Assembly: GCA_947448865.1 (NCBI GenBank) | Contig: CANFOW010000001.1 | Location: 4,845 to 68,844 of the forward strand | Reading direction: 5' to 3' | Source: Actinomycetota bacterium | GTDB taxonomy: Bacteria; Actinomycetota; Actinomycetes; S36-B12; UBA5976 | Length of the DNA: 64,000 bases | Part shown: positions 1 through 64,000 of the stretch, piece by piece | Position numbering within the stretch: the stretch's first letter is position 1 | Layout of the letters: every line of letters starts with the position of its first letter | Position numbers and translations under genes: made by a program | The notes under the pieces: model-generated | Databases searched by the model: none | What the model saw: only the letters and a program-made list of their open reading frames with translations | What the model was told of the DNA's origin: nothing

Positions 1-664
1 GAAGTGGGAAACCATAGGTTGCCGGAATTGTTTCCATAATGACCGCTGCGACATCGCGACCACGTAACGCGTCTTCCATTGCGACTAAGTCGTTGAATGG
101 AACATGCGGGAATTCTTCGGGACGATCAGACAAAAACAGTTTCGAAAACCGATCATCACCCGTACCGACAGCAAGCCCCGTGTGTCCGTGGTAGGCCTTA
201 ATAATTGACACAATTTTGCGCTTTTGTGTTGCGTGACGTGCAGTCTTCAACGCGATGTCGATTGCTTCGCCACCACCTGAGCCGTACATGACTTTGTTCA
301 AGCCAGCAGGTGCACTCTTGACCAATGCTTCGGCTAGTGCGGTACGAGCTAAGGAAGGAAAGTGGTGGTTTCCGATGTCGAAGTGCTGCATGGCCATCGT
401 GACTGCCTGAACAACTTCGTTGTTGCGATGACCCAAGTTGTAGGTACCACCGTTGAGATGAGCATCAATCAGGCGCTTACCTGACATGTCGTAAATGAAG
501 TATTCCTCGCGACGGTCAATGACCAAAGGCACACCAGAATCTAGCCAAAACTGGGTCTTGCCTGGATTCCAATATTCTTTGGATTTTTCCAGCATCTCTT
601 CTTTAGACGCATACGAAAAAACGCCATAGTCGAACTCAGGCTTTACTGCCGTTGTTTCGTCCAT
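1..664 (-). CDS. Class-III PLP-dependent aminotransferase, N-terminal 221 codons; the 3' end runs off the left edge
   Basis: Absent from the ORF track because it has no in-window stop. Reverse translation from the ATG (complement of 662-664) gives MDETTAVKPEFDYGVF...LNGGTYNLGHRNNEVV...YGSGGGEAIDIALKTARH...AYHGHTG. These strings are typical of ornithine/GABA/putrescine-type aminotransferases. An AGGAGG SD (complement of 671-676) lies 6 nt upstream. Confidence 0.8.
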   Translation of the reverse strand, partial: MDETTAVKPEFDYGVFSYASKEEMLEKSKEYWNPGKTQFWLDSGVPLVIDRREEYFIYDMSGKRLIDAHLNGGTYNLGHRNNEVVQAVTMAMQHFDIGNHHFPSLARTALAEALVKSAPAGLNKVMYGSGGGEAIDIALKTARHATQKRKIVSIIKAYHGHTGLAVGTGDDRFSKLFLSDRPEEFPHVPFNDLVAMEDALRGRDVAAVIMETIPATYGFPL

Positions 665-721
665 CGCGCACCTCCTGCTGACTTACGCACCATGTTGTCA
701 CAAAACATACCAATTGGCTAT

Positions 722-765
722 ACCAAAATCAAGGTTTTGGTTTATTTTTGGTTTAGACCAGAAAA
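722..765. promoter_or_regulatory. Candidate operator: two adjacent inverted repeats built on the ACCAAAA/TTTTGGT half-site, in a divergent promoter region
   Basis: ACCAAAA-TCAAGG-TTTTGGT (722-741) is a perfect 7-bp inverted repeat. TTTTGGT-TTAG-ACCAGAAAA (746-765) is imperfect. Another ACCAAAA copy lies at 819-825 and a further palindrome AACCG-N7-CGGTT at 848-864. No cognate regulator is identified. Confidence 0.3.
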
Positions 766-940
766 TGCCCGATTTCATTGGCTCATTGGTCCGCAGGGAG
801 TGCCGAAACCACAAGACAACCAAAACACCTTCAAGAAATAATCCGAAAACCGTTGTTGTCGGTTGCAGTTTGTGGCAGTGTGCCTAGCAATGTGTGACAC
901 GCATCACCGCTGGGGTGGTGCCAAACGAAAGGGTCGCCAA

Positions 941-2533
941 ATGACGACAGATCACAACGAAGTGGCCTTACCTGGAGATCATCAGGTAAACGTCGGACTT
1001 CGTAAGGGTGCCATCGGCATGGTTTCGGTGCTGTTCATGGCGGTTGCAAACGCAGCGCCTATTACAGCCATGAGCTTCAACGTTCCTGTTGGATTGGGTT
1101 GGGGCAACGGAATTGGAGTTCCAGGTGGATTCCTTTTTGCAACAATCATTTTGACAATCTTCACGGTCGGTTTCGCCGCGATGTCAAAGCACATCACAAC
1201 AACTGGAGCCTTTTACGGATTCATTTCACACGGTCTTGGACAGGTGTGGGGTATGGCAGCCGGTCTGTTGGCAGCGCTTGGCTACGTACTATTTGAAGGC
1301 ACTCTCATTGGTGGCTTCTCGTACTTCGCCTCCGACACAATCAAGAGCATGGCTGGAGTCAGCATCGGCTGGTTGCCAATCGCGATTCTTGGCATGTTGC
1401 TTATTTGGGTGCTTACCTACTTCGACATCACTCTTGCCGCAGCTGTTCTTGGCGTGACCTTGGTTTCTGAAGTTCTCTTGCTTCTTGCATTTGGTATTTC
1501 AGTTCTTATCAAGGGTGGACCTGATGGCTTCATGCCAGCAGACACTGTGTCACCACTTGCAGGTTTCCATAACCTTGAAGCTGGCGCACATGGTTCACAG
1601 GTCGGAGCTGGCGTTGCTGCTCTTGGTATCTTCTTCGCATTCTGGTCATGGATTGGTTACGAAACCACAGCTGTATACGGTGAAGAATCAAAGGATCCAA
1701 AGCACATCGTTCCTCGCGCAACACTGATTGCGGTAATTGGACTTGGCTTGTTCTACACATTCATGTCATGGATGGCCGTTGTTGCCAATGGCGCAAAGAC
1801 CGCAGTCGAAACCGCAGCAGGCGCAGCTCCAGTTGATGTCTGGCTGATTCCAGTCAAGGCTAACCTTGGATCGCTTCCATACGGCTTGTACCGCATTCTG
1901 CTCGTGGTTGGATCTTTCGCTTGTGCGATGGCATTCCACAACGCAGGCTCGCGTTACATCTATGCAATTGGCCGCGAACTTCCATCAAAGAAGCTTCGTG
2001 ACACAATCGGTAGCACTCACCCAACCCACCAGTCACCTGCTGTTGCTTCAACAATTGCAACTGGATTCAACATCGTCATGGTGTTGTTGTTCGCAACAAT
2101 GTCCACAGCGTTTATTACAGATGCATCGGGTAACGCAGTCTCGGAACCAACATTGATTCCTTACCAAGTTATTTACACTGTGCCTTCGTTGGTTGGAACA
2201 GCGTTCATCTTGGTTGTGCAGGTCCTGTGCTCACTAGCAGTGATTGGTTACTTCTGGAAGAAGAAGGTTCACCAAGGTAGTGTCCTTGCCACACTCGTTG
2301 CGCCAATCATTGGTGCAGCTGGCATGGTTTACGTACTGTGGCTCCTGTTCAGCAACCTGGCATTCGCTGCAGGTTTCCAGTCAGGTGCTCTTATGGTCAA
2401 GTACTTGCCATACGAAATCGCTGGTACGTTGCTCATTGGTTTGCTCTACGCCTACTGGGTTAAGGCAAAGCATGCTGACATCTACGCTGAAATCGGACGC
2501 ACTGTTTTGGCAGAAGCGCACGAACGTAAGTAA
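941..2533 (+). CDS. APC-superfamily amino acid/polyamine permease
   Basis: About 12 hydrophobic helices and APC-like composition. I prefer the ATG at 941 (MTTDHNEV, GAAAGGG upstream) over the track's TTG at 863, whose extension is Cys/His/Trp-rich and unprotein-like. Confidence 0.85.
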   Translation: MTTDHNEVALPGDHQVNVGLRKGAIGMVSVLFMAVANAAPITAMSFNVPVGLGWGNGIGVPGGFLFATIILTIFTVGFAAMSKHITTTGAFYGFISHGLGQVWGMAAGLLAALGYVLFEGTLIGGFSYFASDTIKSMAGVSIGWLPIAILGMLLIWVLTYFDITLAAAVLGVTLVSEVLLLLAFGISVLIKGGPDGFMPADTVSPLAGFHNLEAGAHGSQVGAGVAALGIFFAFWSWIGYETTAVYGEESKDPKHIVPRATLIAVIGLGLFYTFMSWMAVVANGAKTAVETAAGAAPVDVWLIPVKANLGSLPYGLYRILLVVGSFACAMAFHNAGSRYIYAIGRELPSKKLRDTIGSTHPTHQSPAVASTIATGFNIVMVLLFATMSTAFITDASGNAVSEPTLIPYQVIYTVPSLVGTAFILVVQVLCSLAVIGYFWKKKVHQGSVLATLVAPIIGAAGMVYVLWLLFSNLAFAAGFQSGALMVKYLPYEIAGTLLIGLLYAYWVKAKHADIYAEIGRTVLAEAHERK

Positions 2534-2545
2534 AAGTTAAACAAC

Positions 2546-2586
2546 CGAATAGGGGTGTGAGGCAATATGTCTCACACCCCTATTCG
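2546..2586 (+). terminator. Perfect 16-bp stem / 9-nt loop hairpin after the permease gene
   Basis: CGAATAGGGGTGTGAG (2546-2561) pairs base for base with CTCACACCCCTATTCG (2571-2586). It starts 13 nt after the stop codon. No clear U-tract follows (ACTTTA), so its terminator strength is uncertain. Confidence 0.5.
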
Positions 2587-2603
2587 ACTTTAGGAGAGAC
2601 ATC

Positions 2604-3641
2604 ATGAGCGACGACATTTGTACTTGGGCACCACAGGAAGATGCTGATCCAGCAACATTTGCTTACACATTTGGTGGACAGCAACCTGTTGTATCGGTAA
2701 AGCCAGGAACGGTTATTGACTCATGGTCGTTTGACTGCTTTGGCGGACGCGTGCGGTCGATATCAGACATGTCCACACAGGTATGCGACCCGCGTTACCT
2801 GAATCCGCAGACTGGACCTTTTTATGTTGAAGGCGCCGAACCTGGCGACACCCTCGCGGTGCACTTTGTGTCAATCGAACCGCGCTACACCTGGGGTGTG
2901 AGTACGACAGTTCCATTCTTTGGGTCGCTCACATCAACCATTACAACGGCAACCCTGCAACAACCATTGGATGAGCGCACGTGGATTTACGAACTAGATC
3001 TTGAGCAGCGCTTGGTGCATTACGAAGCACGCGATTCCAAGTTCACTGCTGCTCTTCCACTAGATCCCATGCATGGAACAGTCGGTGTAGCGCCGGGCTT
3101 AAGCGAAGTGCGCTCGTCACTCACGCCCGGAGATTGGGGCGGCAACATGGACACACCTGAAATGCGAGCTGGCGTGACGTGCTACCTCAACGTGAACGTT
3201 GAAGGCGCACTGTTCTCATTCGGAGATGGTCACGCACGTCAAGGCGAAGGAGAAACATGTGGCGTTGCAGTCGAATGTGCAATGGACACTGTGTTGATTT
3301 TGGATTTGATTAAAAACACCGGTACCCCATGGCCTCGCATTGAATCCGATACTCACATCATGACAACGGGTTCAACTAAACCTCTCGAAGACGCATTTCG
3401 GGTTGCTCATTCTCAAATGGTGCATTGGGTCAGCGATGTTACAGGCCAATCAACTTTGGACAGCTACCAGTTCGTGTCGCAGGTCGCTCAAACACCAGTT
3501 GCAAACGTTGTCGACACGAATTACACAATGGTGGCGAAAGTCGCAAAGGAACATCTGGGAGAGGTCACCATCATGAACGGAATGCATGCGAAAATGCGAG
3601 CACGAGCTGCTTCATGGCGTGCTCAGACTGGGAGAAAGTAA
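2604..3641 (+). CDS. Acetamidase/formamidase-family amidohydrolase
   Basis: Carries the family signature region WGGNMDTPEMRAGVTCYLNVNVEGALFSFGDGHARQGEGETCGVAVECAMD. GGAGAG SD lies upstream of the ATG at 2604. Confidence 0.8.
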   Translation: MSDDICTWAPQEDADPATFAYTFGGQQPVVSVKPGTVIDSWSFDCFGGRVRSISDMSTQVCDPRYLNPQTGPFYVEGAEPGDTLAVHFVSIEPRYTWGVSTTVPFFGSLTSTITTATLQQPLDERTWIYELDLEQRLVHYEARDSKFTAALPLDPMHGTVGVAPGLSEVRSSLTPGDWGGNMDTPEMRAGVTCYLNVNVEGALFSFGDGHARQGEGETCGVAVECAMDTVLILDLIKNTGTPWPRIESDTHIMTTGSTKPLEDAFRVAHSQMVHWVSDVTGQSTLDSYQFVSQVAQTPVANVVDTNYTMVAKVAKEHLGEVTIMNGMHAKMRARAASWRAQTGRK

Positions 3642-4075
3642 TGCCACGTGTTGAACGAATGGAAATTGATCTCGCACTTGCATTAGCAATGATTGAAGCT
3701 GCAACTGCAAAAGCCCGCGAAATAAACGCGCCTATGTCGATTGCCATTCTCGATGCTGGCGCAAACTTACTTGCCTTCCATCGCATGGATGGCGCTGAAC
3801 TTGCTGGTCCAAACTTAGCTATCGACAAGGCGTACACATCAGTTACCAATCGCATCGAGACTGGAGACCTCAAGTCCCGCGTTGCCCCAGACGGTGACTT
3901 GCCTGGCATGTTCGCGAATGGCAACGGACGCTACATTGCATTTGCCGGCGGTATCCCTTGCTGGGATGGCGACCGTGTCGTTGGCGCTATCGGCGTTAGC
4001 GGCGGATCGTGGGACGAAGACCAAGTATGTGCACAAGCAAGTATCACTGTGTTTGAAGCAGCGGCTCGCGCATGA
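3641..4075 (+). CDS. GlcG/DUF336 (PduO C-terminal-domain-like) putative heme/cofactor-binding protein
   Basis: Motifs AILDAGANLLAFHRMDGA, AIDKAYTS and GAIGVSGG..DEDQ. The start ATG shares one base with the upstream stop (TAATG). The track's longer ORF (3425) overlaps the formamidase gene in another frame. Confidence 0.8.
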   Translation: MPRVERMEIDLALALAMIEAATAKAREINAPMSIAILDAGANLLAFHRMDGAELAGPNLAIDKAYTSVTNRIETGDLKSRVAPDGDLPGMFANGNGRYIAFAGGIPCWDGDRVVGAIGVSGGSWDEDQVCAQASITVFEAAARA

Positions 4076-6300
4076 GTGAGGTCATTGGGCGTTTTCGTTT
4101 TATGAACGAACAGCGAGTGAATCTCGATGGGTTCGCTACGCCTGATGCAAATCTTGGACTCATAGCTTTCGATTCACCACACGATCCGCAACCATCACTG
4201 ACATTGCACAACGGCGTTGTCATTGAGATGGATGGGAAAACAAGCGACGACTTTGACACGATTGATCAATTCATTGCTCTGCATGGTTTGGATTTAGCAA
4301 TTGCAGAAGAAGCCATGGCAATCGATAGTCTGCGCTTTGCTCGCGATCTTGTTGACATGAATGTGTCGCGTGCCTCGCTTGTACGTCTGGCTGCTGGAAT
4401 GACTCCCGCAAAGCTTGCTCAGGTGTTGTCACAGCTGAATGCTGCTGAACTCGTTATCGCTATGACGAAGATGCGTGCCCGTAGTACTCCGAGCAACCAA
4501 GCACACGTGACGAATCGTTCCGATGATCCGTTACTACTTGCAGCCGATGCAGCAACTGCGGCGGCCTTTGGCTTCCGTGAAATCGAAACCACAGTTCCTG
4601 TCCTCGGTGATGCGCCATCAAACGCAGTAGCAGTCTCTATAGGTGCGGCAGTCGGTTCGCCAGGAATGCTCGTGCAATGTTCAGTCGAAGAAGCAACAGA
4701 ACTCGCACTGGGTATGCGCGGCTTAGTGTCTTATGCCGAAACCGTGTCACTGTATGGAACCGAGCAAATCTTTGTTGATGGTGATGACACTCCATGGTCC
4801 AAAGCATTTCTGACCAGTGCATATGCATCTCGCGGAATCAAAATGCGCGTGACATCTGGTGGTGGCTCGGAAGCATTAATGGGTGGCTCCGAAAAATGCA
4901 GCATGTTTTATCTCGAGGCACGTTGTGTATCACTGGCTCGCGCAATGGGAGCACAAGGCGTGCAAAACGGTGGCATTGACGCTGCATCTGTTGCTGGGTC
5001 GGTTCCCGGTGGCGTGCGATCACTGATGGCAGAAAATGTCATGGTCATGTTGCGCAATCTTGAAGCCTGTACGGGCAATGATGCCTTGATGAGCGAGTCT
5101 GAAGTACGTCGCACATCGCGCACACATCCAATTTTTATTGCGGGTTCGGATTTTATTTGCAGCGGCTTTGGATCAATTCAGCGCTACGACAACATGTTTG
5201 GTCCGAGTAACTGGAACTCCGAAGACATTGATGACTTTCTGGCGATGCAGCGTGACTGGGGTGTTGATGCGGGATTACGCACTGCAACCGAACGGGATGT
5301 AGCAGCGCTTCGTCGTCGAGCCACCGAAGCAGTCACAGCCGTGTACTCGTGGCTTGGGCTTGGGGATTTTTCTTCGGAATGGGCTGAGCAAGCAATTGAC
5401 GCAGCTGGTTCAAAAGATGTGCCCGATGCGGACCTTATGTTGCCATTGAGTGCTTCTCGCACAATCGTGGATACCGATGTCACAATGCTCGATGTCATCG
5501 CAGCACTGGCTGAAAATGGTTTCGACATTGAAGCAGAACGTTGTCTGGACATGTTGAAGGCACGTGTGCAAGGTGATTACTTGCAAACTGCGGCAATCTT
5601 TGATGAAAGCATGAATGTGTTATCGCTCATCACCGATCCGAACACATACGCAGGACCCGGCACCGGTTACCGACCATCTCCTGAACGCCAAGAAGTTATT
5701 GACACGATTCGTCAACAACAATCCGTCAGTGACATTCGTGCCGAGCAACACTCGTATGCAACGCACAACATTGTGGCAACAGGAACGGCGCACATCAGTC
5801 ATGATCCACGCGATGTTGTGATTGGTGTCTCCCCTGCCACTGGTAAAGACATCTGGCGCACTCTGTCTGGACTCAGCGTTGCTGAGGTCCTGCATGAATT
5901 TATGGCAGGGCTTGAAGAAGAAGGATGTATCGGTCGAATTGTGCGCATTAATGACACTGTCGACTTAGGAATGATTGGACTCACAGCCGCGCGCATGTCT
6001 GGTTCTGGAATCAGCATCGGTCTGCAAGCGAAAGGTACTGCGCTCATCCACCGACGCGATCTTGCACCGCTTGCAAACCTTGAGTTGTATTCGGTTGCAC
6101 CGTCTCTTAATCGAGAGCTATATCGCCAAATGGGAATCAATGCCGGACGCCATGCAAAGGGTGCAACACCCGAACCAATGCGTAACCCGTATTCCGATGA
6201 AGCCATTGAAGCTCGCTATCACACGAAGGTCGTTGGACTTGTCGCTATCGAACGTGATTGCTCAAGCGACACCGCACCAGAAACTATGGAGGTGCGCTAG
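4072..6300 (+). CDS. Coenzyme-B12-dependent diol/glycerol dehydratase, large (alpha) and medium (beta) subunits fused in one 742-aa polypeptide
   Basis: Residues 1 to ~555 are collinear with PduC/GldA as I recall it (SNQAHVTN, FREIETTV, EEATELALGM, GDDTPWSK, MFYLEARC, QGVQNG, TGNDA, GSDFICSG, YDNMFGPSN, GDYLQTAA). The C-terminal ~190 aa match PduD (RDVVIGVSPATG, SGSGISIGLQAKGTALIH, LANLELY). ATGA overlap with the upstream gene. Confidence 0.9.
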   Translation: MSEVIGRFRFMNEQRVNLDGFATPDANLGLIAFDSPHDPQPSLTLHNGVVIEMDGKTSDDFDTIDQFIALHGLDLAIAEEAMAIDSLRFARDLVDMNVSRASLVRLAAGMTPAKLAQVLSQLNAAELVIAMTKMRARSTPSNQAHVTNRSDDPLLLAADAATAAAFGFREIETTVPVLGDAPSNAVAVSIGAAVGSPGMLVQCSVEEATELALGMRGLVSYAETVSLYGTEQIFVDGDDTPWSKAFLTSAYASRGIKMRVTSGGGSEALMGGSEKCSMFYLEARCVSLARAMGAQGVQNGGIDAASVAGSVPGGVRSLMAENVMVMLRNLEACTGNDALMSESEVRRTSRTHPIFIAGSDFICSGFGSIQRYDNMFGPSNWNSEDIDDFLAMQRDWGVDAGLRTATERDVAALRRRATEAVTAVYSWLGLGDFSSEWAEQAIDAAGSKDVPDADLMLPLSASRTIVDTDVTMLDVIAALAENGFDIEAERCLDMLKARVQGDYLQTAAIFDESMNVLSLITDPNTYAGPGTGYRPSPERQEVIDTIRQQQSVSDIRAEQHSYATHNIVATGTAHISHDPRDVVIGVSPATGKDIWRTLSGLSVAEVLHEFMAGLEEEGCIGRIVRINDTVDLGMIGLTAARMSGSGISIGLQAKGTALIHRRDLAPLANLELYSVAPSLNRELYRQMGINAGRHAKGATPEPMRNPYSDEAIEARYHTKVVGLVAIERDCSSDTAPETMEVR

Positions 6301-6659
6301 TGCCACAAGGATTTTCTGGAAAAGATTCCAATGAAGTATCAGTTGATGCAATTCGCAAAGGTGAAGTCACTATTGATGATGTGCGCATTCATCCAGACAC
6401 ACTCGAACATCAGGCAACTGTTGCTGGCGAACATGGGAATGCTCAACTAGCAGCGAACTTCCGACGAGCTGCGGAACTGACTCGCATGACTGATGAATAC
6501 GTGTTGTCTCTGTATGACGCCTTGCGACCAGGCAGATCCACTCATGACACGTTGCTTGAGTACGCCCGCGACCTTGAAGCAGCCGGAGCGCCGTTAAATG
6601 CAGAACTGTTCCGACAAGCAGCTTCTGCCTACCAGCGCCGCGGATTAACTGCACAATAG
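6300..6659 (+). CDS. pduE: Diol/glycerol dehydratase small (gamma) subunit
   Basis: DDVRIHPDTLEHQA...NFRRAAELT...LYDALRPGRST...LEYARDLE matches the PduE core. GTG at 6300 overlaps the upstream TAG (TAGTG), with GGAGG at 6288-6292. The track start at 6258 lies inside the alpha-beta gene. Confidence 0.85.
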   Translation: MPQGFSGKDSNEVSVDAIRKGEVTIDDVRIHPDTLEHQATVAGEHGNAQLAANFRRAAELTRMTDEYVLSLYDALRPGRSTHDTLLEYARDLEAAGAPLNAELFRQAASAYQRRGLTAQ

Positions 6660-6663
6660 CCAT

Positions 6664-8295
6664 ATGACTGTTATCGCCGGTGTCGATATCGGCAACTCCA
6701 CTACGGAAATTGTGCTGAGCATTGACGGTCAACCACGCGCCTGGGATCGACGCCCAACCCGTGGACACAAAGGATCACTGGCAAGTGTGCAAGCAGCTGC
6801 CGCACTGCTGCGAGCCGTCGAACGCACGAGTGGACTAAACGCCGATGTTGTGGTTGTTGCACCATGGCAACCTGTCACAAGTGACACTGCAACTATTCAT
6901 GAAGCACCGCCTTTCACTGGTCGTTTTGCCATCATTGATTGCGCGAGTCACAGTGTCGTCGGAAATTCGCATGCAATCGGTGTGCCTTGGCTCGTAACAG
7001 AGCCTGCAACACCGGAAAGTGATGTCATCGCGCTTGTTCCATCCGCAATGGACTTTGCGACAGCTGCTAATACTTTGACGAGCGCGCACGATAATGGCGT
7101 ACGCATTGTTGGAGTGGCAGTTGAAAACGATGAAGCGGTATTAATTTCGGCGCGAGTTACGTTTAACGCCCCCATTGTGGATCGCATTGCTATTTCAGAC
7201 TTAGCTTCGGCTACTCAGATATTTTTAGAAGTGCGTCCCGCTGGTTCTGGCGTGACTACCGCAACAGATGTGTGGGCACTCAGTTCGGCTTTTAATGCGG
7301 CTGATCAGGAACGGGATTACTTGGCGCACATTGCTCGCTGGGTATACGGGGAACGCGCCGTCGTTCTTGCTGCGTTTCCTGAAAGCAACGCACTTCCCAT
7401 ACAACCTGAAGTCGCTCGCGTCCATACACACGACGGAGGTTGGCAGGAACTTTTTGGCCTTGTCGATAACCAATTGCACGTAAACGCAGTTGATGCGATT
7501 GCGCTTCCTGATCACGGCGAAAACACAGTGAGCGATTTGTGGGCGGTTGACGTCACGGCAAGTTTGCGCAGCCGTGGAATCCGAACCCGTTCTCACTCAC
7601 GAACCATTGCGGTAGCAACGTTGGCCGACTCACCTGCAGTTCCAAGTCAAAACCTTGCAGAAATATTTGGAGTACCCGTTCGAACTGTTCACTCCGAAGC
7701 CTCAGCTGCCGCACAAGGCGCTCGCACTACTCCGGGTATTTCGCAGAATGCAGTCATCATCGACATTGGTGGCGGCACAATCGACTTAATAGGCGATGCT
7801 CCACTGGTCGCAGCAGGTGCGGGCGACTTACTGACAGCCGCTGTGGCATTCGCGATTGATGTGCCACGAGGCGCAGCCGACTGGATTAAGCGCGGACCTG
7901 CCCAACGAGTCGAGGCACCAACTGTTGTCCTCACCGAAGATGGGGCAAAAACCTTTGTTGACCAACCCATCCCAGCACCACTGACTGGCTCGCTGGTTGC
8001 CCAAGGGCCAAGTGGCTTCCTATCTTTTGGAAGTACGTTGTCGCCAGCCGAATGGCGCATCGCTCGGCAAGGTCTCAAGTCATCAGTGCTTGCAGCCAAC
8101 GTGCACAGACTTATTGCGAGCACACAGTTAACCCAACCCGTTGACGTGATTGTTGTTGGTGGGCCAGCTGCCGACGATGAACTCATCCCACTGCTCAGTC
8201 AATTACCGAGTCTTGGCAATGTTGGTCGGGGTAATGTGGCAGGCGTACTAGGTCATCGCTATGCAGTGGCATTTGGTTTGACCCTGAGCATCTGA
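6664..8295 (+). CDS. Diol dehydratase reactivase (reactivating factor) large alpha subunit
   Basis: IAGVDIGNSTTE N-terminus, IIDIGGGTIDLIG, AGAGDLLT, VVGGPAADDE and GRGNVAGVLGHRYAVAFGL are collinear with PduG/DdrA. The protein is 543 aa versus ~610 in enteric homologues. Confidence 0.85.
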   Translation: MTVIAGVDIGNSTTEIVLSIDGQPRAWDRRPTRGHKGSLASVQAAAALLRAVERTSGLNADVVVVAPWQPVTSDTATIHEAPPFTGRFAIIDCASHSVVGNSHAIGVPWLVTEPATPESDVIALVPSAMDFATAANTLTSAHDNGVRIVGVAVENDEAVLISARVTFNAPIVDRIAISDLASATQIFLEVRPAGSGVTTATDVWALSSAFNAADQERDYLAHIARWVYGERAVVLAAFPESNALPIQPEVARVHTHDGGWQELFGLVDNQLHVNAVDAIALPDHGENTVSDLWAVDVTASLRSRGIRTRSHSRTIAVATLADSPAVPSQNLAEIFGVPVRTVHSEASAAAQGARTTPGISQNAVIIDIGGGTIDLIGDAPLVAAGAGDLLTAAVAFAIDVPRGAADWIKRGPAQRVEAPTVVLTEDGAKTFVDQPIPAPLTGSLVAQGPSGFLSFGSTLSPAEWRIARQGLKSSVLAANVHRLIASTQLTQPVDVIVVGGPAADDELIPLLSQLPSLGNVGRGNVAGVLGHRYAVAFGLTLSI

Positions 8296-8306
8296 ATCGA
8301 GGAATT

Positions 8307-9905
8307 ATGTCGACAACTGTGTGGCGAAATGGATCCGTGTGGATTAGCGCAGGACAAAGCACGCATGCACTTGCAGCTCGCGATGGCGTCATCGTGGCAC
8401 ATGGCGATGATGCACTCGCACTCATCGACCAAGCACATGACGTGATTGACCTAGATGGCAAGACTCTCGGTCCTGGCTTCGGAGATGGCCACGCACACCC
8501 TGTGTTCGGTGGAATTGAAACTTTGTTTGCGCCCGTGCGAGGACATGACACTCTGGAACATTTACTCGCGGCAGTAAAAAAGTGGGCAGACGAGAATCCC
8601 GATGCAGAATGGGTACGCGGCGAAGGGTACGACCCCAGCTTGGCGCCCCGTGGCGAGTTTGACGCGAAGTGGTTAGACGACATCGTCCCAGATCGTCCCG
8701 TTGTTTTACGCGGAATGGATTACCACACAGCATGGGTTAACACTGCGGCGTTAGAGCGAGCAGGAATTACCGGAAGCACGCCGCAACCTATTGATGGCGA
8801 CATCGCAATGCGTCCCGACGGTACTCCGATGGGAACGCTTCGTGAATGGGGTGCGTGGGGAATGGTGTACGACTTACTCCCGCCGCTAAGTAAAGAACAA
8901 CAAATCATTGCAGTTCAAGCGGCCTCTGCTGCCTTTGCTAGTTGCGGTGTGACGTGGGCGCAGGATGCGTGGGTTTCACCTGAGACGTTGGATGCGTGGC
9001 TTGCAGGTGCTCACGCAGGTGTGCTGACATTCCGCGCAAACCTGGCATGGCTTGCAGAACCCGAAGGTAAATGGCGCGATGCATTTCCCACTTTCAGCGA
9101 ATTCAAAGCTTGCGTTGATCGCGAAGCTCCCGAGTTGCTCACAGGTGGCACCATCAAGTTTTTCGCCGACGGTGTACTTGAAGGTGGCACTGCGGCAGTT
9201 CTCGAACCCTACTGTGACTGCCCTACCTCACACGGAATTCCAAACTGGCGTCGAGAAGAGCTCATTGAAGCTGTCGCGGAATGTGTTGCACTCGGTTTCC
9301 AGCCTCACATTCACGCAATCGGTGATGCGGGTGTGCGCAATGCGCTCGACGCATTCGAAAACGCCATTGCAATCCACGGAACTGCTAACAACCCGATCAT
9401 GGCGCACTGCCAACTTGTTGATGAGCAAGACATGGATCGGTATCGCGAACTCGGTGTGATTGCGAACTTCGAACCGTTGTGGGCTCAGTTAGAAGCCGAG
9501 CAAACTGTTTTGACGATCCCACGTTTGGGCCAAGAACGTGCTGACCGGCAATACCCGATTGCTACCCTGTTGCGTTCTGGTGCAAAAGTTTCGTTTGGCT
9601 CCGACTGGCCAGTGACTAGCCCCGTTCCTATGCAAGGAATCGGTATTGCAGTCACGCGTACCACAGATCATGGTGTTGGACCGTGGGTCCCGAGCGAGTG
9701 CCTGACTCTTGATGAAGCGCTCACCGCCTATACATATGGAGTTGCCGTACAAGCAGGTGAAACCCAGGCCTGGGGAGACCTCGCCATTGGCAAACGCGCT
9801 GATGTCGTGTTGTTTGATACTGACATTCATTCCGTTACGCCATTTGATTTGCGTAAGGTTGGCGTTTTAGGCACGTGGCTTGGTGGCAAACGGGTCTTCG
9901 GTTAG
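8307..9905 (+). CDS. YtcJ-like metal-dependent amidohydrolase (Amidohydro_3 type)
   Basis: GFGDGHAHPVFGG metal-binding HxH motif, HIHAIGD and a C-terminal GSDWPV block, with typical length. Confidence 0.75.
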   Translation: MSTTVWRNGSVWISAGQSTHALAARDGVIVAHGDDALALIDQAHDVIDLDGKTLGPGFGDGHAHPVFGGIETLFAPVRGHDTLEHLLAAVKKWADENPDAEWVRGEGYDPSLAPRGEFDAKWLDDIVPDRPVVLRGMDYHTAWVNTAALERAGITGSTPQPIDGDIAMRPDGTPMGTLREWGAWGMVYDLLPPLSKEQQIIAVQAASAAFASCGVTWAQDAWVSPETLDAWLAGAHAGVLTFRANLAWLAEPEGKWRDAFPTFSEFKACVDREAPELLTGGTIKFFADGVLEGGTAAVLEPYCDCPTSHGIPNWRREELIEAVAECVALGFQPHIHAIGDAGVRNALDAFENAIAIHGTANNPIMAHCQLVDEQDMDRYRELGVIANFEPLWAQLEAEQTVLTIPRLGQERADRQYPIATLLRSGAKVSFGSDWPVTSPVPMQGIGIAVTRTTDHGVGPWVPSECLTLDEALTAYTYGVAVQAGETQAWGDLAIGKRADVVLFDTDIHSVTPFDLRKVGVLGTWLGGKRVFG

Positions 9906-9920
9906 ACCAGAATCAGCATT

Positions 9921-10604
9921 GTGGAACTAACTCCAAGCGAACTTGATCGGTTGCTGATTTTCAGTGCAGCACAGCTTGCAGAGTCTCGTCGTGCTCGAGG
10001 TACGAAACTCAATCACCCTGAAGCGACTGCACTGATAGCGAACGCTGTTATCGAAGCAGCTCGTGATGGTGCCACACATGCGCAAGCAATCCACGCGGGT
10101 GTGAATGCGGTATCACCGGATGAATTACTTGACGGAATCGACTCGATGTTGTCTGGCATCAGTGTCGAAGCAGTGTTCAATGATGGACGGCGTTTAGTCG
10201 TGATTGATTTCCCCAGTAATTCCGATTCTTCGACACCGGGTTCGGTTACTCGCCTAGTTCAACAATCAGAATTGCAGTCAGATGATCTTGTGACATTAGA
10301 TGTGCACAACAATTCCACAGTCGACATTTCCGTGACTACACACATGCACTTTTTTGAAGTGAACCCGCGACTTATTTTTGATCGTGAAGCAAGTTACGGT
10401 CGCCATCTTTTTATTCCTGCAGGTGAGCATGTTGATTTCCCGGCAGGTCAAACAACGAGCGTGACTCTTGTTCCCATAACAGGCAACCGAATCATTATCG
10501 GGTTCGCAGGCCTTGTCGATGGTCCGCTTGATGCACCTGGTGCTCGCGAAGAAGCTATGCGTCGAGCCCGTGAACTTGGTTATCTCTCAGGAGACAAGTC
10601 ATGA
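9921..10604 (+). CDS. ureAB: Urease gamma-beta fusion subunit homologue
   Basis: MELTPSELDRLLIFSAAQLAESRRARGTKLNHPEA matches the UreA N-terminus. HMHFFEVNPRLIFDR and GNRIIIGFAGLVDG match UreB. GTG start. Confidence 0.85.
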   Translation: MELTPSELDRLLIFSAAQLAESRRARGTKLNHPEATALIANAVIEAARDGATHAQAIHAGVNAVSPDELLDGIDSMLSGISVEAVFNDGRRLVVIDFPSNSDSSTPGSVTRLVQQSELQSDDLVTLDVHNNSTVDISVTTHMHFFEVNPRLIFDREASYGRHLFIPAGEHVDFPAGQTTSVTLVPITGNRIIIGFAGLVDGPLDAPGAREEAMRRARELGYLSGDKS

Positions 10605-12271
10605 GTGAGCAGGACATTGCAGTTCATGGTGCACGTGCCGGCGACTTTGTGCGTCTTGGCGATACGCATCTTGTTGTCCGAGTTGAAGCAGATGATCGCC
10701 AACGCGGGAATGAACTTCAAATTGGTTTTGGCAAGAACGCTCGTGACGGCATTGGCATGCAATCTATTCGCCCAAGTAAATCGTGTGATGTTGTCATTAC
10801 CAACGTGCTCGTGATTGATGCAGTACTTGGAATTCGAGTCACAAGTATCGGCATTAACGAAGGTCGAATTAGCGCCATTGGACGTAGCGGAAACCCAGAC
10901 ACGATGGACGACATCGATGTCGTAGTCGGAAGTGGCACCGTCATCATCCCGGGCGAGGGACTCATCGCAACAGCGGGCGGAATTGATTCGCATGTTCATG
11001 CAATGGCACCTCGGGTCTGCGACGCAGCGCTCTCGAGCGGTGTGACAACGCTGATTGCCCAGGAGTTTGGGCCTTTTTGGGGCGTCGGAGTTGGGTCCAA
11101 ATGGGCACTTGGGCATGGGCATAAACAATTTGCAGCCTGGCCATTAAACGTCGGCATCCTCGGTCGAGGAGCTGGTTCAACAACTGATCCGCTTTATGAA
11201 GCACTCGAGGGTGGTGTCTGCGGATTCAAAATCCACGAAGACACTGGCGCGCATCCTCGCACGCTTGATACGACGTTGAGTTTCGCAGACGAACATGACG
11301 TCGCGGTGGCATTACATACTGATGGTCTTAACGAGATGATGCACGTTGAAGACACCATTGCTGCGATTGCTGGTCGTGCTGTGCATGCATATCACGTTGA
11401 AGGTTGTGGTGGAGGCCATGCGCCGGATGTTCTTCGACTCGCAGGACACAACAACATTTTGGCTAGTTCAACAAATCCGACATTAGCTTTCGGTATTAAT
11501 GCGGCTGACGAACATGTGGCGATGATTATTTCTGCGCATGGAATGAATCCTGAACTCCCTAGTGACATCGAGCTTGCGCGTCGTCGAGTGCGCAATGCCA
11601 CGATGGCGGCTGAAAATAAATTGCATGACATCGGCGTGATTCCTGTGACTTCCTCTGATGCACTCGGCATGGGTCGCGCAGATGACACATGGCGTAAGAC
11701 TTTTGCGATGGCCAGCATGTTTGCCGATCGCGCAATCCTCGATGGAACTGTTGCGCCTGATGATGTTGTTATCGAAAACGAGCGCGTACTTCGACACATT
11801 GCAAAAATTACAATCAACCCCGCTCTGGTACATGGCCTGAGCCACGAAGTAGGTTCACTGCAAGTCGGATTGCTCGCTGACATTGTGTTGTGGCCGTATC
11901 GCTCATTCGCCAGTAAGCCCAACATGGTCATCAAGTCTGGAATTCCGGCATGGGGTGTTGTTGGCGATCCAGGATCAACAGTTGCCAATGCACAACCTTT
12001 AACTATTAGCGCGCAGTTCGGCGCATTTGGAGCAAGCGCTGCTGAACTCGGCGTTCACTTCACTAACGCTATGAGCACCACGACTGTCGAAGGTAGACGC
12101 AGCGTGCCAGTCAAGAACACTCGCACAGTTCGCGGCACAGACATGGTGCGCCACGGAGTCCTTGGCACAATCGATGTCGACGTCCACGATTACACCGTGC
12201 GCTTCAATGGCGACATCGTCACATGTAACCCACTCAGCGAATCTCCACTAACCCGAAAGTATGTGTTGTAA
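10601..12271 (+). CDS. ureC: Urease alpha-subunit homologue; metal ligands conserved, active-site flap divergent
   Basis: GGIDSHVH (HxH), GFKIHEDTG (carbamylated-Lys position), ALHTDGLNE, HAYHVEGCGGGHAPD, SSTNPT and TSSDALGMGR (Asp ligand). The canonical MVCHHL flap motif reads IISAHGM. ATGA overlap with ureAB. Confidence 0.85.
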   Translation: MSEQDIAVHGARAGDFVRLGDTHLVVRVEADDRQRGNELQIGFGKNARDGIGMQSIRPSKSCDVVITNVLVIDAVLGIRVTSIGINEGRISAIGRSGNPDTMDDIDVVVGSGTVIIPGEGLIATAGGIDSHVHAMAPRVCDAALSSGVTTLIAQEFGPFWGVGVGSKWALGHGHKQFAAWPLNVGILGRGAGSTTDPLYEALEGGVCGFKIHEDTGAHPRTLDTTLSFADEHDVAVALHTDGLNEMMHVEDTIAAIAGRAVHAYHVEGCGGGHAPDVLRLAGHNNILASSTNPTLAFGINAADEHVAMIISAHGMNPELPSDIELARRRVRNATMAAENKLHDIGVIPVTSSDALGMGRADDTWRKTFAMASMFADRAILDGTVAPDDVVIENERVLRHIAKITINPALVHGLSHEVGSLQVGLLADIVLWPYRSFASKPNMVIKSGIPAWGVVGDPGSTVANAQPLTISAQFGAFGASAAELGVHFTNAMSTTTVEGRRSVPVKNTRTVRGTDMVRHGVLGTIDVDVHDYTVRFNGDIVTCNPLSESPLTRKYVL

Positions 12272-13267
12272 ATGTCCTATCGTGTACACGCTCAAGGAAC
12301 TGGTGCTCAACGCGGCGCCCAACTCGGCGAACAGTTCATTGAGGCACTGCCTCGAGCGTGGGATCGCTGGGTTGCGCACTTTGAAACTAACAACGTTGAT
12401 CCGCATGATTTAGCTGACCGACTCACTCGAGTAGGTGCCTGGGACACTGCCCGCAAGCACCTTCCCGACCTCGTGGACGAACTTGAGGCAATGGCGCACG
12501 CAGCCGGAATGCCGTGGCACAAGGTGGCCGCACTGTCGATGCTCGATGAGTCGTGGGCGTTAACGGGTGGAATGGCGTGTACCTCTATTGCAATCACACG
12601 TGACGGTGTTCGCGTTGCGGGACAAAACATGGATTTACCCGCCTGGACTGACACCATGCAAACCGTTCTCAATGTGAAAGATGCCAACGGACTCGGGGTG
12701 GTTGCAGCCACTTACCCTGGCTCGCTTGCGACATGTGGAGCGAACTCACAAGGTGTGGTTGTCATAGTTAATGCACTCGACCTGGCAACGGACATGAACG
12801 GTATGCCAGTGGATTTCGTAACCCGAGGTGCTTTGCATCATGACACAGCCGCCGATGCCATTGCCTTTATTCGCAGCATTCCGAATGCTGTCGGCCAGAC
12901 CTACACCGTGCTCGATGCACACGACCTATTTATGGTCGAAGCTGCGGCCGATGGCGTCATCGACGTACCGTTACACGAGGTTGTTTCAGTGCACACCAAC
13001 CACGCATTCACACGCGACCATGACATTTCAGAAAGTTCAATCACCCGCCTGACCGCAATTGAATCAACTCGAAGCTCGTTAACGTCTAGAGAGGCTCTCG
13101 AAGCATCTCTGACAAACAAAGAATCTGGCGTATGCCAAGTCCTGGGTCGATTCACTGCGGACATGTACTCGTTTATGGGCGTTCTTGGCGATTCACTTGA
13201 GCGTCGGGTCTGGGTAAATGTGTCACCTGCCACAGGTGGGCTATTCGAGGAAGTTTCATTTCTCTAA
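12272..13267 (+). CDS. Peptidase C45 / acyl-CoA:6-aminopenicillanic-acid acyltransferase-like Ntn hydrolase
   Basis: GTGAQRGAQLGEQF N-terminus and a candidate nucleophile Cys103 in GGMACTSI. This is the position of the autoproteolytic Cys in the family as I recall it. The gene starts directly after the ureC stop. Confidence 0.65.
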   Translation: MSYRVHAQGTGAQRGAQLGEQFIEALPRAWDRWVAHFETNNVDPHDLADRLTRVGAWDTARKHLPDLVDELEAMAHAAGMPWHKVAALSMLDESWALTGGMACTSIAITRDGVRVAGQNMDLPAWTDTMQTVLNVKDANGLGVVAATYPGSLATCGANSQGVVVIVNALDLATDMNGMPVDFVTRGALHHDTAADAIAFIRSIPNAVGQTYTVLDAHDLFMVEAAADGVIDVPLHEVVSVHTNHAFTRDHDISESSITRLTAIESTRSSLTSREALEASLTNKESGVCQVLGRFTADMYSFMGVLGDSLERRVWVNVSPATGGLFEEVSFL

Positions 13268-13284
13268 GGTCATAGGCTCTAGCC

Positions 13285-14535
13285 ATGGCAAATACTGATG
13301 TTCAGGTCACCGTCATTGGTGGCGGCGCTGTTGGTCGAGCAACTGCATGGCAGCTCGCAAAAGAAGGAATCAAGGTTCGAGTCGTTGACTCCGGTGAACC
13401 GCGTTTTGGAACTTCAATGGCAAATGCCGGTTGGGTTGCTCCAAGTCACATCATTCCTTTTGCGGCCCCAGGCATGGTGTCGATGGGTGTTAAAGAGCTT
13501 GTAAAGCGTTCAGGTGCCTTCGGGGTGTCACCTGCTGCGGGACCATCGCTGGCATCATGGACTTTGAAATTTATGCGTGCCTGCACGATGGAACACGTTG
13601 ATCGCAATGCGCCCGCACTTAACGAGTTGCTCCAACGCAGCATGGGCCTTTTTGATGATCTCATTGTGAACCATGGTTTGCGACGCACCGAAAAAGCGTT
13701 GTACTACATTTTTTCCTCAGATCGTGCCGAGGAACTTGCTCATGAAGAACATGACCTTTTTACAGATCATGGTGTTGCAACAAAACTTGTTGACGTTGAA
13801 TCTGCCCGCAGCGATCTTCCTATCCTTAAAGACAGTGTTAAAGCAGTACTCGAACTCACAACGGACTACGGAATTGATCCACGTCGCTTTGTGAACTTAC
13901 TCGGCGAACTCAACACCGGTTCGGGCGTGGAATACCGCACTGGCGAAACTGTTAAGAATGTTGTTCATCGTGCTGACTTAGTTCATGTCACAACGGATAA
14001 AGATTCCTGGACAAGTGATTACGTTGTTCTTGCTGCTGGCACATGGTCGGGTGAAATTGCGAAAATGGTTGGCTCGTCCTTGAGCATCATTGCAGCTAAG
14101 GGCCATTCTGTGACTCTGCCCAACATGACCAACATGCCCGATCGCCCCATGATGCTTGCCGAGCAACGTTTAGCGACTAACCCCGAAGCAAACGGCTACC
14201 GCATGAGTACTGGCTTTGCTTTAACGTCAAATAACGATCGCTCAATTAATCACAAAGCAATCGACAAGTTGTACGCAACCGCGAGTCAGGTTCTTCATTT
14301 GCCTGAGCGTGCGGCAAACATTGAGCCGTGGACCGGACTACGACCAGCCAGTCCCGATGGCCTGCCTTACATTGGACCGCTGGCCAACGCCCCACGAGTG
14401 ATTACCGCAACTGGTCACGGCATGATCGGCAACATGTTGGCACTTGGCACTGGCGCCGTAGTAGCCGACATGGTGCAAGAACGTCCGATATCAGGAGAAA
14501 TGCTTAAGTTCTCACCTTCTCGACCAAGTGCATAG
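13285..14535 (+). CDS. FAD-dependent oxidoreductase (DAO / D-amino-acid dehydrogenase-like)
   Basis: N-terminal Rossmann motif VTVIGGGAVGRATAWQLAKEGIKVRVVD and a C-terminal GHGMIG motif. Confidence 0.75.
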   Translation: MANTDVQVTVIGGGAVGRATAWQLAKEGIKVRVVDSGEPRFGTSMANAGWVAPSHIIPFAAPGMVSMGVKELVKRSGAFGVSPAAGPSLASWTLKFMRACTMEHVDRNAPALNELLQRSMGLFDDLIVNHGLRRTEKALYYIFSSDRAEELAHEEHDLFTDHGVATKLVDVESARSDLPILKDSVKAVLELTTDYGIDPRRFVNLLGELNTGSGVEYRTGETVKNVVHRADLVHVTTDKDSWTSDYVVLAAGTWSGEIAKMVGSSLSIIAAKGHSVTLPNMTNMPDRPMMLAEQRLATNPEANGYRMSTGFALTSNNDRSINHKAIDKLYATASQVLHLPERAANIEPWTGLRPASPDGLPYIGPLANAPRVITATGHGMIGNMLALGTGAVVADMVQERPISGEMLKFSPSRPSA

Positions 14536-14564
14536 GGCATTATTGCTTTATCGCCCCACACCTG

Positions 14565-15650
14565 ATGCAAAGGATTTCTGTGACTAATTCGTTCCTGAAC
14601 ATTGCCAACGTCAGCAAAGCATTTACGACCCCCGAGGGTGGCACAGTCCACGCTCTTGATGATGTTTCGCTAGACATTCGAGAAGGCGAATTCTTCGTCA
14701 TGCTTGGCCCATCAGGCTGCGGTAAGACAACGCTGCTTCGTTCTATTGCTGGACTTGAATACCCAGACAGCGGTGTCATCACACTTGATGGCCAGCGCAT
14801 TGATGATTTGCCTGCATACAGCCGACCAGTTAACACTGTGTTCCAGTCATACGCACTGTTTCCACACATGACTGTTGGGCAGAACATCGCGTTTGGTTTG
14901 GAAATGGAAGGCATAAATAAAACCGAAACTGCCAAGCGAGTTTCCGATGCTCTTGATCAGGTATCACTTTCTGGATTAGACAAACGTAAGCCCAGCCAAC
15001 TTTCTGGTGGTCAGCAACAACGCGTTGCGCTGGCTCGTGCATTAGCTAAGCAGCCGAAAGTTCTGCTACTCGACGAGCCACTGAGTGCATTGGATTTGAA
15101 ACTTCGTCGTGGCATGCAAATTGAACTCAAGCGACTTCAGCAACAAACCGGAATCACATTCGTTTTCGTCACCCATGATCAAGAAGAAGCAATGTCGATG
15201 GGTGATCGCATTGCGGTATTTAAAGATGGAAAAATTGTTCAACTTGATACACCGCAAGAAATTTATCGTCGCCCAGTAAATAGTTTCGTCGCAGACTTCA
15301 TCGGTGAAACAAACTTGCTCGATGGAATTGCTACTGCTGATGGCGTACAAGTTCCTGGTGGCGGATTCATCGCCCGGTCCGTTATCGCATCCGATTGTGT
15401 AGTTCCCGCGTCTGGCTCAGTCACGATTGCGATTCGACCTGAAGACTTGAAGATAAGTGATGGCTCAGGTTCATTAAAGGGAATTGTCCGCGATGTGATC
15501 TTTACTGGTGAAACGGTGCGAGTACACATTGACCTTGGAACCACTGAAGTGGTCGCCCACTTACCGTCTTACGGAGTTCGCGTTCCTGACCGCGGTGAAA
15601 CCGTAAGCTTCTCGCCACTAGATCAGTCCGCTCGCACGGTGGCCTCATGA
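14565..15650 (+). CDS. potA: PotA-type ABC transporter ATPase (spermidine/putrescine-import family)
   Basis: Walker A GPSGCGKTT, signature LSGGQQQRVALARAL, Walker B LLLDEPLSALD and a C-terminal TOBE-like region. An alternative GTG start at 14580 has a better SD (AAGGA). Confidence 0.85.
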   Translation: MQRISVTNSFLNIANVSKAFTTPEGGTVHALDDVSLDIREGEFFVMLGPSGCGKTTLLRSIAGLEYPDSGVITLDGQRIDDLPAYSRPVNTVFQSYALFPHMTVGQNIAFGLEMEGINKTETAKRVSDALDQVSLSGLDKRKPSQLSGGQQQRVALARALAKQPKVLLLDEPLSALDLKLRRGMQIELKRLQQQTGITFVFVTHDQEEAMSMGDRIAVFKDGKIVQLDTPQEIYRRPVNSFVADFIGETNLLDGIATADGVQVPGGGFIARSVIASDCVVPASGSVTIAIRPEDLKISDGSGSLKGIVRDVIFTGETVRVHIDLGTTEVVAHLPSYGVRVPDRGETVSFSPLDQSARTVAS

Positions 15651-16549
15651 GCAAAATAGTTCGTGGTCGCCCCGGACAAACCAGTCCCTGGCTAGCAATT
15701 CCAACAATTGCTTACCTATTCCTGACTATTGGTATTCCACTTTTCATCACGGTTGTCTACTCGTTCTTGCAACGGGCAAAAATTGGAATGGGCGTCACCT
15801 GGCACTTCTCGCCTAAGGCGTACAAGGACCTCTTTATCCTAGAAAACCTTGACGGCACAACAACTTTTGATACCCGTTACGTCAAAGTGCTCTGGCATTC
15901 ATTCCAATACTCAGCAGTAACTACTGTGGCAACCGTAGTGCTCTCAATTCCTATTGCGATGTGGATTGCAACGCGAAACGAAAGCACTCGCAATATTTTG
16001 GTCGCCGCAGTCACGTTGCCATTTTGGATTAGCATCCTGATCAGAACATATGGTCTGCGTCAGATTATTGATGACAATGGTCCCATCGGTTGGATTGCTC
16101 ACAAGCTGGGTTACGAGAATTTCCACATCATTTACACACCAATTGCGACAATGATTGGTCTGACCTACGTATTTTTACCGTTCATGATTCTGCCGATTTA
16201 CGCTAGCGCAGAACGATTTGATTTCAGACTCGCAGAAGCTGCCTATGATCTCGGGGCAAAGCGATGGACCGTTTTCCGTCGCATTGTGTTTCCATCGATT
16301 CGCCCGGGCGTGATTGCTGGAATTGCCTTGGTGTTTATTCCGGCACTGGGTTCGTTCCTGCAGTCCGACATGCTCGGTGGTGGCAAGACAAACATGATTG
16401 CCAACGTGATTGCGCTGAACTTCACGCAAGCGCGTAACTGGCCATTTGGTTGCGCACTGTCAGTTCTGCTGATTTTGCTCACGCTTCTCTTGGTGCAAGC
16501 TATCCGATTGATATCCAAGAAGTTCGGAGATCAGGTGAGCTTGGTATGA
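15647..16549 (+). CDS. potB: PotB-type ABC transporter permease
   Basis: Six-TM permease with an EAAxDLGA-type loop (AEAAYDLGAKRWTVFRRIVFP). ATGA overlap with potA. Confidence 0.8.
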   Translation: MSKIVRGRPGQTSPWLAIPTIAYLFLTIGIPLFITVVYSFLQRAKIGMGVTWHFSPKAYKDLFILENLDGTTTFDTRYVKVLWHSFQYSAVTTVATVVLSIPIAMWIATRNESTRNILVAAVTLPFWISILIRTYGLRQIIDDNGPIGWIAHKLGYENFHIIYTPIATMIGLTYVFLPFMILPIYASAERFDFRLAEAAYDLGAKRWTVFRRIVFPSIRPGVIAGIALVFIPALGSFLQSDMLGGGKTNMIANVIALNFTQARNWPFGCALSVLLILLTLLLVQAIRLISKKFGDQVSLV

Positions 16550-17349
16550 GTTCAGTAAAGACGCGCAAGCTTGTCAATCTGAGAAACTTCCCGACATTTC
16601 GTCCGGTGTCTTGGTTTGTGTTGTTTTTCTTGTACATCCCATTGGTGCACGTCATTGTGTACTCGTTTAACTCAAGTCGTATCGCAACAATTTGGGAGCA
16701 CTTCTCAACGAAGTGGTACTTCAAAACCTTCCACAATGACGACATGCAACGCGCACTCAAAAACTCTCTCAAGATTGGTTTCGCTGCCACAATCTTGTCG
16801 ACGGTCTTGGCTGTTCTTGCGGCGCTTGGCTTAGTTCGGATGCGTCGGCTCGGTTCAGCATTTGCGTGGAGCCTCATTGGTGCACCGCTGATCATCGCTG
16901 AAATCGTGTTGGCTGTGGGAACACTTGGATTCTTCATGGCAGTGCACATTCCACTGGGAATCTTTGGCATGGTGCTCGCTCACACCGCATTTTGTATTCC
17001 ATTTGCACTTTTGCCTATCCGCGCACGTCTTGGGCAACTTGATGTGGCGCCATTTGAAGCGGCGGCTGACCTCGGGGCAAATGAACGACAAATTTTGCGC
17101 CGGATTACGTTGCCGTTATTGTCGCCAGCCATTGTTTCTGGGGCTTTATTGGCATTTGCGATCTCGATTGATGACTTTATTACGTCATTTTTCATCTCCG
17201 GACCAGGGTCAACCACCCTTCCGGTTTACATTTTCGGCATGATCCGTTCGACAGTGACACCAGAAGTGGACGCAATATCCACACTGTTGCTGCTGTTCTC
17301 TGGCATTGTGTTGATTAGTTCCTACGTTCTCAACCGAAGAAGGAGATAA
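16546..17349 (+). CDS. potC: PotC-type ABC transporter permease
   Basis: FEAAADLGANERQILRRITLP loop. ATG at 16546 forms an ATGA overlap with the potB stop. The track start at 16450 lies inside potB. Confidence 0.8.
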   Translation: MSSVKTRKLVNLRNFPTFRPVSWFVLFFLYIPLVHVIVYSFNSSRIATIWEHFSTKWYFKTFHNDDMQRALKNSLKIGFAATILSTVLAVLAALGLVRMRRLGSAFAWSLIGAPLIIAEIVLAVGTLGFFMAVHIPLGIFGMVLAHTAFCIPFALLPIRARLGQLDVAPFEAAADLGANERQILRRITLPLLSPAIVSGALLAFAISIDDFITSFFISGPGSTTLPVYIFGMIRSTVTPEVDAISTLLLLFSGIVLISSYVLNRRRR

Positions 17350-17352
17350 ACA

Positions 17353-18477
17353 ATGGGAAACATCAAGAGGCGCCGTGCCTCCTACGCCGCTGCAATCGCT
17401 GCGGCAACAGCACTGTTATTGACCGCATGTGGAGGTTCGTCCACTTCCGGTACACCAACTGCTGCAGACACATCCGCCGCTTTCCCAACATCGGGTTCCG
17501 GTGAAGTTCACCTTTACAACTGGACCGATTACATCGACCCTGAACAGCTCACAGCGTTCACAGCCGAGACTGGCATCAAGGTAATCCTTGACACGTTCGA
17601 CAGCAATGAAACACTGCTTGCGAAACTGCAATCAGGTGCCACAGGCTACGACGTTGTTGTTCCGTCTGACTACATGGTTGCGCAAATGATTGAACTGAAT
17701 CTTCTTCAGAAGGTTGAGCCAGCAACATTCCCGAACGGTAAGAACATCAAGCCAAACTTGCTCAATGATATTTATTGGGATGCAGGACGTCACTACTCTG
17801 CTCCATGGATGTACGGCACAACTGGTATCGCATGTAACACCACTGCAGAACCAAAGTGCGCAAACATCAAGTCATGGCACGATTACTTCACCGCTGGTCT
17901 TCCAAAGATGGATTCACTCAAGGACCAAGTTGAAGTTGTTTCTGCTGCATTACGTGCAACAGGTGTGGCTCCTGCTGATTTGTGTACCACTGATAAGTCG
18001 AAGTATGCAGCAGCAGCTGACCTACTTAAGGGCTTCAAGCCTGCCGTGATCGATTCCGACAGTGGTATCGAACGAGTTATTGCTGGTACCAGCAACGTGC
18101 GTCACGCCTGGAATGGATCAACTCACCGCATGAAGGATAAAGTTCCTGGCGTTGAATATATCTACCCATCAGAAGGTTTGAACCTTTGGGCAGACAACTT
18201 AGTTGTTCCCGTAGGCGCTCCAAACCTAGACAACGCAAAGATCTTCATCAACTGGATGATGGATCCTGCACACGCTGGCGCTGAAAGTAACTTCTCTGGT
18301 TACGACAACGGCATCACCGGTTCAGATGCGTTCATGAGCGACTCGTTGAAATCAGACCCAGCAGTTGTTGTGCCAGCTGATAAGACTGCGCTCATCTCTG
18401 CAGTTCCTCCATGTGGCCAGGACGCTCGCGACCTGTACACCCAGGTATTCACTACTTGGTTGGGCGAACAGAACTAA
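17353..18477 (+). CDS. potD: PotD/PotF-type polyamine-binding lipoprotein (copy 1)
   Basis: Lipobox LLTACGG, then the YNWTDYIDP and SGATGYDVVVPSDY motifs of the PotD/F family. Confidence 0.8.
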   Translation: MGNIKRRRASYAAAIAAATALLLTACGGSSTSGTPTAADTSAAFPTSGSGEVHLYNWTDYIDPEQLTAFTAETGIKVILDTFDSNETLLAKLQSGATGYDVVVPSDYMVAQMIELNLLQKVEPATFPNGKNIKPNLLNDIYWDAGRHYSAPWMYGTTGIACNTTAEPKCANIKSWHDYFTAGLPKMDSLKDQVEVVSAALRATGVAPADLCTTDKSKYAAAADLLKGFKPAVIDSDSGIERVIAGTSNVRHAWNGSTHRMKDKVPGVEYIYPSEGLNLWADNLVVPVGAPNLDNAKIFINWMMDPAHAGAESNFSGYDNGITGSDAFMSDSLKSDPAVVVPADKTALISAVPPCGQDARDLYTQVFTTWLGEQN

Positions 18478-18486
18478 TTTCGATAC

Positions 18487-18526
18487 AAAAGTGGAGCCTC
18501 ACCTCAGGGTGGGGCTCCACTTTTTT
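18487..18526 (+). terminator. Rho-independent terminator
   Basis: AAAAGTGGAGCCTCACC-TCA-GGGTGGGGCTCCAC is a GC-rich stem with one mismatch, followed by TTTTTT. It starts 10 nt after the potD stop. Confidence 0.75.
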
Positions 18527-18560
18527 GCCCTCAAGGCACACTGTGCTCCATAATCCTTAA

Positions 18561-19625
18561 GTGCAAAAAGTGATGTTGCGTAGCGCCCTGAGCGCCATCC
18601 TCGCCTTAACAATGACTGCCTGTGGCGGGTCAAGTGACCCAGTAGCCACAACATCCAATGAACTCCACGTGTTCAACTGGACCGATTACATCGACCCAAA
18701 TGAAGTCAAGCGTTTTGAAAACGAGACTGGTATAAAAGTCATCCTTGATGTGTATGACAGCAATGAAACGTTGCTTGCAAAAATTCAATCCGGTGCGACT
18801 GGCTACGACATTATTTTTCCTGCGGACTACATGGCAGAACAAATGCGTGAACTCAACTTGCTTGAGCCAATTGACGTAGCGAAGTTACCCAATGGAAAAA
18901 ACATCATGCCGTCAATGATGGATGTGTATTGGGATCCAGGTCGCGTGTACACGGCGCCTTACATGTACGGAACTACGGCGATTGCTTGTAACCCCATTGA
19001 TACTTATTGCCCGACAATTAAATCGTGGCATGACTTTTTCACGACAAAAGACCCAAAGGTCAGCGTCCTGAAAGATGAAATGGAAGTTGTGTCCGCAGCA
19101 CTTCGCGCAGTCGGAGTGGCAGGAAATGATTTGTGCACGACTGACAAAACAAAGTTCCAAGCTGCAGAAGATTTGTTGCTTGGTTTCAAGCCGGCAATTA
19201 TCGAGTCCGATGGTGCGACCGAACGCATGCTCAATGGCACTAACACTTTGGAACATACGTGGAACGGTGAAGTGCATCGTATGCGTCCACAAATTCCAGA
19301 CATGATTTACATCTACCCAACTGACGGTGCGAATTTGTGGGCCGACAACATCGCAGTCCCAGTAGGTGCTCCCCACCTTGAAAATGCCAAGACTTTTATT
19401 AATTGGTTAATGGATCCCAAAAACATTGCTGCCGAAAGTAATTTCACTGGCTATGACAACAACATCGTTGGCTCGGATGCATTTATGGATAAGTCAATTC
19501 GACAAGATCCTGCTGTGATTCCACCTGCAGATGTTGTCAGTCGCCTCTCGCCAGCTCCGAACTGTCCGCAAGAAGTTCGGGATATGTACACCCAAGTATT
19601 TACGACCTGGACGTCAAGCCAATAG
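18561..19625 (+). CDS. PotD/PotF-type polyamine-binding lipoprotein (copy 2, tandem paralogue)
   Basis: Lipobox LTMTACGG. By eye it is roughly two-thirds identical to copy 1 (FNWTDYIDP, SGATGYDIIFPADY, KSWHDFFT, FTTW). The start could be GTG 18561 or ATG 18573. Confidence 0.8.
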   Translation: MQKVMLRSALSAILALTMTACGGSSDPVATTSNELHVFNWTDYIDPNEVKRFENETGIKVILDVYDSNETLLAKIQSGATGYDIIFPADYMAEQMRELNLLEPIDVAKLPNGKNIMPSMMDVYWDPGRVYTAPYMYGTTAIACNPIDTYCPTIKSWHDFFTTKDPKVSVLKDEMEVVSAALRAVGVAGNDLCTTDKTKFQAAEDLLLGFKPAIIESDGATERMLNGTNTLEHTWNGEVHRMRPQIPDMIYIYPTDGANLWADNIAVPVGAPHLENAKTFINWLMDPKNIAAESNFTGYDNNIVGSDAFMDKSIRQDPAVIPPADVVSRLSPAPNCPQEVRDMYTQVFTTWTSSQ

Positions 19626-20502
19626 CAGTATCGAGTACTGCTTGAGTGCGGCGCGTGGGACGCGCTGAGTCAAGAGTCATTGCGACCACATGAGCTGGCG
19701 GAATGTCGTCCTTAATGTCAAGCATGACAAAAGTATGACCATCCACAGTTGTGTTATGAGCCGGACGCATGTTGAGAAGTGCAACGCCCATTCCGCGAGC
19801 AACAAGCGCTCGAGCGAGTTCGGTACTACCTGTGCGATAGCGAATGTGCGGTTTAATCCCAGCTTCGTGAAAAACGCGCTCGAAATAATCTCGACTATGC
19901 GGTAAATCAAGTAGCACAATCGGCTCGTCCGCGATATCGTGCAATCGGATTGACGTGCGATGTGCCAAGCGATGTTGCGTGGGAACAACAACGTGAGCTG
20001 AAACATCAAAGAGACGCTGCACGCGAACAGCAGACGCGCGTCCAAAGTCATAACCCAAACCAATTTCAAAGCGACCACTGATCAAACCATCATTAAGTTC
20101 CGGCAAGCTCACTTCCTCAATACGTACTTCAAGATCTGGGAAATCACGCGCCAGCGCAAAAAGCAACTCAGGAACTAGATAAGGAGCAATGACACTGTAA
20201 ACACCAACGGAAATCGCACCGACGGGCGAACTACCCAGGTCGCGTGCATCTTGCTCCAACAATTCAGCATCATCGAGCATGGCTCTGGCTTTTACGAGTA
20301 AGCGCTCACCGGCGTGAGTAAGACTCACACCCTTGGCATGGTGACGTACGAGAAGCTGCAAACTGAGCGCTTTCTCGATTTCGCTGATGCCACTCGACAG
20401 CGTGGATTGCGACACATGAAGGGCAAGCGCTGCCCCGCTGACGGAGCCATACTCTGCGACAGCAACGAGGTACTCAAGTTGGCGAAGTGTGTATGACGGC
20501 AT
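19600..20502 (-). CDS. LysR-family transcriptional regulator
   Basis: MPSYTLRQLEYLVAVAEYGSVSGAALALHVSQSTLSSGISEIEKAL is a textbook LysR wHTH, followed by an effector-binding domain. I prefer the ATG at 20502 over the track's 20595. Confidence 0.85.
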   Translation of the reverse strand: MPSYTLRQLEYLVAVAEYGSVSGAALALHVSQSTLSSGISEIEKALSLQLLVRHHAKGVSLTHAGERLLVKARAMLDDAELLEQDARDLGSSPVGAISVGVYSVIAPYLVPELLFALARDFPDLEVRIEEVSLPELNDGLISGRFEIGLGYDFGRASAVRVQRLFDVSAHVVVPTQHRLAHRTSIRLHDIADEPIVLLDLPHSRDYFERVFHEAGIKPHIRYRTGSTELARALVARGMGVALLNMRPAHNTTVDGHTFVMLDIKDDIPPAHVVAMTLDSARPTRRTQAVLDTAIGLTSRS

Positions 20503-20543
20503 GTGTGGAGTGTATCGAAGCAATCGAACTTGGTTTTGCATTA

Positions 20544-20560
20544 ATTCGACTTGTCCGAAT
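20544..20560. promoter_or_regulatory. Candidate LysR box (T-N11-A within ATTCG-N7-CGAAT dyad)
   Basis: ATTCGACTTGTCCGAAT lies in the 125-bp divergent region between the LysR gene and the ridA-like operon. Confidence 0.35.
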
Positions 20561-20627
20561 AGGCGTCCAGTCCGATAATCTTGCCTGAGAGGCACCGTAT
20601 CGTGGCAGCTGAACTAGAAGGACACTC

Positions 20628-21047
20628 ATGACTCACACTCGTATTCGCCCGTTCAACACAAAAGTCACTTATCCCGAACAAAATCTCGATAATGATTTAG
20701 CCCAAGCAGTTGTAGCCGGTAACACTGTCTACTTACGTGGTCAGATTGGCCAAGACCTCGAGACACGTGAATCAGTAGGCATCGGCGATGTCACCGCTCA
20801 AGCAGAACAAGCGATGGCAAACATTGACATGTTGCTTCGCGAATCCGGATCCGAACTCGCTGACATTGTGAAGATCACGATTTACCTCACCGACATTCGA
20901 TTCCGCGAACCGGTTTATCTGGTTATGGGTCGCTGGCTCAAAGGTGTGCACTACGTGTCAACTGGTCTTGTGGTGAGTGCCCTAGCTCGACCTGAATGGC
21001 TGGTAGAAATTGATGCAACCGCTGTAATTCCTGAGAGTCGCGACTAA
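20628..21047 (+). CDS. RidA/YjgF/UK114-family reactive-intermediate deaminase
   Basis: Length and motifs (GNTVYLRGQIG, ITIYLTD, LVEIDATA). AGAAGGA SD upstream. Confidence 0.85.
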   Translation: MTHTRIRPFNTKVTYPEQNLDNDLAQAVVAGNTVYLRGQIGQDLETRESVGIGDVTAQAEQAMANIDMLLRESGSELADIVKITIYLTDIRFREPVYLVMGRWLKGVHYVSTGLVVSALARPEWLVEIDATAVIPESRD

Positions 21048-21721
21048 TGACGATTAGCATCGCCGCACGTTGTGCTCGAACAGGTGCATTCGGAGTTGCC
21101 ATCAGTAGTTCAAGTCCTGCAGTAGGTGCGCGATGCCCAAATGTGCGAGCGAGTGTGGGTGCGGTCTCTACCCAAAACGTCACTGACCCACGACTTGGAC
21201 CAGCGTTACTTGATGCCCTCGAATCTGGACGCGATGCGCATGATGCACTTACCTTAATCAGCGCGAGTGCAACACATCCCGAATATCGCCAACTCACTGT
21301 TGTCGATAGCGAAGGTCGTTCTGCTGTGTACTCAGGAAGTAAGTCACTGGGAATCAACGCCGAAGTAACTGACATAAATGTTGCAGCCGCAGGTAACTTG
21401 CTTGCCAATCCCAACGTGATTCAATCCATGGTCGATGCATTTAATGCATCTTCGGAACGTGAACTTGCTGATCGACTTATCGGCGCTCTTGAAGCAGGTG
21501 TTGCTGCAGGCGGCGAAGCAGGACCTGTGAAGTCTGCTGCGGTACTCATAGCTACTACGGTTGCCTGGCCGAGCACAAACTTGCGTGTGGACTGGGACGA
21601 TGATCCCATTACGCGGTTGCGAGAGATTTACACAGTGTGGGCGCCACAAGCTGCTGATTACGTCACGCGTGCGTTGGACCCATCTGATGCACCGTCCTAC
21701 GGTGTTCCTGGAGATGAGTAA
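21047..21721 (+). CDS. DUF1028-family protein (Ntn-hydrolase-like fold)
   Basis: MTISIAARCARTGAFGVAISSSSPAVGARCPNVRASVGAVSTQN matches the DUF1028 N-terminal consensus as I recall it. TAATG overlap with ridA. Confidence 0.7.
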   Translation: MTISIAARCARTGAFGVAISSSSPAVGARCPNVRASVGAVSTQNVTDPRLGPALLDALESGRDAHDALTLISASATHPEYRQLTVVDSEGRSAVYSGSKSLGINAEVTDINVAAAGNLLANPNVIQSMVDAFNASSERELADRLIGALEAGVAAGGEAGPVKSAAVLIATTVAWPSTNLRVDWDDDPITRLREIYTVWAPQAADYVTRALDPSDAPSYGVPGDE

Positions 21722-21723
21722 TT

Positions 21724-22890
21724 GTGAGTGATCCAAAGGTTCAAGTCCAAAACGCAGTTGATGCGATACGCAATGAATTACTCGAAGTCAGCCACTGGGT
21801 CCACGCACATCCAGAAATTGCGTGGCAAGAATTTGAATCTAGCCAGTACCTTGCAACATTTCTTGAATCGCATGGTTTTTCAGTTGAGCGAAAGTTTGTC
21901 GGACTCGACACCGCGTTTAAGGCAACCTTCGGATCCGGCGACCTAACAATTGCATTGTGTGCAGAGTATGACGCGTTACCTGGCCTTGGCCATGCCTGTG
22001 GTCATAACATCATCGCTTCAGCCTCAGTCGGTGCCGCGCTTGCACTGAAAGAAGTTGCCAATGACATTGACGCAACGATTGTGGTTTTTGGTACGCCTGC
22101 CGAAGAAGGTAGTGGCGGAAAAATTTCTATGCTTTCCCAGAATGCATTTCATGGCGTTGATGTCGCCGCATTAATTCACCCAGGACCAGTAGATGTTGAC
22201 CACGGTGATCCATTTGCAGTTAAGCACATCGATGTCGCATATACGGGTAAGGCATCACATGCTGCTGCGTATCCCGAACATGGCGTGAACGCCGCCGATG
22301 CTTTCACGATTGCTCAAGTTGCTATTGGGTTACTTCGCCAGCAACTATCTCCAACCGTGCGCGTTCATGGGATTGTGACGCGAGGTGGCGAAGCCGCAAA
22401 CGCAATTCCGGAACGTACTGAAGGTCGCTGGTATGTTCGTGCCAATACACTGGCGCAACTTGATGACATTTATCAACGCGTTGTGAAATGTTTTGAAGCC
22501 GGCGCGATTGCAACGGGTTGTGAACTGCACATCGAAGATGACCTCAATCCCTATTCAGAGTTCACTAATCATGCACAGCTCACGCAGCGTTACCGGGCTA
22601 ACGCCGAGTCACTTGGTCGTCGATTCGATGCCCCAGAACCAGCAACACGCATGAATCGCGCCAGCACAGACATGGGCAATGTGTCCGCAGTCGTGGCATC
22701 GTTTCATCCATACATCGGCATTAATTCAGGTACGGCCGTTAATCACCAGCATCAATTTGCAGCCGCAAGCATCACACCTGATGCCGATCAAGCAGTCATC
22801 GATGGTGCTAAAGGATTGGCAATGACTATGGTGGACGTGGCTACCGATCCTGTGCTTCGCCAATACGTTAAGGAGTTCTCGCGCGCATGA
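21724..22890 (+). CDS. M20-family amidohydrolase / peptidase (M20D, aminoacylase-like)
   Basis: HAHPEIAWQEFES, DALPGLGHACGHNII and GTPAEEGSGGK motifs. GTG start 2 nt after the upstream stop. Confidence 0.8.
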   Translation: MSDPKVQVQNAVDAIRNELLEVSHWVHAHPEIAWQEFESSQYLATFLESHGFSVERKFVGLDTAFKATFGSGDLTIALCAEYDALPGLGHACGHNIIASASVGAALALKEVANDIDATIVVFGTPAEEGSGGKISMLSQNAFHGVDVAALIHPGPVDVDHGDPFAVKHIDVAYTGKASHAAAYPEHGVNAADAFTIAQVAIGLLRQQLSPTVRVHGIVTRGGEAANAIPERTEGRWYVRANTLAQLDDIYQRVVKCFEAGAIATGCELHIEDDLNPYSEFTNHAQLTQRYRANAESLGRRFDAPEPATRMNRASTDMGNVSAVVASFHPYIGINSGTAVNHQHQFAAASITPDADQAVIDGAKGLAMTMVDVATDPVLRQYVKEFSRA

Positions 22891-24044
22891 CCCGTGACGT
22901 ATTTCTGGAAGGCATGAGTCGATCTGCAACAACCGTGTCAATTGTGACAACGGATGGACCAGCTGGTCGTTCCGGTGCAACCGTAAGCGCCATGAGTTCG
23001 GTTTCCGCGGATTCAGATCGTCCCTCTTTACTTGTCTGTGTAAATAAAAATTCGAAATCAGCTGACATCATCCGCGCTAACGGACGTTTTTGTGTCAATG
23101 TACTGCGCGATAGTCAAGCATGGATTTCTGATGCGTTTGCTGGTCGCACACCCATTGAAGACAAGTTCACTGCAGGCACATGGGTCGAAACGGGTTTGGG
23201 TTCTTGGTCACTTGAGAATGCGCTCGTCACTTTTGACTGTGAACTGAAAAGTGAAATCCTGTACGGAAGTCACTATGTGTTTATTGGTGAAGTAGAAAAT
23301 GCGGCAGTCGCCGAAAGTGGACCGGCGCTTGTGTATTCAAATCGCTCGTATGGATCTTCGGTTCCACTCGGTGCCACCACAGCGAGTCGTCGCGAAGTTC
23401 CTGAAGACGGCGACATTACAACTGTTGCGATTGGGTGCTACACCTCACTTGCACCATTCCTGATTCCTCGCATTATTAGCGATTATCAGTCCATCAATCC
23501 ACTTGTGAACATCAAAGTGTATGAAGGTAATCAAGATAATCTGATCCATCATTTAGGTGTTCGTGAAGCAGATTTCCTGATTACTTACCAAGCCGAAATT
23601 CCTGACTGGTGGACCGAATCAACTCAAATTGCATCCCTTGCACCTCAAGTGATTTTGCCCGCCTTACATCCGTTAGCTGATCAAGACAGTGTGAGTCTTG
23701 AACAACTTGCTGATGAGCCACTAGTGGCTCTCGATAGTCCACCACTTCGAAACTATGTCCTTTCGTTGTTTACCGATGCCGGTCTTCAGGCAAACATTGC
23801 CTACAGTTCGCCGTCGTATGAAATGGTGCGATCCATGGTGGGTAACGGTCTTGGCTTCACAATTTTGGGAACAAATCCTGCTAGCCCCATCACACTTGAT
23901 GGCCGCCTGACTGTGTCACGTCCGTTATCAAATGACAGTGCACCAAGTTCGATTGTGCTTGTGACTGACACCAGCCGAGAGATAAGTGCTGAAGCGCAAG
24001 CAGTCCACGCCTACATTGCAGAGCAACTCAACAACGCGCTGTAA
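22887..24044 (+). CDS. Chimeric protein: N-terminal flavin-reductase-like FMN-binding domain fused to a LysR-type effector-binding domain, with no HTH
   Basis: Residues 1 to ~165 (FLEGMSRSATTVSIVTT...GATVSAMSSVSADSDRPSLLVCVNKNS...FCVNVL...GSHYVFIGEV...LVYSNRSYG) fit the flavin reductase family. Residues ~178-385 (TVAIGCYTSLAPFLIPRIISDYQSINPLVNIKVYEGNQDNLIHHL...) fit the LysR substrate-binding domain. ATGA overlap with the M20 gene. Confidence 0.7.
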   Translation: MTRDVFLEGMSRSATTVSIVTTDGPAGRSGATVSAMSSVSADSDRPSLLVCVNKNSKSADIIRANGRFCVNVLRDSQAWISDAFAGRTPIEDKFTAGTWVETGLGSWSLENALVTFDCELKSEILYGSHYVFIGEVENAAVAESGPALVYSNRSYGSSVPLGATTASRREVPEDGDITTVAIGCYTSLAPFLIPRIISDYQSINPLVNIKVYEGNQDNLIHHLGVREADFLITYQAEIPDWWTESTQIASLAPQVILPALHPLADQDSVSLEQLADEPLVALDSPPLRNYVLSLFTDAGLQANIAYSSPSYEMVRSMVGNGLGFTILGTNPASPITLDGRLTVSRPLSNDSAPSSIVLVTDTSREISAEAQAVHAYIAEQLNNAL

Positions 24045-24052
24045 CGCTGGAT

Positions 24053-24652
24053 TTATTCTGCAATTCCTAGCACATCATTTAAATAGGCAAGCAAACGTTC
24101 GCGACCAAGTTGTGATGTTACAGAATTATTGCTACTCACCATGTGCAAGTTAAATGCATCTTCGAGTGCAACTGCAGTTTCGGCTATTGCGCGCGAACTA
24201 TGTAACGTTAAGAAATCTTGTGCGGCAATTCCACGTTCAATGATGTCTTGATACAACGACACTTCACGCTCCCACAACTGTGTCATCAGCTCAGCATGTG
24301 CGGCGCTGCGTCCTGCGAAAGTATGTAGCTCGTACAACATGTGAACGTCCGCAGTCACAGGTCCATCGGGAATTCCTTCGCGAACGGCTACCTGAATCGC
24401 CTCAATTGCCGAATCACATTGAGCCACATGCTCCATACGGTTCCAGTAAAACCGCTCGGTAGCTTCATGATGGGCTTCGATAAGTAAATCGTCGATTTCG
24501 GGATAGTAGTAGCTCACAGATCCAATTGACAGTCCTGCGTATTCGGCAATGTCTTTGAGGCGCAATCCCGACAAGCCACGCGCAGATACGGCATCCATGG
24601 CAGCCTGAACCAGGTTTTTGCGCTGTTGTTCTTGGGCTTTTGGCCGTGCCAC
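24053..24652 (-). CDS. TetR-family transcriptional regulator
   Basis: N-terminal HTH LVQAAMDAVSARGLSGLRLKDIAEYAGLSIGSVSYYYP. GTG start. Confidence 0.85.
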   Translation of the reverse strand: MARPKAQEQQRKNLVQAAMDAVSARGLSGLRLKDIAEYAGLSIGSVSYYYPEIDDLLIEAHHEATERFYWNRMEHVAQCDSAIEAIQVAVREGIPDGPVTADVHMLYELHTFAGRSAAHAELMTQLWEREVSLYQDIIERGIAAQDFLTLHSSRAIAETAVALEDAFNLHMVSSNNSVTSQLGRERLLAYLNDVLGIAE

Positions 24653-24723
24653 GGTTGGACTCCTGATTTCTTGTCAAAGATTTATCAGTAAAACCCTACG
24701 AGGTTGACTCCGCTTTGGCTACG

Positions 24724-24749
24724 ATTCTTTGAAATACGTTACAAAGAAT
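24724..24749. promoter_or_regulatory. Candidate TetR operator palindrome
   Basis: ATTCTTTG-N10-CAAAGAAT is a perfect 8-bp inverted repeat. It lies between the TetR gene and the divergent aldehyde dehydrogenase operon, 11 nt upstream of the first possible start. Confidence 0.4.
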
Positions 24750-24759
24750 TATTAAGCAG

Positions 24760-26247
24760 GTGATGTGCGTGAAGAACCGAGCATATTGGGACTCTTTGAC
24801 TCAATCTTTGGCTTTTGATGGCCGAGCATTCATCAACGGTGTTCGCGTCACCACAACCCAGACCAGCCCAAACTTCAGCCCTGTTACAGGCTCAAGCTTG
24901 TGCGAGGTTTCAGAATGCGGTGCATCGGAAGTTGATGCCGCGGTTGCCGGTGCCCGTGCAGCGTTTTCTGGTCCGTGGTCAGCAATGTCGCCTGGTGCTC
25001 GTAAAGGCGCACTCATGGCGTTAGCTAATCTCATTTTGGAGAATGCGGATGAACTGGCACTACTTGATGTTCTCGACATGGGCAAACCCATTTCGGATGC
25101 CACAACAATTGATGTCCCAGGATCTGCTGCGATTCTGAAGTTTTATGCAGAAGCTATCGACAAAGTCAGTGGCGAAATTCCAACGACTGATGCAGGAAAT
25201 GTTGCGCTTGTGCGACGAGTTCCTCTCGGCGTTGTGGGTGCTGTTGTGCCATGGAACTATCCGTTGGAAATGGCAATCTGGAAACTCGCACCAGCACTGG
25301 CTGCTGGAAACAGTGTTGTGCTTAAACCTGCCGAGCAATCTCCACTTTCAGCATTGCGGCTAGCCGAACTCGCTATCGCGGCAGGCTTACCTGCAGGCAC
25401 TCTCAATGTTGTTACTGGTCAAGGCGAAATCACTGGCGCACTGGTTGGTCGTCATCCTGATATTGATGTGCTGACATTTACTGGATCTACCCAAGTTGGA
25501 AAATATTTCTTGGAGTACTCCGGCCAATCAAACATGAAACAGGTATGGCTGGAATGTGGCGGAAAAAGTCCAAATATTGTTTTCGCTGATACCGATAACT
25601 TGCAAGAAGCCGCCGAGTTTGCAAGTCGCGCAATATTCTTCAATCAAGGCGAAGTATGTTCGGCCAACTCTCGTTTACTTGTCGAACGCAGCATCCTTGA
25701 AGAGTTCACCGCATTAGTGAAATCTGAATCAGATAAAATTGTGCTCGGACACCCGTTAAACGAGAACACGACAATGGGTCCACTTGTTGATCGCACCCAA
25801 ACCACTCGAGTAGTCGACTTCATCGACTCAGGTAAATTCTCCGCTGACCTGATCCGAGGTGGCAATCGACTCACAATCGAAAATTCGGATTGTTACGTGG
25901 AGCCAACAATCTTTTCCGAGGTACCAAGAGATGCCACTATTGCCCAAGAAGAAATTTTTGGACCAGTACTTTCCATCATGGCTTTTGATACGGAAGAAGA
26001 CGCCATCGCGTTAGCCAACAAAACTGAATACGGTTTGGCTGCGTCCGTGTGGACGAGCAACCTCAAGCGCGCGCATCGCGTTGCTGATGCATTGCATGTC
26101 GGAACCGTGTCAGTGAACACAGTTGATGCCCTTGGTTTAAATATTCCGTTCGGCGGCTTCAAGCAATCGGGCTTTGGTCGCGATTTATCACTTCACGCGC
26201 TAGAAAAATTCACTGGGTTAAAGACAACCTGGATTCGATACGAATAA
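24760..26247 (+). CDS. NAD(P)-dependent aldehyde dehydrogenase (aminoaldehyde / PuuC-like)
   Basis: Catalytic Glu in LECGGKSP, catalytic Cys in FFNQGEVCSANSR, and the VVPWNYP motif. The start is ambiguous (GTG 24760, ATG 24763, GTG 24769). Confidence 0.9.
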   Translation: MMCVKNRAYWDSLTQSLAFDGRAFINGVRVTTTQTSPNFSPVTGSSLCEVSECGASEVDAAVAGARAAFSGPWSAMSPGARKGALMALANLILENADELALLDVLDMGKPISDATTIDVPGSAAILKFYAEAIDKVSGEIPTTDAGNVALVRRVPLGVVGAVVPWNYPLEMAIWKLAPALAAGNSVVLKPAEQSPLSALRLAELAIAAGLPAGTLNVVTGQGEITGALVGRHPDIDVLTFTGSTQVGKYFLEYSGQSNMKQVWLECGGKSPNIVFADTDNLQEAAEFASRAIFFNQGEVCSANSRLLVERSILEEFTALVKSESDKIVLGHPLNENTTMGPLVDRTQTTRVVDFIDSGKFSADLIRGGNRLTIENSDCYVEPTIFSEVPRDATIAQEEIFGPVLSIMAFDTEEDAIALANKTEYGLAASVWTSNLKRAHRVADALHVGTVSVNTVDALGLNIPFGGFKQSGFGRDLSLHALEKFTGLKTTWIRYE

Positions 26248-26262
26248 GCACTAGGAGAAATC

Positions 26263-27603
26263 ATGAGTACAAAACAAGAACAGCTAGAAGCAATTGATCG
26301 CGCTCACATCATTCACCCTTACCTGCCAGATTCCGTAACAGAACGAGTCATCATGACCCAAGGCAAAGATTGCCAGTTGTGGGATGCCAATGGAAAAGAA
26401 TATTTGGATGCAACCGGTGGTTTGTGGCTCGCCCAAATTGGCCACGGTCGCGAAGCAATTGCCCAGGTTGCAGCTGAACAAATTTCAACTCTTGAATACT
26501 TCACAAGTTTCTGGGAGTTCAGTAATGACAAGGCAATCGCGCTTGCCGCCAAACTCGTAGAAATCTCACCCGACAACATAACGCATGTTTACTTCACAAG
26601 TGGTGGTTCTGAAGGTAACGAAGCTGCCATCAAGATGGCGCGGTACTTCCATCATCGCCGCGGTAATTCGAATCGCAACTGGATTATTGCTCGTCGCAAC
26701 TCGTATCACGGCATTGCGTATGGCGGTGGCTCACTGTCGGGATTCTCGGTGTATCACGAAGGATTCGGGCCAATGATGCCGCATGTTGAACATGTGACTC
26801 CCCCTTGGCCATACCGCCACGAACTGTACAACGGCCAAGATCCAACAGACTTCCTCATTGCTGAACTTGAAACAACAATTGAAAGAATTGGCGCAGAAAA
26901 TATCGCGGCAATGGTTGGCGAACCGATTATGGGTGTTGGCGGGATGCTCGTACCACCAGATGATTACTGGCCACGAGTTGCAGCCGTCTTAAAGAAAAAT
27001 GGAATTTTGTTGGTCTTTGACGAAGTGGTCACTGCATATGGACGCGTGGGTGAATGGTTTGCTGCACAACATTTCGGAGTTCAACCAGACATCATCATCA
27101 CCGCGAAAGGCATCACATCTGGCTACATTCCACTTGGCGCAGTTTTGGTCTCAACAGAAGTTGCCACAGAACTCGGAAAAGACTTCGGTTTCCCTATGGG
27201 CTATACCTACAACGGTCACCCAACGGCTGCTGCAGTTGCTCTTGCGAACATTGCGATTATTGAAGATGAAGGTCTGCTTGATCGTGCGAAGAAAATTGGC
27301 GAATACCTTCACAATGGACTTCGCACTTTGCTCGACCTGCCTATTGTTGGCGAAGTACGTTTCGTAGGCATGATGCACGCAGTCGAGTTAGTTGCAGATA
27401 AAGACTCGCGCGAACCGCTTCCCATGTTGCAACCGATGCTTCCTGATGTTATTCGTCGCGAAACCGGTGTAATTGTGCGCGATTGCGGACATAATTTGGT
27501 GTTATCACCTCCACTGATCATGACCGAAGAAGAAGCAGATCGTTGTGTTGAAGCAATGCGCTCAGTATTGTCTCGCACAACACCCGATGGCGTTATTCAC
27601 TAG
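26263..27603 (+). CDS. Class-III aminotransferase (omega-amino acid/putrescine:pyruvate type)
   Basis: FTSGGSEGNEAAIK, LVFDEVVTAYGRVGEWF and the PLP-lysine context IITAKGITSGYIPLG. AGGAG SD. Confidence 0.9.
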   Translation: MSTKQEQLEAIDRAHIIHPYLPDSVTERVIMTQGKDCQLWDANGKEYLDATGGLWLAQIGHGREAIAQVAAEQISTLEYFTSFWEFSNDKAIALAAKLVEISPDNITHVYFTSGGSEGNEAAIKMARYFHHRRGNSNRNWIIARRNSYHGIAYGGGSLSGFSVYHEGFGPMMPHVEHVTPPWPYRHELYNGQDPTDFLIAELETTIERIGAENIAAMVGEPIMGVGGMLVPPDDYWPRVAAVLKKNGILLVFDEVVTAYGRVGEWFAAQHFGVQPDIIITAKGITSGYIPLGAVLVSTEVATELGKDFGFPMGYTYNGHPTAAAVALANIAIIEDEGLLDRAKKIGEYLHNGLRTLLDLPIVGEVRFVGMMHAVELVADKDSREPLPMLQPMLPDVIRRETGVIVRDCGHNLVLSPPLIMTEEEADRCVEAMRSVLSRTTPDGVIH

Positions 27604-27615
27604 AAGGAGATCCCT

Positions 27616-29112
27616 ATGTCACTAGAGTCCATGTCCACCAAACTTGCTATTGAGCAGGAAAAGAAACTTGTTAAGTCGCTGCGACGTAGTGACGTTGTTT
27701 TATTTATCGTTGCAGCGGTCATTGCCCTCGACACAATTGGAACGATTGCATCAGGCGGACTTGAGTCGTTGTTCTGGGGCGTAGTCCTCATTGTCACGTT
27801 CATGATTCCGTTCGCAATGATTTTCGCTGAGACAGGTGGCGCATTTCCTCAAGAAGGTGGCCCTTATCAGTGGGTTAAGTTCGCGTACGGTCGCCTTGCC
27901 GCTGGCATCGTGAGTGTTTTGTATTGGATTACTAATCCAATTTGGCTCGGCGGGTCGCTCGCGTTCATTGCGTATGAAGCGTTTAGTGCCTATGTCATTA
28001 ATATTCCTGCAGGTTCTGCTGGTGACTGGGCATTCAAAATCGCATTCGTGTGGGTTGCTATCTTGCTCGCTGTTGTGAGTTTGAAAACCGGAAAAATCTT
28101 CGTCAACATTGGCGCCTGGGCCAAGCTCATTGTGCTGCTACTTCTTGTAGTCACAACAGTTGCCTACGGCCTAAAGAATGGTTTCCAGCCGCTGAACCTT
28201 GGACAGCTTGCGCCATCCATCGGTGGCTTCTTAGCTGTGGCTCCGATTTTGCTCTTTGCATTTGTCGGCTTTGAAGCACCTAATGCAGCGTCTGAAGAAA
28301 TGGTTGACCCAGCGGGAGATACTGCGCCGTCTATTCGACGTGGCAGCTTGATTTCGATGGTTGCCTACTTACTTCCTGTTCTTGCGATTCTTTTGGTGAT
28401 TCCTGCTGATCAAGTCAGTGGCGTAGACAGTTTCATGGGCGCAGTGGAAACCGTGTTTTCGGTCTACGGCGCAGCCGGCGGCACTCTGTTGAAAATCACC
28501 GCAGTGCTGTTGGTCTATGCATTGGTGAATCAGGGTAGTTCGTGGATGATTGCAACCGATCGCATCCAAGCAATGGCCGCAGCTGACGGCACATTCTTCT
28601 CAGGTTACTTCGGAGAATTTAACGAAAAACTTGGAACACCGCTTCGAGTCAACATTTTGTCTGGCGTGACATCAACAGTATTTATTGCAGCGGCTATGAC
28701 TCTGGTGAATGGAAGTGTTGCGGCTGTGTTCGCAGTTGTTTTGACATGCGCAATCACCACGTTGCTTGTGTCATACATCGTGATTGTTCCAGCATTGATG
28801 AAACTCAAGCGCGTCTACCACGATGTCCCTCGCACGTATGTAGTTCCTGGTGGAAATCTTGGCTTCCAGTTATTGGGCGGCATCGTCACGATTTACATTC
28901 TGATCGGAAGTATCGCTTCGCTATTCCCAGGTGTTCTCGAAGGACTTTTCGGAATTTCCTACTCTTTTGAAGACACATGGGGAGTCACGCAGGTTGGCTT
29001 TGAAATATTTACGCTGGGCACATTAGGCGTAGTTATTGTGATTGGAATTCTTGGTTACGCATTTGCAGGAAAAGTGCGGGCTGGCGAAGTAACTGATTCG
29101 TCAAACGACTGA
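27616..29112 (+). CDS. APC-superfamily amino acid/polyamine permease
   Basis: 12-TM profile, with AETGGAFPQEGGPYQW typical of the APC family. GAAGGAG SD. Confidence 0.85.
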   Translation: MSLESMSTKLAIEQEKKLVKSLRRSDVVLFIVAAVIALDTIGTIASGGLESLFWGVVLIVTFMIPFAMIFAETGGAFPQEGGPYQWVKFAYGRLAAGIVSVLYWITNPIWLGGSLAFIAYEAFSAYVINIPAGSAGDWAFKIAFVWVAILLAVVSLKTGKIFVNIGAWAKLIVLLLLVVTTVAYGLKNGFQPLNLGQLAPSIGGFLAVAPILLFAFVGFEAPNAASEEMVDPAGDTAPSIRRGSLISMVAYLLPVLAILLVIPADQVSGVDSFMGAVETVFSVYGAAGGTLLKITAVLLVYALVNQGSSWMIATDRIQAMAAADGTFFSGYFGEFNEKLGTPLRVNILSGVTSTVFIAAAMTLVNGSVAAVFAVVLTCAITTLLVSYIVIVPALMKLKRVYHDVPRTYVVPGGNLGFQLLGGIVTIYILIGSIASLFPGVLEGLFGISYSFEDTWGVTQVGFEIFTLGTLGVVIVIGILGYAFAGKVRAGEVTDSSND

Positions 29113-29748
29113 GTTGATGACGGGGACGAGTACTGCGACACCGAGAACGACCATCACAACGCCACCAATTGTGCGCAGCGTGACAAGTCGATTTCGTGAG
29201 GTTACAAACCAATCGCGGCTCGTCCCCACAACTACTCCCCATGTACCGTCTAGCAAAACCGCTAAACCAGAAAAAATAAAGCCAAACATTAAAAGCTGAA
29301 AAGTTACTGAACCGGCTTTAGCGTCCACAAACTGCGGAAAAATTGCCGAAAAGAAAACTAGTGCTTTTGGATTAAGTACACCGACCATAAATCCTTGTTT
29401 GATGATGTGCACAGGTGTGGGTTTGCTGTCTTCGAGTTTGACCATGTCATCAGCATGTTCTTGTCGGTGCTTAAGTGCTTCATAGCCAAGATAAATCAAA
29501 TACAGTCCACCGGCTGCTTGGACCGTGAGCAACAACGCATGTGATCTTTCCAGCAGCGGTCCGAGTCCCAACGCAATAAATGTGGACAGAACAACCATTC
29601 CCAATGCGTTACCAATAACGGTGAGCATCGCGGTAGCTCGTCCCCAGGCAACTGCTCGCGCTATCACGAACATCACACTTGGACCTGGAATCAAGATAAT
29701 GGCCACACTGGCAACGATGAACTCAATGAGACGGTTTCCACTGATCAC
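29101..29748 (-). CDS. LysE/RhtB-family amino-acid exporter
   Basis: PGPSVMFVIARAVAWG N-terminal motif and six-TM size. GTG start. The 3' end overlaps the convergent permease gene by 12 nt. Confidence 0.8.
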   Translation of the reverse strand: MISGNRLIEFIVASVAIILIPGPSVMFVIARAVAWGRATAMLTVIGNALGMVVLSTFIALGLGPLLERSHALLLTVQAAGGLYLIYLGYEALKHRQEHADDMVKLEDSKPTPVHIIKQGFMVGVLNPKALVFFSAIFPQFVDAKAGSVTFQLLMFGFIFSGLAVLLDGTWGVVVGTSRDWFVTSRNRLVTLRTIGGVVMVVLGVAVLVPVINSVV

Positions 29749-29820
29749 GACACTGACTCTAGTCCAGAGCAGAGTTACATCGAAAGCAACTTAGACTTAA
29801 GAGTCCAGTGAGGAGGGGTC

Positions 29821-30405
29821 ATGTCAAGAAAAGCAATTTTTGCTATCTTTCTGAGCGTCACTTTGACCTCTGCCATCGCTGGCCCAGCTCATGCTGATGC
29901 TCCGATCGACTTTTGTGGAAATGCACAAACTGCGGTTGTCACCACAATCTCAACTGGCACGTGTCCTACGGGAACGCTCTCACTTGGACCGGGTGTAGTT
30001 AATCACGGTGACAAGCGTCCCACTGCACTACTTCCGCAATTGAACAATCGATGGAAAGTTGCGAAAAAGGCTGCTGCTAAAGCAGGCCACAAACTGACCA
30101 TCACAAGTGGCTGGCGCAGTTTGGCAACTCAAGAATATTTATTTAAGCGCGCTGTGAAAAACAATGGCTCAGTAAAAGAGGCCATGAAGTGGGTGCTGCC
30201 CGCCAAACTCTCGCATCACCCTTGGGGTGTCGCGATCGATGTGAACTACCAATATGGAGACCCTAAAGGCGCACATTGGCTTGAAGCTAACGGCTACAAA
30301 TACGGTTTGTGTCGGGCCTATAAAAACGAATGGTGGCACTTTGAGCCACTAACGGCTCCTGGAACTAAATGTCCGAAACCGAAAAAGTGGCCTACGAGTA
30401 AGTAG
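29821..30405 (+). CDS. Secreted M15B (VanY-like) D-alanyl-D-alanine carboxypeptidase
   Basis: Signal peptide ending AHADAP. Motifs SGWRSLATQEYLF, SHHPWGVAIDV and EWWHFE (Zn ligands of the VanY family). GAGGAGGGG SD. Confidence 0.75.
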   Translation: MSRKAIFAIFLSVTLTSAIAGPAHADAPIDFCGNAQTAVVTTISTGTCPTGTLSLGPGVVNHGDKRPTALLPQLNNRWKVAKKAAAKAGHKLTITSGWRSLATQEYLFKRAVKNNGSVKEAMKWVLPAKLSHHPWGVAIDVNYQYGDPKGAHWLEANGYKYGLCRAYKNEWWHFEPLTAPGTKCPKPKKWPTSK

Positions 30406-31234
30406 CGAAGTACTGGTCTAGTGCAAACCTAATTTCTGAAAAAGCCAGCGCTGGTGTGTAAGCAACATTCGTGTAATAAGGCGCAAAATCAATTTCGCGC
30501 AAAGCATCGAGGGCTCGCGGTTCAAGCAATTTGAGATACATCATCGTCGTATTAGGAACTCGCGGAAATTCAGTGAGAACCGTTCCGCATCCATATCCAA
30601 AAACGCGCATTGCAATGTCTGCGTCTTGCGGAGTGCTCTTATTGACATAAATTGAATCTGGGACTTTCACTACATCACGAAGTGTTGTTGACTTTTTCCA
30701 AATTTGTAAACATGTTTGCAAACTATTTTTCGCATACACATCGTCACCTGTGACGTTGACGTAATTGATTGATAAGTCATGATCGAGGACTACATGAAAT
30801 GAACGGTCCAGCCGATTAGTCACACTCCACTTTCGCCACGACCGCGGAACGATAAAAGCAATGACGTCACACATTGTGGCTGCGTGATTAAAAAATGGAA
30901 TCGATAATGCGTTATTTCGACCAAATGGAGGATTACCCACTGCAACCATTTCCGTTTGCGTATTCGTCCACTCCAAGAAGTTCGCTCGGACAACTGCGTC
31001 ATGATGCGGCTCTATGTCAACGCCTACGACGTCGGTTAGACCACGAATAGCTAACGCATCAATAAACGAACCTGTACCTGCACTTGGTTCAAGCCAAGTA
31101 CGTGTCCGAGTATCAGGCAGTGCCGCAAGAACTTGATCAACAACCCACAATGCAGTTTGCGCCGGCGTGTAAAACTGCTCTTTGCCAGTGACACGAGTGT
31201 TGCCTGGTTTGGCGGGCTTCACGGGTGCAGACAC
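30392..31234 (-). CDS. N6-adenine DNA methyltransferase, gamma-class motif order, no adjacent endonuclease
   Basis: Motif I LEPSAGTGSF precedes motif IV GNPPFG. The C-terminal ~150 aa are unassignable and presumably form the target-recognition domain. Confidence 0.7.
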   Translation of the reverse strand: MSAPVKPAKPGNTRVTGKEQFYTPAQTALWVVDQVLAALPDTRTRTWLEPSAGTGSFIDALAIRGLTDVVGVDIEPHHDAVVRANFLEWTNTQTEMVAVGNPPFGRNNALSIPFFNHAATMCDVIAFIVPRSWRKWSVTNRLDRSFHVVLDHDLSINYVNVTGDDVYAKNSLQTCLQIWKKSTTLRDVVKVPDSIYVNKSTPQDADIAMRVFGYGCGTVLTEFPRVPNTTMMYLKLLEPRALDALREIDFAPYYTNVAYTPALAFSEIRFALDQYFATYS

Positions 31235-31250
31235 TTACTCAATATATCGG

Positions 31251-31323
31251 TGCCCACGAGAGGAATCGAACCTACGACCTTCTGCTCCGGAGGCAGACGC
31301 TCTATCCACTGAGCTACGTGGGC
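31251..31323 (-). tRNA. tRNA-Arg (anticodon CCG), CCA not encoded
   Basis: The reverse complement folds as a cloverleaf. Acceptor GCCCACG/CGTGGGC is perfect, D-arm is GCTC-AGTGGATA-GAGC, and anticodon arm is TCTGC-CTCCGGA-GCAGA. The T-arm GTAGG-TTCGATT-CCTCT has one G-U pair and one U-C mismatch. Confidence 0.85.
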
Positions 31324-31365
31324 GGTGGACTTAGGCGACTTTACCAGCCAACCAATACACTGATA

Positions 31366-31456
31366 ACTACACGGGAGCTCACCACAAGTGGGCTGAGAGG
31401 GCGACATCGGGTCGCCGACCGTTAAACCAGTCGGGTAATGCCGACGTGTGAAGGGA
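31366..31456 (+). promoter_or_regulatory. TPP (THI-box) riboswitch
   Basis: ACGGGAGC...GGCTGAGAGG...GACCGTTAAACCAGTCGGGTAATGCCGACGTGTGAAGGGA matches the conserved GGGnGC / CTGAGA / ACC..GAACC..GGnTAATnCC..CG..AGGGA blocks. The terminal AAGGGA also serves as the SD, 5 nt before the pnuT ATG. Confidence 0.85.
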
Positions 31457-31461
31457 AAATA

Positions 31462-32037
31462 ATGAACGTTTTGGCGTCTCCATTTACTATCTGGGACTAC
31501 GAAGTCACCTACTTAGAACTCGCAGCCGTGATTACGTCGGCAATAGGTGTGTGGCTTGGAACGACGGGCAAAAAGATCACGTGGCCATGGTGGGCAATCA
31601 GTAGTGCGTTATACGGCTGGTTGTTTTGGGAGTGGAAGCTCTATGCAAGTGCTGCGGTGCAAATTGTCTTTATCGCAGCAGCAATCTGGGGCTGGTTTGG
31701 TTGGGGTCCCCAAGGTGCACAACCTCGCGTGGCGAGTACTCGAAATCGACTCATCGTTGTCGTAGTCGGACTTGGGTTCACTGCGGCGCTCGCTCCGTGG
31801 CTTGCATCCATTGGCGCAGCAGCTACTTGGCCAGATTCATTCGGTTTGATTTTTAGTGTGGTCGCGCAAGTCATTATGGTGCGCGAATATCGCGAAAACT
31901 GGATTGTGTGGTTCATTGTTGATGCGGTCTACACAATTGAATATGCCTGGCAAGGCTTGTACTTCACAGCAGTGTTGTATGCAGTCTTTACTGCAATCGC
32001 AGTGCGCGGCTGGGTGCATTGGAAACTCAAAGCGTAA
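31462..32037 (+). CDS. pnuT: PnuC-family vitamin transporter, predicted thiamine-specific (PnuT) from the riboswitch context
   Basis: Trp-rich 7-TM protein (WPWWAISSALYGWLFWEWKLY, IWGWFGWG) typical of the PnuC family. The track start at 31438 lies inside the riboswitch aptamer. Confidence 0.75.
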   Translation: MNVLASPFTIWDYEVTYLELAAVITSAIGVWLGTTGKKITWPWWAISSALYGWLFWEWKLYASAAVQIVFIAAAIWGWFGWGPQGAQPRVASTRNRLIVVVVGLGFTAALAPWLASIGAAATWPDSFGLIFSVVAQVIMVREYRENWIVWFIVDAVYTIEYAWQGLYFTAVLYAVFTAIAVRGWVHWKLKA

Positions 32038-32591
32038 TGTACAGCGACATCATTGATTCGCTGGTCTCGAGCATCGTCTCTGGGCCAGCGCGCAATGGTG
32101 ACGTACGAGTCATCACAATTGATGGATCGGCCGGTTCTGGAAAAACAACACTCGCACAGGAATTGAGTACTGCGCTGAATACTTGCCAAGTCATTCATAT
32201 GGATGATGTGTATTCAGGGTGGAACCAAGACCTTGAGCATGAACTCGCACTACGAATTGTTCGTGACATTTTGATGCCAATCGCGAACGGCAAAACCGCC
32301 AGATACGAACGGTTCGACTGGTACGCAAACGCCTTTGCAGAAACTCATGATGTGCCTGTATCTGACTACCTCATCTTGGAAGGCGTCGGTTCAAGTCATC
32401 CAGACATTCGTGCTCGGGCAACCATGTCGCTATGGGTTGAAGCCAGTAGTGAATTACTCGTCGAACGAATAGTTGCACGCGACGGCGAACAAGTCAGAGA
32501 AGAGATCGGTCGTTGGCAAAAACGAGAAGCAGACTACTTCACGAAATACAACGTAAAAGAAAATAGTGACCTCGTAATCCGAGGCGAATAA
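32037..32591 (+). CDS. P-loop nucleoside/vitamin-kinase-like protein (uridine-kinase fold), translationally coupled to pnuT
   Basis: Walker A IDGSAGSGKTT and Walker-B-like VIHMDDVY. The ATG overlaps the pnuT stop (TAATG). Substrate is unknown. Confidence 0.6.
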   Translation: MYSDIIDSLVSSIVSGPARNGDVRVITIDGSAGSGKTTLAQELSTALNTCQVIHMDDVYSGWNQDLEHELALRIVRDILMPIANGKTARYERFDWYANAFAETHDVPVSDYLILEGVGSSHPDIRARATMSLWVEASSELLVERIVARDGEQVREEIGRWQKREADYFTKYNVKENSDLVIRGE

Positions 32592-33308
32592 TTACCACGG
32601 AACAATCTGTCGGTCTTCCCACAACACACCAGTGACAATGTCCGCCGTGTGTTCGCGAGTCGCAAGCCACACAATTGTGTCAGCAGATTCTTGGGGACTG
32701 CGTGGTGCATCTGGCCCACCCATATCGGTACGTGTGTGATTCGGACACATCGCATCAACAAGAATTCCGCGAGTACCCGAACCGAGTTCCGCCGCCAAAT
32801 TCTTCGTCAGTGCATTTACTCCAGCTTTTGAGATGCGGTAAGGCGCTAACCCACCAGCAAGACCCGGACCAGAGAATCGGCCAAGGCATGCGGACACGGT
32901 AATTATTCGACCCGAGCGACGTTGCACCATGGCCGGAGCAATTGCAGAAATCGCATTGAAGGTTCCGTTCAGATTCACACCCATCACACGGTCCCATTCC
33001 GCAGCAGAGGTACGCAGTGTCTTAGCCATTTTTTCTGACATCACACCAGCACAAGTGACGAGGACCTCAGCGTCTTGAGCCAGCGGATGTTCGCCTAATT
33101 CACGCATCACTACCTCGGAATCTGCAACATCAACCACGATCGGAACAGCCTCGACCCCGAAACTCACGAGCTCGCTCACAGCCTGATCTACTCGCGGTTC
33201 GTGTTGACCAACAATCACCAGACTGAATCCCTTACGCCCTAGTTCATGGGCGGCCGCTAAACCGATTCCGCGAGATCCACCTGTGATTACTGCAATGCGC
33301 TGCGTCAT
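32592..33308 (-). CDS. Short-chain dehydrogenase/reductase (SDR)
   Basis: TGGSRGIG cofactor motif and a YxxxK catalytic motif (YRISK). I prefer the ATG at 33308 (MTQRIAVITGG) over the track's 33398. Confidence 0.85.
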   Translation of the reverse strand: MTQRIAVITGGSRGIGLAAAHELGRKGFSLVIVGQHEPRVDQAVSELVSFGVEAVPIVVDVADSEVVMRELGEHPLAQDAEVLVTCAGVMSEKMAKTLRTSAAEWDRVMGVNLNGTFNAISAIAPAMVQRRSGRIITVSACLGRFSGPGLAGGLAPYRISKAGVNALTKNLAAELGSGTRGILVDAMCPNHTRTDMGGPDAPRSPQESADTIVWLATREHTADIVTGVLWEDRQIVPW

Positions 33309-33416
33309 ATCACTAGCGTGCCGTAGCCCACGGCAGCGTGCATTTTTTAGGCAGGTTTTTGCCCGGCCCAGCGGGCTACTACTCTTAGAAGTACGCAATA
33401 CGAAGGATGGTCACAG

Positions 33417-36400
33417 GTGTCCGGTCCAAATCCGACCCAGTTTGGAGCCAATGATTGGCTCGTCGATGAGATGTACCAGCAGTACCTCGAAGACAAGGAA
33501 TCAGTAGACCCAGCGTGGTGGGAGTTCTTCGCGGACTACACACCGACTGACTATTCCGCAGCAAAAGCAGCTTCTGTTTCAGCAATCACAGCACCGGTTG
33601 CTGCTGCTCCTGTAGCACCGACCAGTGCGCCCGTTGCAACCAGCGTGCCAGTTGCAGCCACTTCGCCCGATGCAGAAAAACTCAAAGGTCCTGCGGCTCG
33701 AGTTGTTGTGAATATGGAAGCCAGCCTTGAAGTCCCCACCGCGACAAGTGTGCGGGCTGTCCCAGCAAAATTGATGGTCGACAACCGAATAGTCATAAAC
33801 AATCACCTTGCTCGCAACCGTGGTGGAAAAATAAGTTTCACTCATATCATTGGATACGCATTAGTGCGCGCTCTTAAAGATGTTCCTGATATGAACGTCG
33901 CGTATACGACTCTTGATGACAAACCAGCAATCATTCGGCATCCGCACGTCGGTCTCGGTCTAGCAATCGACTTGGCAAAAGAAGATGGAACACGTCAGTT
34001 ACTTGTTCCTTGCATTAAACAAGCAGACACTCTCGACTTTGCATCATTCTGGGCTAGTTATGAAGACGTTGTACGCAAAGCACGCCAAGGTAAACTAGCA
34101 GTTGAAGATTTCCAAGGCACCACAGTTAGCCTGACTAATCCTGGAACTATTGGCACGGTTCATTCAGTGCCGCGTCTCATGCAAGGTCAAGGTGTCATCA
34201 TTGGCGTTGGCGCGATGGAATACCCCGCAGAATGGCAAGGCGCTTCCGAAGTTATTTTGGCGCGCAATGGCATTAGCAAAATTATGACCTTAACAAGCAC
34301 CTACGATCATCGCGTCATTCAAGGCGCGCAGTCCGGTGAGTTCCTTCGTCGTATCCACCAACTGCTGCTTGGTGAATTTGGTTTCTACGATGACATTTTC
34401 AAGTCACTCGGAATCCCCTACGAACCAATCCGTTGGGCGCAAGACATTGCGACATCACATGACGATGAACTAGATAAGACAGCTCGGGTTCAGGAAATGA
34501 TCCACGCCTATCGTGTGCGTGGCCACCTCATGGCTGACATTGACCCACTTGAGTACCAGGTTCGTACACATCCTGATTTGGACATTGCAAATCATGGCTT
34601 GACTTTGTGGGACTTGGATCGCGAGTTTGCAACTGGCGGATTCGGCGGTAAGTCATTTGCAATGCTGCGCGATATTCTTGGTGTTCTTCGTGATGCCTAC
34701 TGTCGCACTATCGGTATTGAATACATGCACATTCAAGATCCAGAACAGCGCAAATGGATTCAAGACCGTGTCGAAGTGCGTCATGCGAAAACAGATCGCG
34801 TCGAACAACTTCGCATTCTGCACAAGTTGAATGAAGCCGAAGCGTTTGAAACGTTTTTACAAACAAAGTACGTAGGACAAAAACGATTCAGCCTCGAAGG
34901 TGGCGAAAGCGCAATTCCACTTCTCGAACACATCCTGTACTTGTCGTCACACGACGGACTTGATGAAGTATGCATTGGCATGCCACACCGTGGACGACTC
35001 AATGTGCTCGCAAATATTGCGGGCAAGAGTTACGAACGCATTTTCAATGAATTTGAAGGAAACTACGGCGAAGAATCTGTGCAAGGTTCCGGCGACGTGA
35101 AGTACCACCTCGGAACCGAAGGTCAATACACAAGTGTTGATGGCAAGTCGATAAATGTGTACCTCGCTGCAAATCCGTCACACCTTGAAGCCGTCAATCC
35201 TGTCCTTGAAGGCATTGTGCGGGCAAAGCAAGACCTCATTAATGAAAAAGAAAAGTACTCAGTATTGCCGCTGTTGATGCATGGCGATGCGGCCTTCGCT
35301 GGTCAAGGTGTTGTCGCAGAGACGCTTCAATTCAGCCAACTACAGGGTTACCGTGTTGGTGGCACTATTCACCTTGTTATTAACAACCAAGTCGGCTTTA
35401 CCACGTCTCCGCGGTATAGCCGTACCAGCGTGTATGCAACCGATGTCGCACGCATGATTCAAGCGCCAATTTTCCACGTCAATGGCGATGATCCTGAAGC
35501 AGTAGTTCGGGTTGCCAAAATGGCGTACGACTACCGTCAGGCATTCCATAAAGATGTTGTTATCGATATGGTGTGTTACCGCCGACGTGGTCATAACGAA
35601 GCCGATGATCCTTCACTCACCCAACCGTTAATGTACGAAGTTATCGACCAAAAGCGCTCAACGCGCAAGTTGTACACCGAAGCGCTTATTGGTCGCGGTG
35701 ACATTACTGTCGAAGAAGCGGAAGCAGCACTGAAGCACTACCAGGACGAGTTGGAAAAAGTTTTCCAAGCAACCAAGGCGTCATCCGGTGAGCACTTCAA
35801 TGCGGGTAGCAATGAAGTTGTTGCAACGGGTCAGCAGAGTTTGGAACCTCAAACTCCGTCAATTGATGTTCCGACCGGAATTTCACGTGAAGTAGTCGAC
35901 CGCGTTGTGGCATCGCAATTAAATATGCCCGAGGGCTTTACTGTTCATCCACGCCTGCTGCCGCAATTGCAGCGTCGTGCCGAAATGGTCGCAACTGATC
36001 AGATCGACTGGGGCATGGGAGAAGCACTCGCAATCGGGTCGCTACTCACCGAAGGCACAACTGTTCGCCTTTCAGGTCAAGATTCACGGCGCGGAACTTT
36101 TGGTCATCGTCATGCCGTCATCGTAGACAAGCAGACTGGTTGGCAATACAAGCCGCTCAAGCAGTGTTACGAAAATGGCGCACGACTGTACGTCTACGAC
36201 TCACTGCTGAGTGAATACGCTGCGATGGGTTTCGAGTACGGATATTCAGTGGTTCGCCCTAACGCACTGGTGTTGTGGGAAGCCCAATTCGGTGACTTTG
36301 TCAACGGAGCTCAAACCATCATTGACGAATTCATTTCCGCCGGTGAACAAAAGTGGGCGCAACGAAGCGATGTCACGTTGCTCTTGCCGCATGGTTTTGA

Positions 36401-37019
36401 AGGCCAAGGTCCTGATCACTCATCAGCACGTGTCGAGCGCTTCTTACAACTATGCGCTCAAGACAACATCACTGTCGCGATGCCATCTACTCCAGCGTCA
36501 TATTTCCACCTATTGCGCTGGCAGGTGCACTCACCTTTAGTGCGTCCACTTGTTGTATTCACACCGAAGTCATTACTGCGAGCAAAGTTTGCGACGTCCG
36601 CAGTCAGTGACTTCACAAGTGGAACGTTCACATCAATCATTCGAGACACGACTGTGAACTCGAATGACGTAACAACAGTTTTGTTGTGTTCGGGCAAGGT
36701 GTACTACGACCTGGTTGCCGAGCGAGAAAAGTCTGGCCGACGTGACGTCGCAATCATTAGAGTGGAGCGACTGTACCCACTTCCGTCGTTGCTTTTGCCA
36801 CAGGCTCTGGCTGAATATCCAGGACTTAAGAATGTGCGTTGGGTACAAGAAGAACCTCGTAACCAAGGTGCAGGTGGATTTATGTTGCTGAACTTGCCCG
36901 AAGTTATTAACCGCCCACTCACACTCGTGTCACGTCCAGCGTCTTCATCGCCAGCGGTTGGCTCGCACCACCGCCACGAAGTTGAACAAGCTGCGCTCGT
37001 CGCACAAGCATTCGAGTAA
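33417..37019 (+). CDS. kgd: Multifunctional 2-oxoglutarate decarboxylase/dehydrogenase E1 with N-terminal E2-type acyltransferase domain (actinobacterial Kgd/OdhA)
   Basis: 1200 aa. Ala/Pro linker, E2 catalytic [17 protein letters not shown], and E1 ThDP motifs ([25 protein letters not shown]). GTG start with GAAGGA SD. Confidence 0.95.
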
Positions 37020-37021
37020 AC

Positions 37022-37204
37022 ATGTACTTCACTGACCGTGGAATTGAAGAATTAGCTAAACGGCGTGGCGAAGAAGATGTCACACTTGAATGGCTTGCTG
37101 ATCAGTTGCGCATGTTTGTGGACATCAATCCCGACTTCGAGATTCCAATTGAACGCTTTGCTACCTGGCTTGCCCGACTTGATGATGATGTAGAGGAAGA
37201 CTAA
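37022..37204 (+). CDS. Small acidic conserved hypothetical protein (60 aa)
   Basis: Starts 2 nt after the kgd stop, and its own stop overlaps the next ATG (TAATG). Acidic C-terminus DDDVEED. No function is recognisable. Confidence 0.5.
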   Translation: MYFTDRGIEELAKRRGEEDVTLEWLADQLRMFVDINPDFEIPIERFATWLARLDDDVEED

Positions 37205-38166
37205 TGCGTGCTGCTATTGCAACAAGTTTTGATTCAGACAACCCAGTCGCTGGACTGACAATCGGTGAACATCCTGATCCTGAAATCAAGGACGGATGGA
37301 TTCGGGTGCACGTGAAAGCTGCCTCGTTAAATCATCACGATGTCTGGACTTTACGTGGAGTTGCTACAACAGCCGACCGCTTACCTATTGTCTTGGGCAC
37401 AGATGCCTCAGGTGTACTTGATGACGGAACCGAAGTCATTGTGCATGCTGTTATCGGCGATGCAAGTGATGGCGATGAAACACTTGATCCAAAGCGATCG
37501 CTCTTAAGTGAAATCTACGACGGTACCTTCGCTGAATTCGTCACTGTGCCAGCCCGTAACGTCATTGACAAGCCGGATTTCCTGACCTTTGAAGAAGCGT
37601 CGTGCCTACCGACTGCCTGGCTTACTGCCTATCGCATGCTTTTCACCAAGTCAGGACTTAAGCCCGGCGATACTGTGCTCATCCAAGGTGCTGGCGGCGG
37701 AGTTGCTACCGCTTTGATTCAACTTGCACACGCTGCCGGTTTTACGGTGTGGGTGACATCTCGTGATGCCGCCAAACGCGAATATGCACTCACCCTTGGC
37801 GCAGATGAAGCATTCGAAGTCGGCGCGAAGTTGCCAGGCAAAGTTGATGCGGTGATGGAAAGCGTCGGTGAGGCAACGTGGTCGCACTCTATGCGTTCAC
37901 TTCGTCCCGGTGGTCGTATTGTCATTTGCGGTGCCACATCCGGAGCTAACCCGCCAGCTGATCTCAATCGCTTGTTTTTCTTGCAACTCGAAGTAGTTGG
38001 TTCAACGATGGGAACTCGCGAAGAGTTTTCGCAGCTCGTGGCATTCTTGGGCAAAACGGGACTTCGTCCACAAATTCAACAAACCTTCGGTTTGTCCGAG
38101 ACGGATCAAGCGATTGCGCTCATGGCCAGCGGCGATGTTCGAGGAAAGCTCGTAATCGTTCCCTAG
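37204..38166 (+). CDS. Medium-chain (zinc-type) dehydrogenase/reductase, NADPH:quinone-oxidoreductase-like
   Basis: MDR architecture with GAGGGVATALIQLA Rossmann motif and N-terminal GroES-like domain. Confidence 0.8.
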   Translation: MRAAIATSFDSDNPVAGLTIGEHPDPEIKDGWIRVHVKAASLNHHDVWTLRGVATTADRLPIVLGTDASGVLDDGTEVIVHAVIGDASDGDETLDPKRSLLSEIYDGTFAEFVTVPARNVIDKPDFLTFEEASCLPTAWLTAYRMLFTKSGLKPGDTVLIQGAGGGVATALIQLAHAAGFTVWVTSRDAAKREYALTLGADEAFEVGAKLPGKVDAVMESVGEATWSHSMRSLRPGGRIVICGATSGANPPADLNRLFFLQLEVVGSTMGTREEFSQLVAFLGKTGLRPQIQQTFGLSETDQAIALMASGDVRGKLVIVP

Positions 38167-38174
38167 TGTGAACT

Positions 38175-38204
38175 TTGACCTGCACAATGGTGCGTTGCTA
38201 ATTA
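38175..38204 (+). promoter_or_regulatory. Possible sigma-70-type promoter for the heliorhodopsin gene
   Basis: TTGACC (38175-38180), an 18-nt spacer, then TAATTA (38199-38204). A GGAG SD lies 4 nt before the ATG at 38215. Read-through from the upstream gene is equally possible. Confidence 0.3.
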
Positions 38205-38214
38205 CAGTTGGAGC

Positions 38215-38973
38215 ATGAGTAACCCTACGCACGCAAAATTACGTCGTTTTAATCTGATTGCTGGAATCCTGCACTTGCTTCAACTCGCAGCAGTGTTGGC
38301 ATTGTCCACCGACTTCACACTTCCTGTTCGTGCTTCTTACATGGCCGGCCCGCCAGGAACTGACTTCACCGAACCCATTGTGTTGTTCCATTCGCCATTG
38401 GCACTTGGTGTTGCTTTGTTCCTTGCGCTGTCATCTGTGGCGCACTTCATTGTGGCTAGCCCTGCGTTCTTCGCACGTTACTCGCAGGGACTTACCCAGC
38501 ACCGCAACTATTTCCGTTGGGTTGAATACGGCATTAGCTCATCGGTCATGATTGTGCTCATCGCGCAAGTATGTGGAGTCACAGATATTGCTGCGCTCAT
38601 CGCAATCTTCGGCGTGAATGCGTCCATGATTCTGTTCGGATGGCTACAAGAAAAGTTTTGCGAACCAGGTAGCGGCGAATGGTTGCCGTTTATCTTTGGT
38701 TGTATCGCAGGAATTGTCCCGTGGCTTGCAATTGTCATTTATATCCTTAGCCCTAAGTCACCTGTGCAAGCTGATCCTCCGGGATTCGTTTACGGCATCG
38801 TTGTGTCGCTGTTCGTGATGTTTAATTCGTTTGCCTATGTGCAGTTCAAGCAATATCAAGCAAAGGGCAAATGGAGCGACTACCTTCGTGGCGAGCGCGC
38901 CTACATCGTCCTGAGTTTGGTCGCGAAGTCTCTGCTGGCTTGGCAAATCTTTGCCAACACGCTCATTCCTTAA
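38215..38973 (+). CDS. Heliorhodopsin (inverted-topology retinal-binding 7-TM protein)
   Basis: Collinear with heliorhodopsin 48C12 as I recall it: FNLIAGILHLLQ, FRWVEYGISSSVMIVLIAQ, FGVNASMILFGWLQEK, GCIAGIVPW, GFVYGI, KGKWSDYLRGERAYIVLSLVAKSLLAWQIF. The Schiff-base Lys is K238 (AAG at 38926-38928). Confidence 0.9.
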   Translation: MSNPTHAKLRRFNLIAGILHLLQLAAVLALSTDFTLPVRASYMAGPPGTDFTEPIVLFHSPLALGVALFLALSSVAHFIVASPAFFARYSQGLTQHRNYFRWVEYGISSSVMIVLIAQVCGVTDIAALIAIFGVNASMILFGWLQEKFCEPGSGEWLPFIFGCIAGIVPWLAIVIYILSPKSPVQADPPGFVYGIVVSLFVMFNSFAYVQFKQYQAKGKWSDYLRGERAYIVLSLVAKSLLAWQIFANTLIP

Positions 38974-39284
38974 TGAGAGCTGCCTAGATTCGCAAGGAAT
39001 CGCAAGGATTGAGGTAATCGCCACTTTACGGTGGCGATTACCTGGCTTGAAGTAAGAGCACCATACTGACGGGAATCGTGGCTCACTTCGGCGTTGTCAC
39101 CGTGGACAAAAACATGTGAGCCTTCAATACGTGTGACCCGCTTAATCTCAGTTCGCTCACCTTGATCAATAAGCACCACATCATTAACAGCGAACGAACT
39201 GCCGTAGCGCACTAAGACAACGTCGCCTGGCGCCAAATACGGAACCATAGACAGTCCCGTAACACGAGCTAACCCAAGAGCCAT
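38970..39284 (-). CDS. sodX: Ni-SOD maturation protease SodX (S26 signal-peptidase family)
   Basis: GLSMVPYL Ser-nucleophile motif and a KRV..I block. It is divergent from sodN, as in Streptomyces. Its stop shares a TTAA tetranucleotide with the heliorhodopsin stop. Confidence 0.8.
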   Translation of the reverse strand: MALGLARVTGLSMVPYLAPGDVVLVRYGSSFAVNDVVLIDQGERTEIKRVTRIEGSHVFVHGDNAEVSHDSRQYGALTSSQVIATVKWRLPQSLRFLANLGSSH

Positions 39285-39377
39285 AGCCCTATTGTTCCAG
39301 CCTTGGTGATGCCAACCGCACCTCTGTGTCGTAGCCTTGTCCTAGCGGTTAGCCGCAACCAATCTTCGGAGGACACT

Positions 39378-39773
39378 ATGAAGTTTTTTGCACCAACAAT
39401 CACAGTCAGCGCACACTGCGACTTGCCATGTGGCGTTTACGACCCAGCCCAGGCGCGTATCGAAGCATTGTCAGTTAAGGCATGCATGGAGAAGTACCAC
39501 GCATCCGACGACGCCAACTTCAAGGCTCGCGCCATTGCAATCAAAGAAGATCGCTCACACATGGTCAAGGATCACCTGTGGGTTCTGTGGACTGACTACT
39601 TCAAGGCACCACACTTTGAAAAGTACCCACAGTTGCACCAACTCTTCAACGAAGCCACAAAACTTGCTGGCGCAGCTGGCACCAAGGGCACCGTTGACGT
39701 AGCAGTTGCTGATCAGCTACTTGCAAAGATTGACGAAATCGCCGACATCTTCGCTGATTCCAAAAAGGCCTAA
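39378..39773 (+). CDS. sodN: Nickel superoxide dismutase precursor
   Basis: A 12-aa leader MKFFAPTITVSA is followed by the Ni-hook HCDLPCGVYDPA. GGAGGA SD. The track start at 39303 is an upstream extension. Confidence 0.95.
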   Translation: MKFFAPTITVSAHCDLPCGVYDPAQARIEALSVKACMEKYHASDDANFKARAIAIKEDRSHMVKDHLWVLWTDYFKAPHFEKYPQLHQLFNEATKLAGAAGTKGTVDVAVADQLLAKIDEIADIFADSKKA

Positions 39774-39782
39774 TCACTCAAC

Positions 39783-40265
39783 ATGTCCATCGTCGTTCGT
39801 CGCGCTACACCTGATGATGTAGCCCAGATGCACGAGATGATTCTCGAACTTGCAATTTTCGAGAATGAACCAGACGCTGTAACCGCCACCGCAGAGGACC
39901 TTCACCAGGCTCTCTTCGGTGGCGTTTCGCTTTCTGCACATGTTATTGACGCACCGGACGGACATGGCCTTGCTGCCATGGCGATCTGGTTCTTGAATTA
40001 CAGTACTTGGGACGGAAAGCACGGCGTATATCTTGAAGACCTTTATGTACGCGAACCTTTTCGTGGTCAAGGACTTGGTAAGGCGCTGATGCGCGAATTA
40101 GCAGCCATTTGTGTTGACAACGGATATTCAAGATTCCAATGGTGGGTACTCGACTGGAACCAGAAAGCCATTGATGTGTATCGCAGACTCGGTGCTGTGC
40201 CTATGGATGAGTGGACGGTCTATCGGCTCTCAGGCGAGCCATTGAACGAACTTGGTGGTTCGTAG
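39783..40265 (+). CDS. GNAT-family N-acetyltransferase
   Basis: Acetyl-CoA motif RGQGLGKALMREL. It starts 9 nt downstream of sodN. Confidence 0.8.
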   Translation: MSIVVRRATPDDVAQMHEMILELAIFENEPDAVTATAEDLHQALFGGVSLSAHVIDAPDGHGLAAMAIWFLNYSTWDGKHGVYLEDLYVREPFRGQGLGKALMRELAAICVDNGYSRFQWWVLDWNQKAIDVYRRLGAVPMDEWTVYRLSGEPLNELGGS

Positions 40266-40279
40266 GTTAGCGTTTTGTC

Positions 40280-40645
40280 GTGACCTCAATTCATCTCACT
40301 GTGCCAGCGCAAGCAACTTTTGTCGCGCTCGTGCGCACCAGTGCAGCGCATCTAGGCGCGCACATCAATCTCTCTGTTGATCAAATCGAAGACTTGCGAC
40401 TCGCTGTAGACGAAGCTTTTGCTGCAGTGTTATGCGAGTCCGACGAATCTGTCGACATCACCTTCGAATGCGACACTGATTCGATTACCGCAACTCTGAC
40501 CGGCCCTCGCGGCGCTAGCGAACCTGACAAAGCAGGCTTCGGATGGACAGTTATGGCTGCACTAGTCAACAACGTCAGTAGTTCAACTACTGAGGACGGC
40601 CGAGTCAGTATCTCGTTAACAACGAAGGTCACTGCGAGTGCATAA
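40280..40645 (+). CDS. Putative anti-sigma factor (short RsbW/UsfX-like protein) coupled to the SigF/B-type sigma gene
   Basis: 121 aa, GTG start, 8-nt overlap with the sigma gene. Position and size match the anti-sigma partners of SigF-type factors. Sequence similarity is judged only loosely. Confidence 0.55.
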   Translation: MTSIHLTVPAQATFVALVRTSAAHLGAHINLSVDQIEDLRLAVDEAFAAVLCESDESVDITFECDTDSITATLTGPRGASEPDKAGFGWTVMAALVNNVSSSTTEDGRVSISLTTKVTASA

Positions 40646-41396
40646 AGACAGTGACTTGCGATCTCACGATCGCGAGATGCTTGAGCAGTTAGGCGCTCTA
40701 GAAACTAACACTCCCGAACACGAGTCACTTCGCGCTGCCCTCATTGAGCGGCACCTGCCACTTGTGCACTTCCTTGCGCGCAAGTTCGCTGATCGTGGTG
40801 AACCGTTGGACGATTTGGTGCAAGTCGGCACTATCGGACTGATTAAGTCACTTGATCGATTTGATGCATCCTTAGGTTTTGAATTTTCCACATATGCAAC
40901 GCCTACAATCGTCGGTGAAATTAAGCGCTACTTTCGAGACAAGACCTGGGCTATCCGCATTCCCCGACGGTTACAAGAACTTGGTGCTCAAGTCAGCAAA
41001 GCTCGCGAGGAACTTACACATCAGTTGGATCGCTCACCAACACCGCAAGACATTGCCACACGTTTGTCGATTTCGGTAGACGATGTCATGGAAGCAATCG
41101 AAGCAAACTCTGCATACTCCACCGTAAGTCTTAGTGATAGTCACGATGATGAATCGCAATCATTGTCAGACAGATTGGGCTTTATCGATGAATCATTAGA
41201 AAATGTCGAGTACCGAGAATCACTTCGACCGCTTCTTGAAGCACTCGATGCACGGGAAAAGAAAATTTTAGTCATGCGATTTTTTGATAATAAGAGTCAA
41301 TCTGAAATCGCTTCGGAATTAGGAATTTCGCAAATGCATGTGTCGCGATTACTTGCTAAGACGCTCGCGCATTTGCGCACTGAACTACAAGGTTAG
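40638..41396 (+). CDS. Group-3 RNA polymerase sigma factor (SigB/SigF type)
   Basis: Region 2 DDLVQVGTIGLIKSLDRFD..FSTYATPTIVGEIKRYFRD, and region 4 SQSEIASELGISQMHVSRLL. Confidence 0.85.
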   Translation: MHKDSDLRSHDREMLEQLGALETNTPEHESLRAALIERHLPLVHFLARKFADRGEPLDDLVQVGTIGLIKSLDRFDASLGFEFSTYATPTIVGEIKRYFRDKTWAIRIPRRLQELGAQVSKAREELTHQLDRSPTPQDIATRLSISVDDVMEAIEANSAYSTVSLSDSHDDESQSLSDRLGFIDESLENVEYRESLRPLLEALDAREKKILVMRFFDNKSQSEIASELGISQMHVSRLLAKTLAHLRTELQG

Positions 41397-41737
41397 TTTG
41401 ACGACTTCACAGCGGCGACAAATGCTGTGATTCCAATGACACCAACGAGTGCGCCAACGAATTTTGCATTCCACCCAGTTCCGCTCAGCAACGTGTAGGC
41501 AATAATCCCAGCAAAAATTTGTAGCAACAAATATGGCGTTCGTGACCAGGTCTGTCCTTTGTGGTGCGCAAAAGACAGCGCTATAAGACCTAAGGCAAAC
41601 ACAGTAAAGATGATTGCCTGCACACTCGGTGAACCGACGGTGCTGTGATCACGGTGTGCGTTAATAACAATGGACACGGCAAACACAATTAACGATATTG
41701 CTTCAATGAAACCAAGGGCCACCGCAATTTTCCGCAT
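41393..41737 (-). CDS. Small integral membrane protein (4 predicted TM), function unknown
   Basis: Four hydrophobic stretches and clean start/stop. No recognisable motif. Confidence 0.5.
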   Translation of the reverse strand: MRKIAVALGFIEAISLIVFAVSIVINAHRDHSTVGSPSVQAIIFTVFALGLIALSFAHHKGQTWSRTPYLLLQIFAGIIAYTLLSGTGWNAKFVGALVGVIGITAFVAAVKSSN

Positions 41738-41788
41738 ACTCTTACGCTATCGCTCATTCCTGCAGGTGCCGAAAGATAGGCTTGCGGC

Positions 41789-42712
41789 ATGCGCGCATTA
41801 CTTGTGGTCAACACATATGCGACTACCACTACTGAAGCCCTCAGCGAAGTAATCGTCGCAGCGTTGCGTAGCCGCCTTGAACTTACAGTTGAACATACAT
41901 CGCAGCGCGGACATGCCCAAGAACTCGCGCAACAGGCGGCTCACGAAAACTTTGATGTCGTACTCGCTCTTGGTGGTGATGGCACTGTCAATGAAATTGC
42001 AAACGGCCTCATGACATGTGACGACGTCTTGCGCAGACCGTTACTCGGAATAATCCCAGGTGGCAACGCCAATGTCTTTGTGCGCAATCTTGGATACCCC
42101 GCGGATCCCGTGGAAGCAACTCGCCAAGTACTCGCTGCAATTGATCGCACGAGCGTGACACCCATTGGACTTGGCAGAGTTAAGGCCGATGACATTGATC
42201 GCTATTTTTTGTTCAATGCCGGTTTCGGGGCAGATGCCGCGGTGCTGTCTCGGATGGAGCAACACCGATCTGGAACCCGAAAAGCAAGCGATGCACGATA
42301 TGCCCTTTACGCAGCTCAAGAACTTTTTTCCCGGCTTGACCGCAAGAAACCCCACATAAAAATTCCTGATCTTTCAATCGAGGCGTTTTTCGCCATGGTT
42401 GTGAACTTTTCGCCGTGGACCTACCTTGGGGCACGAGCCCTCAACCCTCAACCTGCAGCAGCGCAAGACACACAATTGACGGTTTATGCGCCCACTCGTC
42501 TGCGAATTTCAGACATAATGCGGTTAGCTCGCACAGTCATTGCAGGTGGTGATTTAGCCGCCCTAGACGGCGTTGTCACGGCTCATGACACTGACGCAGT
42601 CCATATGAGAGCAGACGTTCCTACGTGGCTTCAGGTGGACGGAGAGGCACTAGGAACTGTCCAGCTGGCTCACTTCAGTCATGTCCCTAACGCATTGCGA
42701 GTTCTGGCATAG
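41789..42712 (+). CDS. Diacylglycerol-kinase-family lipid kinase
   Basis: DAGK catalytic motif VLALGGDGTVNEIANGL and GIIPGGNANVF. Confidence 0.8.
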   Translation: MRALLVVNTYATTTTEALSEVIVAALRSRLELTVEHTSQRGHAQELAQQAAHENFDVVLALGGDGTVNEIANGLMTCDDVLRRPLLGIIPGGNANVFVRNLGYPADPVEATRQVLAAIDRTSVTPIGLGRVKADDIDRYFLFNAGFGADAAVLSRMEQHRSGTRKASDARYALYAAQELFSRLDRKKPHIKIPDLSIEAFFAMVVNFSPWTYLGARALNPQPAAAQDTQLTVYAPTRLRISDIMRLARTVIAGGDLAALDGVVTAHDTDAVHMRADVPTWLQVDGEALGTVQLAHFSHVPNALRVLA

Positions 42713-42718
42713 CCTCAC

Positions 42719-42749
42719 TGGTGTGTGAGCCACTCAACACCCATTTTTT
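42719..42749 (+). terminator. Probable rho-independent terminator
   Basis: TGGTGTGTGAG-CCA-CTCAACACCCA forms ~10 bp with two bulges, followed by TTTTTT. It starts 7 nt after the kinase stop. Confidence 0.45.
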
Positions 42750-42772
42750 ATAAAGAGTTTGGGCTAAATGGT

Positions 42773-42788
42773 TGTGAAAACCTTCACG
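42773..42788. promoter_or_regulatory. CRP/FNR-family (Crp/GlxR-type) binding-site candidate upstream of whiB1
   Basis: TGTGAaaacctTCACg matches 9 of 10 positions of TGTGA-N6-TCACA. It lies ~100 nt upstream of the whiB1 start. Confidence 0.45.
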
Positions 42789-42883
42789 AAGTGAGAGGGT
42801 AGTACTTCCCGACGTGAGTGGGGAAACGCTATTTTCTCAGGAAATAAGCCATTTTTGCCCGCATCTAGACCTTGGAGGAACGC

Positions 42884-43174
42884 GTGGACTGGCGCCACCA
42901 GGCAGCGTGTCGTGAGGAAGATCCGGAATTATTCTTCCCAATCGGTAATACCGGCCCGGCACTGCTACAAATCGAGGAAGCGAAGGCTGTATGCCGTCGC
43001 TGTCCCGTTATTGAGCCATGTCTGAAATGGGCGTTGGAAACCGGTCAGGATTCAGGTGTCTGGGGTGGAACAAGCGAAGACGAACGCCGCGCTATCAAGC
43101 GTCGTGCTCAACGTGCTCGCGCTCGTGGTCTCGAGCCAGCACCACACGTATTCGACACTGACTTAGCTCTTTAA
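42884..43174 (+). CDS. whiB1: WhiB-family [4Fe-4S] redox/NO-sensing transcription factor, WhiB1 orthologue
   Basis: VDWRHQAACREEDPELFFPIGNTGPALLQIEEAKAVCRRCPVIEPCLKWALETGQDSGVWGGTSEDERR is nearly collinear with M. tuberculosis WhiB1 as I recall it. GTG at 42884 with GGAGGA 5 nt upstream. Confidence 0.9.
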   Translation: MDWRHQAACREEDPELFFPIGNTGPALLQIEEAKAVCRRCPVIEPCLKWALETGQDSGVWGGTSEDERRAIKRRAQRARARGLEPAPHVFDTDLAL

Positions 43175-43183
43175 GTTTCTGCG

Positions 43184-44641
43184 CTAAAACCCGACAGTTA
43201 CCCGAGTGCCACGCAAAGTCGCGGCAGAGTCAACATGCTCAAAGGTAATTGTGCCTTGTAACTCTTCAGTTACCAGAGTCGACACAATCGCTAACCCGAG
43301 GCCACGCGATGGATCAACTGGCAACTCAATACCGGGGCCGTTGTCTGTAACTGTGACGTGATGACGCTCGTCGACATGATCAACTTCGATAACAACAACT
43401 AATGCGTTCTGGCCAGGCGAACCATGCTCAACCGAGTTAGCAACAAGCTCGGCAACCACCAGCGCCATGGTCGTTGCTTGATCACTAGGAAGAACGCCAA
43501 ACTTTCCTTGAATCGACGTTCGTACTTGCGAGTTAAGTGATGTTTCGATTGTCAAAGAAACAACGCGATGTGCAACTTCGTCAAAGTCCACACTCGCTCC
43601 TGGATTATGGGCAAGTAAATCGTGCACCACCGCAATAGTTGCTACACGGCGACCAGCTTCTGCAATGGCGTTGCGTGATGCTTCATCAGGAAGTCGACGT
43701 CCTTGTAAACGCAGCAAGGATGCAACAGTTTGTAAGTTATTTTTTACGCGATGATGAATTTCTCGAATTGCAGCATCTTTGCCTACGAGTGCCTGCTCGC
43801 GTCGACGGATGTCCGTGACATCGCGAATAAGCATCAAAGTATGTGGTTGCGTTTTTGGCCGGCTCAATGGAATCGACCTCACGGTGGCAGACGATTGCTG
43901 ACCTTGAACTTCTGACGTGGCTTGGATTCGTCCGCGAACTACCAGACTTAACGTGTCATTAATAGGCACGCCATGTCGATTAAGGCTCGAGACAATATCG
44001 GCAAGTACTTGATTTTCAATATCTATTGCGACGCCAAGTCGACGAAATGCCGAGCGTGCATTAGGGCTTGCAAAAGTGATTCGCCCATCCGAATCAAGCA
44101 ACATTAAACCGTCACCTACTCGAGGCGCTCCACCGCGGCCACCTGTGCCCTGATCATTGTCGGTGTGGCGAGGAAATTCACCCGAGGCAACCATATGAAT
44201 TAAATCGTCAGCACACAGTGTGTAAACCTCTTCAAGACGACCTGCGGTGGGATTTCCCGAATAACGTCCGATTAAAGCAATCACTTCCCCATCACGACGG
44301 ATAGGGATTGCTTGTGTTAATTCATGTTTGGCAGTTGAAGCACCTAAGCAAATTTCACCAGTGGCAAACGCGCGATCAAGTTCGGCATGTCGACCACGCG
44401 GTGCAAAGTGACCAATAAGGTCTTCTGGAATATGAGTGCGTCCTGTTGTCGGACGGATTTGCGCCGCTGCAATAAAGCCTGCTTCATTCCACGTCGGAAG
44501 CCATAACAGCAGATCTGCAAATGCCAGGTCAGCTATTAAAGTCCAGTCAGTCAGGAGAAGCTGTAAATAATCAATGTCAGCAGGCGTCAAGTCTGTTCGC
44601 TGCGCTGCGATATCTGGCATTTGTGCACTAGTAACTGACAC
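43184..44641 (-). CDS. pdtaS: PdtaS-type cytoplasmic sensor histidine kinase (GAF-PAS-HisKA_2-HATPase)
   Basis: H-box EIHHRVKNNLQTVASLLRLQ, HATPase blocks ELVANSVEHG and DNGPGI, and no TM segments. It is adjacent to whiB1, as in mycobacteria. Confidence 0.8.
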   Translation of the reverse strand: MSVTSAQMPDIAAQRTDLTPADIDYLQLLLTDWTLIADLAFADLLLWLPTWNEAGFIAAAQIRPTTGRTHIPEDLIGHFAPRGRHAELDRAFATGEICLGASTAKHELTQAIPIRRDGEVIALIGRYSGNPTAGRLEEVYTLCADDLIHMVASGEFPRHTDNDQGTGGRGGAPRVGDGLMLLDSDGRITFASPNARSAFRRLGVAIDIENQVLADIVSSLNRHGVPINDTLSLVVRGRIQATSEVQGQQSSATVRSIPLSRPKTQPHTLMLIRDVTDIRRREQALVGKDAAIREIHHRVKNNLQTVASLLRLQGRRLPDEASRNAIAEAGRRVATIAVVHDLLAHNPGASVDFDEVAHRVVSLTIETSLNSQVRTSIQGKFGVLPSDQATTMALVVAELVANSVEHGSPGQNALVVVIEVDHVDERHHVTVTDNGPGIELPVDPSRGLGLAIVSTLVTEELQGTITFEHVDSAATLRGTRVTVGF

Positions 44642-44665
44642 GCTTCTTAGGCTAGCGTATGGACT

Positions 44666-44875
44666 ATGCCTGAGATTCGCGCTGACATGGTCGCCAACGT
44701 TATGGAAATCTATGTTTCCGAAGGCGACACTGTTGCTATCGGCGACACAATCGTGTTGCTCGAATCTATGAAAATGGAAATTCCAGTAATTGCGGAAAAC
44801 GCGGGTACTGTGACCCGCGTTGCCGTATCAATTGGAGATGTTGTTCAAGAAGGCGATTTAATAATCGAAATCTAG
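44666..44875 (+). CDS. Small biotin/lipoyl-attachment protein (BCCP-like, TB7.3-type)
   Basis: 69 aa with the biotinyl-lysine motif LESMKMEIPV. Confidence 0.85.
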   Translation: MPEIRADMVANVMEIYVSEGDTVAIGDTIVLLESMKMEIPVIAENAGTVTRVAVSIGDVVQEGDLIIEI

Positions 44876-44946
44876 GCGTTTGGACGACGGCCGTGATTTG
44901 CTTTGTTCTTCTTGCGATCACGCTTCTTGCGACCACGCTTGCTCAT
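44872..44946 (-). CDS. 24-aa highly basic peptide, probable ribosomal protein bL37
   Basis: Too short for the ORF track. My translation is MSKRGRKKRDRKKNKANHGRRPNA. AAGGAG SD lies 7 nt upstream. It resembles the actinobacteria-specific bL37 peptide as I recall it. Confidence 0.7.
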   Translation of the reverse strand: MSKRGRKKRDRKKNKANHGRRPNA

Positions 44947-44993
44947 GAGATGACTCCTTGTATTTCAAAACGTTTAGGTTCCAAGAATAGGGC

Positions 44994-45278
44994 CTAATCG
45001 ACCTGCCGAATGACACGGGTTATTTCGACCTGAATTTGCGTGATTTGTAGCGATATTTTAGCCCAGACCGCGTCTGGCGCGGGTTCCTCACAACAGGCCC
45101 GAGCCACGAGCGACTTCACAACCTGTATGGCATCGGCTTCCTGGGCACAAGGCGGGCATTCTTCAAGATGGTGGCGAAGAACTGTTGCCTCCATGTCGCT
45201 GTGCTCTTGATCAAGGAAAGCGCTCAGTGAGTCTGCAATCTGTGAGCAAGGTACCTCGTGGTGCTGACCGCAACTCAT
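44994..45278 (-). CDS. rshA: Zinc-associated anti-sigma factor RshA/RsrA
   Basis: ZAS motif HLEECPPC plus an upstream Cys. ATGA overlap with sigH. Confidence 0.85.
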
Positions 45279-45919
45279 GACTTCGGCCCTTTCACGAATC
45301 CATTTTCAATCGCGTAATCGGCGAGAAGTTCACGCAACATTTTGCGTCCGCGATTGAGTCGGGACATGACTGTTCCAATCGGACTATCCATAATTTCGGC
45401 AATTTCTTTGTAACTAAATCCATCAACGTCAGCCAAATACACGGCTTGGCTGAACTCAAGCGGAATTGACTTCAACGCGTTTGAAATCACATCGTTTGGC
45501 AAAAGGTCTAATGCTTCTGCTTCAGCAGATCGAAGACCACCCGACGTGTGGCGCTCTGCTCGAGCCATCTGCCAATCTTCGATTGTGTCAGTGGGATCAA
45601 TTGCTGGTCCGCGCTGATTCCTGCGGTACAGGTTGATGTACGTGTTAGTAAGAATGCGAAATAGCCACGCTTTAAGATTTGTGCCGTCTTCGTATTGATC
45701 AAAGGCTCGGTACGCCTTGATGTAGGTCTCTTGAACAAGGTCTTCGGCATCGGAAGGATTCTTTGTCATCCGAAGTGCGCCGGCATACAACTGATCAAGG
45801 TGCGGCATCGCATCACGCTCAAAGCGAGCGGTGCGTTCAGCTGCCGTTTCCTTCACAATTACTAAGGCTAACGGTCTGTCCAATACAGGCATACCGCTCA
45901 CAACCTTTGGCTGGCGCAA
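45275..45919 (-). CDS. sigH: ECF sigma factor SigH/SigR (thiol-oxidative and heat stress)
   Basis: [43 protein letters not shown] and [20 protein letters not shown]. The start is uncertain: TTG 45919 abuts the upstream stop, and ATG 45892 is an alternative. Confidence 0.85.
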
Positions 45920-45920
45920 A

Positions 45921-46592
45921 TTATTCCCGAGGAACTATTAAGTCCGAGCTGTTGTTGCGCACATTTCCGACTTCTTTACCAACCGGCCAGCAAGTGATGT
46001 TGTATGCGGTGTCACTTGCTTCCAGCACAGCATCGAGCGGAGCAGAGCCATCGTTAAGCCACACGGACCTTAAACGTTTGTTTACTAGCAACGGCATTCG
46101 CTCGTGCACGTAAGCGATGTGACTCTGTGCCGCTGTGGTGATGATGCTTGTTGACCACACGACCACACCATCAGGCGCCGTCCAACGTTCGTAAATTCCA
46201 GCCATCCCAATGAGCTCGCCCTGGCTATCCGAAAAGTAATAAGGAACTTTTACTTTGTCGATGTTTTGCCACTCGTACCAACCATCTGCAGGAATAATGC
46301 AACGCCGTTTCTCAATTGCACTGCGAAACGACGGTTTCTCAGTAATAGTTTCTACTCGGGCATTAATCATGTGGCTTCCAATAGCTGGGTCTTTTGCCCA
46401 ACTTGGTATCAGTCCCCACGACATTGCGCCCATTGTGACAACTCCTTCACGAGCCACAATCACGGGCACTGCGTGGGTCGGCGCAGTGTTGTAGTTAGGT
46501 CGCAGGTCCTCGAGTTCAGGAAGGATTGTGGTCACATCAAATTGCGCCGCAATCATTCGAGGGTCAGTCTTTAGGGTGTAACGTCCGCACAT
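45921..46592 (-). CDS. SOS-response-associated peptidase (SRAP/YedK), abasic-site DNA-protein crosslinking enzyme
   Basis: Invariant N-terminal MCGRY with catalytic Cys2, plus NARxET and PADGWYEW motifs. Confidence 0.85.
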
Positions 46593-46627
46593 AAAACCTC
46601 AGTCTGCCAGCCGTTAGGCTTGAGACC

Positions 46628-47908
46628 GTGAATGACTTATGGCATGCCCCAACGCGCACGCAGGCGCTTGATGCACAGGTGCGCATTCCAGGGTCCAAGT
46701 CACTCACGAATCGCTGGTTAGTGCTGGCTGCCTTATCTAGCGGCCCGAGCCACATCCACCAACCGCTGAAGGCTCGCGACACATTGCTGATGGCTTCCGC
46801 GCTCTCAAGCCTTGGCGCCGCAGTCGAAGACACTGAAACTGGGTGGCTTGTGACGCCTGGGCCACTTGTTGGTCCAGGCGAGGTGGACTGCGGACTCGCA
46901 GGAACTGTCATGCGATTCGTGCCGCCAGTAGCTGCCTTAGCCGCCGGAGACATTCGTTTTGATGGTGACCCTCGGGCCCGCGTGCGACCAATGCAAAAGA
47001 TTATTTCCTCGCTACGCGATCTTGATGTTTCTGTTGATGATGATGGTCGAGGCACACTTCCGTTTACGGTTCACGGCACAGGACATGTTGAAGGTCGAGA
47101 CATTGAGCTTGACGCGTCGGCATCATCGCAATTTGTGTCTGCACTTTTGCTCGCAGGTTCGCGCTACGACGGCGGGCTTACGATTCGCCACAGTGGCGGG
47201 ATGCTGCCGTCACTTCCCCACATCGACATGTCAATCGAAACCTTGGCGCACGTCGGCATTCGGGTTGATGCTCACGTGACTGACGCATACAACGCGACGT
47301 GGGTGGTTCATCCTGGAATTGCAGAACCATTTAGTGTCACAGTTGAACCAGACTTATCAAACGCAGCCGCATTTTTGGCTGCGGCACTTGTCTGCGGTGG
47401 AAGCGTCACGATTCCAGATTGGCCAGAACAGACAACCCAAGCAGGCGATCACTTGAGATGGATTTTGCGTGACATGGGGGCTCACATCACTCAAAGTTCA
47501 CAGTCATTAACAATTACTGGAACCGGTGCCATTCATGGAATTGATGTCGATTTGCATGACGTCGGTGAACTCACGCCAGTCGTCACTGCACTGGCAGCGC
47601 TTGCTGATTCGCCAAGCCAATTGCGCGGCATTGCACACCTTCGAGGTCATGAAACAGATCGCCTTGCGGCGCTTGCAACCGAGATCAACAACCTTGGTGG
47701 TCGAGTAACAGAAACCGAAGACGGACTCATTATCGAACCACAACCAATGCATGGTGGAACGTTTTCTACGTACGACGATCATCGGATGGCTATGGCTGCT
47801 GTAGTCATTGGTCTGGCAGTACCTGATGTACTTGTTGAAAATATCGCCACGACTGCAAAGACACTTCCAGAGTTTGCAGACATGTGGCTCACGTTGGTGA
47901 GCCAGTGA
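46628..47908 (+). CDS. aroA: 3-phosphoshikimate 1-carboxyvinyltransferase (EPSP synthase)
   Basis: IPGSKSLTNRWLVLAAL, and LRGHETDRLAAL plus DDHRMAMA near the C-terminus. GTG start. Confidence 0.9.
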   Translation: MNDLWHAPTRTQALDAQVRIPGSKSLTNRWLVLAALSSGPSHIHQPLKARDTLLMASALSSLGAAVEDTETGWLVTPGPLVGPGEVDCGLAGTVMRFVPPVAALAAGDIRFDGDPRARVRPMQKIISSLRDLDVSVDDDGRGTLPFTVHGTGHVEGRDIELDASASSQFVSALLLAGSRYDGGLTIRHSGGMLPSLPHIDMSIETLAHVGIRVDAHVTDAYNATWVVHPGIAEPFSVTVEPDLSNAAAFLAAALVCGGSVTIPDWPEQTTQAGDHLRWILRDMGAHITQSSQSLTITGTGAIHGIDVDLHDVGELTPVVTALAALADSPSQLRGIAHLRGHETDRLAALATEINNLGGRVTETEDGLIIEPQPMHGGTFSTYDDHRMAMAAVVIGLAVPDVLVENIATTAKTLPEFADMWLTLVSQ

Positions 47909-48936
47909 ATCGTTACGACGAAGATTCCATCGGAGTGCGCCCCAATCGGGCAAACTCTCGACGTCGTAGCAAAGACCGGCCCGATTTTTCGCAGGCGGAT
48001 ATAGGACAAGTAGTCACAGTAGATCGCGGTCGCATTACCTGCGTGTATCCACTCGGGGTTCCGCATGAACAACAAACAACAGTGATTGCTGTCAAAGCTC
48101 GCGAGCTCGGACGCAAAGGTGCGGTCGTGGGTGATCGCGTGCGACTTGTGGGTGACTTGAGTGGAACGGTTGACACACTCGCTCGCTTGGTAGAAATACT
48201 TGACCGCGACACTGTGCTGATGCGCACCGCAGACGATAGCGATCCTGTTGAACGAGTCATAGTTGCAAATGCGGATCAAATGGCAATCGTGGTGGCTGCG
48301 GCTAACCCAGAGCCACGCATAGGTCTCATTGATCGCGCACTGGTGGCTGCCTTCGAAGCAGGATTAGAAGCATTACTCATCATTACTAAAGTTGATGTTG
48401 CAAGCGCGACCCCAATTATCGATAACTACTCGACAATGGATCTGAATTTCATTGAAGTCAATCAAAAAACTGGCGCCGGAATCGATGCAGTGCGTGATGC
48501 GTTACATGACCGAATCACCGTTTTTATTGGCCATTCCGGTGTTGGCAAGTCCACGCTCGTTAATTCGCTCGTTCCAGACGCACACCGCACAACTGGTGAC
48601 GTTAACGATGTCACAGGTCGCGGCAAACACACATCAACCTCAGCAATTGCTTTGCCTCTGCCACAAGACACCGGCTGGGTAATCGATACTCCGGGTATTC
48701 GCTCGTTTGGTCTTGCGCATGTCAATCCGAGCGACATCATTGAATCTTTTCCTGAACTTGTTGATGGCGCTAATGATTGTCCTCGAGCATGCACGCATGT
48801 TAACGATGTAGGCGGCTCACCGCCGGACTGTGCCTTAGATGCGTGGGCCACTTCGGGTCACGCTGGCGACTCTGGGCTTGCACGTCTGGAATCGTTACGT
48901 CGACTACTTGTTGCATTACACACGCCGTCGAGTTAG
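47905..48936 (+). CDS. rsgA: Ribosome small-subunit-dependent GTPase A
   Basis: Circularly permuted GTPase (ITKVD before GHSGVGKSTLVN) and a C-terminal Zn cluster C..C.H......C. I prefer GTG at 47905 (GTGA overlap with aroA). ATG 47884 is an alternative. Confidence 0.85.
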   Translation: MNRYDEDSIGVRPNRANSRRRSKDRPDFSQADIGQVVTVDRGRITCVYPLGVPHEQQTTVIAVKARELGRKGAVVGDRVRLVGDLSGTVDTLARLVEILDRDTVLMRTADDSDPVERVIVANADQMAIVVAAANPEPRIGLIDRALVAAFEAGLEALLIITKVDVASATPIIDNYSTMDLNFIEVNQKTGAGIDAVRDALHDRITVFIGHSGVGKSTLVNSLVPDAHRTTGDVNDVTGRGKHTSTSAIALPLPQDTGWVIDTPGIRSFGLAHVNPSDIIESFPELVDGANDCPRACTHVNDVGGSPPDCALDAWATSGHAGDSGLARLESLRRLLVALHTPSS

Positions 48937-48980
48937 CACACCATGCTCGGACGAAGTGCCGAGGCACTACGGTTATTGAT

Positions 48981-49760
48981 ATGAACATCGACTTGGAATT
49001 TGCATTGCGTATGGCAGCTGAAGCCGACATTATGACGATGTCCCGGTATCGCGCATTGGATCTGGCGATTGAAACTAAACCAGACCGCACACCAGTAACT
49101 GAAGCAGACAAAAACACCGAACAACTGTTACGCGGCATGATCGCGCAAGAACGACCAGAAGATGGGATTGTCGGCGAAGAATATCAGGCAGTCAATCCGT
49201 CATCCTCGCGACAATGGGTACTCGACCCAATTGACGGTACTCGTAACTATCTTCGCGGTGTTCCCGTCTGGGCAACCTTAATTGCATTGCTGGTTGATGG
49301 CGAGCCACAAGTCGGTGTGGTTTCGGCCCCAGCGTTACGACGTAAGTGGTGGGCAGCAATCGGTGAAGGCGCCTTCACACAAGACGTAGACGATTCAGTG
49401 CGATCAATTCAGGTGTCGAAAATTAGCAACATCGCCGATGCATCATTTTCATTTTCAGATCCCATTGGCTGGGAAGCTTTTGGCAAGGGTGGCGGACTTG
49501 CAGCGATTCAATCACGCGTAGACCGAATCCGCGCATATGGAGATTTTTGGTCACATATGATGGTTGCCGAAGGTGTTGTGGACATTGCAGCAGAACCTGA
49601 ACTGAGTCCTTGGGATCAAGCGGCGCTCGTACCAGTGGTTCGCGAAGCGGGTGGCACTGTCACCGGACTTGATGGCAAACCACTTTTTGATTCAGGAAGC
49701 TCACTCACAACAAATGGTCGTCTTCATGACGCAGTTCTAGATCTGATTGCTACGAATTAA
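48981..49760 (+). CDS. hisN: Inositol-monophosphatase-family enzyme, likely histidinol-phosphatase HisN
   Basis: KPDRTPVTEADK, GEE and WVLDPIDGTRNY motifs. I prefer the ATG at 48981 over the track's 48843, whose extension overlaps rsgA. Confidence 0.75.
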   Translation: MNIDLEFALRMAAEADIMTMSRYRALDLAIETKPDRTPVTEADKNTEQLLRGMIAQERPEDGIVGEEYQAVNPSSSRQWVLDPIDGTRNYLRGVPVWATLIALLVDGEPQVGVVSAPALRRKWWAAIGEGAFTQDVDDSVRSIQVSKISNIADASFSFSDPIGWEAFGKGGGLAAIQSRVDRIRAYGDFWSHMMVAEGVVDIAAEPELSPWDQAALVPVVREAGGTVTGLDGKPLFDSGSSLTTNGRLHDAVLDLIATN

Positions 49761-51094
49761 CGTCGACTTACCCGCAGTGGAAGTCCATGAGCTGGTCGAA
49801 GCGTGACTGATGCATCGATTGATACCTCACCTGACACAACGGGCTCAAACTTCCAGCGCGAACTGAGATCCGCAAGAATCATCGATGCCTCTAGTCGTGC
49901 CATGTCGCGGCCGATGCACTGGCGAGGTCCGGCGCCAAACGGTAAGTAACCCATTTGTGGCACACCACCAGCAAAACGATCGGGAATAAATTGCTCCGCG
50001 TCATTCCACACGCTCGCATGTCGGTGAACTAACCACGGGCTGACAATCACCATGGACTCAGCAGGGATAACAAAACCGTCAATCTCAATGTCCTCAAGCA
50101 CACGCCGCGTGATGACCCACGCTGGTGGGTACAAACGCAATGCTTCATCGAACACCATGTTCGCGCGCTGCGTATCTGCAGCTAACAACTCCTGCTCTGA
50201 TGAATCACGGCTTAAGAGATGCCATGCCCATGTCAGTCCGCTAGCCACGGTTTCATGTCCGGCAACTATGAATGTTGCGACCTCATCGCGCACTTGTTGT
50301 GGAGTCAGTGGCACGTCAACATCTGGATCAAGCAACACGTCTAGCATGTCGCGAATGGGACTATTGGGATCATGTGGTTGTGCTTGTCGCGCATTCACTA
50401 TCGCGGAAATAGAACGATCAAGCTGTCTAATTGCGCGACGCATACCAAGGTTGTTTCGTGTGGGAATCGACATCGGCATGGGAAGTGGATTTCGGGCACG
50501 TTGTATCACGCCATGTAATGCAGCCAGTGTGGCTTCCGTAATGACTGCCGCATCGTCGGCGAGGTCCACACCAAATAATGTTGCCCCCGTGATTTCTAAG
50601 GCGAGTTCCATCATTGCTTGATCAACATCAATAAGCGCTGGACCGTCTTGGGTTAAATTCGCCCAGTGTGCGTTTAATCGCTCCAACGCATTGACAACAT
50701 GCCCTCGCGTTAGCGCCACCATCTCATGATGGAAAGCGGGCTGAAGCATCCGTCGGCGAGGTCGCCAGGCATGAGTGTCAGATGTGAGTAAACCCGTGCC
50801 TGTCACTAAGGACAACGTTGTGTATTGAACAGTTCGCTTGCCCATCGCTTTGTTGTGATTTACTAAAATTTCTCGAGCACCCGCAGGTGACGACACGAGA
50901 TACGTAGCTGGTCGGGGTATCGGGAATTGAACTACGTCGCCGCTGTCATGCCACACCTGATGTAAATAACTCAGCGGGTCATGTTGAATGCGGCGAATTC
51001 CCCGCAACATTTGTCCACCATCTGGTCCAGGTGCGGTGACCGGAGTGTTCCAGCCATAGCGTTTTGGAAAATCTTCAGGTGCTTCCCACGGCAT
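49757..51094 (-). CDS. Cytochrome P450 monooxygenase
   Basis: Heme-thiolate loop FGAGPRQCIG, ExxR (EALRLYP) and I-helix AGHETV. I prefer the ATG at 51094, 2 nt after the upstream stop. Confidence 0.9.
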   Translation of the reverse strand: MPWEAPEDFPKRYGWNTPVTAPGPDGGQMLRGIRRIQHDPLSYLHQVWHDSGDVVQFPIPRPATYLVSSPAGAREILVNHNKAMGKRTVQYTTLSLVTGTGLLTSDTHAWRPRRRMLQPAFHHEMVALTRGHVVNALERLNAHWANLTQDGPALIDVDQAMMELALEITGATLFGVDLADDAAVITEATLAALHGVIQRARNPLPMPMSIPTRNNLGMRRAIRQLDRSISAIVNARQAQPHDPNSPIRDMLDVLLDPDVDVPLTPQQVRDEVATFIVAGHETVASGLTWAWHLLSRDSSEQELLAADTQRANMVFDEALRLYPPAWVITRRVLEDIEIDGFVIPAESMVIVSPWLVHRHASVWNDAEQFIPDRFAGGVPQMGYLPFGAGPRQCIGRDMARLEASMILADLSSRWKFEPVVSGEVSIDASVTLRPAHGLPLRVSRR

Positions 51095-51096
51095 GC

Positions 51097-52032
51097 TTAA
51101 CCCAAGTCTCGAATTGAATCCATCATCATGTTCCAAAATCGGTCGACATTCAGATCCATGGCCACATGCACATTCGCTTCGCGTCCCGTCACACTATGAA
51201 CATCAACTACTGTGGCTCCGCGAGTCAATGTGCCATTCAACTCAATTGATACTGGCAAGAATTCAGTGGACACAATGCTTGGGTCAATAACGCATGCAAC
51301 TGCAACAGGATCATGCAATGGCGGATCTGGCATCCCAAATACATCGCGATATGTGTGAGCAAAAAATTTCAACAGGTCCACACAGGTTGTCGCAAGGTGA
51401 GTTCCGAGTGCATCAATGCGATCAAGTACTTCCGGCGTTGCTAAGGCCATGTGTGACACGTTCAAACCCGTCATCACAATCGGAAGTCCCGAAGTCAGAA
51501 CAACGTCAGCAGCTTCTGGATCAGCCCAAATGTTAAATTCCGCGTACGGCGTCCAGTTTCCGCGCGTCACACTGCCGCCCATAAATGAAATTTTTTCAAT
51601 TCTCGAATGAAGTTCAGGGTGCGCCAGCAAGAACGAAGCGATGTTGGTCATTGGACCCGTCGGAATTAAAGTCACAGGGCGGTCGCATTCCCGAACGAGT
51701 TCGGCAATTAACTCAACAGCAGAAAGCGGGCTCACGTCGTATGCAGGTTCTGGTAACTCTGCCCCATCAAGCGCACTTGCGCCGTGAATCGTTGGAGCCG
51801 CACTCGCTTTTCCTACGAGTGGGTCATTTGCGCCGCGGGCAATAGGTGGAGCAATACCAGCCAATGTGCAAATCCGCTGCGCGTTGTAGGTGACTTTGTC
51901 TAGCGAACCATTCCCAGACACCGTCGTGATGCCGAGCAGTTCAACAGCGGGATTTGCCGCCGCCAACAAGATGGCCATAGCGTCATCATGACCTGGATCG
52001 CAATCAAGAATTACCGGAATAGGTTGGTTCAC
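51097..52032 (-). CDS. Inosine/uridine-preferring nucleoside hydrolase family protein
   Basis: N-terminal Ca-binding fingerprint VILDCDPGHDDAMAI. The GTG start overlaps the kinase stop (GTGA). Confidence 0.85.
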   Translation of the reverse strand: MNQPIPVILDCDPGHDDAMAILLAAANPAVELLGITTVSGNGSLDKVTYNAQRICTLAGIAPPIARGANDPLVGKASAAPTIHGASALDGAELPEPAYDVSPLSAVELIAELVRECDRPVTLIPTGPMTNIASFLLAHPELHSRIEKISFMGGSVTRGNWTPYAEFNIWADPEAADVVLTSGLPIVMTGLNVSHMALATPEVLDRIDALGTHLATTCVDLLKFFAHTYRDVFGMPDPPLHDPVAVACVIDPSIVSTEFLPVSIELNGTLTRGATVVDVHSVTGREANVHVAMDLNVDRFWNMMMDSIRDLG

Positions 52033-53807
52033 GCTTCTATTGTGCTAGATACGGGTTCCAGAGCCACGCTCGCCATCAAACACATGCCGCCAGCCTTGGG
52101 AGACAGCGACCAATCGATAGTAATTTCATCAAGCATGCGAGAGCCAAGTCCTCGGGTCTGAGAATCCCCTACTCCACCGTCATTGCACACTTCGATGTGT
52201 AAAACGCCTGGACTCGCCAAAGTCAGAAAAATCTCAATATTTTGTGAATTCCCATGGCGAATACTGTTACTCACAGCCTCTTTGAAAATTTCTGCGACCG
52301 CATGAGACGTTGCTTCCTGCGCATCAATGACATCTAGTAGGTCAACGCCCTCTACTAATGAAATGTTGCATACGCCATCCCACAGTTGTGTGATTTCATC
52401 AAGCGCGATGCGAGCACTTGAATGGATATTTCCGATGTCAACAAGGCTTCGAGCTAATCCAGCTATCTCTTCGCGAATCTGGTTGATTTCCAATTGCGTT
52501 AGATGAGTCGTTCGAACTAATCTCAAGCTCGCAGCTGTGAGTCCAGCTTGAACTCGTCCATGCAAGTGCAATGCCGCAGACCTTTGAATGTGCCACACAT
52601 TTTTAGCACTCCGGCTAATTTCAAGCGACGATAACTGATTTGCAACTGCAAATTCTGATTCGTATTGCAGCGCTTGCTGGTCATAGGCAAGCGTGACAGC
52701 CATGAGAAAAGCCACAATCGTCATCCCAGGATATCCAGACAATGTCACAGCGCCAATCTTGTATACATCAACGAACAATGCGGCCACATGAACGACAGAA
52801 ACCAAGGCAACCACTTGAAGGGCTACGACTTCAACAATTCCAAGCGCCAGAGGTATCAAGCGGCTCGATATAACGTATCGCTTAAAAAAAGTAATAAGAA
52901 AGAAGAGCGTAGCTCCGAATATGCCGGCATACGCCAATGCGTAAACACCTACTCGTGCGAACATAGACGGAACACCCACAAGAAACATCAATGCTGTAGT
53001 CGCCGCAGGATTGACTAACAGTTTGGCGTTTATGCGCGAGGTAAGAAGGCGACTTCTGGGTTGTTCGGACTGCCACTCATCAACAGAAGTTGGGATTAAC
53101 GGCTTGTCATACAAGATTTGGGTTAACGGTCTCAAAATCTTGTCAACTAGTTGCGAAATTCGCTCGCCTAAAGTCTGAAGTTCGTCAACATCATCAATGC
53201 CTAGATGTTCAAAACGTATGGTGATGTCACGAAGCGCGGGTTCAATGTCGGCAGCAATCAATCGATGTACTTCATCGTGCTTACGAAGTATATCTGCTTG
53301 ACCATTGTGATGAAGTGCAACGAGTCGACCTCGTTCTCGAGCCAACTCGAATCGAGCATGCTCACGTTCTCGCGACACTGACACGAACACCGCAGCAAAT
53401 GAAAGGACTCCAAGTGCCGAGATACCACCACCAATAATTCGGTATGCCCACTCAAAGGAATCATTAAATCCGAGTTTAAGTTCAACAATCCCGACGAAAA
53501 TTCCCCTGAAGACTCCACAGATCATGAATGCGAAAAGAGTCATCATGGGACGTGACTCGCGCTCAGAGGTGGGCAGCACAGTCATCACAAATAACACTGC
53601 CACCGAGACCGCCACCGCGTGACTGGCAAGTCCGACAAGAATCCAGGTCGTCAAGGGCCCGCCAAAGCGACTTCGATCAAATCCGGCAGTGGAAAAAAGT
53701 GAAAATGGAATCGTTGTGACAGCAAGAATCCAACTCATCGAGTGTTGGCTTCCTACCCGATTGAGAATTGAATGTACAGAGTAGCGGTTTGTTGACTCTT
53801 TACTCAT
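52029..53807 (-). CDS. Atypical polytopic membrane sensor histidine kinase
   Basis: Two clusters of TM helices are separated by a charged, coiled-coil-like segment. C-terminal H-box-like AALHLHGRVQAGL and HATPase blocks EAVSNSIRHG and GLGSRMLDE. ATG at 53807 overlaps the regulator stop by 8 nt. Confidence 0.7.
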   Translation of the reverse strand: MSKESTNRYSVHSILNRVGSQHSMSWILAVTTIPFSLFSTAGFDRSRFGGPLTTWILVGLASHAVAVSVAVLFVMTVLPTSERESRPMMTLFAFMICGVFRGIFVGIVELKLGFNDSFEWAYRIIGGGISALGVLSFAAVFVSVSREREHARFELARERGRLVALHHNGQADILRKHDEVHRLIAADIEPALRDITIRFEHLGIDDVDELQTLGERISQLVDKILRPLTQILYDKPLIPTSVDEWQSEQPRSRLLTSRINAKLLVNPAATTALMFLVGVPSMFARVGVYALAYAGIFGATLFFLITFFKRYVISSRLIPLALGIVEVVALQVVALVSVVHVAALFVDVYKIGAVTLSGYPGMTIVAFLMAVTLAYDQQALQYESEFAVANQLSSLEISRSAKNVWHIQRSAALHLHGRVQAGLTAASLRLVRTTHLTQLEINQIREEIAGLARSLVDIGNIHSSARIALDEITQLWDGVCNISLVEGVDLLDVIDAQEATSHAVAEIFKEAVSNSIRHGNSQNIEIFLTLASPGVLHIEVCNDGGVGDSQTRGLGSRMLDEITIDWSLSPKAGGMCLMASVALEPVSSTIEA

Positions 53808-54450
53808 GGTCGAAAGGGATACCAGCGGATTGCACGTAAGCGCGCGCAGCTTTAGTTCGAGAATTAATGGATTGGTCGCTTTCAATACCTGCTGCCTCAA
53901 ACGTTCGACCGATTAAATGCTCAACTGCGCGAATAGATGTGCCACGACGTTGCGCAATTTCAGAATTGGAAAACCCAAGCGCAATCGCGCGTAGTACACC
54001 AATCTGGGAGCGGGATAAACCAGCAAGTGGGCGTTGCGGCTCGAGGTCATCTCGCGTGACTCGTTTCATTTGCTCAGTGAATGCAGTATCAACAACTTTC
54101 AGCAAGGCGCCACGTTGAGCAATCGTGTCTTTGCGGACATAACTCACACCCTTAGGGATCGAACGTGACTCTTGACCAATAAATCGTGGGTCCGGCAAAT
54201 GCGTTAATAACACAACAGCAACGTAGGGAAATTGACTTCGTAGATACTCTGCGAAGTCAATTCCAGTCGGCCCAGCACCAAGTTCGATGTCAACCAGGGC
54301 GACGTCTGGATCAAACTCAAGCGCCATGCGTTTGCCCTCTGCAGCAGTAGCGGCAACGGCTACTTCGTAGTTTTCGGAGGTCAACAAATCGGCAGTTAAG
54401 GACCGGAGTAATGCATCATCTTCCACAATGAGGACACGGCACGCTGTCAT
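53800..54450 (-). CDS. NarL/LuxR-family response regulator
   Basis: Receiver domain (VLIVEDD, DVALVDIEL) and C-terminal LuxR HTH LSRSQIGVLRAIALGFSNSEIAQRRGTSIRAVEHLI. Confidence 0.85.
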   Translation of the reverse strand: MTACRVLIVEDDALLRSLTADLLTSENYEVAVAATAAEGKRMALEFDPDVALVDIELGAGPTGIDFAEYLRSQFPYVAVVLLTHLPDPRFIGQESRSIPKGVSYVRKDTIAQRGALLKVVDTAFTEQMKRVTRDDLEPQRPLAGLSRSQIGVLRAIALGFSNSEIAQRRGTSIRAVEHLIGRTFEAAGIESDQSINSRTKAARAYVQSAGIPFDHE

Positions 54451-54481
54451 GCCACTAACTTATCGGCTATCGGAAAATCGG

Positions 54482-57400
54482 CTAGTTGGCGCCTTGTCCG
54501 ACAAGCGTGCGAATTGCTCGCAAAGCAACAGACAGTGTTGCCAGGTCCACTTGCTCGCTGATGGCAATCTCTCCAAGAGTGGCTCGGGTTCTTGCTACTC
54601 CCTCGGCAAACCGCTCTTCCCACGCAAGAATTCGGCTATCGACATTCTCGGTGTTTTCTGTTGCGTTAACGACCCTTGAGGTCAGGCCGGCAAGCGCCGC
54701 ATAGAGGTCGCTTCTCAGCGCTGAACGGGCATTCGATGCCCAACGATCATCGCGCGGCAAGTGCGTGATATGGGCAAGCAGGCGATCTACCTCGAAACGC
54801 TCACTCATGCTGAAATACAACGAGGTGACATGCTGCGCATCGGCATCGGCTTTGAGTGCAATGTCAACAATGTCGAGCAACGAGAACTCATCAAGGAGAC
54901 CTGCTATCCGTCCCGCGAGTTCCGCAGGTGCTCCGAGAGCCACAAGTCGAGCAGCGTGGTTATCGTAGCGTTCCCGCTCGGCACCACGAAGCATTCCAGG
55001 AATGAGCGGGCTCATCTGCGCAACCGTTGATTGGAAACGCGAAATTTCACCCGACACATCTAATCGTCCACCACGGGTTTGCAAGAACCAACGGGTCGCG
55101 CGATCTAATAATCTGCGCGACTCCAAGTACAACTCTGTCTGGCACTCAGTAGACACTCGTCCATCTAGAGCTTCAATCTGACTCCACAACGCCGAGAAAT
55201 TAAATATCTCGCGCGACACACGATAGGCGCGAAGCACTTCGCTGGTACCAGCACCAGTTTCTTCCATCGCGCGCCAGGCAAAAGTAATTCCTCCATGGTT
55301 CACCATGTCGTTTGCAAGTACTGTTGCAATAATTTGACGGCGCAACGGATGTGTTGGCATCAAGTCGGAATACTTTTGGCGCAAAGCCGTGGGGAAATAA
55401 TGAGCCAGTAATTCTTGAGCCCATTCTTCATCGAATAACTCGTCGTCTGCTCGCACACTCTTAAGATCAATTTTTACGTACGCCATTAAGACAGCTAGTT
55501 CCGGCGACGTGAGACCAAGTCCAGATGCATGTAGAGAGTCAATCGCAGAATCTGTAGGAAGATACTCAACTGTTCGATTGAGCAACTCTTGTGACTCCAA
55601 CCCTTGCATGAGTCGTTGATGAACCCGCAACATGGCATCTGAATGTGAACGTGACTGCTCAAGAATTGCATTTTGCTCATAGTTATCGCGCAATACTTGT
55701 AAGCCAACTTCGTCAGTCATCGTCGCCAGCAGCACATTTCTTGCATCCGGCTGCAGTGCGCCTGAAATCACTGCCTGGTCCAACAAAATCTTGATATTGA
55801 CTTCGTGATCTGAAGTGTCCACACCAGCCGAATTATCGATGGCATCCGTGTTCAGTTTCACGCCACTTCGGGCAGCCTCAATCCGACCAAGTTGTGTGAA
55901 GCCAAGGTTTCCACCTTCACCTACGACTCGGGCGCGCAATTGCTGACCATCCACGCGCAAACTGTCGTTCGCCTTGTCACCTACTTGGGAATTAGTTTCC
56001 GATTGTGATTTAACGTAGGTACCAATGCCACCGTTCCATAACAAATCAACACGGGCACGAAGGATGTGTGAAATCAGTTCGGACGGAGTCATTGACTCGC
56101 TGTCACTTTGTATATCGAGCGCTACTCGAATTTCCGGAGAGATAGGAAGCGATTTAGCATTTCGTGGGAATACCCCACCACCGCTACTTATCAGAGTTGG
56201 TGAATAGTCTTCCCACGACGATCGTGGTAACGCGAATAGTCGCTGACGTTCTGCAAAAGACGCGGCGGCGTTTGGATTCGGGTCCAAAAAGATATGTCGA
56301 TGATCGAAAGCTGCAATCACTCGGGTGTGTTCGGAAAGCAACATGCCATTTCCAAATACGTCGCCACTCATGTCGCCAACACCGACTGCGGTGAACTCTT
56401 CCGCTTGGCAATCAATTCCTAATTCGAGGAAGTGACGTTTAACTGATTCCCAAGCACCGCGTGCTGTGATTCCCATCGCCTTGTGGTCGTAGCCGATTGA
56501 CCCGCCAGATGCAAAGGCATCGCCCATCCAAAAGCCACGGTCCAAGGAAATCTTGTTAGCAATGTCGGAAAAAGTTGCTGTGCCCTTATCGGCTGCAACG
56601 ACAAGGTATGGATCATCTGAGTCGTGACGAACAACATTCACGGGCGCAACAGTGTCGCCCTTAATCAAATTATCCGTGACATCAAGCAGTGCCCCGATAA
56701 ACATTTGGTAGCAGGCAATTCCTTCGGCAAGCCAGGCATCGCGATCTATGGGCTCTGGTCCGCGCTTCACAACAAAGCCACCCTTTGCGCCAGATGGCAC
56801 AATGACAGTGTTCTTGACCATTTGCGCCTTAACAAGTCCGAGAACTTCGGTGCGGAAATCTTCTAAACGATCTGACCAACGCAATCCACCACGGGCAACA
56901 GTTGCGAAACGCAAATGAATACCTTCAACTCGCGGCGAGAAAACCCAGATTTCAAACATCGGTAGCGGTAACGGCAGATCGGGAACGCGACGTGGGTCAA
57001 GTTTGAATGCCATGACAGATTGTGGCTTGCCATCAGCATCAAGCTGGTAAACGTTTGTACGCAATGTCGCTCGAACTAAGGCAACGCTAGCTCGCATAAT
57101 TCGGTCATGGTCGAGACTCGATACTTCGTCTAAGGCCGAATTAATGGCACCGACGAGCTGCACCTCAGCATCGGCGCGATCACCGGAGTACTCGGGATCG
57201 AAACGCGCTCGAAACAAGTCAAGAACTTTTTGCACAATGCCCACATTTGTGCGCAACACTTGCTGCAAATACCCCTGGCTAAACGGAGTTCCTGCTTGAC
57301 GCAAATATGCCGAATAGGCGCGAATGATTGCAACATTGCGGGCATTTAACCCACCGTGCACAACTAATGCGTTAAAGCCATCTGTATCTATGTCGCCAGA

Positions 57401-59305
57401 CCAGGCAGACATAAATGTTTCACAAAAGCGCTGTGAAAGCGTGTCAAGTCCTGGTGTTTCTGACTCTTCGAATCCAATTCCAAAGTCATACACCCATGCC
57501 GTGTGAGCACCCGCACGTCGAATGTCATACGCGCGCTCATCAATCACTTCAATACCCATGTCATGCAACATAGGTAGAACTGATGACAGCGTGATTGGTT
57601 TGCCAAGTCGGTAAATCGTAAAACGTCGTGCACCTTCATCAGCATCACTTGATGCATTAAGCGCTACCGAAATCGCACCGACCTCTTGAGATTCAAGTGC
57701 CTCAAGACGCAATAAATGTTCAACAGCATCTCGAGCAGGGATGTCTTCCTTAAATGATTCTGGGAAGGCTGTTTTCCAGGCACGCGTGATACGCACCATT
57801 TCCTCTTCGCCGCGTTGGCTGAGAAGTTCATCGGCAAAATCATCTTCCCAAAATCGTGTTGCATGGGCTAACGCGCTTTCAAGTGTCTCTAGATTTACCG
57901 GCGGAGTGTGAACCCCTACTGGCATTCGCACTTCAAAGTGCAGGCGGGCTAAAACCGAGTCAGTCAGTCGCGCTGTGAAATCAACATTGTCTGCACCATA
58001 AGTATCGAGGAGAACCTGTTCCATTTTCAGACGTACATCGGTGTTGTACCGATCGCGCGGGAAGTACACCAGAACACTGGCATAGCGACCGAGAACTTCA
58101 TCGCGGACAAATATTTTTACCTGTCGTCGCTCTTGAAGCTGCAAAACTCCACGAGCGATGACTTCGAGCTCTTGCGCTGTTGCTTGAAAAATCTGATCGC
58201 GAGGGTAGGTTTCTAAAAATTGCACAAGATCTTTGCCACTGTGCGACTCAGAGCCAAGAGCAAACGCATCGACAACAGATTGCGCTTTGGCAGCGACCAT
58301 CGGTATTTCAAAAACAGACTGGGTATATGCACTTGAACTGTAAAGACCAATGAATCGGTATTCACCGATCACTTTTCCAGTTGCATCCGTTTTAGCTAGC
58401 GAGACGTGATCGGTATAAGACGAGCGATGCACCATAGAGCGCGTGTCACTTTTTGTGACGAGTAACAATGCGTGTGGGCGCAGTTCACTGTCGGTTTCGG
58501 ATGAGTCTGCTCGCAAGATTCCAAGTCCCGTGCCAGGAACACTTTGCAAATCTGAGGATTGCGAATGGGAATATTCGCAATAGCCGGTGAATGTGAAATG
58601 GTCATCTGCTAGCCAAGTCAGAAATGCACTTGCTTCCTGACGCTGTTCTAAATCAAACTCGCGCGAGCCTGGATCAACTAAGTTGCGCGCAATGTCTCGA
58701 GCTTTGTCGCGCATACGAGACCAGTCTTCAACTGCCGCTCGTACATCCGCGAGCACGTGTTGAAGCTGATCCTCTAGATGGCGTAAATCTTCATCGTCTG
58801 TTTCACGATCAATTTCGAAACACATCCACGATTCAGTGGAATAGCCACTTGGAACATTCGTAGCATTTGTGACTTCTTCGGCAAGTACATCAACGAGGTT
58901 TCCGGCACCATCGCGCTTGACCATATAGATCGGGTGAATAACTAGATGAATCGAATGCTGAGCTCGTGACAGTGCGGCCGAGACGGAGTCGACAAGGAAC
59001 GGCATGTCGTCAGTAACAATCTGAACAACTGTGTGAGCAGAAAACCATCCGTCACGACCCAAGACTGGGGCCGATGCCTGAACCCGAGCGCTGCCAAGCG
59101 TCCGAGTTTGGGCGAGCGTGACATGCTGGGCAATCATCTCGGTTAAGTCGCGCACCTCACGACCAACAAGGTCTTCTGCAGCTACGAGTTCAAAATATCG
59201 AGAGGCCACATGTGCGGCATTTGGTGGGGCTGATTTAACGACTTGGGCTACTAAACCTTGCAATGCCTCTTCAAGACGTCGCGTACTCCGCGGAGCATCA
59301 GACAT
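54482..59305 (-). CDS. gdh: Large NAD-specific glutamate dehydrogenase (about 1600 aa, GdhB/L180 class)
   Basis: Size, and the catalytic core ARGGLRWSDR..DFRTEVLGLVKAQMVKNTVIVPSGAKGGF. I prefer the ATG at 59305 (MSDAPRS, GGAGG 8 nt upstream) over 59320. Confidence 0.9.
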   Translation of the reverse strand: MSDAPRSTRRLEEALQGLVAQVVKSAPPNAAHVASRYFELVAAEDLVGREVRDLTEMIAQHVTLAQTRTLGSARVQASAPVLGRDGWFSAHTVVQIVTDDMPFLVDSVSAALSRAQHSIHLVIHPIYMVKRDGAGNLVDVLAEEVTNATNVPSGYSTESWMCFEIDRETDDEDLRHLEDQLQHVLADVRAAVEDWSRMRDKARDIARNLVDPGSREFDLEQRQEASAFLTWLADDHFTFTGYCEYSHSQSSDLQSVPGTGLGILRADSSETDSELRPHALLLVTKSDTRSMVHRSSYTDHVSLAKTDATGKVIGEYRFIGLYSSSAYTQSVFEIPMVAAKAQSVVDAFALGSESHSGKDLVQFLETYPRDQIFQATAQELEVIARGVLQLQERRQVKIFVRDEVLGRYASVLVYFPRDRYNTDVRLKMEQVLLDTYGADNVDFTARLTDSVLARLHFEVRMPVGVHTPPVNLETLESALAHATRFWEDDFADELLSQRGEEEMVRITRAWKTAFPESFKEDIPARDAVEHLLRLEALESQEVGAISVALNASSDADEGARRFTIYRLGKPITLSSVLPMLHDMGIEVIDERAYDIRRAGAHTAWVYDFGIGFEESETPGLDTLSQRFCETFMSAWSGDIDTDGFNALVVHGGLNARNVAIIRAYSAYLRQAGTPFSQGYLQQVLRTNVGIVQKVLDLFRARFDPEYSGDRADAEVQLVGAINSALDEVSSLDHDRIMRASVALVRATLRTNVYQLDADGKPQSVMAFKLDPRRVPDLPLPLPMFEIWVFSPRVEGIHLRFATVARGGLRWSDRLEDFRTEVLGLVKAQMVKNTVIVPSGAKGGFVVKRGPEPIDRDAWLAEGIACYQMFIGALLDVTDNLIKGDTVAPVNVVRHDSDDPYLVVAADKGTATFSDIANKISLDRGFWMGDAFASGGSIGYDHKAMGITARGAWESVKRHFLELGIDCQAEEFTAVGVGDMSGDVFGNGMLLSEHTRVIAAFDHRHIFLDPNPNAAASFAERQRLFALPRSSWEDYSPTLISSGGGVFPRNAKSLPISPEIRVALDIQSDSESMTPSELISHILRARVDLLWNGGIGTYVKSQSETNSQVGDKANDSLRVDGQQLRARVVGEGGNLGFTQLGRIEAARSGVKLNTDAIDNSAGVDTSDHEVNIKILLDQAVISGALQPDARNVLLATMTDEVGLQVLRDNYEQNAILEQSRSHSDAMLRVHQRLMQGLESQELLNRTVEYLPTDSAIDSLHASGLGLTSPELAVLMAYVKIDLKSVRADDELFDEEWAQELLAHYFPTALRQKYSDLMPTHPLRRQIIATVLANDMVNHGGITFAWRAMEETGAGTSEVLRAYRVSREIFNFSALWSQIEALDGRVSTECQTELYLESRRLLDRATRWFLQTRGGRLDVSGEISRFQSTVAQMSPLIPGMLRGAERERYDNHAARLVALGAPAELAGRIAGLLDEFSLLDIVDIALKADADAQHVTSLYFSMSERFEVDRLLAHITHLPRDDRWASNARSALRSDLYAALAGLTSRVVNATENTENVDSRILAWEERFAEGVARTRATLGEIAISEQVDLATLSVALRAIRTLVGQGAN

Positions 59306-59391
59306 GAAAAATGCCTCCATACAACGCCCACCTCGTCGTGTGCGTACAGGGTCAGCCTACCGATTGGCCGTCCGTAGGCAAAGATAGGAAG

Positions 59392-59880
59392 GTGCCTACC
59401 GATTTTGCAACATCACTTCACTTCCCCGCCCGACTTGAGTCCGTCTGGACCATGCTGCGAAGCGAGTCCTATTTGCTCGCTAAATGTGCCGACACCAGCG
59501 AACACACATTTTCTGTTGTAGACAACGAAGGCACCTGCACGGTCACTGTGGAAAGAACACTCAATACTGAACTTCCTCCCATTGCTCGAAACTTAGTCGG
59601 AGACCGCGTGACTTTGCGCGAAGTGCAAGTCTGGACGTCATCGAAAACTAGCCACTCTGGCGCGTTCGATATTTCGGTTCCCAATGCCCCAATTTCCGTT
59701 CGAGCAACAGCCAACCTCGAGGCAGTAGGTGCTGAGTGCGTGATGAGCATCACAGGCACAATCACAGTTACCGTGCCGCTGTTCTCGAACATGGCTGAGT
59801 CATTTATGCGCAGTCAAATAGATGAGGTGCTCGCAGCAGAGCACGCAGTTGGCTTAGCCTGGCTTGCGGAGAATGCGTGA
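59392..59880 (+). CDS. SRPBCC-like conserved hypothetical protein (DUF2505-like, from memory)
   Basis: About 160 aa. GTG at 59392 with AGGAAG upstream. The track's longer ORF overlaps the gdh start. The family assignment is tentative. Confidence 0.5.
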   Translation: MPTDFATSLHFPARLESVWTMLRSESYLLAKCADTSEHTFSVVDNEGTCTVTVERTLNTELPPIARNLVGDRVTLREVQVWTSSKTSHSGAFDISVPNAPISVRATANLEAVGAECVMSITGTITVTVPLFSNMAESFMRSQIDEVLAAEHAVGLAWLAENA

Positions 59881-61088
59881 GCCTCGACATCGCATGGCTA
59901 GCGTCCGCGGAAGGTCAGCTACTGATTGCACAAGCACGATCGGTGCGCGCAACGGCAACCGATATTGATCGCCTTCGCCGCGCTAATCCGCATCTTGATG
60001 TCGAGCTGATTGGAAGCGCCCTGCATCAGGCTTGGCTTGGACAGCGAGCAGCAGCTCGCTGGGGAACCGAAACCCAGTTTCTGTTAACTACTGATGGGCT
60101 TGCGCAGGCAACGCGTCCAGCAGTTTCGCAGTTTCATGCCCAATGGGTTACCGAGAACATTTCACCGCTTGCGCATGTTGTCGACTTAACCTGCGGACTT
60201 GGTTTTGACGCCTACGCTTTCGCGAAAGCCGGTCATCGGGTCACAGCCATTGAACGCGACCCAGAAATTGCTGCACTGGCACAACATAATTTAAGAAATC
60301 TCGACGTAACTGTTCTTCACGCTGACGCCGTGGAGTACGAAATCCCACGCGACGCCGATGTCATCTTTGTTGATCCGGCTCGACGCGACCCAGATGCTGC
60401 AAAGACTGCTGAAGGCAACACGGTTCGCTCATTGAATCCGCATACCTGGTCGCCATCATGGTCATTCGTCAAGTCACTTGCTCACACTCATCGGGTAATG
60501 GCCAAAGTTGCACCAGGGATTGACGACAGTGCTATCGGTGACTGGGATGCTGCGTTTGTAAGTTGTGATCGCGATCTTGTTGAAGCCATGGTGACATCGC
60601 ACGGGAGTGCGGCTCGCAGCGCAGTTCTACTTGAAAACGGTCACAGCGAAGTCATCCCAGGGAGTGATACCGCATCACCATCACCGATTGGTCAGTACCT
60701 AGTCGTGCCTGATCCTGCCTTAACACGAGCGCGTGCCTTGGGATGGCTCTCGCACGTGGTGGACGGTGGACTTGTAAACGAGCACATTGGATGGATTACG
60801 ACTAGCAACATTGATGCCATCGTTGCTCTCGAGCAACGCAGTCCTCGTTTAGCAATGGTAGTCAAGATTGACGCAGACATCGCCTATTCGCCAAAAACTA
60901 TCAAGCGTGCGGTTGCTGAACATTCTCCCAGCTCAGTCACCATCATGACCCGTGGCGTGAAACTTGATGTCGAAGCAGTGCGTCGACAATTGTCATCAAC
61001 TTTTGTTTCAAGTGGTTACGAGCTCGTCATTGCTATTTATCGCGACGACAACGGCACACGTGCGCTACTGTGCCGACGACTGACGTAG
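59877..61088 (+). CDS. Class-I SAM-dependent methyltransferase with C-terminal THUMP-like region
   Basis: SAM motif VVDLTCGLGFDAYAFA..AIERD and VIFVDPARR. GTGA overlap with the upstream gene. Confidence 0.6.
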   Translation: MSLDIAWLASAEGQLLIAQARSVRATATDIDRLRRANPHLDVELIGSALHQAWLGQRAAARWGTETQFLLTTDGLAQATRPAVSQFHAQWVTENISPLAHVVDLTCGLGFDAYAFAKAGHRVTAIERDPEIAALAQHNLRNLDVTVLHADAVEYEIPRDADVIFVDPARRDPDAAKTAEGNTVRSLNPHTWSPSWSFVKSLAHTHRVMAKVAPGIDDSAIGDWDAAFVSCDRDLVEAMVTSHGSAARSAVLLENGHSEVIPGSDTASPSPIGQYLVVPDPALTRARALGWLSHVVDGGLVNEHIGWITTSNIDAIVALEQRSPRLAMVVKIDADIAYSPKTIKRAVAEHSPSSVTIMTRGVKLDVEAVRRQLSSTFVSSGYELVIAIYRDDNGTRALLCRRLT

Positions 61089-61991
61089 TTCGTCGAGTTG
61101 CTCGTCAATTGCTCGAATTGCGCGTGGACCTAAACCACAGCAACCACCAATCATGGCGCTACCCAGTAAAGCCCATTCGCGAACGGACTCTGGATCCACT
61201 AAATGTCGTGGCTCACCCATCCAAACGTGATTGTCTGGATCCCATAGTCGACCAGCATTGGGATAGACCACAAATGGTTTCACAGTATGTTCGCGCATTG
61301 TGCTAAACAATTGCGAAATGTGCTGCGGCATTGTGCAGTTTGCGCCAATTGCCACAACGTTGTCATGGTCGCGAGTCACTAGCGCAAGCTCACTTATCGG
61401 TTGACCAGCACATGTGAAATCGCCATCTGCGCAACTCATTGTGATCCACGCAGGTATGTGCGGGTAGTCGGCTAAGACCTCAAGGAGCGCTTTAACTTCG
61501 ACAATGTCGGGAATCGTTTCGCAAGCAAACAGATCAGGACCGGCAGCGGCCAAAACTTCTATGCGTTCGCGATGAAAAGTCACAAGGTCGTCATGGCTGA
61601 CGCCATAATTACCGATGTACTCCTCGCCACCGCCAAGCACTGCGCCATAGGGTCCAACGCTGGCTGCAACCCACACTTTGCTGGATGCAGAGTCGGCAAC
61701 CTCACGCGCAAGCACAATCGATTGTGCGATTAACGCATCGGCTTGAATGTCCGTGAGCCCTGTCGACATGAATCCACGACGACTTGCCTGATACGAAGCC
61801 GTGATGATGACTCGAGCACCGGCTTCGACGTATTGGCGATGGACCTGCGCAATGGATTCTGGGGAGTCACGTAGTAACCGGGCTGACCACAAGTCATCCG
61901 AAAGGTCGTGTCCTAAGTTTTCAAGTTCACCCGAGAGTCCACCGTCTATTGGCCACGGACCTTGGGTCAACCATTGCGCTAATTCGCTCAT
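61065..61991 (-). CDS. mmuM: Homocysteine S-methyltransferase
   Basis: [10 protein letters not shown]-terminal motif and Zn-binding Cys residues, including the C-terminal IGGCCG. Confidence 0.85.
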
Positions 61992-63031
61992 GCCACTACT
62001 TCCGTGATATTCATCGATGACTGGGTACCAAAATCAAGGCGGCTCTCGGATCGACCGCGACGAACTAATTCACTTCCAAGCGCAGCGACCATGGCGCCGT
62101 TGTCCGTGCACAAAGCTGGACTTGGAATGCGCAATGTGATGTTGTGTTCCTGACAGCGCTCCCGCGCAATTGTGCGCAACCTACTATTCGCAGCTACTCC
62201 GCCGCCGATTACCAAAGTATTCACATCGTAGGTAAGACACGCATCAATCGCTTTTCTCATCAGCACATCGACAACTGCTTCTTGAAATGATGCTGCAACG
62301 TCATTCACAATAACTGCGTTTCCACTGTTTTGTTCGCGCTCGACCCATCGCGCCACTGCGGTTTTGAGACCGGAAAATGACACGTCGAAACGATGTTTCA
62401 CTAAATCTTTGGGACTGGTCAGCCCACGCGGAAAATCAATCGCATGTGGATTTCCGTCTTGTGCCGCTCGATCAATGTAAGGACCTCCTGGAAAAGGTAA
62501 TCCCAATACCCGAGCAATCTTGTCGAAAGCCTCACCGGCAGCATCATCGATTGTTTGACCCAAAGGCTCGATGTCTTGAGTCACATCCGCAACTCGAAGC
62601 AGAGATGAATGTCCACCGGAAACAAGCAGCGCAATGCTTGGTTGGTCCAAGTAACCGTGTTCTAGTTGATCAACGCACACATGCGCAGCAAGATGGTTAA
62701 CGCCATAAATCGGCTTATTCAAAGCAACGGCAAGCGCTTTAGCAGCTGCTACTCCCACGAGTAGCGCACCTGCAAGACCAGGACCTGATGTCACACTAAT
62801 CGCGTCAACATCATCTAATCGAATACCGGCAGTCATACAGGCTCGTTCAATAGTAGGAACCATTGCTTCGAGATGCGCCCTGCTTGCCACTTCTGGAACT
62901 ACTCCGCCAAATCGAGCATGCTCATCCACACTCGACGCCACAGCGTCGGCTAACAAAGTTGTGCCACGCACGATTCCAATACCTGTTTCGTCGCAGGACG
63001 TTTCAATGCCAAGGACTAATGGTTCAGTCAT
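61988..63031 (-). CDS. tsaD: tRNA N6-adenosine threonylcarbamoyltransferase
   Basis: [19 protein letters not shown] and SGGHS motifs. ATGA overlaps at both ends. Confidence 0.95.
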
Positions 63032-63495
63032 GATGCGATTCGTTTTCTCATGACAATCGCATGTACATCGGTACCGTAGTAATTACGGCGCTGATCAATC
63101 TGTTCATATCCGCGACTGACATACATCGACATGGCTGGTGCATTATCACTTCGAACGTCAAGAAATAGTTGCGTCACACCATGTGTGATTGCTGTCGCTT
63201 CTAGCCAGGCAATCATGTGTTTGCCAACTCCCTGACCTTGATAATCCGAATGCACTGCAATCGTGTTTACATCTCCATCCGATCCAACAAAACGCAATGA
63301 CACATAGCCGACAATTGCATTATTAATAACTGCAACCATCACCTCACGACTTTCTGGAACTTGTGCTAGCTCACTCCAAAAAAGTTCTGGGGTCCACGGA
63401 TCATCTAAAAACAAATCTTTTTCGATAGCTACGACGTCATCAATATCGAGCCATGTCATCGCGCGCAAAACCACAGGATGTAATTCGGTTGTCAC
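63028..63495 (-). CDS. rimI: Ribosomal-protein-alanine N-acetyltransferase
   Basis: GNAT motif [13 protein letters not shown], and the conserved position between tsaB and tsaD. Confidence 0.85.
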
Positions 63496-64000
63496 GGTGT
63501 CACCAACTTGCGGGATACCGGTTCAACCGCATCAGGTTTGCGCAAATACATCGGGACCACATCTCGTAGTTGCGCCGCACCAGCGACAAACATATTCGCT
63601 AAAGCTCCTGCGCGTAATGCAATGTCAGTTCCAGAAATAACATCCGGATAAATGCTCGTGCCGGGCCCGAAAAATTTTGCTTCCGGAAAATTCTCATGAA
63701 GATATAAAGGTGTTGCTACCTGCGGGTTCGATGACTCACCGTTGCGGTAATGCGCCCAATACAACTCTTTACGTCGAGCATCGGTTACCACAATGAAATC
63801 TGTGAGCTCAGTGGTGGAACGTACGTCGTGTGCGATGGCATCTAATGAGCACACACCGTGAACGCGAATTCCCCGAGCATGCCCAAAAACCAGGCCCGTT
63901 GTAATTCCAACACGTAAACCTGTGTAAGGACCTGGACCAACGCCAACGACAACATCGGTGATATCTGAAACCTGCACGCCGCTTGCTGTCAGCACATCCT
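63492..64000 (-). CDS. tsaB: tRNA threonylcarbamoyladenosine biosynthesis protein TsaB; the N-terminus lies beyond the right edge
   Basis: VVGVGPGPYTGLRVGITTG motif. The reading frame is open to position 64000. The track's Met at 63995 is internal. Confidence 0.85.
   Translation of the reverse strand, partial: DVLTASGVQVSDITDVVVGVGPGPYTGLRVGITTGLVFGHARGIRVHGVCSLDAIAHDVRSTTELTDFIVVTDARRKELYWAHYRNGESSNPQVATPLYLHENFPEAKFFGPGTSIYPDVISGTDIALRAGALANMFVAGAAQLRDVVPMYLRKPDAVEPVSRKLVTP

What the first reader, a model, noticed from the sequence alone, without database searches (positions are those of the whole stretch)
37204..40265. The heliorhodopsin is embedded in an oxidative-stress neighbourhood and shares its stop codon with sodX
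The heliorhodopsin lies 48 nt downstream of, and co-oriented with, an NADPH:quinone-oxidoreductase-like MDR gene. Its TAA stop forms a palindromic TTAA (38970-38973) with the stop of convergent sodX. sodX is itself divergent from sodN (Ni-SOD), which is followed 9 nt later by a GNAT acetyltransferase. Transcription of the rhodopsin must therefore run into sodX antisense, because there is no room for a terminator. A light sensor placed next to superoxide and quinone detoxification genes suggests a link between light perception and photo-oxidative stress defence. One route could be protein-protein regulation, another antisense interference with sodX and hence Ni-SOD maturation. This is a hypothesis from gene order only.
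Basis: inference. Interest (0 to 1): 0.6.

Follow-up and report, generated by a model that had tools for sequence, protein, structure and literature searches.

The report
Heliorhodopsin gene beside nickel-SOD genes
An ordinary heliorhodopsin gene with its own promoter sits between two old, conserved gene blocks in one freshwater actinobacterial lineage; its end-to-end overlap with the Ni-SOD maturation protease gene is the normal tight packing of this small genome, not evidence that light sensing controls superoxide defence.

Summary
The description is accurate. MDR dehydrogenase, heliorhodopsin (HeR), convergent sodX, divergent sodN and a GNAT gene lie at the stated coordinates, and the HeR and sodX stops overlap in TTAA (38970-38973).

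The interpretation mostly fails.
- Convergent 3' overlaps are the rule here: 8 of 13 convergent junctions in the window overlap or abut. Sigma/TM114, 2.4 kb downstream, has the same 4-nt geometry.
- In relatives with the same gene order, HeR-sodX spacing runs from -14 to +147 nt, and one has a whole extra gene between them.
- A terminator does fit. A perfect 13-14 bp hairpin (39012-39043, -24 kcal/mol) lies 39 nt past the HeR stop, inside sodX.
- HeR has its own leaderless-type -10 box (TACAGT, 6 nt before the ATG), conserved whatever the context.
- One relative has the same backbone (kgd-DUF6104-MDR/sodX-sodN-GNAT) without HeR.
- In the other ~57 Nanopelagicales species loci examined, HeR lies in at least 8 other contexts, none near the sod genes.
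- The MDR reaches no quinone-reductase family threshold.

The adjacency is kept in about 22 species of one clade, but whole-region synteny explains that. A HeR link to photo-oxidative stress was already proposed from gene context in 2021. A functional link is not excluded, only unsupported.

The parts
33417..37019 (+). kgd/sucA-type 2-oxoglutarate dehydrogenase E1 (1200 aa); first gene of the old backbone block kgd-DUF6104-MDR
   Evidence: ORF. Orthologues in related loci carry 2-oxogl_dehyd_N, E1_dh and Transket_pyr domains. It is syntenic in all relatives.
37022..37204 (+). DUF6104 small protein (60 aa)
   Evidence: PF19599, E 4e-36. It lies next to kgd even in Nonomuraea.
37204..38166 (+). 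MDR-superfamily dehydrogenase of unknown substrate (labelled 'quinone-oxidoreductase-like')
   Evidence: ADH_N and ADH_zinc_N domains. No NCBIfam cutoff is reached. It is 67% identical to Nonomuraea orthologues. The best PDB match is 2eih, an alcohol dehydrogenase.
38203..38208 (+). Candidate -10 box TACAGT, 6 nt before the HeR ATG (leaderless-type promoter)
   Evidence: TANNNT sits at exactly this offset in 21 of 27 distinct syntenic HeR upstream regions and 21 of 24 non-syntenic ones. Its function is inferred from known actinobacterial leaderless promoters, not shown.
38215..38973 (+). Heliorhodopsin gene (252 aa), canonical
   Evidence: PF18761, E 7e-98. NF038020 333 bits against a cutoff of 100. 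E 3e-107 to the 48C12 heliorhodopsin structures 6su3/6su4, with the SLVAK Schiff-base lysine motif aligned.
38970..38973 (.). TTAA: the HeR and sodX stop codons overlap (4-nt ORF overlap)
   Evidence: Sequence. Spacing at this junction in relatives runs from -14 to +147 nt.
39012..39043 (.). Perfect 13-bp inverted repeat (14-bp stem on the + strand RNA) inside the sodX 3' coding end; candidate terminator or 3'-end stabiliser for the HeR transcript
   Evidence: dG -24.2 kcal/mol, z -7.4. It is not repeated elsewhere in the window and is absent from relatives. The other comparably strong hairpins in the window lie in intergenic spacers, two of them directly after a stop codon.
38970..39284 (-). 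sodX-like S26-type peptidase (104 aa), putative Ni-SOD maturation protease
   Evidence: Peptidase_S24/S26. TIGR02754 scores 45.6 bits, below its 63.25 cutoff. The GLSM and IKRV motifs are conserved in the alignment. It is divergent from sodN.
39285..39377 (.). sodX/sodN divergent intergenic region (93 nt) with a GGAGG Shine-Dalgarno sequence before the sodN ATG
   Evidence: Sequence.
39378..39773 (+). sodN, Ni superoxide dismutase precursor (131 aa): 12-aa propeptide followed by the HCDLPCGVY Ni-hook
   Evidence: PF09055. TIGR02753 142.8 bits against a cutoff of 90. Residue 13 aligns with residue 1 of mature Streptomyces NiSOD.
39783..40265 (+). GNAT acetyltransferase, 9 nt after sodN; conserved partner of sodN in relatives
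   Evidence: PF00583. It is kept after sodN in L086 and L087, and nearby in L081.
40280..41396 (+). RsbW-like anti-sigma factor (40280-40645) and SigB/F/G-family sigma factor (40638-41396), packed against sodN-GNAT; a second lineage-specific insertion
   Evidence: TIGR02980 294 bits against a cutoff of 234. The pair is absent from L086 and L087.
41393..41737 (-). 114-aa membrane-like ORF convergent with the sigma gene; same 4-nt stop overlap (TTAG)

Best explanation
The heliorhodopsin gene is a self-contained, probably monocistronic unit. It sits at the convergent junction between two older actinobacterial gene blocks. One block is kgd-DUF6104-MDR, read rightwards. The other is sodX / sodN-GNAT, where sodX and sodN form the classic divergent Ni-SOD maturation pair.

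HeR carries its own leaderless-type promoter, a TANNNT box 6 nt before the ATG. In this genome it is followed by a strong hairpin embedded in the 3' end of sodX. That hairpin probably ends or stabilises its transcript.

The TTAA stop overlap with sodX is a by-product of genome compaction. The HeR and sodX mRNAs probably overlap by a few tens of nucleotides, as at most convergent junctions in this genome. Nothing indicates that this overlap is selected or regulatory.

Shown: the gene identities, the geometry, how common such overlaps are, how variable the junction is in relatives, and the existence of the backbone without HeR.

Inferred: promoter and terminator function, and the absence of a functional coupling.
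For: 1. Backbone without HeR. In L087, kgd-DUF6104-MDR(+) overlaps sodX(-) by 12 nt, followed by sodN-GNAT-TM-DAGK-WhiB. In Nonomuraea, kgd, DUF6104 and the MDR orthologue (67% identity) lie within 5 kb. L081 has sodX/sodN, a GNAT and the MDR nearby without HeR.

2. The junction tolerates insertions. There is an HNH/DUF222 gene between MDR and HeR in L086, a 518-aa ORF between HeR and sodX in L092, and 135-147-nt spacers in L089 and L003.

3. HeR-sodX spacing takes the values -14, -11, -4, +1, +7, +12/13, +135 and +147 nt.

4. 8 of 13 convergent junctions in the window overlap or abut. For five of these pairs, 9 of the 10 genes have Pfam domains. Sigma/TM114 shares a TTAG overlap.

5. TANNNT lies exactly 6 nt before the HeR ATG in 21 of 27 syntenic and 21 of 24 non-syntenic distinct upstream regions.

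6. The hairpin at 39012-39043 has dG -24 kcal/mol and z -7.4. The window's other comparably strong hairpins lie in intergenic spacers, two of them directly after a stop codon.

7. In 57 other Nanopelagicales species loci, HeR lies in at least 8 different contexts, and none of the window's neighbours, sodN and sodX included, is within 6 kb. The neighbours there include glutamine synthetase/NadE, a photolyase-related protein, glutaredoxin, an ANTAR regulator, SOUL, an S51 peptidase and UbiA.

8. HeR shows no compositional anomaly.
Against: - The MDR-HeR-sodX order has been kept while HeR diverged to 72% and SodX to about 41% identity, so selection for the position cannot be excluded.
- Published cases show that HeRs can bind and regulate the product of an adjacent gene: glutamine synthetase (PMC9529153), photolyase (PMC9769723) and an ABC transporter (PMC11109279).
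- Redox genes (glutaredoxin, photolyase-related) recur near HeR in sister lineages, in line with PMC8612252.
- The hairpin has no U-tract and is absent from relatives. It also lies upstream of the sodX stop on the other strand, so its role as a terminator is uncertain.
- No expression data were available.
Confidence: 0.7

Rival explanations
1. HeR acts as a light-dependent regulatory partner of a neighbouring gene product, as shown for HeR with glutamine synthetase, photolyase and an ABC transporter. The partner would be the co-oriented MDR dehydrogenase, or SodX/SodN. Light would then tune redox or superoxide defence.
For: - Precedents for HeR regulating an adjacent gene product exist (PMC9529153, PMC9769723, PMC11109279).
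- The adjacency is kept in about 22 species.
- A published proposal links HeR to photo-oxidative stress (PMC8612252).
- MDR and HeR are co-oriented, 19-72 nt apart, in most relatives.
Against: - HeR has its own promoter signal.
- The MDR-HeR adjacency is interrupted by an HNH gene in L086, and HeR-sodX by another gene in L092.
- The backbone persists without HeR in L087.
- Neither an MDR nor SOD is among the ten frequent HeR neighbour groups of PMC11109279. Superoxide is not mentioned in PMC8612252.
- No independent recurrence was seen in 132 non-syntenic HeR loci.
Confidence: 0.1
2. Convergent transcription of HeR into sodX gives antisense or transcriptional interference (excludon-like). High HeR expression would then lower SodX and so Ni-SOD maturation.
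For: The ORFs overlap by 4 nt, so the mRNA 3' ends must overlap. Overlaps of 11-14 nt are common at this junction in relatives.
Against: - The overlap is not conserved: spacing ranges from -14 to +147 nt, and one relative has an interposed gene.
- The same geometry occurs at most convergent junctions in the window.
- The strong hairpin 39-71 nt downstream would limit the overlap to roughly the last 25 codons of sodX.
- Lowering SOD maturation when the light sensor is expressed has no obvious benefit (inference).
Confidence: 0.07
3. The 39012-39043 palindrome is not an RNA element. It would be either a DNA operator for a dimeric regulator or a neutral product of a template-switch (quasi-palindrome) mutation.
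For: It is perfectly symmetric (13 bp, 6-bp spacer), specific to this lineage and absent from L001, which is 92% identical in HeR. It has no U-tract.
Against: It lies at the 3' ends of two genes, far from any promoter. The comparable hairpins in the window lie in intergenic spacers, two of them directly after a stop codon. The motif occurs nowhere else in the window.
Confidence: 0.15

Closest known systems
Heliorhodopsin 48C12 (PDB 6su3/6su4) and freshwater actinobacterial heliorhodopsins
   Same: The full length aligns (residues 8-252) at E 3e-107, roughly 70% identical by my count of the printed alignment. The TM7 SxxxK motif (SLVAK) is kept, and both the Pfam and NCBIfam HeR models are passed.
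   Different: Nothing notable in the protein itself. Only the genomic context differs.
Published HeR gene-context classes (Bulzu et al. 2021, PMC8612252; Cho et al. 2024, PMC11109279)
   Same: The reasoning is the same, from HeR neighbours to function. The proposed theme, photo-oxidative stress, is also the same. The glutamine synthetase/NAD synthetase, photolyase, SDR and hydrolase contexts were recovered here in the sister Nanopelagicaceae.
   Different: The MDR-HeR-sodX-sodN context is not among the ten listed groups. Superoxide dismutase is not mentioned in either paper. Here HeR seems to be an independent transcription unit, not part of an operon.
Streptomyces sodX-sodN Ni-SOD maturation pair
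   Same: sodX (an S26-type peptidase) is divergent from sodN. SodN has an N-terminal propeptide before the HCDLPCGVY Ni-hook. That the Streptomyces pair is arranged divergently is from my own knowledge of S. coelicolor and was not tested here.
   Different: SodX here is short (104 aa) and scores below the TIGR02754 cutoff. In this clade sodN is followed by a GNAT gene and, in most members, by an rsbW-like/sigF-like pair.
Overlapping convergent 3' ends / excludon-type antisense arrangements
   Same: These are convergent genes whose transcripts must overlap at their 3' ends.
   Different: The overlap is tiny, varies among relatives and is typical of this compact genome. No long antisense transcript is implied or shown.

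Membership tests
Heliorhodopsin (PF18761 / NF038020) | Full-length match to the family model above the curated cutoff | tested here: met
   PF18761 327 bits against a cutoff of 26.7. NF038020 333 bits against a cutoff of 100.
Heliorhodopsin (PF18761 / NF038020) | TM7 SxxxK retinal Schiff-base lysine motif | tested here: met
   SLVAK aligns with the same motif of the 48C12-type structure. The motif definition is taken from PMC12817590.
Heliorhodopsin (PF18761 / NF038020) | Retinal binding, long photocycle, inverted membrane topology | not testable with these tools
   Needs expression and spectroscopy.
Ni superoxide dismutase SodN (TIGR02753) | Model match above the cutoff, and an N-terminal Ni-hook HCxxPCGxY after a cleavable propeptide | tested here: met
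   142.8 bits against a cutoff of 90. HCDLPCGVY starts at residue 13 and aligns with residue 1 of mature Streptomyces NiSOD.
Ni-SOD maturation protease SodX (TIGR02754) | Model match above the curated cutoff | tested here: not met
   45.6 bits against a cutoff of 63.25. It just passes the generic signal peptidase I model (47.9 against 47).
Ni-SOD maturation protease SodX (TIGR02754) | S26 Ser/Lys catalytic motifs, and a position next to and divergent from sodN | tested here: met
   The GLSM and IKRV/GDN...DSR motifs are conserved in 22 orthologues. The gene is divergent from sodN with a 93-nt spacer. The arrangement is kept in all relatives.
NAD(P)H:quinone oxidoreductase (PIG3 TIGR02824 / Qor PRK10754) | Model match above the curated cutoff | tested here: not met
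   141 bits against 297 for PIG3, and 61 against 348 for Qor. Crotonyl-CoA and acryloyl-CoA reductase models score similarly. The best PDB relative is an alcohol dehydrogenase.
HeR-partner operon (GS / photolyase / ABC-transporter type) | The partner gene is co-transcribed with HeR, and the adjacency recurs across lineages | tested here: inconclusive
   The MDR is co-oriented 48 nt upstream. But HeR has its own -10 signal, the adjacency is broken in L086, and it is confined to one clade. Transcripts were not available.
Regulatory antisense overlap (excludon-like) | The overlap of the convergent transcripts is conserved and extensive | tested here: not met
   Spacing runs from -14 to +147 nt, with an interposed gene in one relative. 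Transcript extent itself could not be tested.

The most novel reading that the evidence does not exclude
In this Nanopelagicales clade the heliorhodopsin has been recruited as a light-dependent regulator of superoxide defence. It would bind the neighbouring MDR oxidoreductase, or SodX/SodN, in the way other heliorhodopsins bind glutamine synthetase or photolyase. Ni-SOD maturation or NADPH-dependent redox chemistry would then be tuned by light. The sodN-GNAT-rsbW-sigF operon next door would form part of the same light/oxidative-stress module.
Probability: 0.08. Interest if true: 0.6.

Novelty: new member of a known kind. Interest (0 to 1): 0.2.

Why it matters
If a functional link were real, it would give heliorhodopsin, whose physiological role is still debated, a concrete output in superoxide defence in abundant freshwater bacteria. 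On present evidence the locus mainly serves as a caution. HeR is positionally mobile in Nanopelagicales and carries its own promoter. So a single conserved neighbourhood within one clade, or a shared stop codon in a compact genome, should not be read as regulation. The clade-specific MDR-HeR-sodX context could be added to the catalogue of HeR contexts and tested cheaply alongside the published partners.

Tried and rejected
1. Sigma-70 consensus scan of 36800-40800. It found no promoter, and the terminator-like hits were only weak ones inside genes. The consensus does not suit actinobacterial promoters, so I used an alignment of upstream regions instead.

2. The hairpin as a repeated element (REP/MITE). 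Its arm sequence occurs only at 39013-39042 in the window.

3. Known RNA families or tRNA/att remnants at the junction. Rfam at gathering thresholds found only a tRNA at 31251-31323 in the window and nothing in the HeR-sodX region of the window, L003, L089 or L092. ARAGORN found no tRNA in L001, L003, L089 or L092, despite a T-arm-like GGGTTCGAATCC motif in the L003/L089 spacer.

4. Recent horizontal insertion of HeR. There is no GC or skew anomaly across 38200-39000.

5. Closer relatives, to test conservation of the hairpin. The metagenome scan returned nothing closer than 74% HeR identity. The closest genomes (84-92%) lack the hairpin.

6. Polarity of HeR gain versus loss. A single-gene NJ tree on the Kgd C-terminus places the HeR-less L087 inside the clade, which would imply loss. 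But L086 and L087 both lack the sigma pair, which instead suggests they branch early. This is left unresolved.

7. An N-run after HeR in L090. I considered deliberate masking. Because the record is a scaffold, an assembly gap is the simpler reading.


Full report
**1. Observation**

The ORF list and sequence show the following genes.

| Gene | Coordinates | Strand |
|---|---|---|
| MDR | 37204-38166 | + |
| HeR | 38215-38973 | + |
| sodX-like | 38970-39284 | - |
| sodN | 39378-39773 | + |
| GNAT | 39783-40265 | + |

For sodN I take the ATG at 39378, which follows a GGAGG; the longest ORF starts at 39303. Pfam and NCBIfam confirm the identities:
- HeR passes PF18761 (E 7e-98) and the NF038020 equivalog (333 bits against 100).
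- SodN passes TIGR02753 (143 against 90).
- The sodX product is an S24/S26 peptidase. It scores 45.6 bits against TIGR02754 (cutoff 63.25), so the model alone does not confirm it. It keeps the Ser and Lys motifs and is divergent from sodN.

SodN has a 12-residue propeptide followed by HCDLPCGVY, and this aligns with residue 1 of mature Streptomyces NiSOD. HeR aligns over its full length with the 48C12 heliorhodopsin structures, including the SLVAK lysine motif.

The gaps are as stated: 48 nt from MDR to HeR and 9 nt from sodN to GNAT. The two stop codons overlap within TTAA 38970-38973. The description is therefore correct.

The one weak label is 'quinone oxidoreductase'. The MDR reaches no NCBIfam cutoff (PIG3 141 against 297). 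Crotonyl-CoA and acryloyl-CoA reductase models score about the same. Its closest solved relative is an alcohol dehydrogenase.

**2. Is the TTAA overlap special?**

No. A window-wide ORF map gives 13 convergent junctions, and 8 of them overlap or abut (-50, -26, -24, -14, -12, -4, -4, 0). For five of these pairs I checked the genes, and 9 of 10 have clear Pfam domains. The sigma-factor gene and the 114-aa ORF 2.4 kb downstream share a TTAG with exactly the same two-base stop overlap. The window is about 51% GC and very tightly packed, and this geometry is its default.

**3. Is there room for a terminator?**

Yes. A perfect 13-bp inverted repeat lies at 39012-39043, which gives a 14-bp stem in the + strand RNA. 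It starts 39 nt after the HeR stop, inside the last 25 codons of sodX.
- It folds at -24.2 kcal/mol (z = -7.4). No shuffle out of 200 folded as well.
- It is not a repeated element.
- The few other hairpins of similar strength in the window (2546-2586, 18487-18524, 54230-54262) lie in intergenic spacers, two of them directly after a stop codon, like terminators.

Three caveats apply. It has no U-tract. On the sodX strand it lies before the sodX stop. And it is specific to this lineage: relatives at 78-92% HeR identity encode the same VIA.V/WRLP residues with other codons and have no hairpin there. More distant relatives have a weaker hairpin (CCTGGCTTAGGCCAG plus an outer TCGAC/GTCGA) directly after the HeR stop, but it coincides with the SodX WPKPG codons. 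I rate a terminator or 3'-stabiliser role at about 50%.

**4. HeR has its own promoter signal**

Alignment of HeR upstream regions shows TANNNT exactly 6 nt before the ATG in 21 of 27 distinct syntenic sequences. The variants include TACAGT, TATAGT, TACACT, TAGAGT, TAAACT and TACGCT, and the rest of the spacer is unalignable. The same signal occurs in 21 of 24 HeR loci from quite different genomic contexts.

This is the arrangement known for leaderless actinobacterial mRNAs (established knowledge; function is inferred here). Three relatives (L002, L089, L092) have an AGGGAG/AGGAG Shine-Dalgarno sequence instead. So HeR looks like a portable promoter-plus-gene unit, and being 48 nt downstream of the MDR is not evidence for an operon.

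**5. Comparative genomics**

A scan of one genome per species returned 80 HeR loci, all Nanopelagicales. The full order kgd-DUF6104-MDR-HeR-sodX-sodN-GNAT-antisigma-sigma-TM-DAGK is kept in L001-L022 and L026, apart from some short contigs (HeR at least 72% identical, SodX down to about 41%). None of these neighbours lies within 6 kb of HeR in the other 57 loci.

In those other loci HeR occupies at least 8 different contexts. The neighbours include glutamine synthetase with NAD synthetase, a photolyase-related protein, glutaredoxin, an ANTAR response regulator, a SOUL protein, an S51 peptidase and a UbiA-family protein. This matches the published context classes (PMC8612252; PMC11109279). With metagenome and other fetched loci added, 38 HeR loci are syntenic and 132 are not.

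Contexts of MDR orthologues are decisive:

| Locus | Arrangement |
|---|---|
| L087 | kgd-DUF6104-MDR(+) overlapping sodX(-) by 12 nt, then sodN-GNAT-TM-DAGK-WhiB; no HeR, no sigma pair |
| L086 | DUF222/HNH endonuclease gene between MDR and HeR; no sigma pair |
| L092 | 518-aa secreted-looking ORF between HeR and sodX |
| L089, L003 | 135-147-nt structured spacer between HeR and sodX |
| L081 | sodX/sodN, a GNAT and the MDR near each other; no HeR |
| L083 (Nonomuraea) | kgd, DUF6104 and the MDR orthologue (67% identity) within 5 kb |

So two old blocks, kgd-DUF6104-MDR and sodX/sodN-GNAT, meet at a convergent junction. HeR is an insertion at that junction, and the rsbW/sigF-like pair is a separate insertion further along the same backbone, between GNAT and the TM114 gene. 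Across relatives, HeR-sodX spacing takes the values -14, -11, -4, +1, +7, +12/13, +135 and +147 nt.

HeR shows no compositional anomaly, so the insertion is old. A single-gene NJ tree does not settle whether L087 lost HeR or never had it.

**6. Interpretation**

Conservation of the adjacency within one clade is what vertical inheritance of a fully syntenic 12-kb region predicts. It is not independent evidence of function. The junction tolerates insertions on both sides of HeR, the overlap is variable, and the backbone works without HeR.

As a rough estimate of my own, not a computed result, assume about nine independent HeR contexts in the order and some tens of redox-related genes per roughly 1.5-Mb genome. 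One landing next to such a gene by chance is then not surprising.

The best-supported account is therefore a neutral or weakly selected placement of an autonomous HeR unit at a permissive convergent junction (confidence 0.7). A protein-level coupling cannot be excluded, because HeRs have been shown to regulate products of adjacent genes (PMC9529153, PMC9769723, PMC11109279). I give it about 0.1. I give regulatory antisense about 0.07.

**7. Novelty and score**

The protein is a canonical HeR. The sodX/sodN pair is the classic Ni-SOD arrangement. The idea that HeR is tied to photo-oxidative stress through gene context is published (PMC8612252). The specific MDR-HeR-sodX-sodN context does not appear in the two context surveys I read. 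No paper among the eight that mention both heliorhodopsin and superoxide dismutase has either term in its title or abstract. So this is at most a further, clade-restricted member of the known set of HeR contexts. Interest 0.2.

Noticed in passing
window 39378-41396: sodN, GNAT, an RsbW-like anti-sigma factor and a SigB/F/G-family sigma factor are packed with gaps of 9, 14 and -8 nt, so they are probably one operon. A stress sigma factor would then be co-transcribed with Ni-SOD. The anti-sigma/sigma pair is missing from relatives L086 and L087, so it is a lineage-specific insertion. No anti-anti-sigma (STAS) gene is adjacent.
   Followed up: partly
window 41393-41396: The sigma-factor stop (TAG 41394-41396) and the stop of the convergent 114-aa ORF (TAA on the minus strand, 41393-41395) overlap in TTAG. 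This is the same geometry as the HeR/sodX TTAA.
   Followed up: yes
L003 628-774 and L089 5778-5912: A 135-147-nt HeR-sodX spacer is conserved between these two relatives (82% identity). It is predicted to fold strongly and contains a tRNA T-arm-like GGGTTCGA(A/T)TCC motif. ARAGORN finds no tRNA and Rfam has no hit. It could be an unannotated small RNA, a terminator cluster or an integration scar.
   Followed up: partly
L092 5843-7399: A 518-aa Ser/Thr-rich ORF with an N-terminal hydrophobic segment and no Pfam domain is inserted between HeR and sodX, in a relative with 88% HeR identity.
   Followed up: no
L086 3290-4720: A DUF222/HNH endonuclease gene (a mobile-element-like family in Actinobacteria) lies between the MDR and HeR. 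This points to mobile-element activity at this junction.
   Followed up: no
window 38203-38208 and HeR upstream regions of L001-L176: TANNNT exactly 6 nt before the HeR start codon is conserved across Nanopelagicales, whatever the genomic context. This suggests leaderless HeR mRNAs. One subclade (L002, L089, L092) has switched to a Shine-Dalgarno leader.
   Followed up: yes
window 38970-39040 (SodX C-terminus): SodX of the window's subclade has RLPQ/RLPR in place of the R(L/I)WPKPG C-terminal motif kept in the other relatives. Its tail is variable in length and sequence.
   Followed up: partly
window 33417-38166; L083: The kgd-DUF6104-MDR linkage seems ancient. In Nonomuraea the MDR orthologue (67% identical) lies within 5 kb of DUF6104 and kgd. 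This hints that the MDR and DUF6104 have a role connected with 2-oxoglutarate dehydrogenase, not with quinone detoxification.
   Followed up: partly
window 38990-39010: A short direct repeat, TCGCAAGGA x2 (gattCGCAAGGAaTCGCAAGGAtt), lies between the HeR stop and the hairpin, inside the sodX tail.
   Followed up: no

Follow-up and report, generated by a model that had tools for sequence, protein, structure and literature searches.

The heliorhodopsin gene and its flanks

A heliorhodopsin (HeR) gene lies within the 64 kb of DNA that were analyzed as one stretch (the window), with co-directional metabolic genes upstream and a convergent gene downstream. The features of the locus are the following.

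33417-37019, forward strand: kgd, coding for an E2+E1 fusion; upstream of HeR and co-directional with it
37022-37204, forward strand: small open reading frame of the DUF6104 family, 60 aa, 2 nt after kgd
37204-38166, forward strand: Zn-ADH or quinone-oxidoreductase-like protein of the MDR family; 1-nt overlap with the DUF6104 gene; all NCBIfam matches below cutoff
38167..38214, forward strand: spacer of 48 nt that separates the stop codon of Zn-ADH from the ATG of HeR
38215..38973, forward strand: heliorhodopsin coding sequence, subfamily 1 (48C12-like), ATG start, TAA stop, 252 aa
38970-39284, reverse strand: sodX-like S26/S24 peptidase gene, convergent with HeR, with an overlap of 4 nt at the HeR stop
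39303-39773 (listed open reading frame), divergent from sodX: nickel superoxide dismutase gene sodN (TIGR02753, 143 bits, cutoff 90)

The true start codon of sodN is likely the ATG at 39378, which leaves a leader of 12 aa ahead of HCDLPCG. Beyond sodN follow genes for a GNAT protein, an RsbW-like kinase and a sigma factor of the SigB/F/G type. SigH/RshA, WhiB and PdtaS are encoded within 7 kb of HeR, and a 1612-aa NAD-GDH is encoded at 54482-59320.

The spacer ahead of HeR contains a weak promoter-like pair seen by eye (TTGACC at 38175-38180, 16 nt, GCTAAT at 38197-38202), which fails the scan criteria, and a GGAG just 1 nt ahead of the HeR ATG. A sigma-70 consensus scan of 36900-39900 found no promoter site, all terminator-like matches in the same interval lie inside coding sequence, and an Rfam search gave no match near the HeR gene. 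In relatives, the gap between the Zn-ADH and HeR genes measures 19-75 nt (19 nt in the sister species), and the aligned spacers contain no clearly conserved promoter.

The window is chromosomal DNA of a freshwater Nanopelagicales actinobacterium. It encodes the actinobacterial markers WhiB, PdtaS, DUF6104, the Kgd E2-E1 fusion and an actinobacterial SigH accompanied by a zf-HC2 anti-sigma factor, and the best 80 loci related to HeR (one genome per species) come almost all from freshwater Nanopelagicales (acI) metagenome-assembled genomes and isolates. Markers and closest loci alike place the gene in a monoderm host.

The reading frame, its ATG and TAA codons and its translation agree with those of a first-pass annotation, which had also identified the product as a heliorhodopsin and proposed a Pfam profile search together with alignments to 48C12 and TaHeR. 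The product matches Pfam PF18761 over the full length of the model (positions 1-242 of 242; E 7e-98, 327 bits, cutoff 26.7) and scores 333 bits against the NCBIfam equivalog NF038020 'heliorhodopsin HeR' (cutoff 100). A phmmer search of solved structures returned three 48C12 sequences at the top (6SU3/6SU4, 6UH3 and 9LJJ; E ~1e-107), followed by TaHeR (E 1e-53) and the eukaryotic Cv06 (9VFC; E 6e-34). Purifying selection is apparent from 116 synonymous versus 20 nonsynonymous codon differences relative to a 92%-identical orthologue (L001), and 93 columns are invariant across 48 HeR homologues, the functional residues that were checked among them. All sequence-level tests concur: the reading frame codes for a bona fide heliorhodopsin and is intact.

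Such proteins are abundant: at least 7,900 of the 8,000 candidates scored are HeR homologues at E <= 1e-10. The identical protein (P0001) is on record in NCBI-derived data, its cluster mate MEI6405668.1 (92% identity) bears the name 'heliorhodopsin HeR', and according to a 2025 study none of the cultured Nanopelagicales isolates lacks a heliorhodopsin (PMC12817590). Hence the gene is not new: it has been catalogued, is strongly conserved and represents a familiar type of protein from an abundant family. The special interest attached to it in the first-pass annotation was accordingly not borne out, as a gene that is in the databases and universal in the order gives no special handle on the role of heliorhodopsins.

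Key residues, predicted fold and retinal supply

The founding heliorhodopsin 48C12, which stems from a Lake Kinneret actinobacterial fosmid and has been solved repeatedly (PDB 6SU3, 6SU4, 6UH3, 9LJJ), aligns with the window HeR without gaps (residues 8-252 on 11-255), which reproduces the constant offset of -3 proposed beforehand. Identical residues amount to 160 of 245 (65%), and the differing 35% are found chiefly in loops and at the N-terminus. Seven sequence blocks had been described as shared with 48C12; all of them are found in HeR at this offset, but only four (FGVNASMILFGWLQEK, GCIAGIVPW, GFVYGI and FNSFA) are identical in the two proteins, the other three matching at 14/19, 17/19 and 28/30 positions. 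The functional residues had been assigned correctly. Their codons are listed below, and each residue is invariant in 48 homologues.

38272..38274, forward strand: His20 (48C12 H23), helix 1
38443..38445, forward strand: His77 (48C12 H80), helix 2
38524..38526, forward strand: Glu104 (48C12 E107), predicted Schiff-base counterion, WVEY motif, helix 3
38926..38928, forward strand: Lys238, codon AAG (48C12 K241), predicted retinal Schiff-base lysine, S234-x3-K238 motif, helix 7

The likeness to 48C12 extends beyond the counterion E104, the histidine pair H20 and H77 and the SxxxK motif formed by S234 (48C12 S237) and K238, a motif whose definition for heliorhodopsins was taken from PMC12817590. 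HeR agrees with 48C12 in all 20 literature-listed residues that were compared, which comprise functional, subfamily-1 and fenestration positions. Further conserved positions of the retinal pocket and cavities are Y105, S109, E146, F203, F206 and Q210. The subfamily-1 markers of the Kovalev classification, as summarised in PMC9529153, are all present (I139, A165, P169, L199 and Q210, corresponding to I142, A168, P172, L202 and Q213 of 48C12), and so are the residues of the fenestration, a proposed carotenoid site (F159, C163, G166, F203, N204 and A207, corresponding to F162, C166, G169, F206, N207 and A210).

An AlphaFold2 model of HeR, built from the 48 homologues with moderate confidence (mean pLDDT 73.9, pTM 0.74), has the seven helices that the first-pass annotation had counted (residues 4-30, 62-81, 99-119, 125-148, 157-178, 190-215 and 223-250). 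K238 and S234 lie inside helix 7, and the first extracellular loop forms a long two-stranded beta-hairpin (35-40, 55-61), as is typical of heliorhodopsins. A Foldseek search with the model gave a TM score of 0.90 to 6SU3. TaHeR from a Thermoplasmatales archaeon (PDB 6IS6) belongs to the same family and has the same fold (TM 0.83), although this archaeal protein is much more distant from the window HeR (41% identity). Type-1 rhodopsins such as actinorhodopsin (9HFK) have in common with HeR the fold of seven-helix retinal proteins and the helix 7 lysine, but reach only TM 0.5-0.68 and 10-14% identity in the Foldseek search; they carry DxxxK in place of SxxxK, and the orientation predicted for HeR is opposite to theirs. 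Consistent with the reported lack of type-1 pump motifs, a Pfam scan of the HeR reading frame with the type-1 model PF01036 gave no match at E <= 0.01.

The N-terminus before helix 1 is positively charged, as had been noted (K8, R10, R11), and apart from these residues the loops on the N-terminal side carry eight lysines and arginines versus two on the other side. With this excess, the positive-inside rule agrees with the experimentally determined orientation of 48C12, the N-terminus of which faces the cytoplasm (PMC9529153). Charge bias and homology to 48C12 thus favour a cytoplasmic N-terminus, the orientation predicted in the first-pass annotation.

The content of the window was surveyed by Pfam scans of 60 chosen open reading frames of at least 90 aa. 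Neither phytoene synthase, phytoene desaturase, lycopene cyclase nor Blh was detected among them, in line with the earlier statement that the window lacks crt and blh genes, and the same scans found no second rhodopsin and no photolyase. A tblastn search of the window with queries drawn from loci related to HeR gave nothing for glutamine synthetase (GS), NadE, a photolyase-like protein, actinorhodopsin, glutaredoxin or glutathione peroxidase. A 280-aa open reading frame without family match (30392-31234, reverse strand) was considered as a candidate Blh and rejected, as its product is not hydrophobic and has an NPPF methyltransferase-like motif. One caveat is a cytochrome P450 (49757-51136, reverse strand) that has the beta-carotene hydroxylase CYP175A1 and the plant carotene hydroxylases CYP97A3/C1 among its closest solved relatives. 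No retinal source was detected in the 64 kb; retinal must be supplied by genes outside the window or by the environment.

The neighbourhood with and without the heliorhodopsin gene

The gene order ZnADH-HeR-sodX/sodN-GNAT-rsbW-sigB is kept in every related locus of sufficient length, namely in 21-23 genome and 15-17 metagenome loci (about 40 in all), although SodX, RsbW and DAGK now share only about 42-47% of their residues. Across 80 species-level Nanopelagicales loci, HeR is found in at least five unrelated contexts.

21-23 of 80 loci: ZnADH-HeR-SodN
16 of 80 loci: nadE-GS-HeR-leuA, the operon of AbHeR
about 14 of 80 loci: HeR, S51 peptidase, DUF393, glutaredoxin
9 of 80 loci: photolyase-like gene near HeR
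2-3 of 80 loci: GPx...Grx-SGNH-HeR-NmrA, with or without actinorhodopsin

A search of metagenomes with the Zn-ADH as query reached orthologues of 61-66% identity around which the same block occurs without HeR. In locus L105, the order is Kgd-DUF6104-ZnADH-<SodX-SodN>-RsbW-SigB-DAGK, ZnADH and SodX being some 40 nt apart, and the shorter locus L106 has the same ZnADH-SodX junction, likewise without HeR. The HeR-less block in L102 and L107-L110 contains the ZnADH-SodX pair in inverted order, a junction that also occurs in the short locus L103. As the block exists without HeR in these more distant relatives, its conservation is independent of HeR. In view of the HeR-less blocks, the conserved ZnADH-HeR-SodN block is not decisive evidence of a functional linkage.

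HeR is located where two convergent transcription units meet, and an insertion there disrupts nothing. Its location looks incidental to the kgd...sigB block and not indicative of a dedicated operon; kgd, the DUF6104 gene and the Zn-ADH gene upstream as well as sodX and sodN downstream are context only. Neither Zn-ADH nor superoxide dismutase is among the ten published groups of HeR neighbours (PMC11109279), and the main text of a further survey names neither of them as a neighbour of HeR (PMC8612252). On the whole, the neighbourhood does not reliably point to a partner or a function.

Given the short gap and the conserved order of ZnADH and HeR, co-transcription or a functional link with the upstream oxidoreductase is conceivable. 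In this clade of Nanopelagicales, HeR might have been captured 3' of the kgd-DUF6104-quinone-oxidoreductase genes, next to sodX/sodN-rsbW-sigB, and retained there through deep divergence as a light switch on a neighbour, a scenario that we regard as improbable. Examples of such a switch are a HeR that binds the MDR-family oxidoreductase or one that tunes the 2-oxoglutarate node or the defence against reactive oxygen species (ROS). If true, the partner would belong to a class outside the ten described neighbour groups.

Proposed function and competing readings

The statement in the first-pass annotation that the physiological role of heliorhodopsins is unresolved is a fair one (PMC12817590). 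The reading that we favour, with a probability of roughly 0.85, is that the gene encodes a functional HeR of subfamily 1, a non-pumping photoreceptor that would act on a partner protein through its cytoplasmic face, and that the position of the gene is incidental. By analogy with characterized heliorhodopsins, all-trans retinal would be bound by K238, with Glu104 as counterion and His20 and His77 nearby. Like 48C12 and other studied members of the family, the protein should absorb green-yellow light (~550 nm), upon which retinal would isomerise to the 13-cis form. The Schiff-base proton would then pass internally toward the region of His20 and His77 without net transport, and an O-like state may persist for about 0.1-1 s or longer. 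During this time, the light-altered cytoplasmic surface could change the activity of a bound partner, as proposed by analogy with AbHeR, which acts on GS (PMC9529153), TfHeR, which acts on photolyase (PMC9769723), and OcHeR, which acts on an ABC transporter (PMC11109279). Neither 48C12 nor any of the ten freshwater HeRs examined pumped ions, and their photocycles were slow (10.1101/2021.02.16.431466).

AbHeR from Actinobacteria bacterium IMCC26103 (PMC9529153) comes, like the window HeR, from the order acI/Nanopelagicales and belongs to HeR subfamily 1, and the counterion, the Schiff-base lysine and the pocket are conserved between the two proteins. One conceivable reading is that the window HeR likewise binds a GS, encoded at another place in the genome, and makes it more active in the light. 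AbHeR contacts GS through K216, K217 and K220 of intracellular loop 3 (ICL3), and the K216Q exchange weakens binding most (PMC9529153). The corresponding surface in the window is the following.

38848..38910, forward strand: residues 212-232, comprising the end of TM6, ICL3 and the start of TM7 (KQYQAKGKWSDYLRGERAYIV); the GS-binding surface in AbHeR

K220, D223 and R226 of AbHeR are retained as K219, D222 and R225, but the most critical lysine, K216, is replaced by Q215 and K217 by A216, which leaves one of the three GS-binding lysines. The ICL3 motif reads LQYKKVGKW in GS-linked HeRs, KQYKA[Q/K]GKW in the ZnADH-linked clade and KQYQAKGKW in the window HeR; at the same place, QAKGK in the window HeR stands against KGKGK in 48C12. 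Eighteen positions separate ZnADH-linked from GS-linked HeRs at a consensus of 80% or higher. They are not enriched on the cytoplasmic loops as such (4/43 versus 3/49, p = 0.70), and five of the 18 fall into residues 212-232 (p = 0.01 in a post hoc comparison). This distribution suggests that the partner interface of the window HeR may be different from, or weaker than, that of GS-linked HeRs, although the clades also differ by descent.

The nadE-GS-HeR arrangement makes up 16 of the 80 related loci, and enzymes of the 2-oxoglutarate/glutamate node are plentiful in the window, with Kgd directly upstream of HeR and the NAD-GDH further downstream. In contrast to the nadE-GS-HeR operon of AbHeR, however, a Zn-ADH gene precedes HeR here, and no homologue of GS or NadE was detected in the 64 kb by Pfam scans of the 60 reading frames or by tblastn. 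Taken together, regulation of GS in the manner of AbHeR appears unlikely.

A role as light input to the response to photo-oxidative stress, in which HeR would signal to the MDR-family enzyme and/or to the nickel superoxide dismutase and RsbW-SigB and thereby raise the ROS defences, draws on the neighbourhood. The conserved gene order, the short upstream gap of 19-75 nt and the presence of SigH/RshA, WhiB and PdtaS at a distance of at most 7 kb speak for such a role. Surveys have furthermore associated genes of glutaredoxin, glutathione peroxidase and catalase with heliorhodopsins (PMC8612252), and NAD(P)-dependent oxidoreductases recur beside the latter (Gfo/Idh/MocA in the AbHeR operon, an SDR group, and an NmrA-like protein in locus L023). 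The same block is conserved in L102, L103, L105, L106 and L107-L110 in the absence of HeR, however, and oxidative-stress genes adjoin DTE proton-pump rhodopsins as often as heliorhodopsins (10.1101/2021.02.16.431466). HeR and sodX are convergent and hence not co-transcribed. A dedicated stress input is, on this evidence, distinctly improbable.

It has also been proposed that the lateral fenestration of heliorhodopsins recruits an external xanthophyll, so that a rhodopsin with two antennae would serve in light harvesting and not purely in regulation. All residues of the proposed carotenoid site are present in HeR, and the CYP175A1/CYP97-like P450 is encoded 11 kb away. The proposal comes from one preprint based on docking, non-pumping heliorhodopsins are not known to have an energy-converting output, and the P450 is assigned by similarity only; we consider this role very improbable for the window HeR. 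Light-gated or light-driven ion transport of the kind described for the viral V2HeR3 is the least probable of these readings: proton transport does occur in some viral heliorhodopsins, but these transporters belong to subfamily 2 and are devoid of the fenestration motif, whereas the window HeR has all five subfamily-1 markers; 48C12 and ten further freshwater members gave no pumping.

In lakes, few photoreceptors are more abundant than heliorhodopsins, and what these proteins do physiologically is known only in part. The modest value of the present gene, which we read as coding for a non-pumping photoreceptor in an incidental location, is a comparative one, as a single HeR subfamily within a single bacterial order is found in at least five unrelated neighbourhoods. 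The ZnADH-HeR-sodX/sodN context, which also exists without HeR, calls for caution in deducing the function of a heliorhodopsin from its genomic context. At the same time, GS-linked and non-GS-linked heliorhodopsins that differ in ICL3 constitute a natural contrast set for the partner specificity of this family.

The conserved block and its small genes

The gene block Kgd-DUF6104-ZnADH-SodX-SodN-(GNAT)-RsbW-SigB, in which ZnADH denotes the MDR-family Zn-ADH/quinone-oxidoreductase-like gene, was also found without heliorhodopsin in the metagenome loci L105 (2365-3330), L106, L102, L103 and L107-L110. Two arrangements occur. In L105 and L106, the convergent sodX lies about 40 nt from the ZnADH gene. 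In L102, L103 and L107-L110, ZnADH and sodX have together been turned round with respect to kgd and sodN. Three short reading frames of the block in the window deserve separate mention:

37022-37204, + strand: DUF6104 ORF, 60 aa, between kgd and Zn-ADH
39303-39773, + strand: sodN ORF as listed, with a TTG start at 39303
41393-41737, - strand: 114-aa ORF, no family match

The DUF6104 ORF is left out by a 90-aa ORF cutoff. Its stop codon overlaps the ATG of Zn-ADH (TAATG), and it is kept in all related loci with 71-85% identity. The 114-aa ORF occupies the same position across the whole synteny block (34-77% identity) despite its lack of a family match. For sodN, the true start is likely the ATG at 39378, from which a 12-aa leader (MKFFAPTITVSA) is followed by the nickel hook HCDLPCGVYDP. 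This leader is expected to be the substrate of the adjoining SodX-like peptidase, which scores below the TIGR02754 cutoff (45.6 versus 63.25 bits).

Further gene clusters and reading frames in the window

2604-8295, + strand: B12-dependent diol/glycerol dehydratase cluster
8307-13267, + strand: urease-like genes with their flanks
22887-24044, + strand: fusion of a flavin reductase domain and a LysR substrate-binding domain, 385 aa
30392-31234, - strand: 280-aa ORF with a GNPPFG motif
31249-31323, - strand: tRNA-Arg(CCG), directly adjoining the 280-aa ORF
52029-53900, - strand: 623-aa ORF, no family match, adjoining a response regulator

The dehydratase cluster, unexpected in a streamlined freshwater actinobacterium, encodes the large and medium subunits as one fused protein of 742 aa, together with the small subunit and a reactivase; HbpS-like and FmdA/AmdA-like genes come before it. 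Of the urease-like pair, one protein is a gamma+beta fusion of 227 aa and the other, of 556 aa, is urease-alpha-like; the flanking genes encode an Amidohydro_3 protein and a member of the C45/AAT family. Because no ureDEFG accessory genes lie nearby, the pair may represent a urease-like amidohydrolase with another function. The 385-aa fusion protein lacks an HTH, and its combination of domains is unusual. The 280-aa ORF has no match in Pfam or NCBIfam; its motif resembles that of N6-adenine methyltransferases, and the loci L081 and L082 carry a 279-aa gene, without a Pfam match, in the equivalent place.

Rhodopsins, carotenoids and the 2-oxoglutarate/glutamate node

L024 11851-12633, - strand: actinorhodopsin-like type-1 rhodopsin gene, about 1.1 kb downstream of the L024 heliorhodopsin gene
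49757-51136, - strand: cytochrome P450
33417-37019, + strand: Kgd, E2-E1 fusion
54482-59320, - strand: NAD-specific glutamate dehydrogenase, 1612 aa

In L024, a locus from one Nanopelagicales MAG, the two rhodopsin genes lie one gene apart, with genes for glutathione peroxidase, glutaredoxin and an SGNH hydrolase upstream. The only carotenoid-related candidate within the 64-kb window is the P450, whose closest solved relatives include the beta-carotene hydroxylase CYP175A1 of Thermus (E 4e-47) and the plant carotene hydroxylases CYP97A3/LUT5 and CYP97C1. The enzyme could produce carotenoids bearing hydroxyl groups, and such pigments may serve rhodopsins as antennae.

Both Kgd and NAD-specific glutamate dehydrogenase are encoded within the window. 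These enzymes act at the 2-oxoglutarate/glutamate node, which in Actinobacteria is under GarA/OdhI control. Their co-occurrence is worth noting only because another heliorhodopsin, AbHeR of Actinobacteria bacterium IMCC26103, regulates glutamine synthetase.
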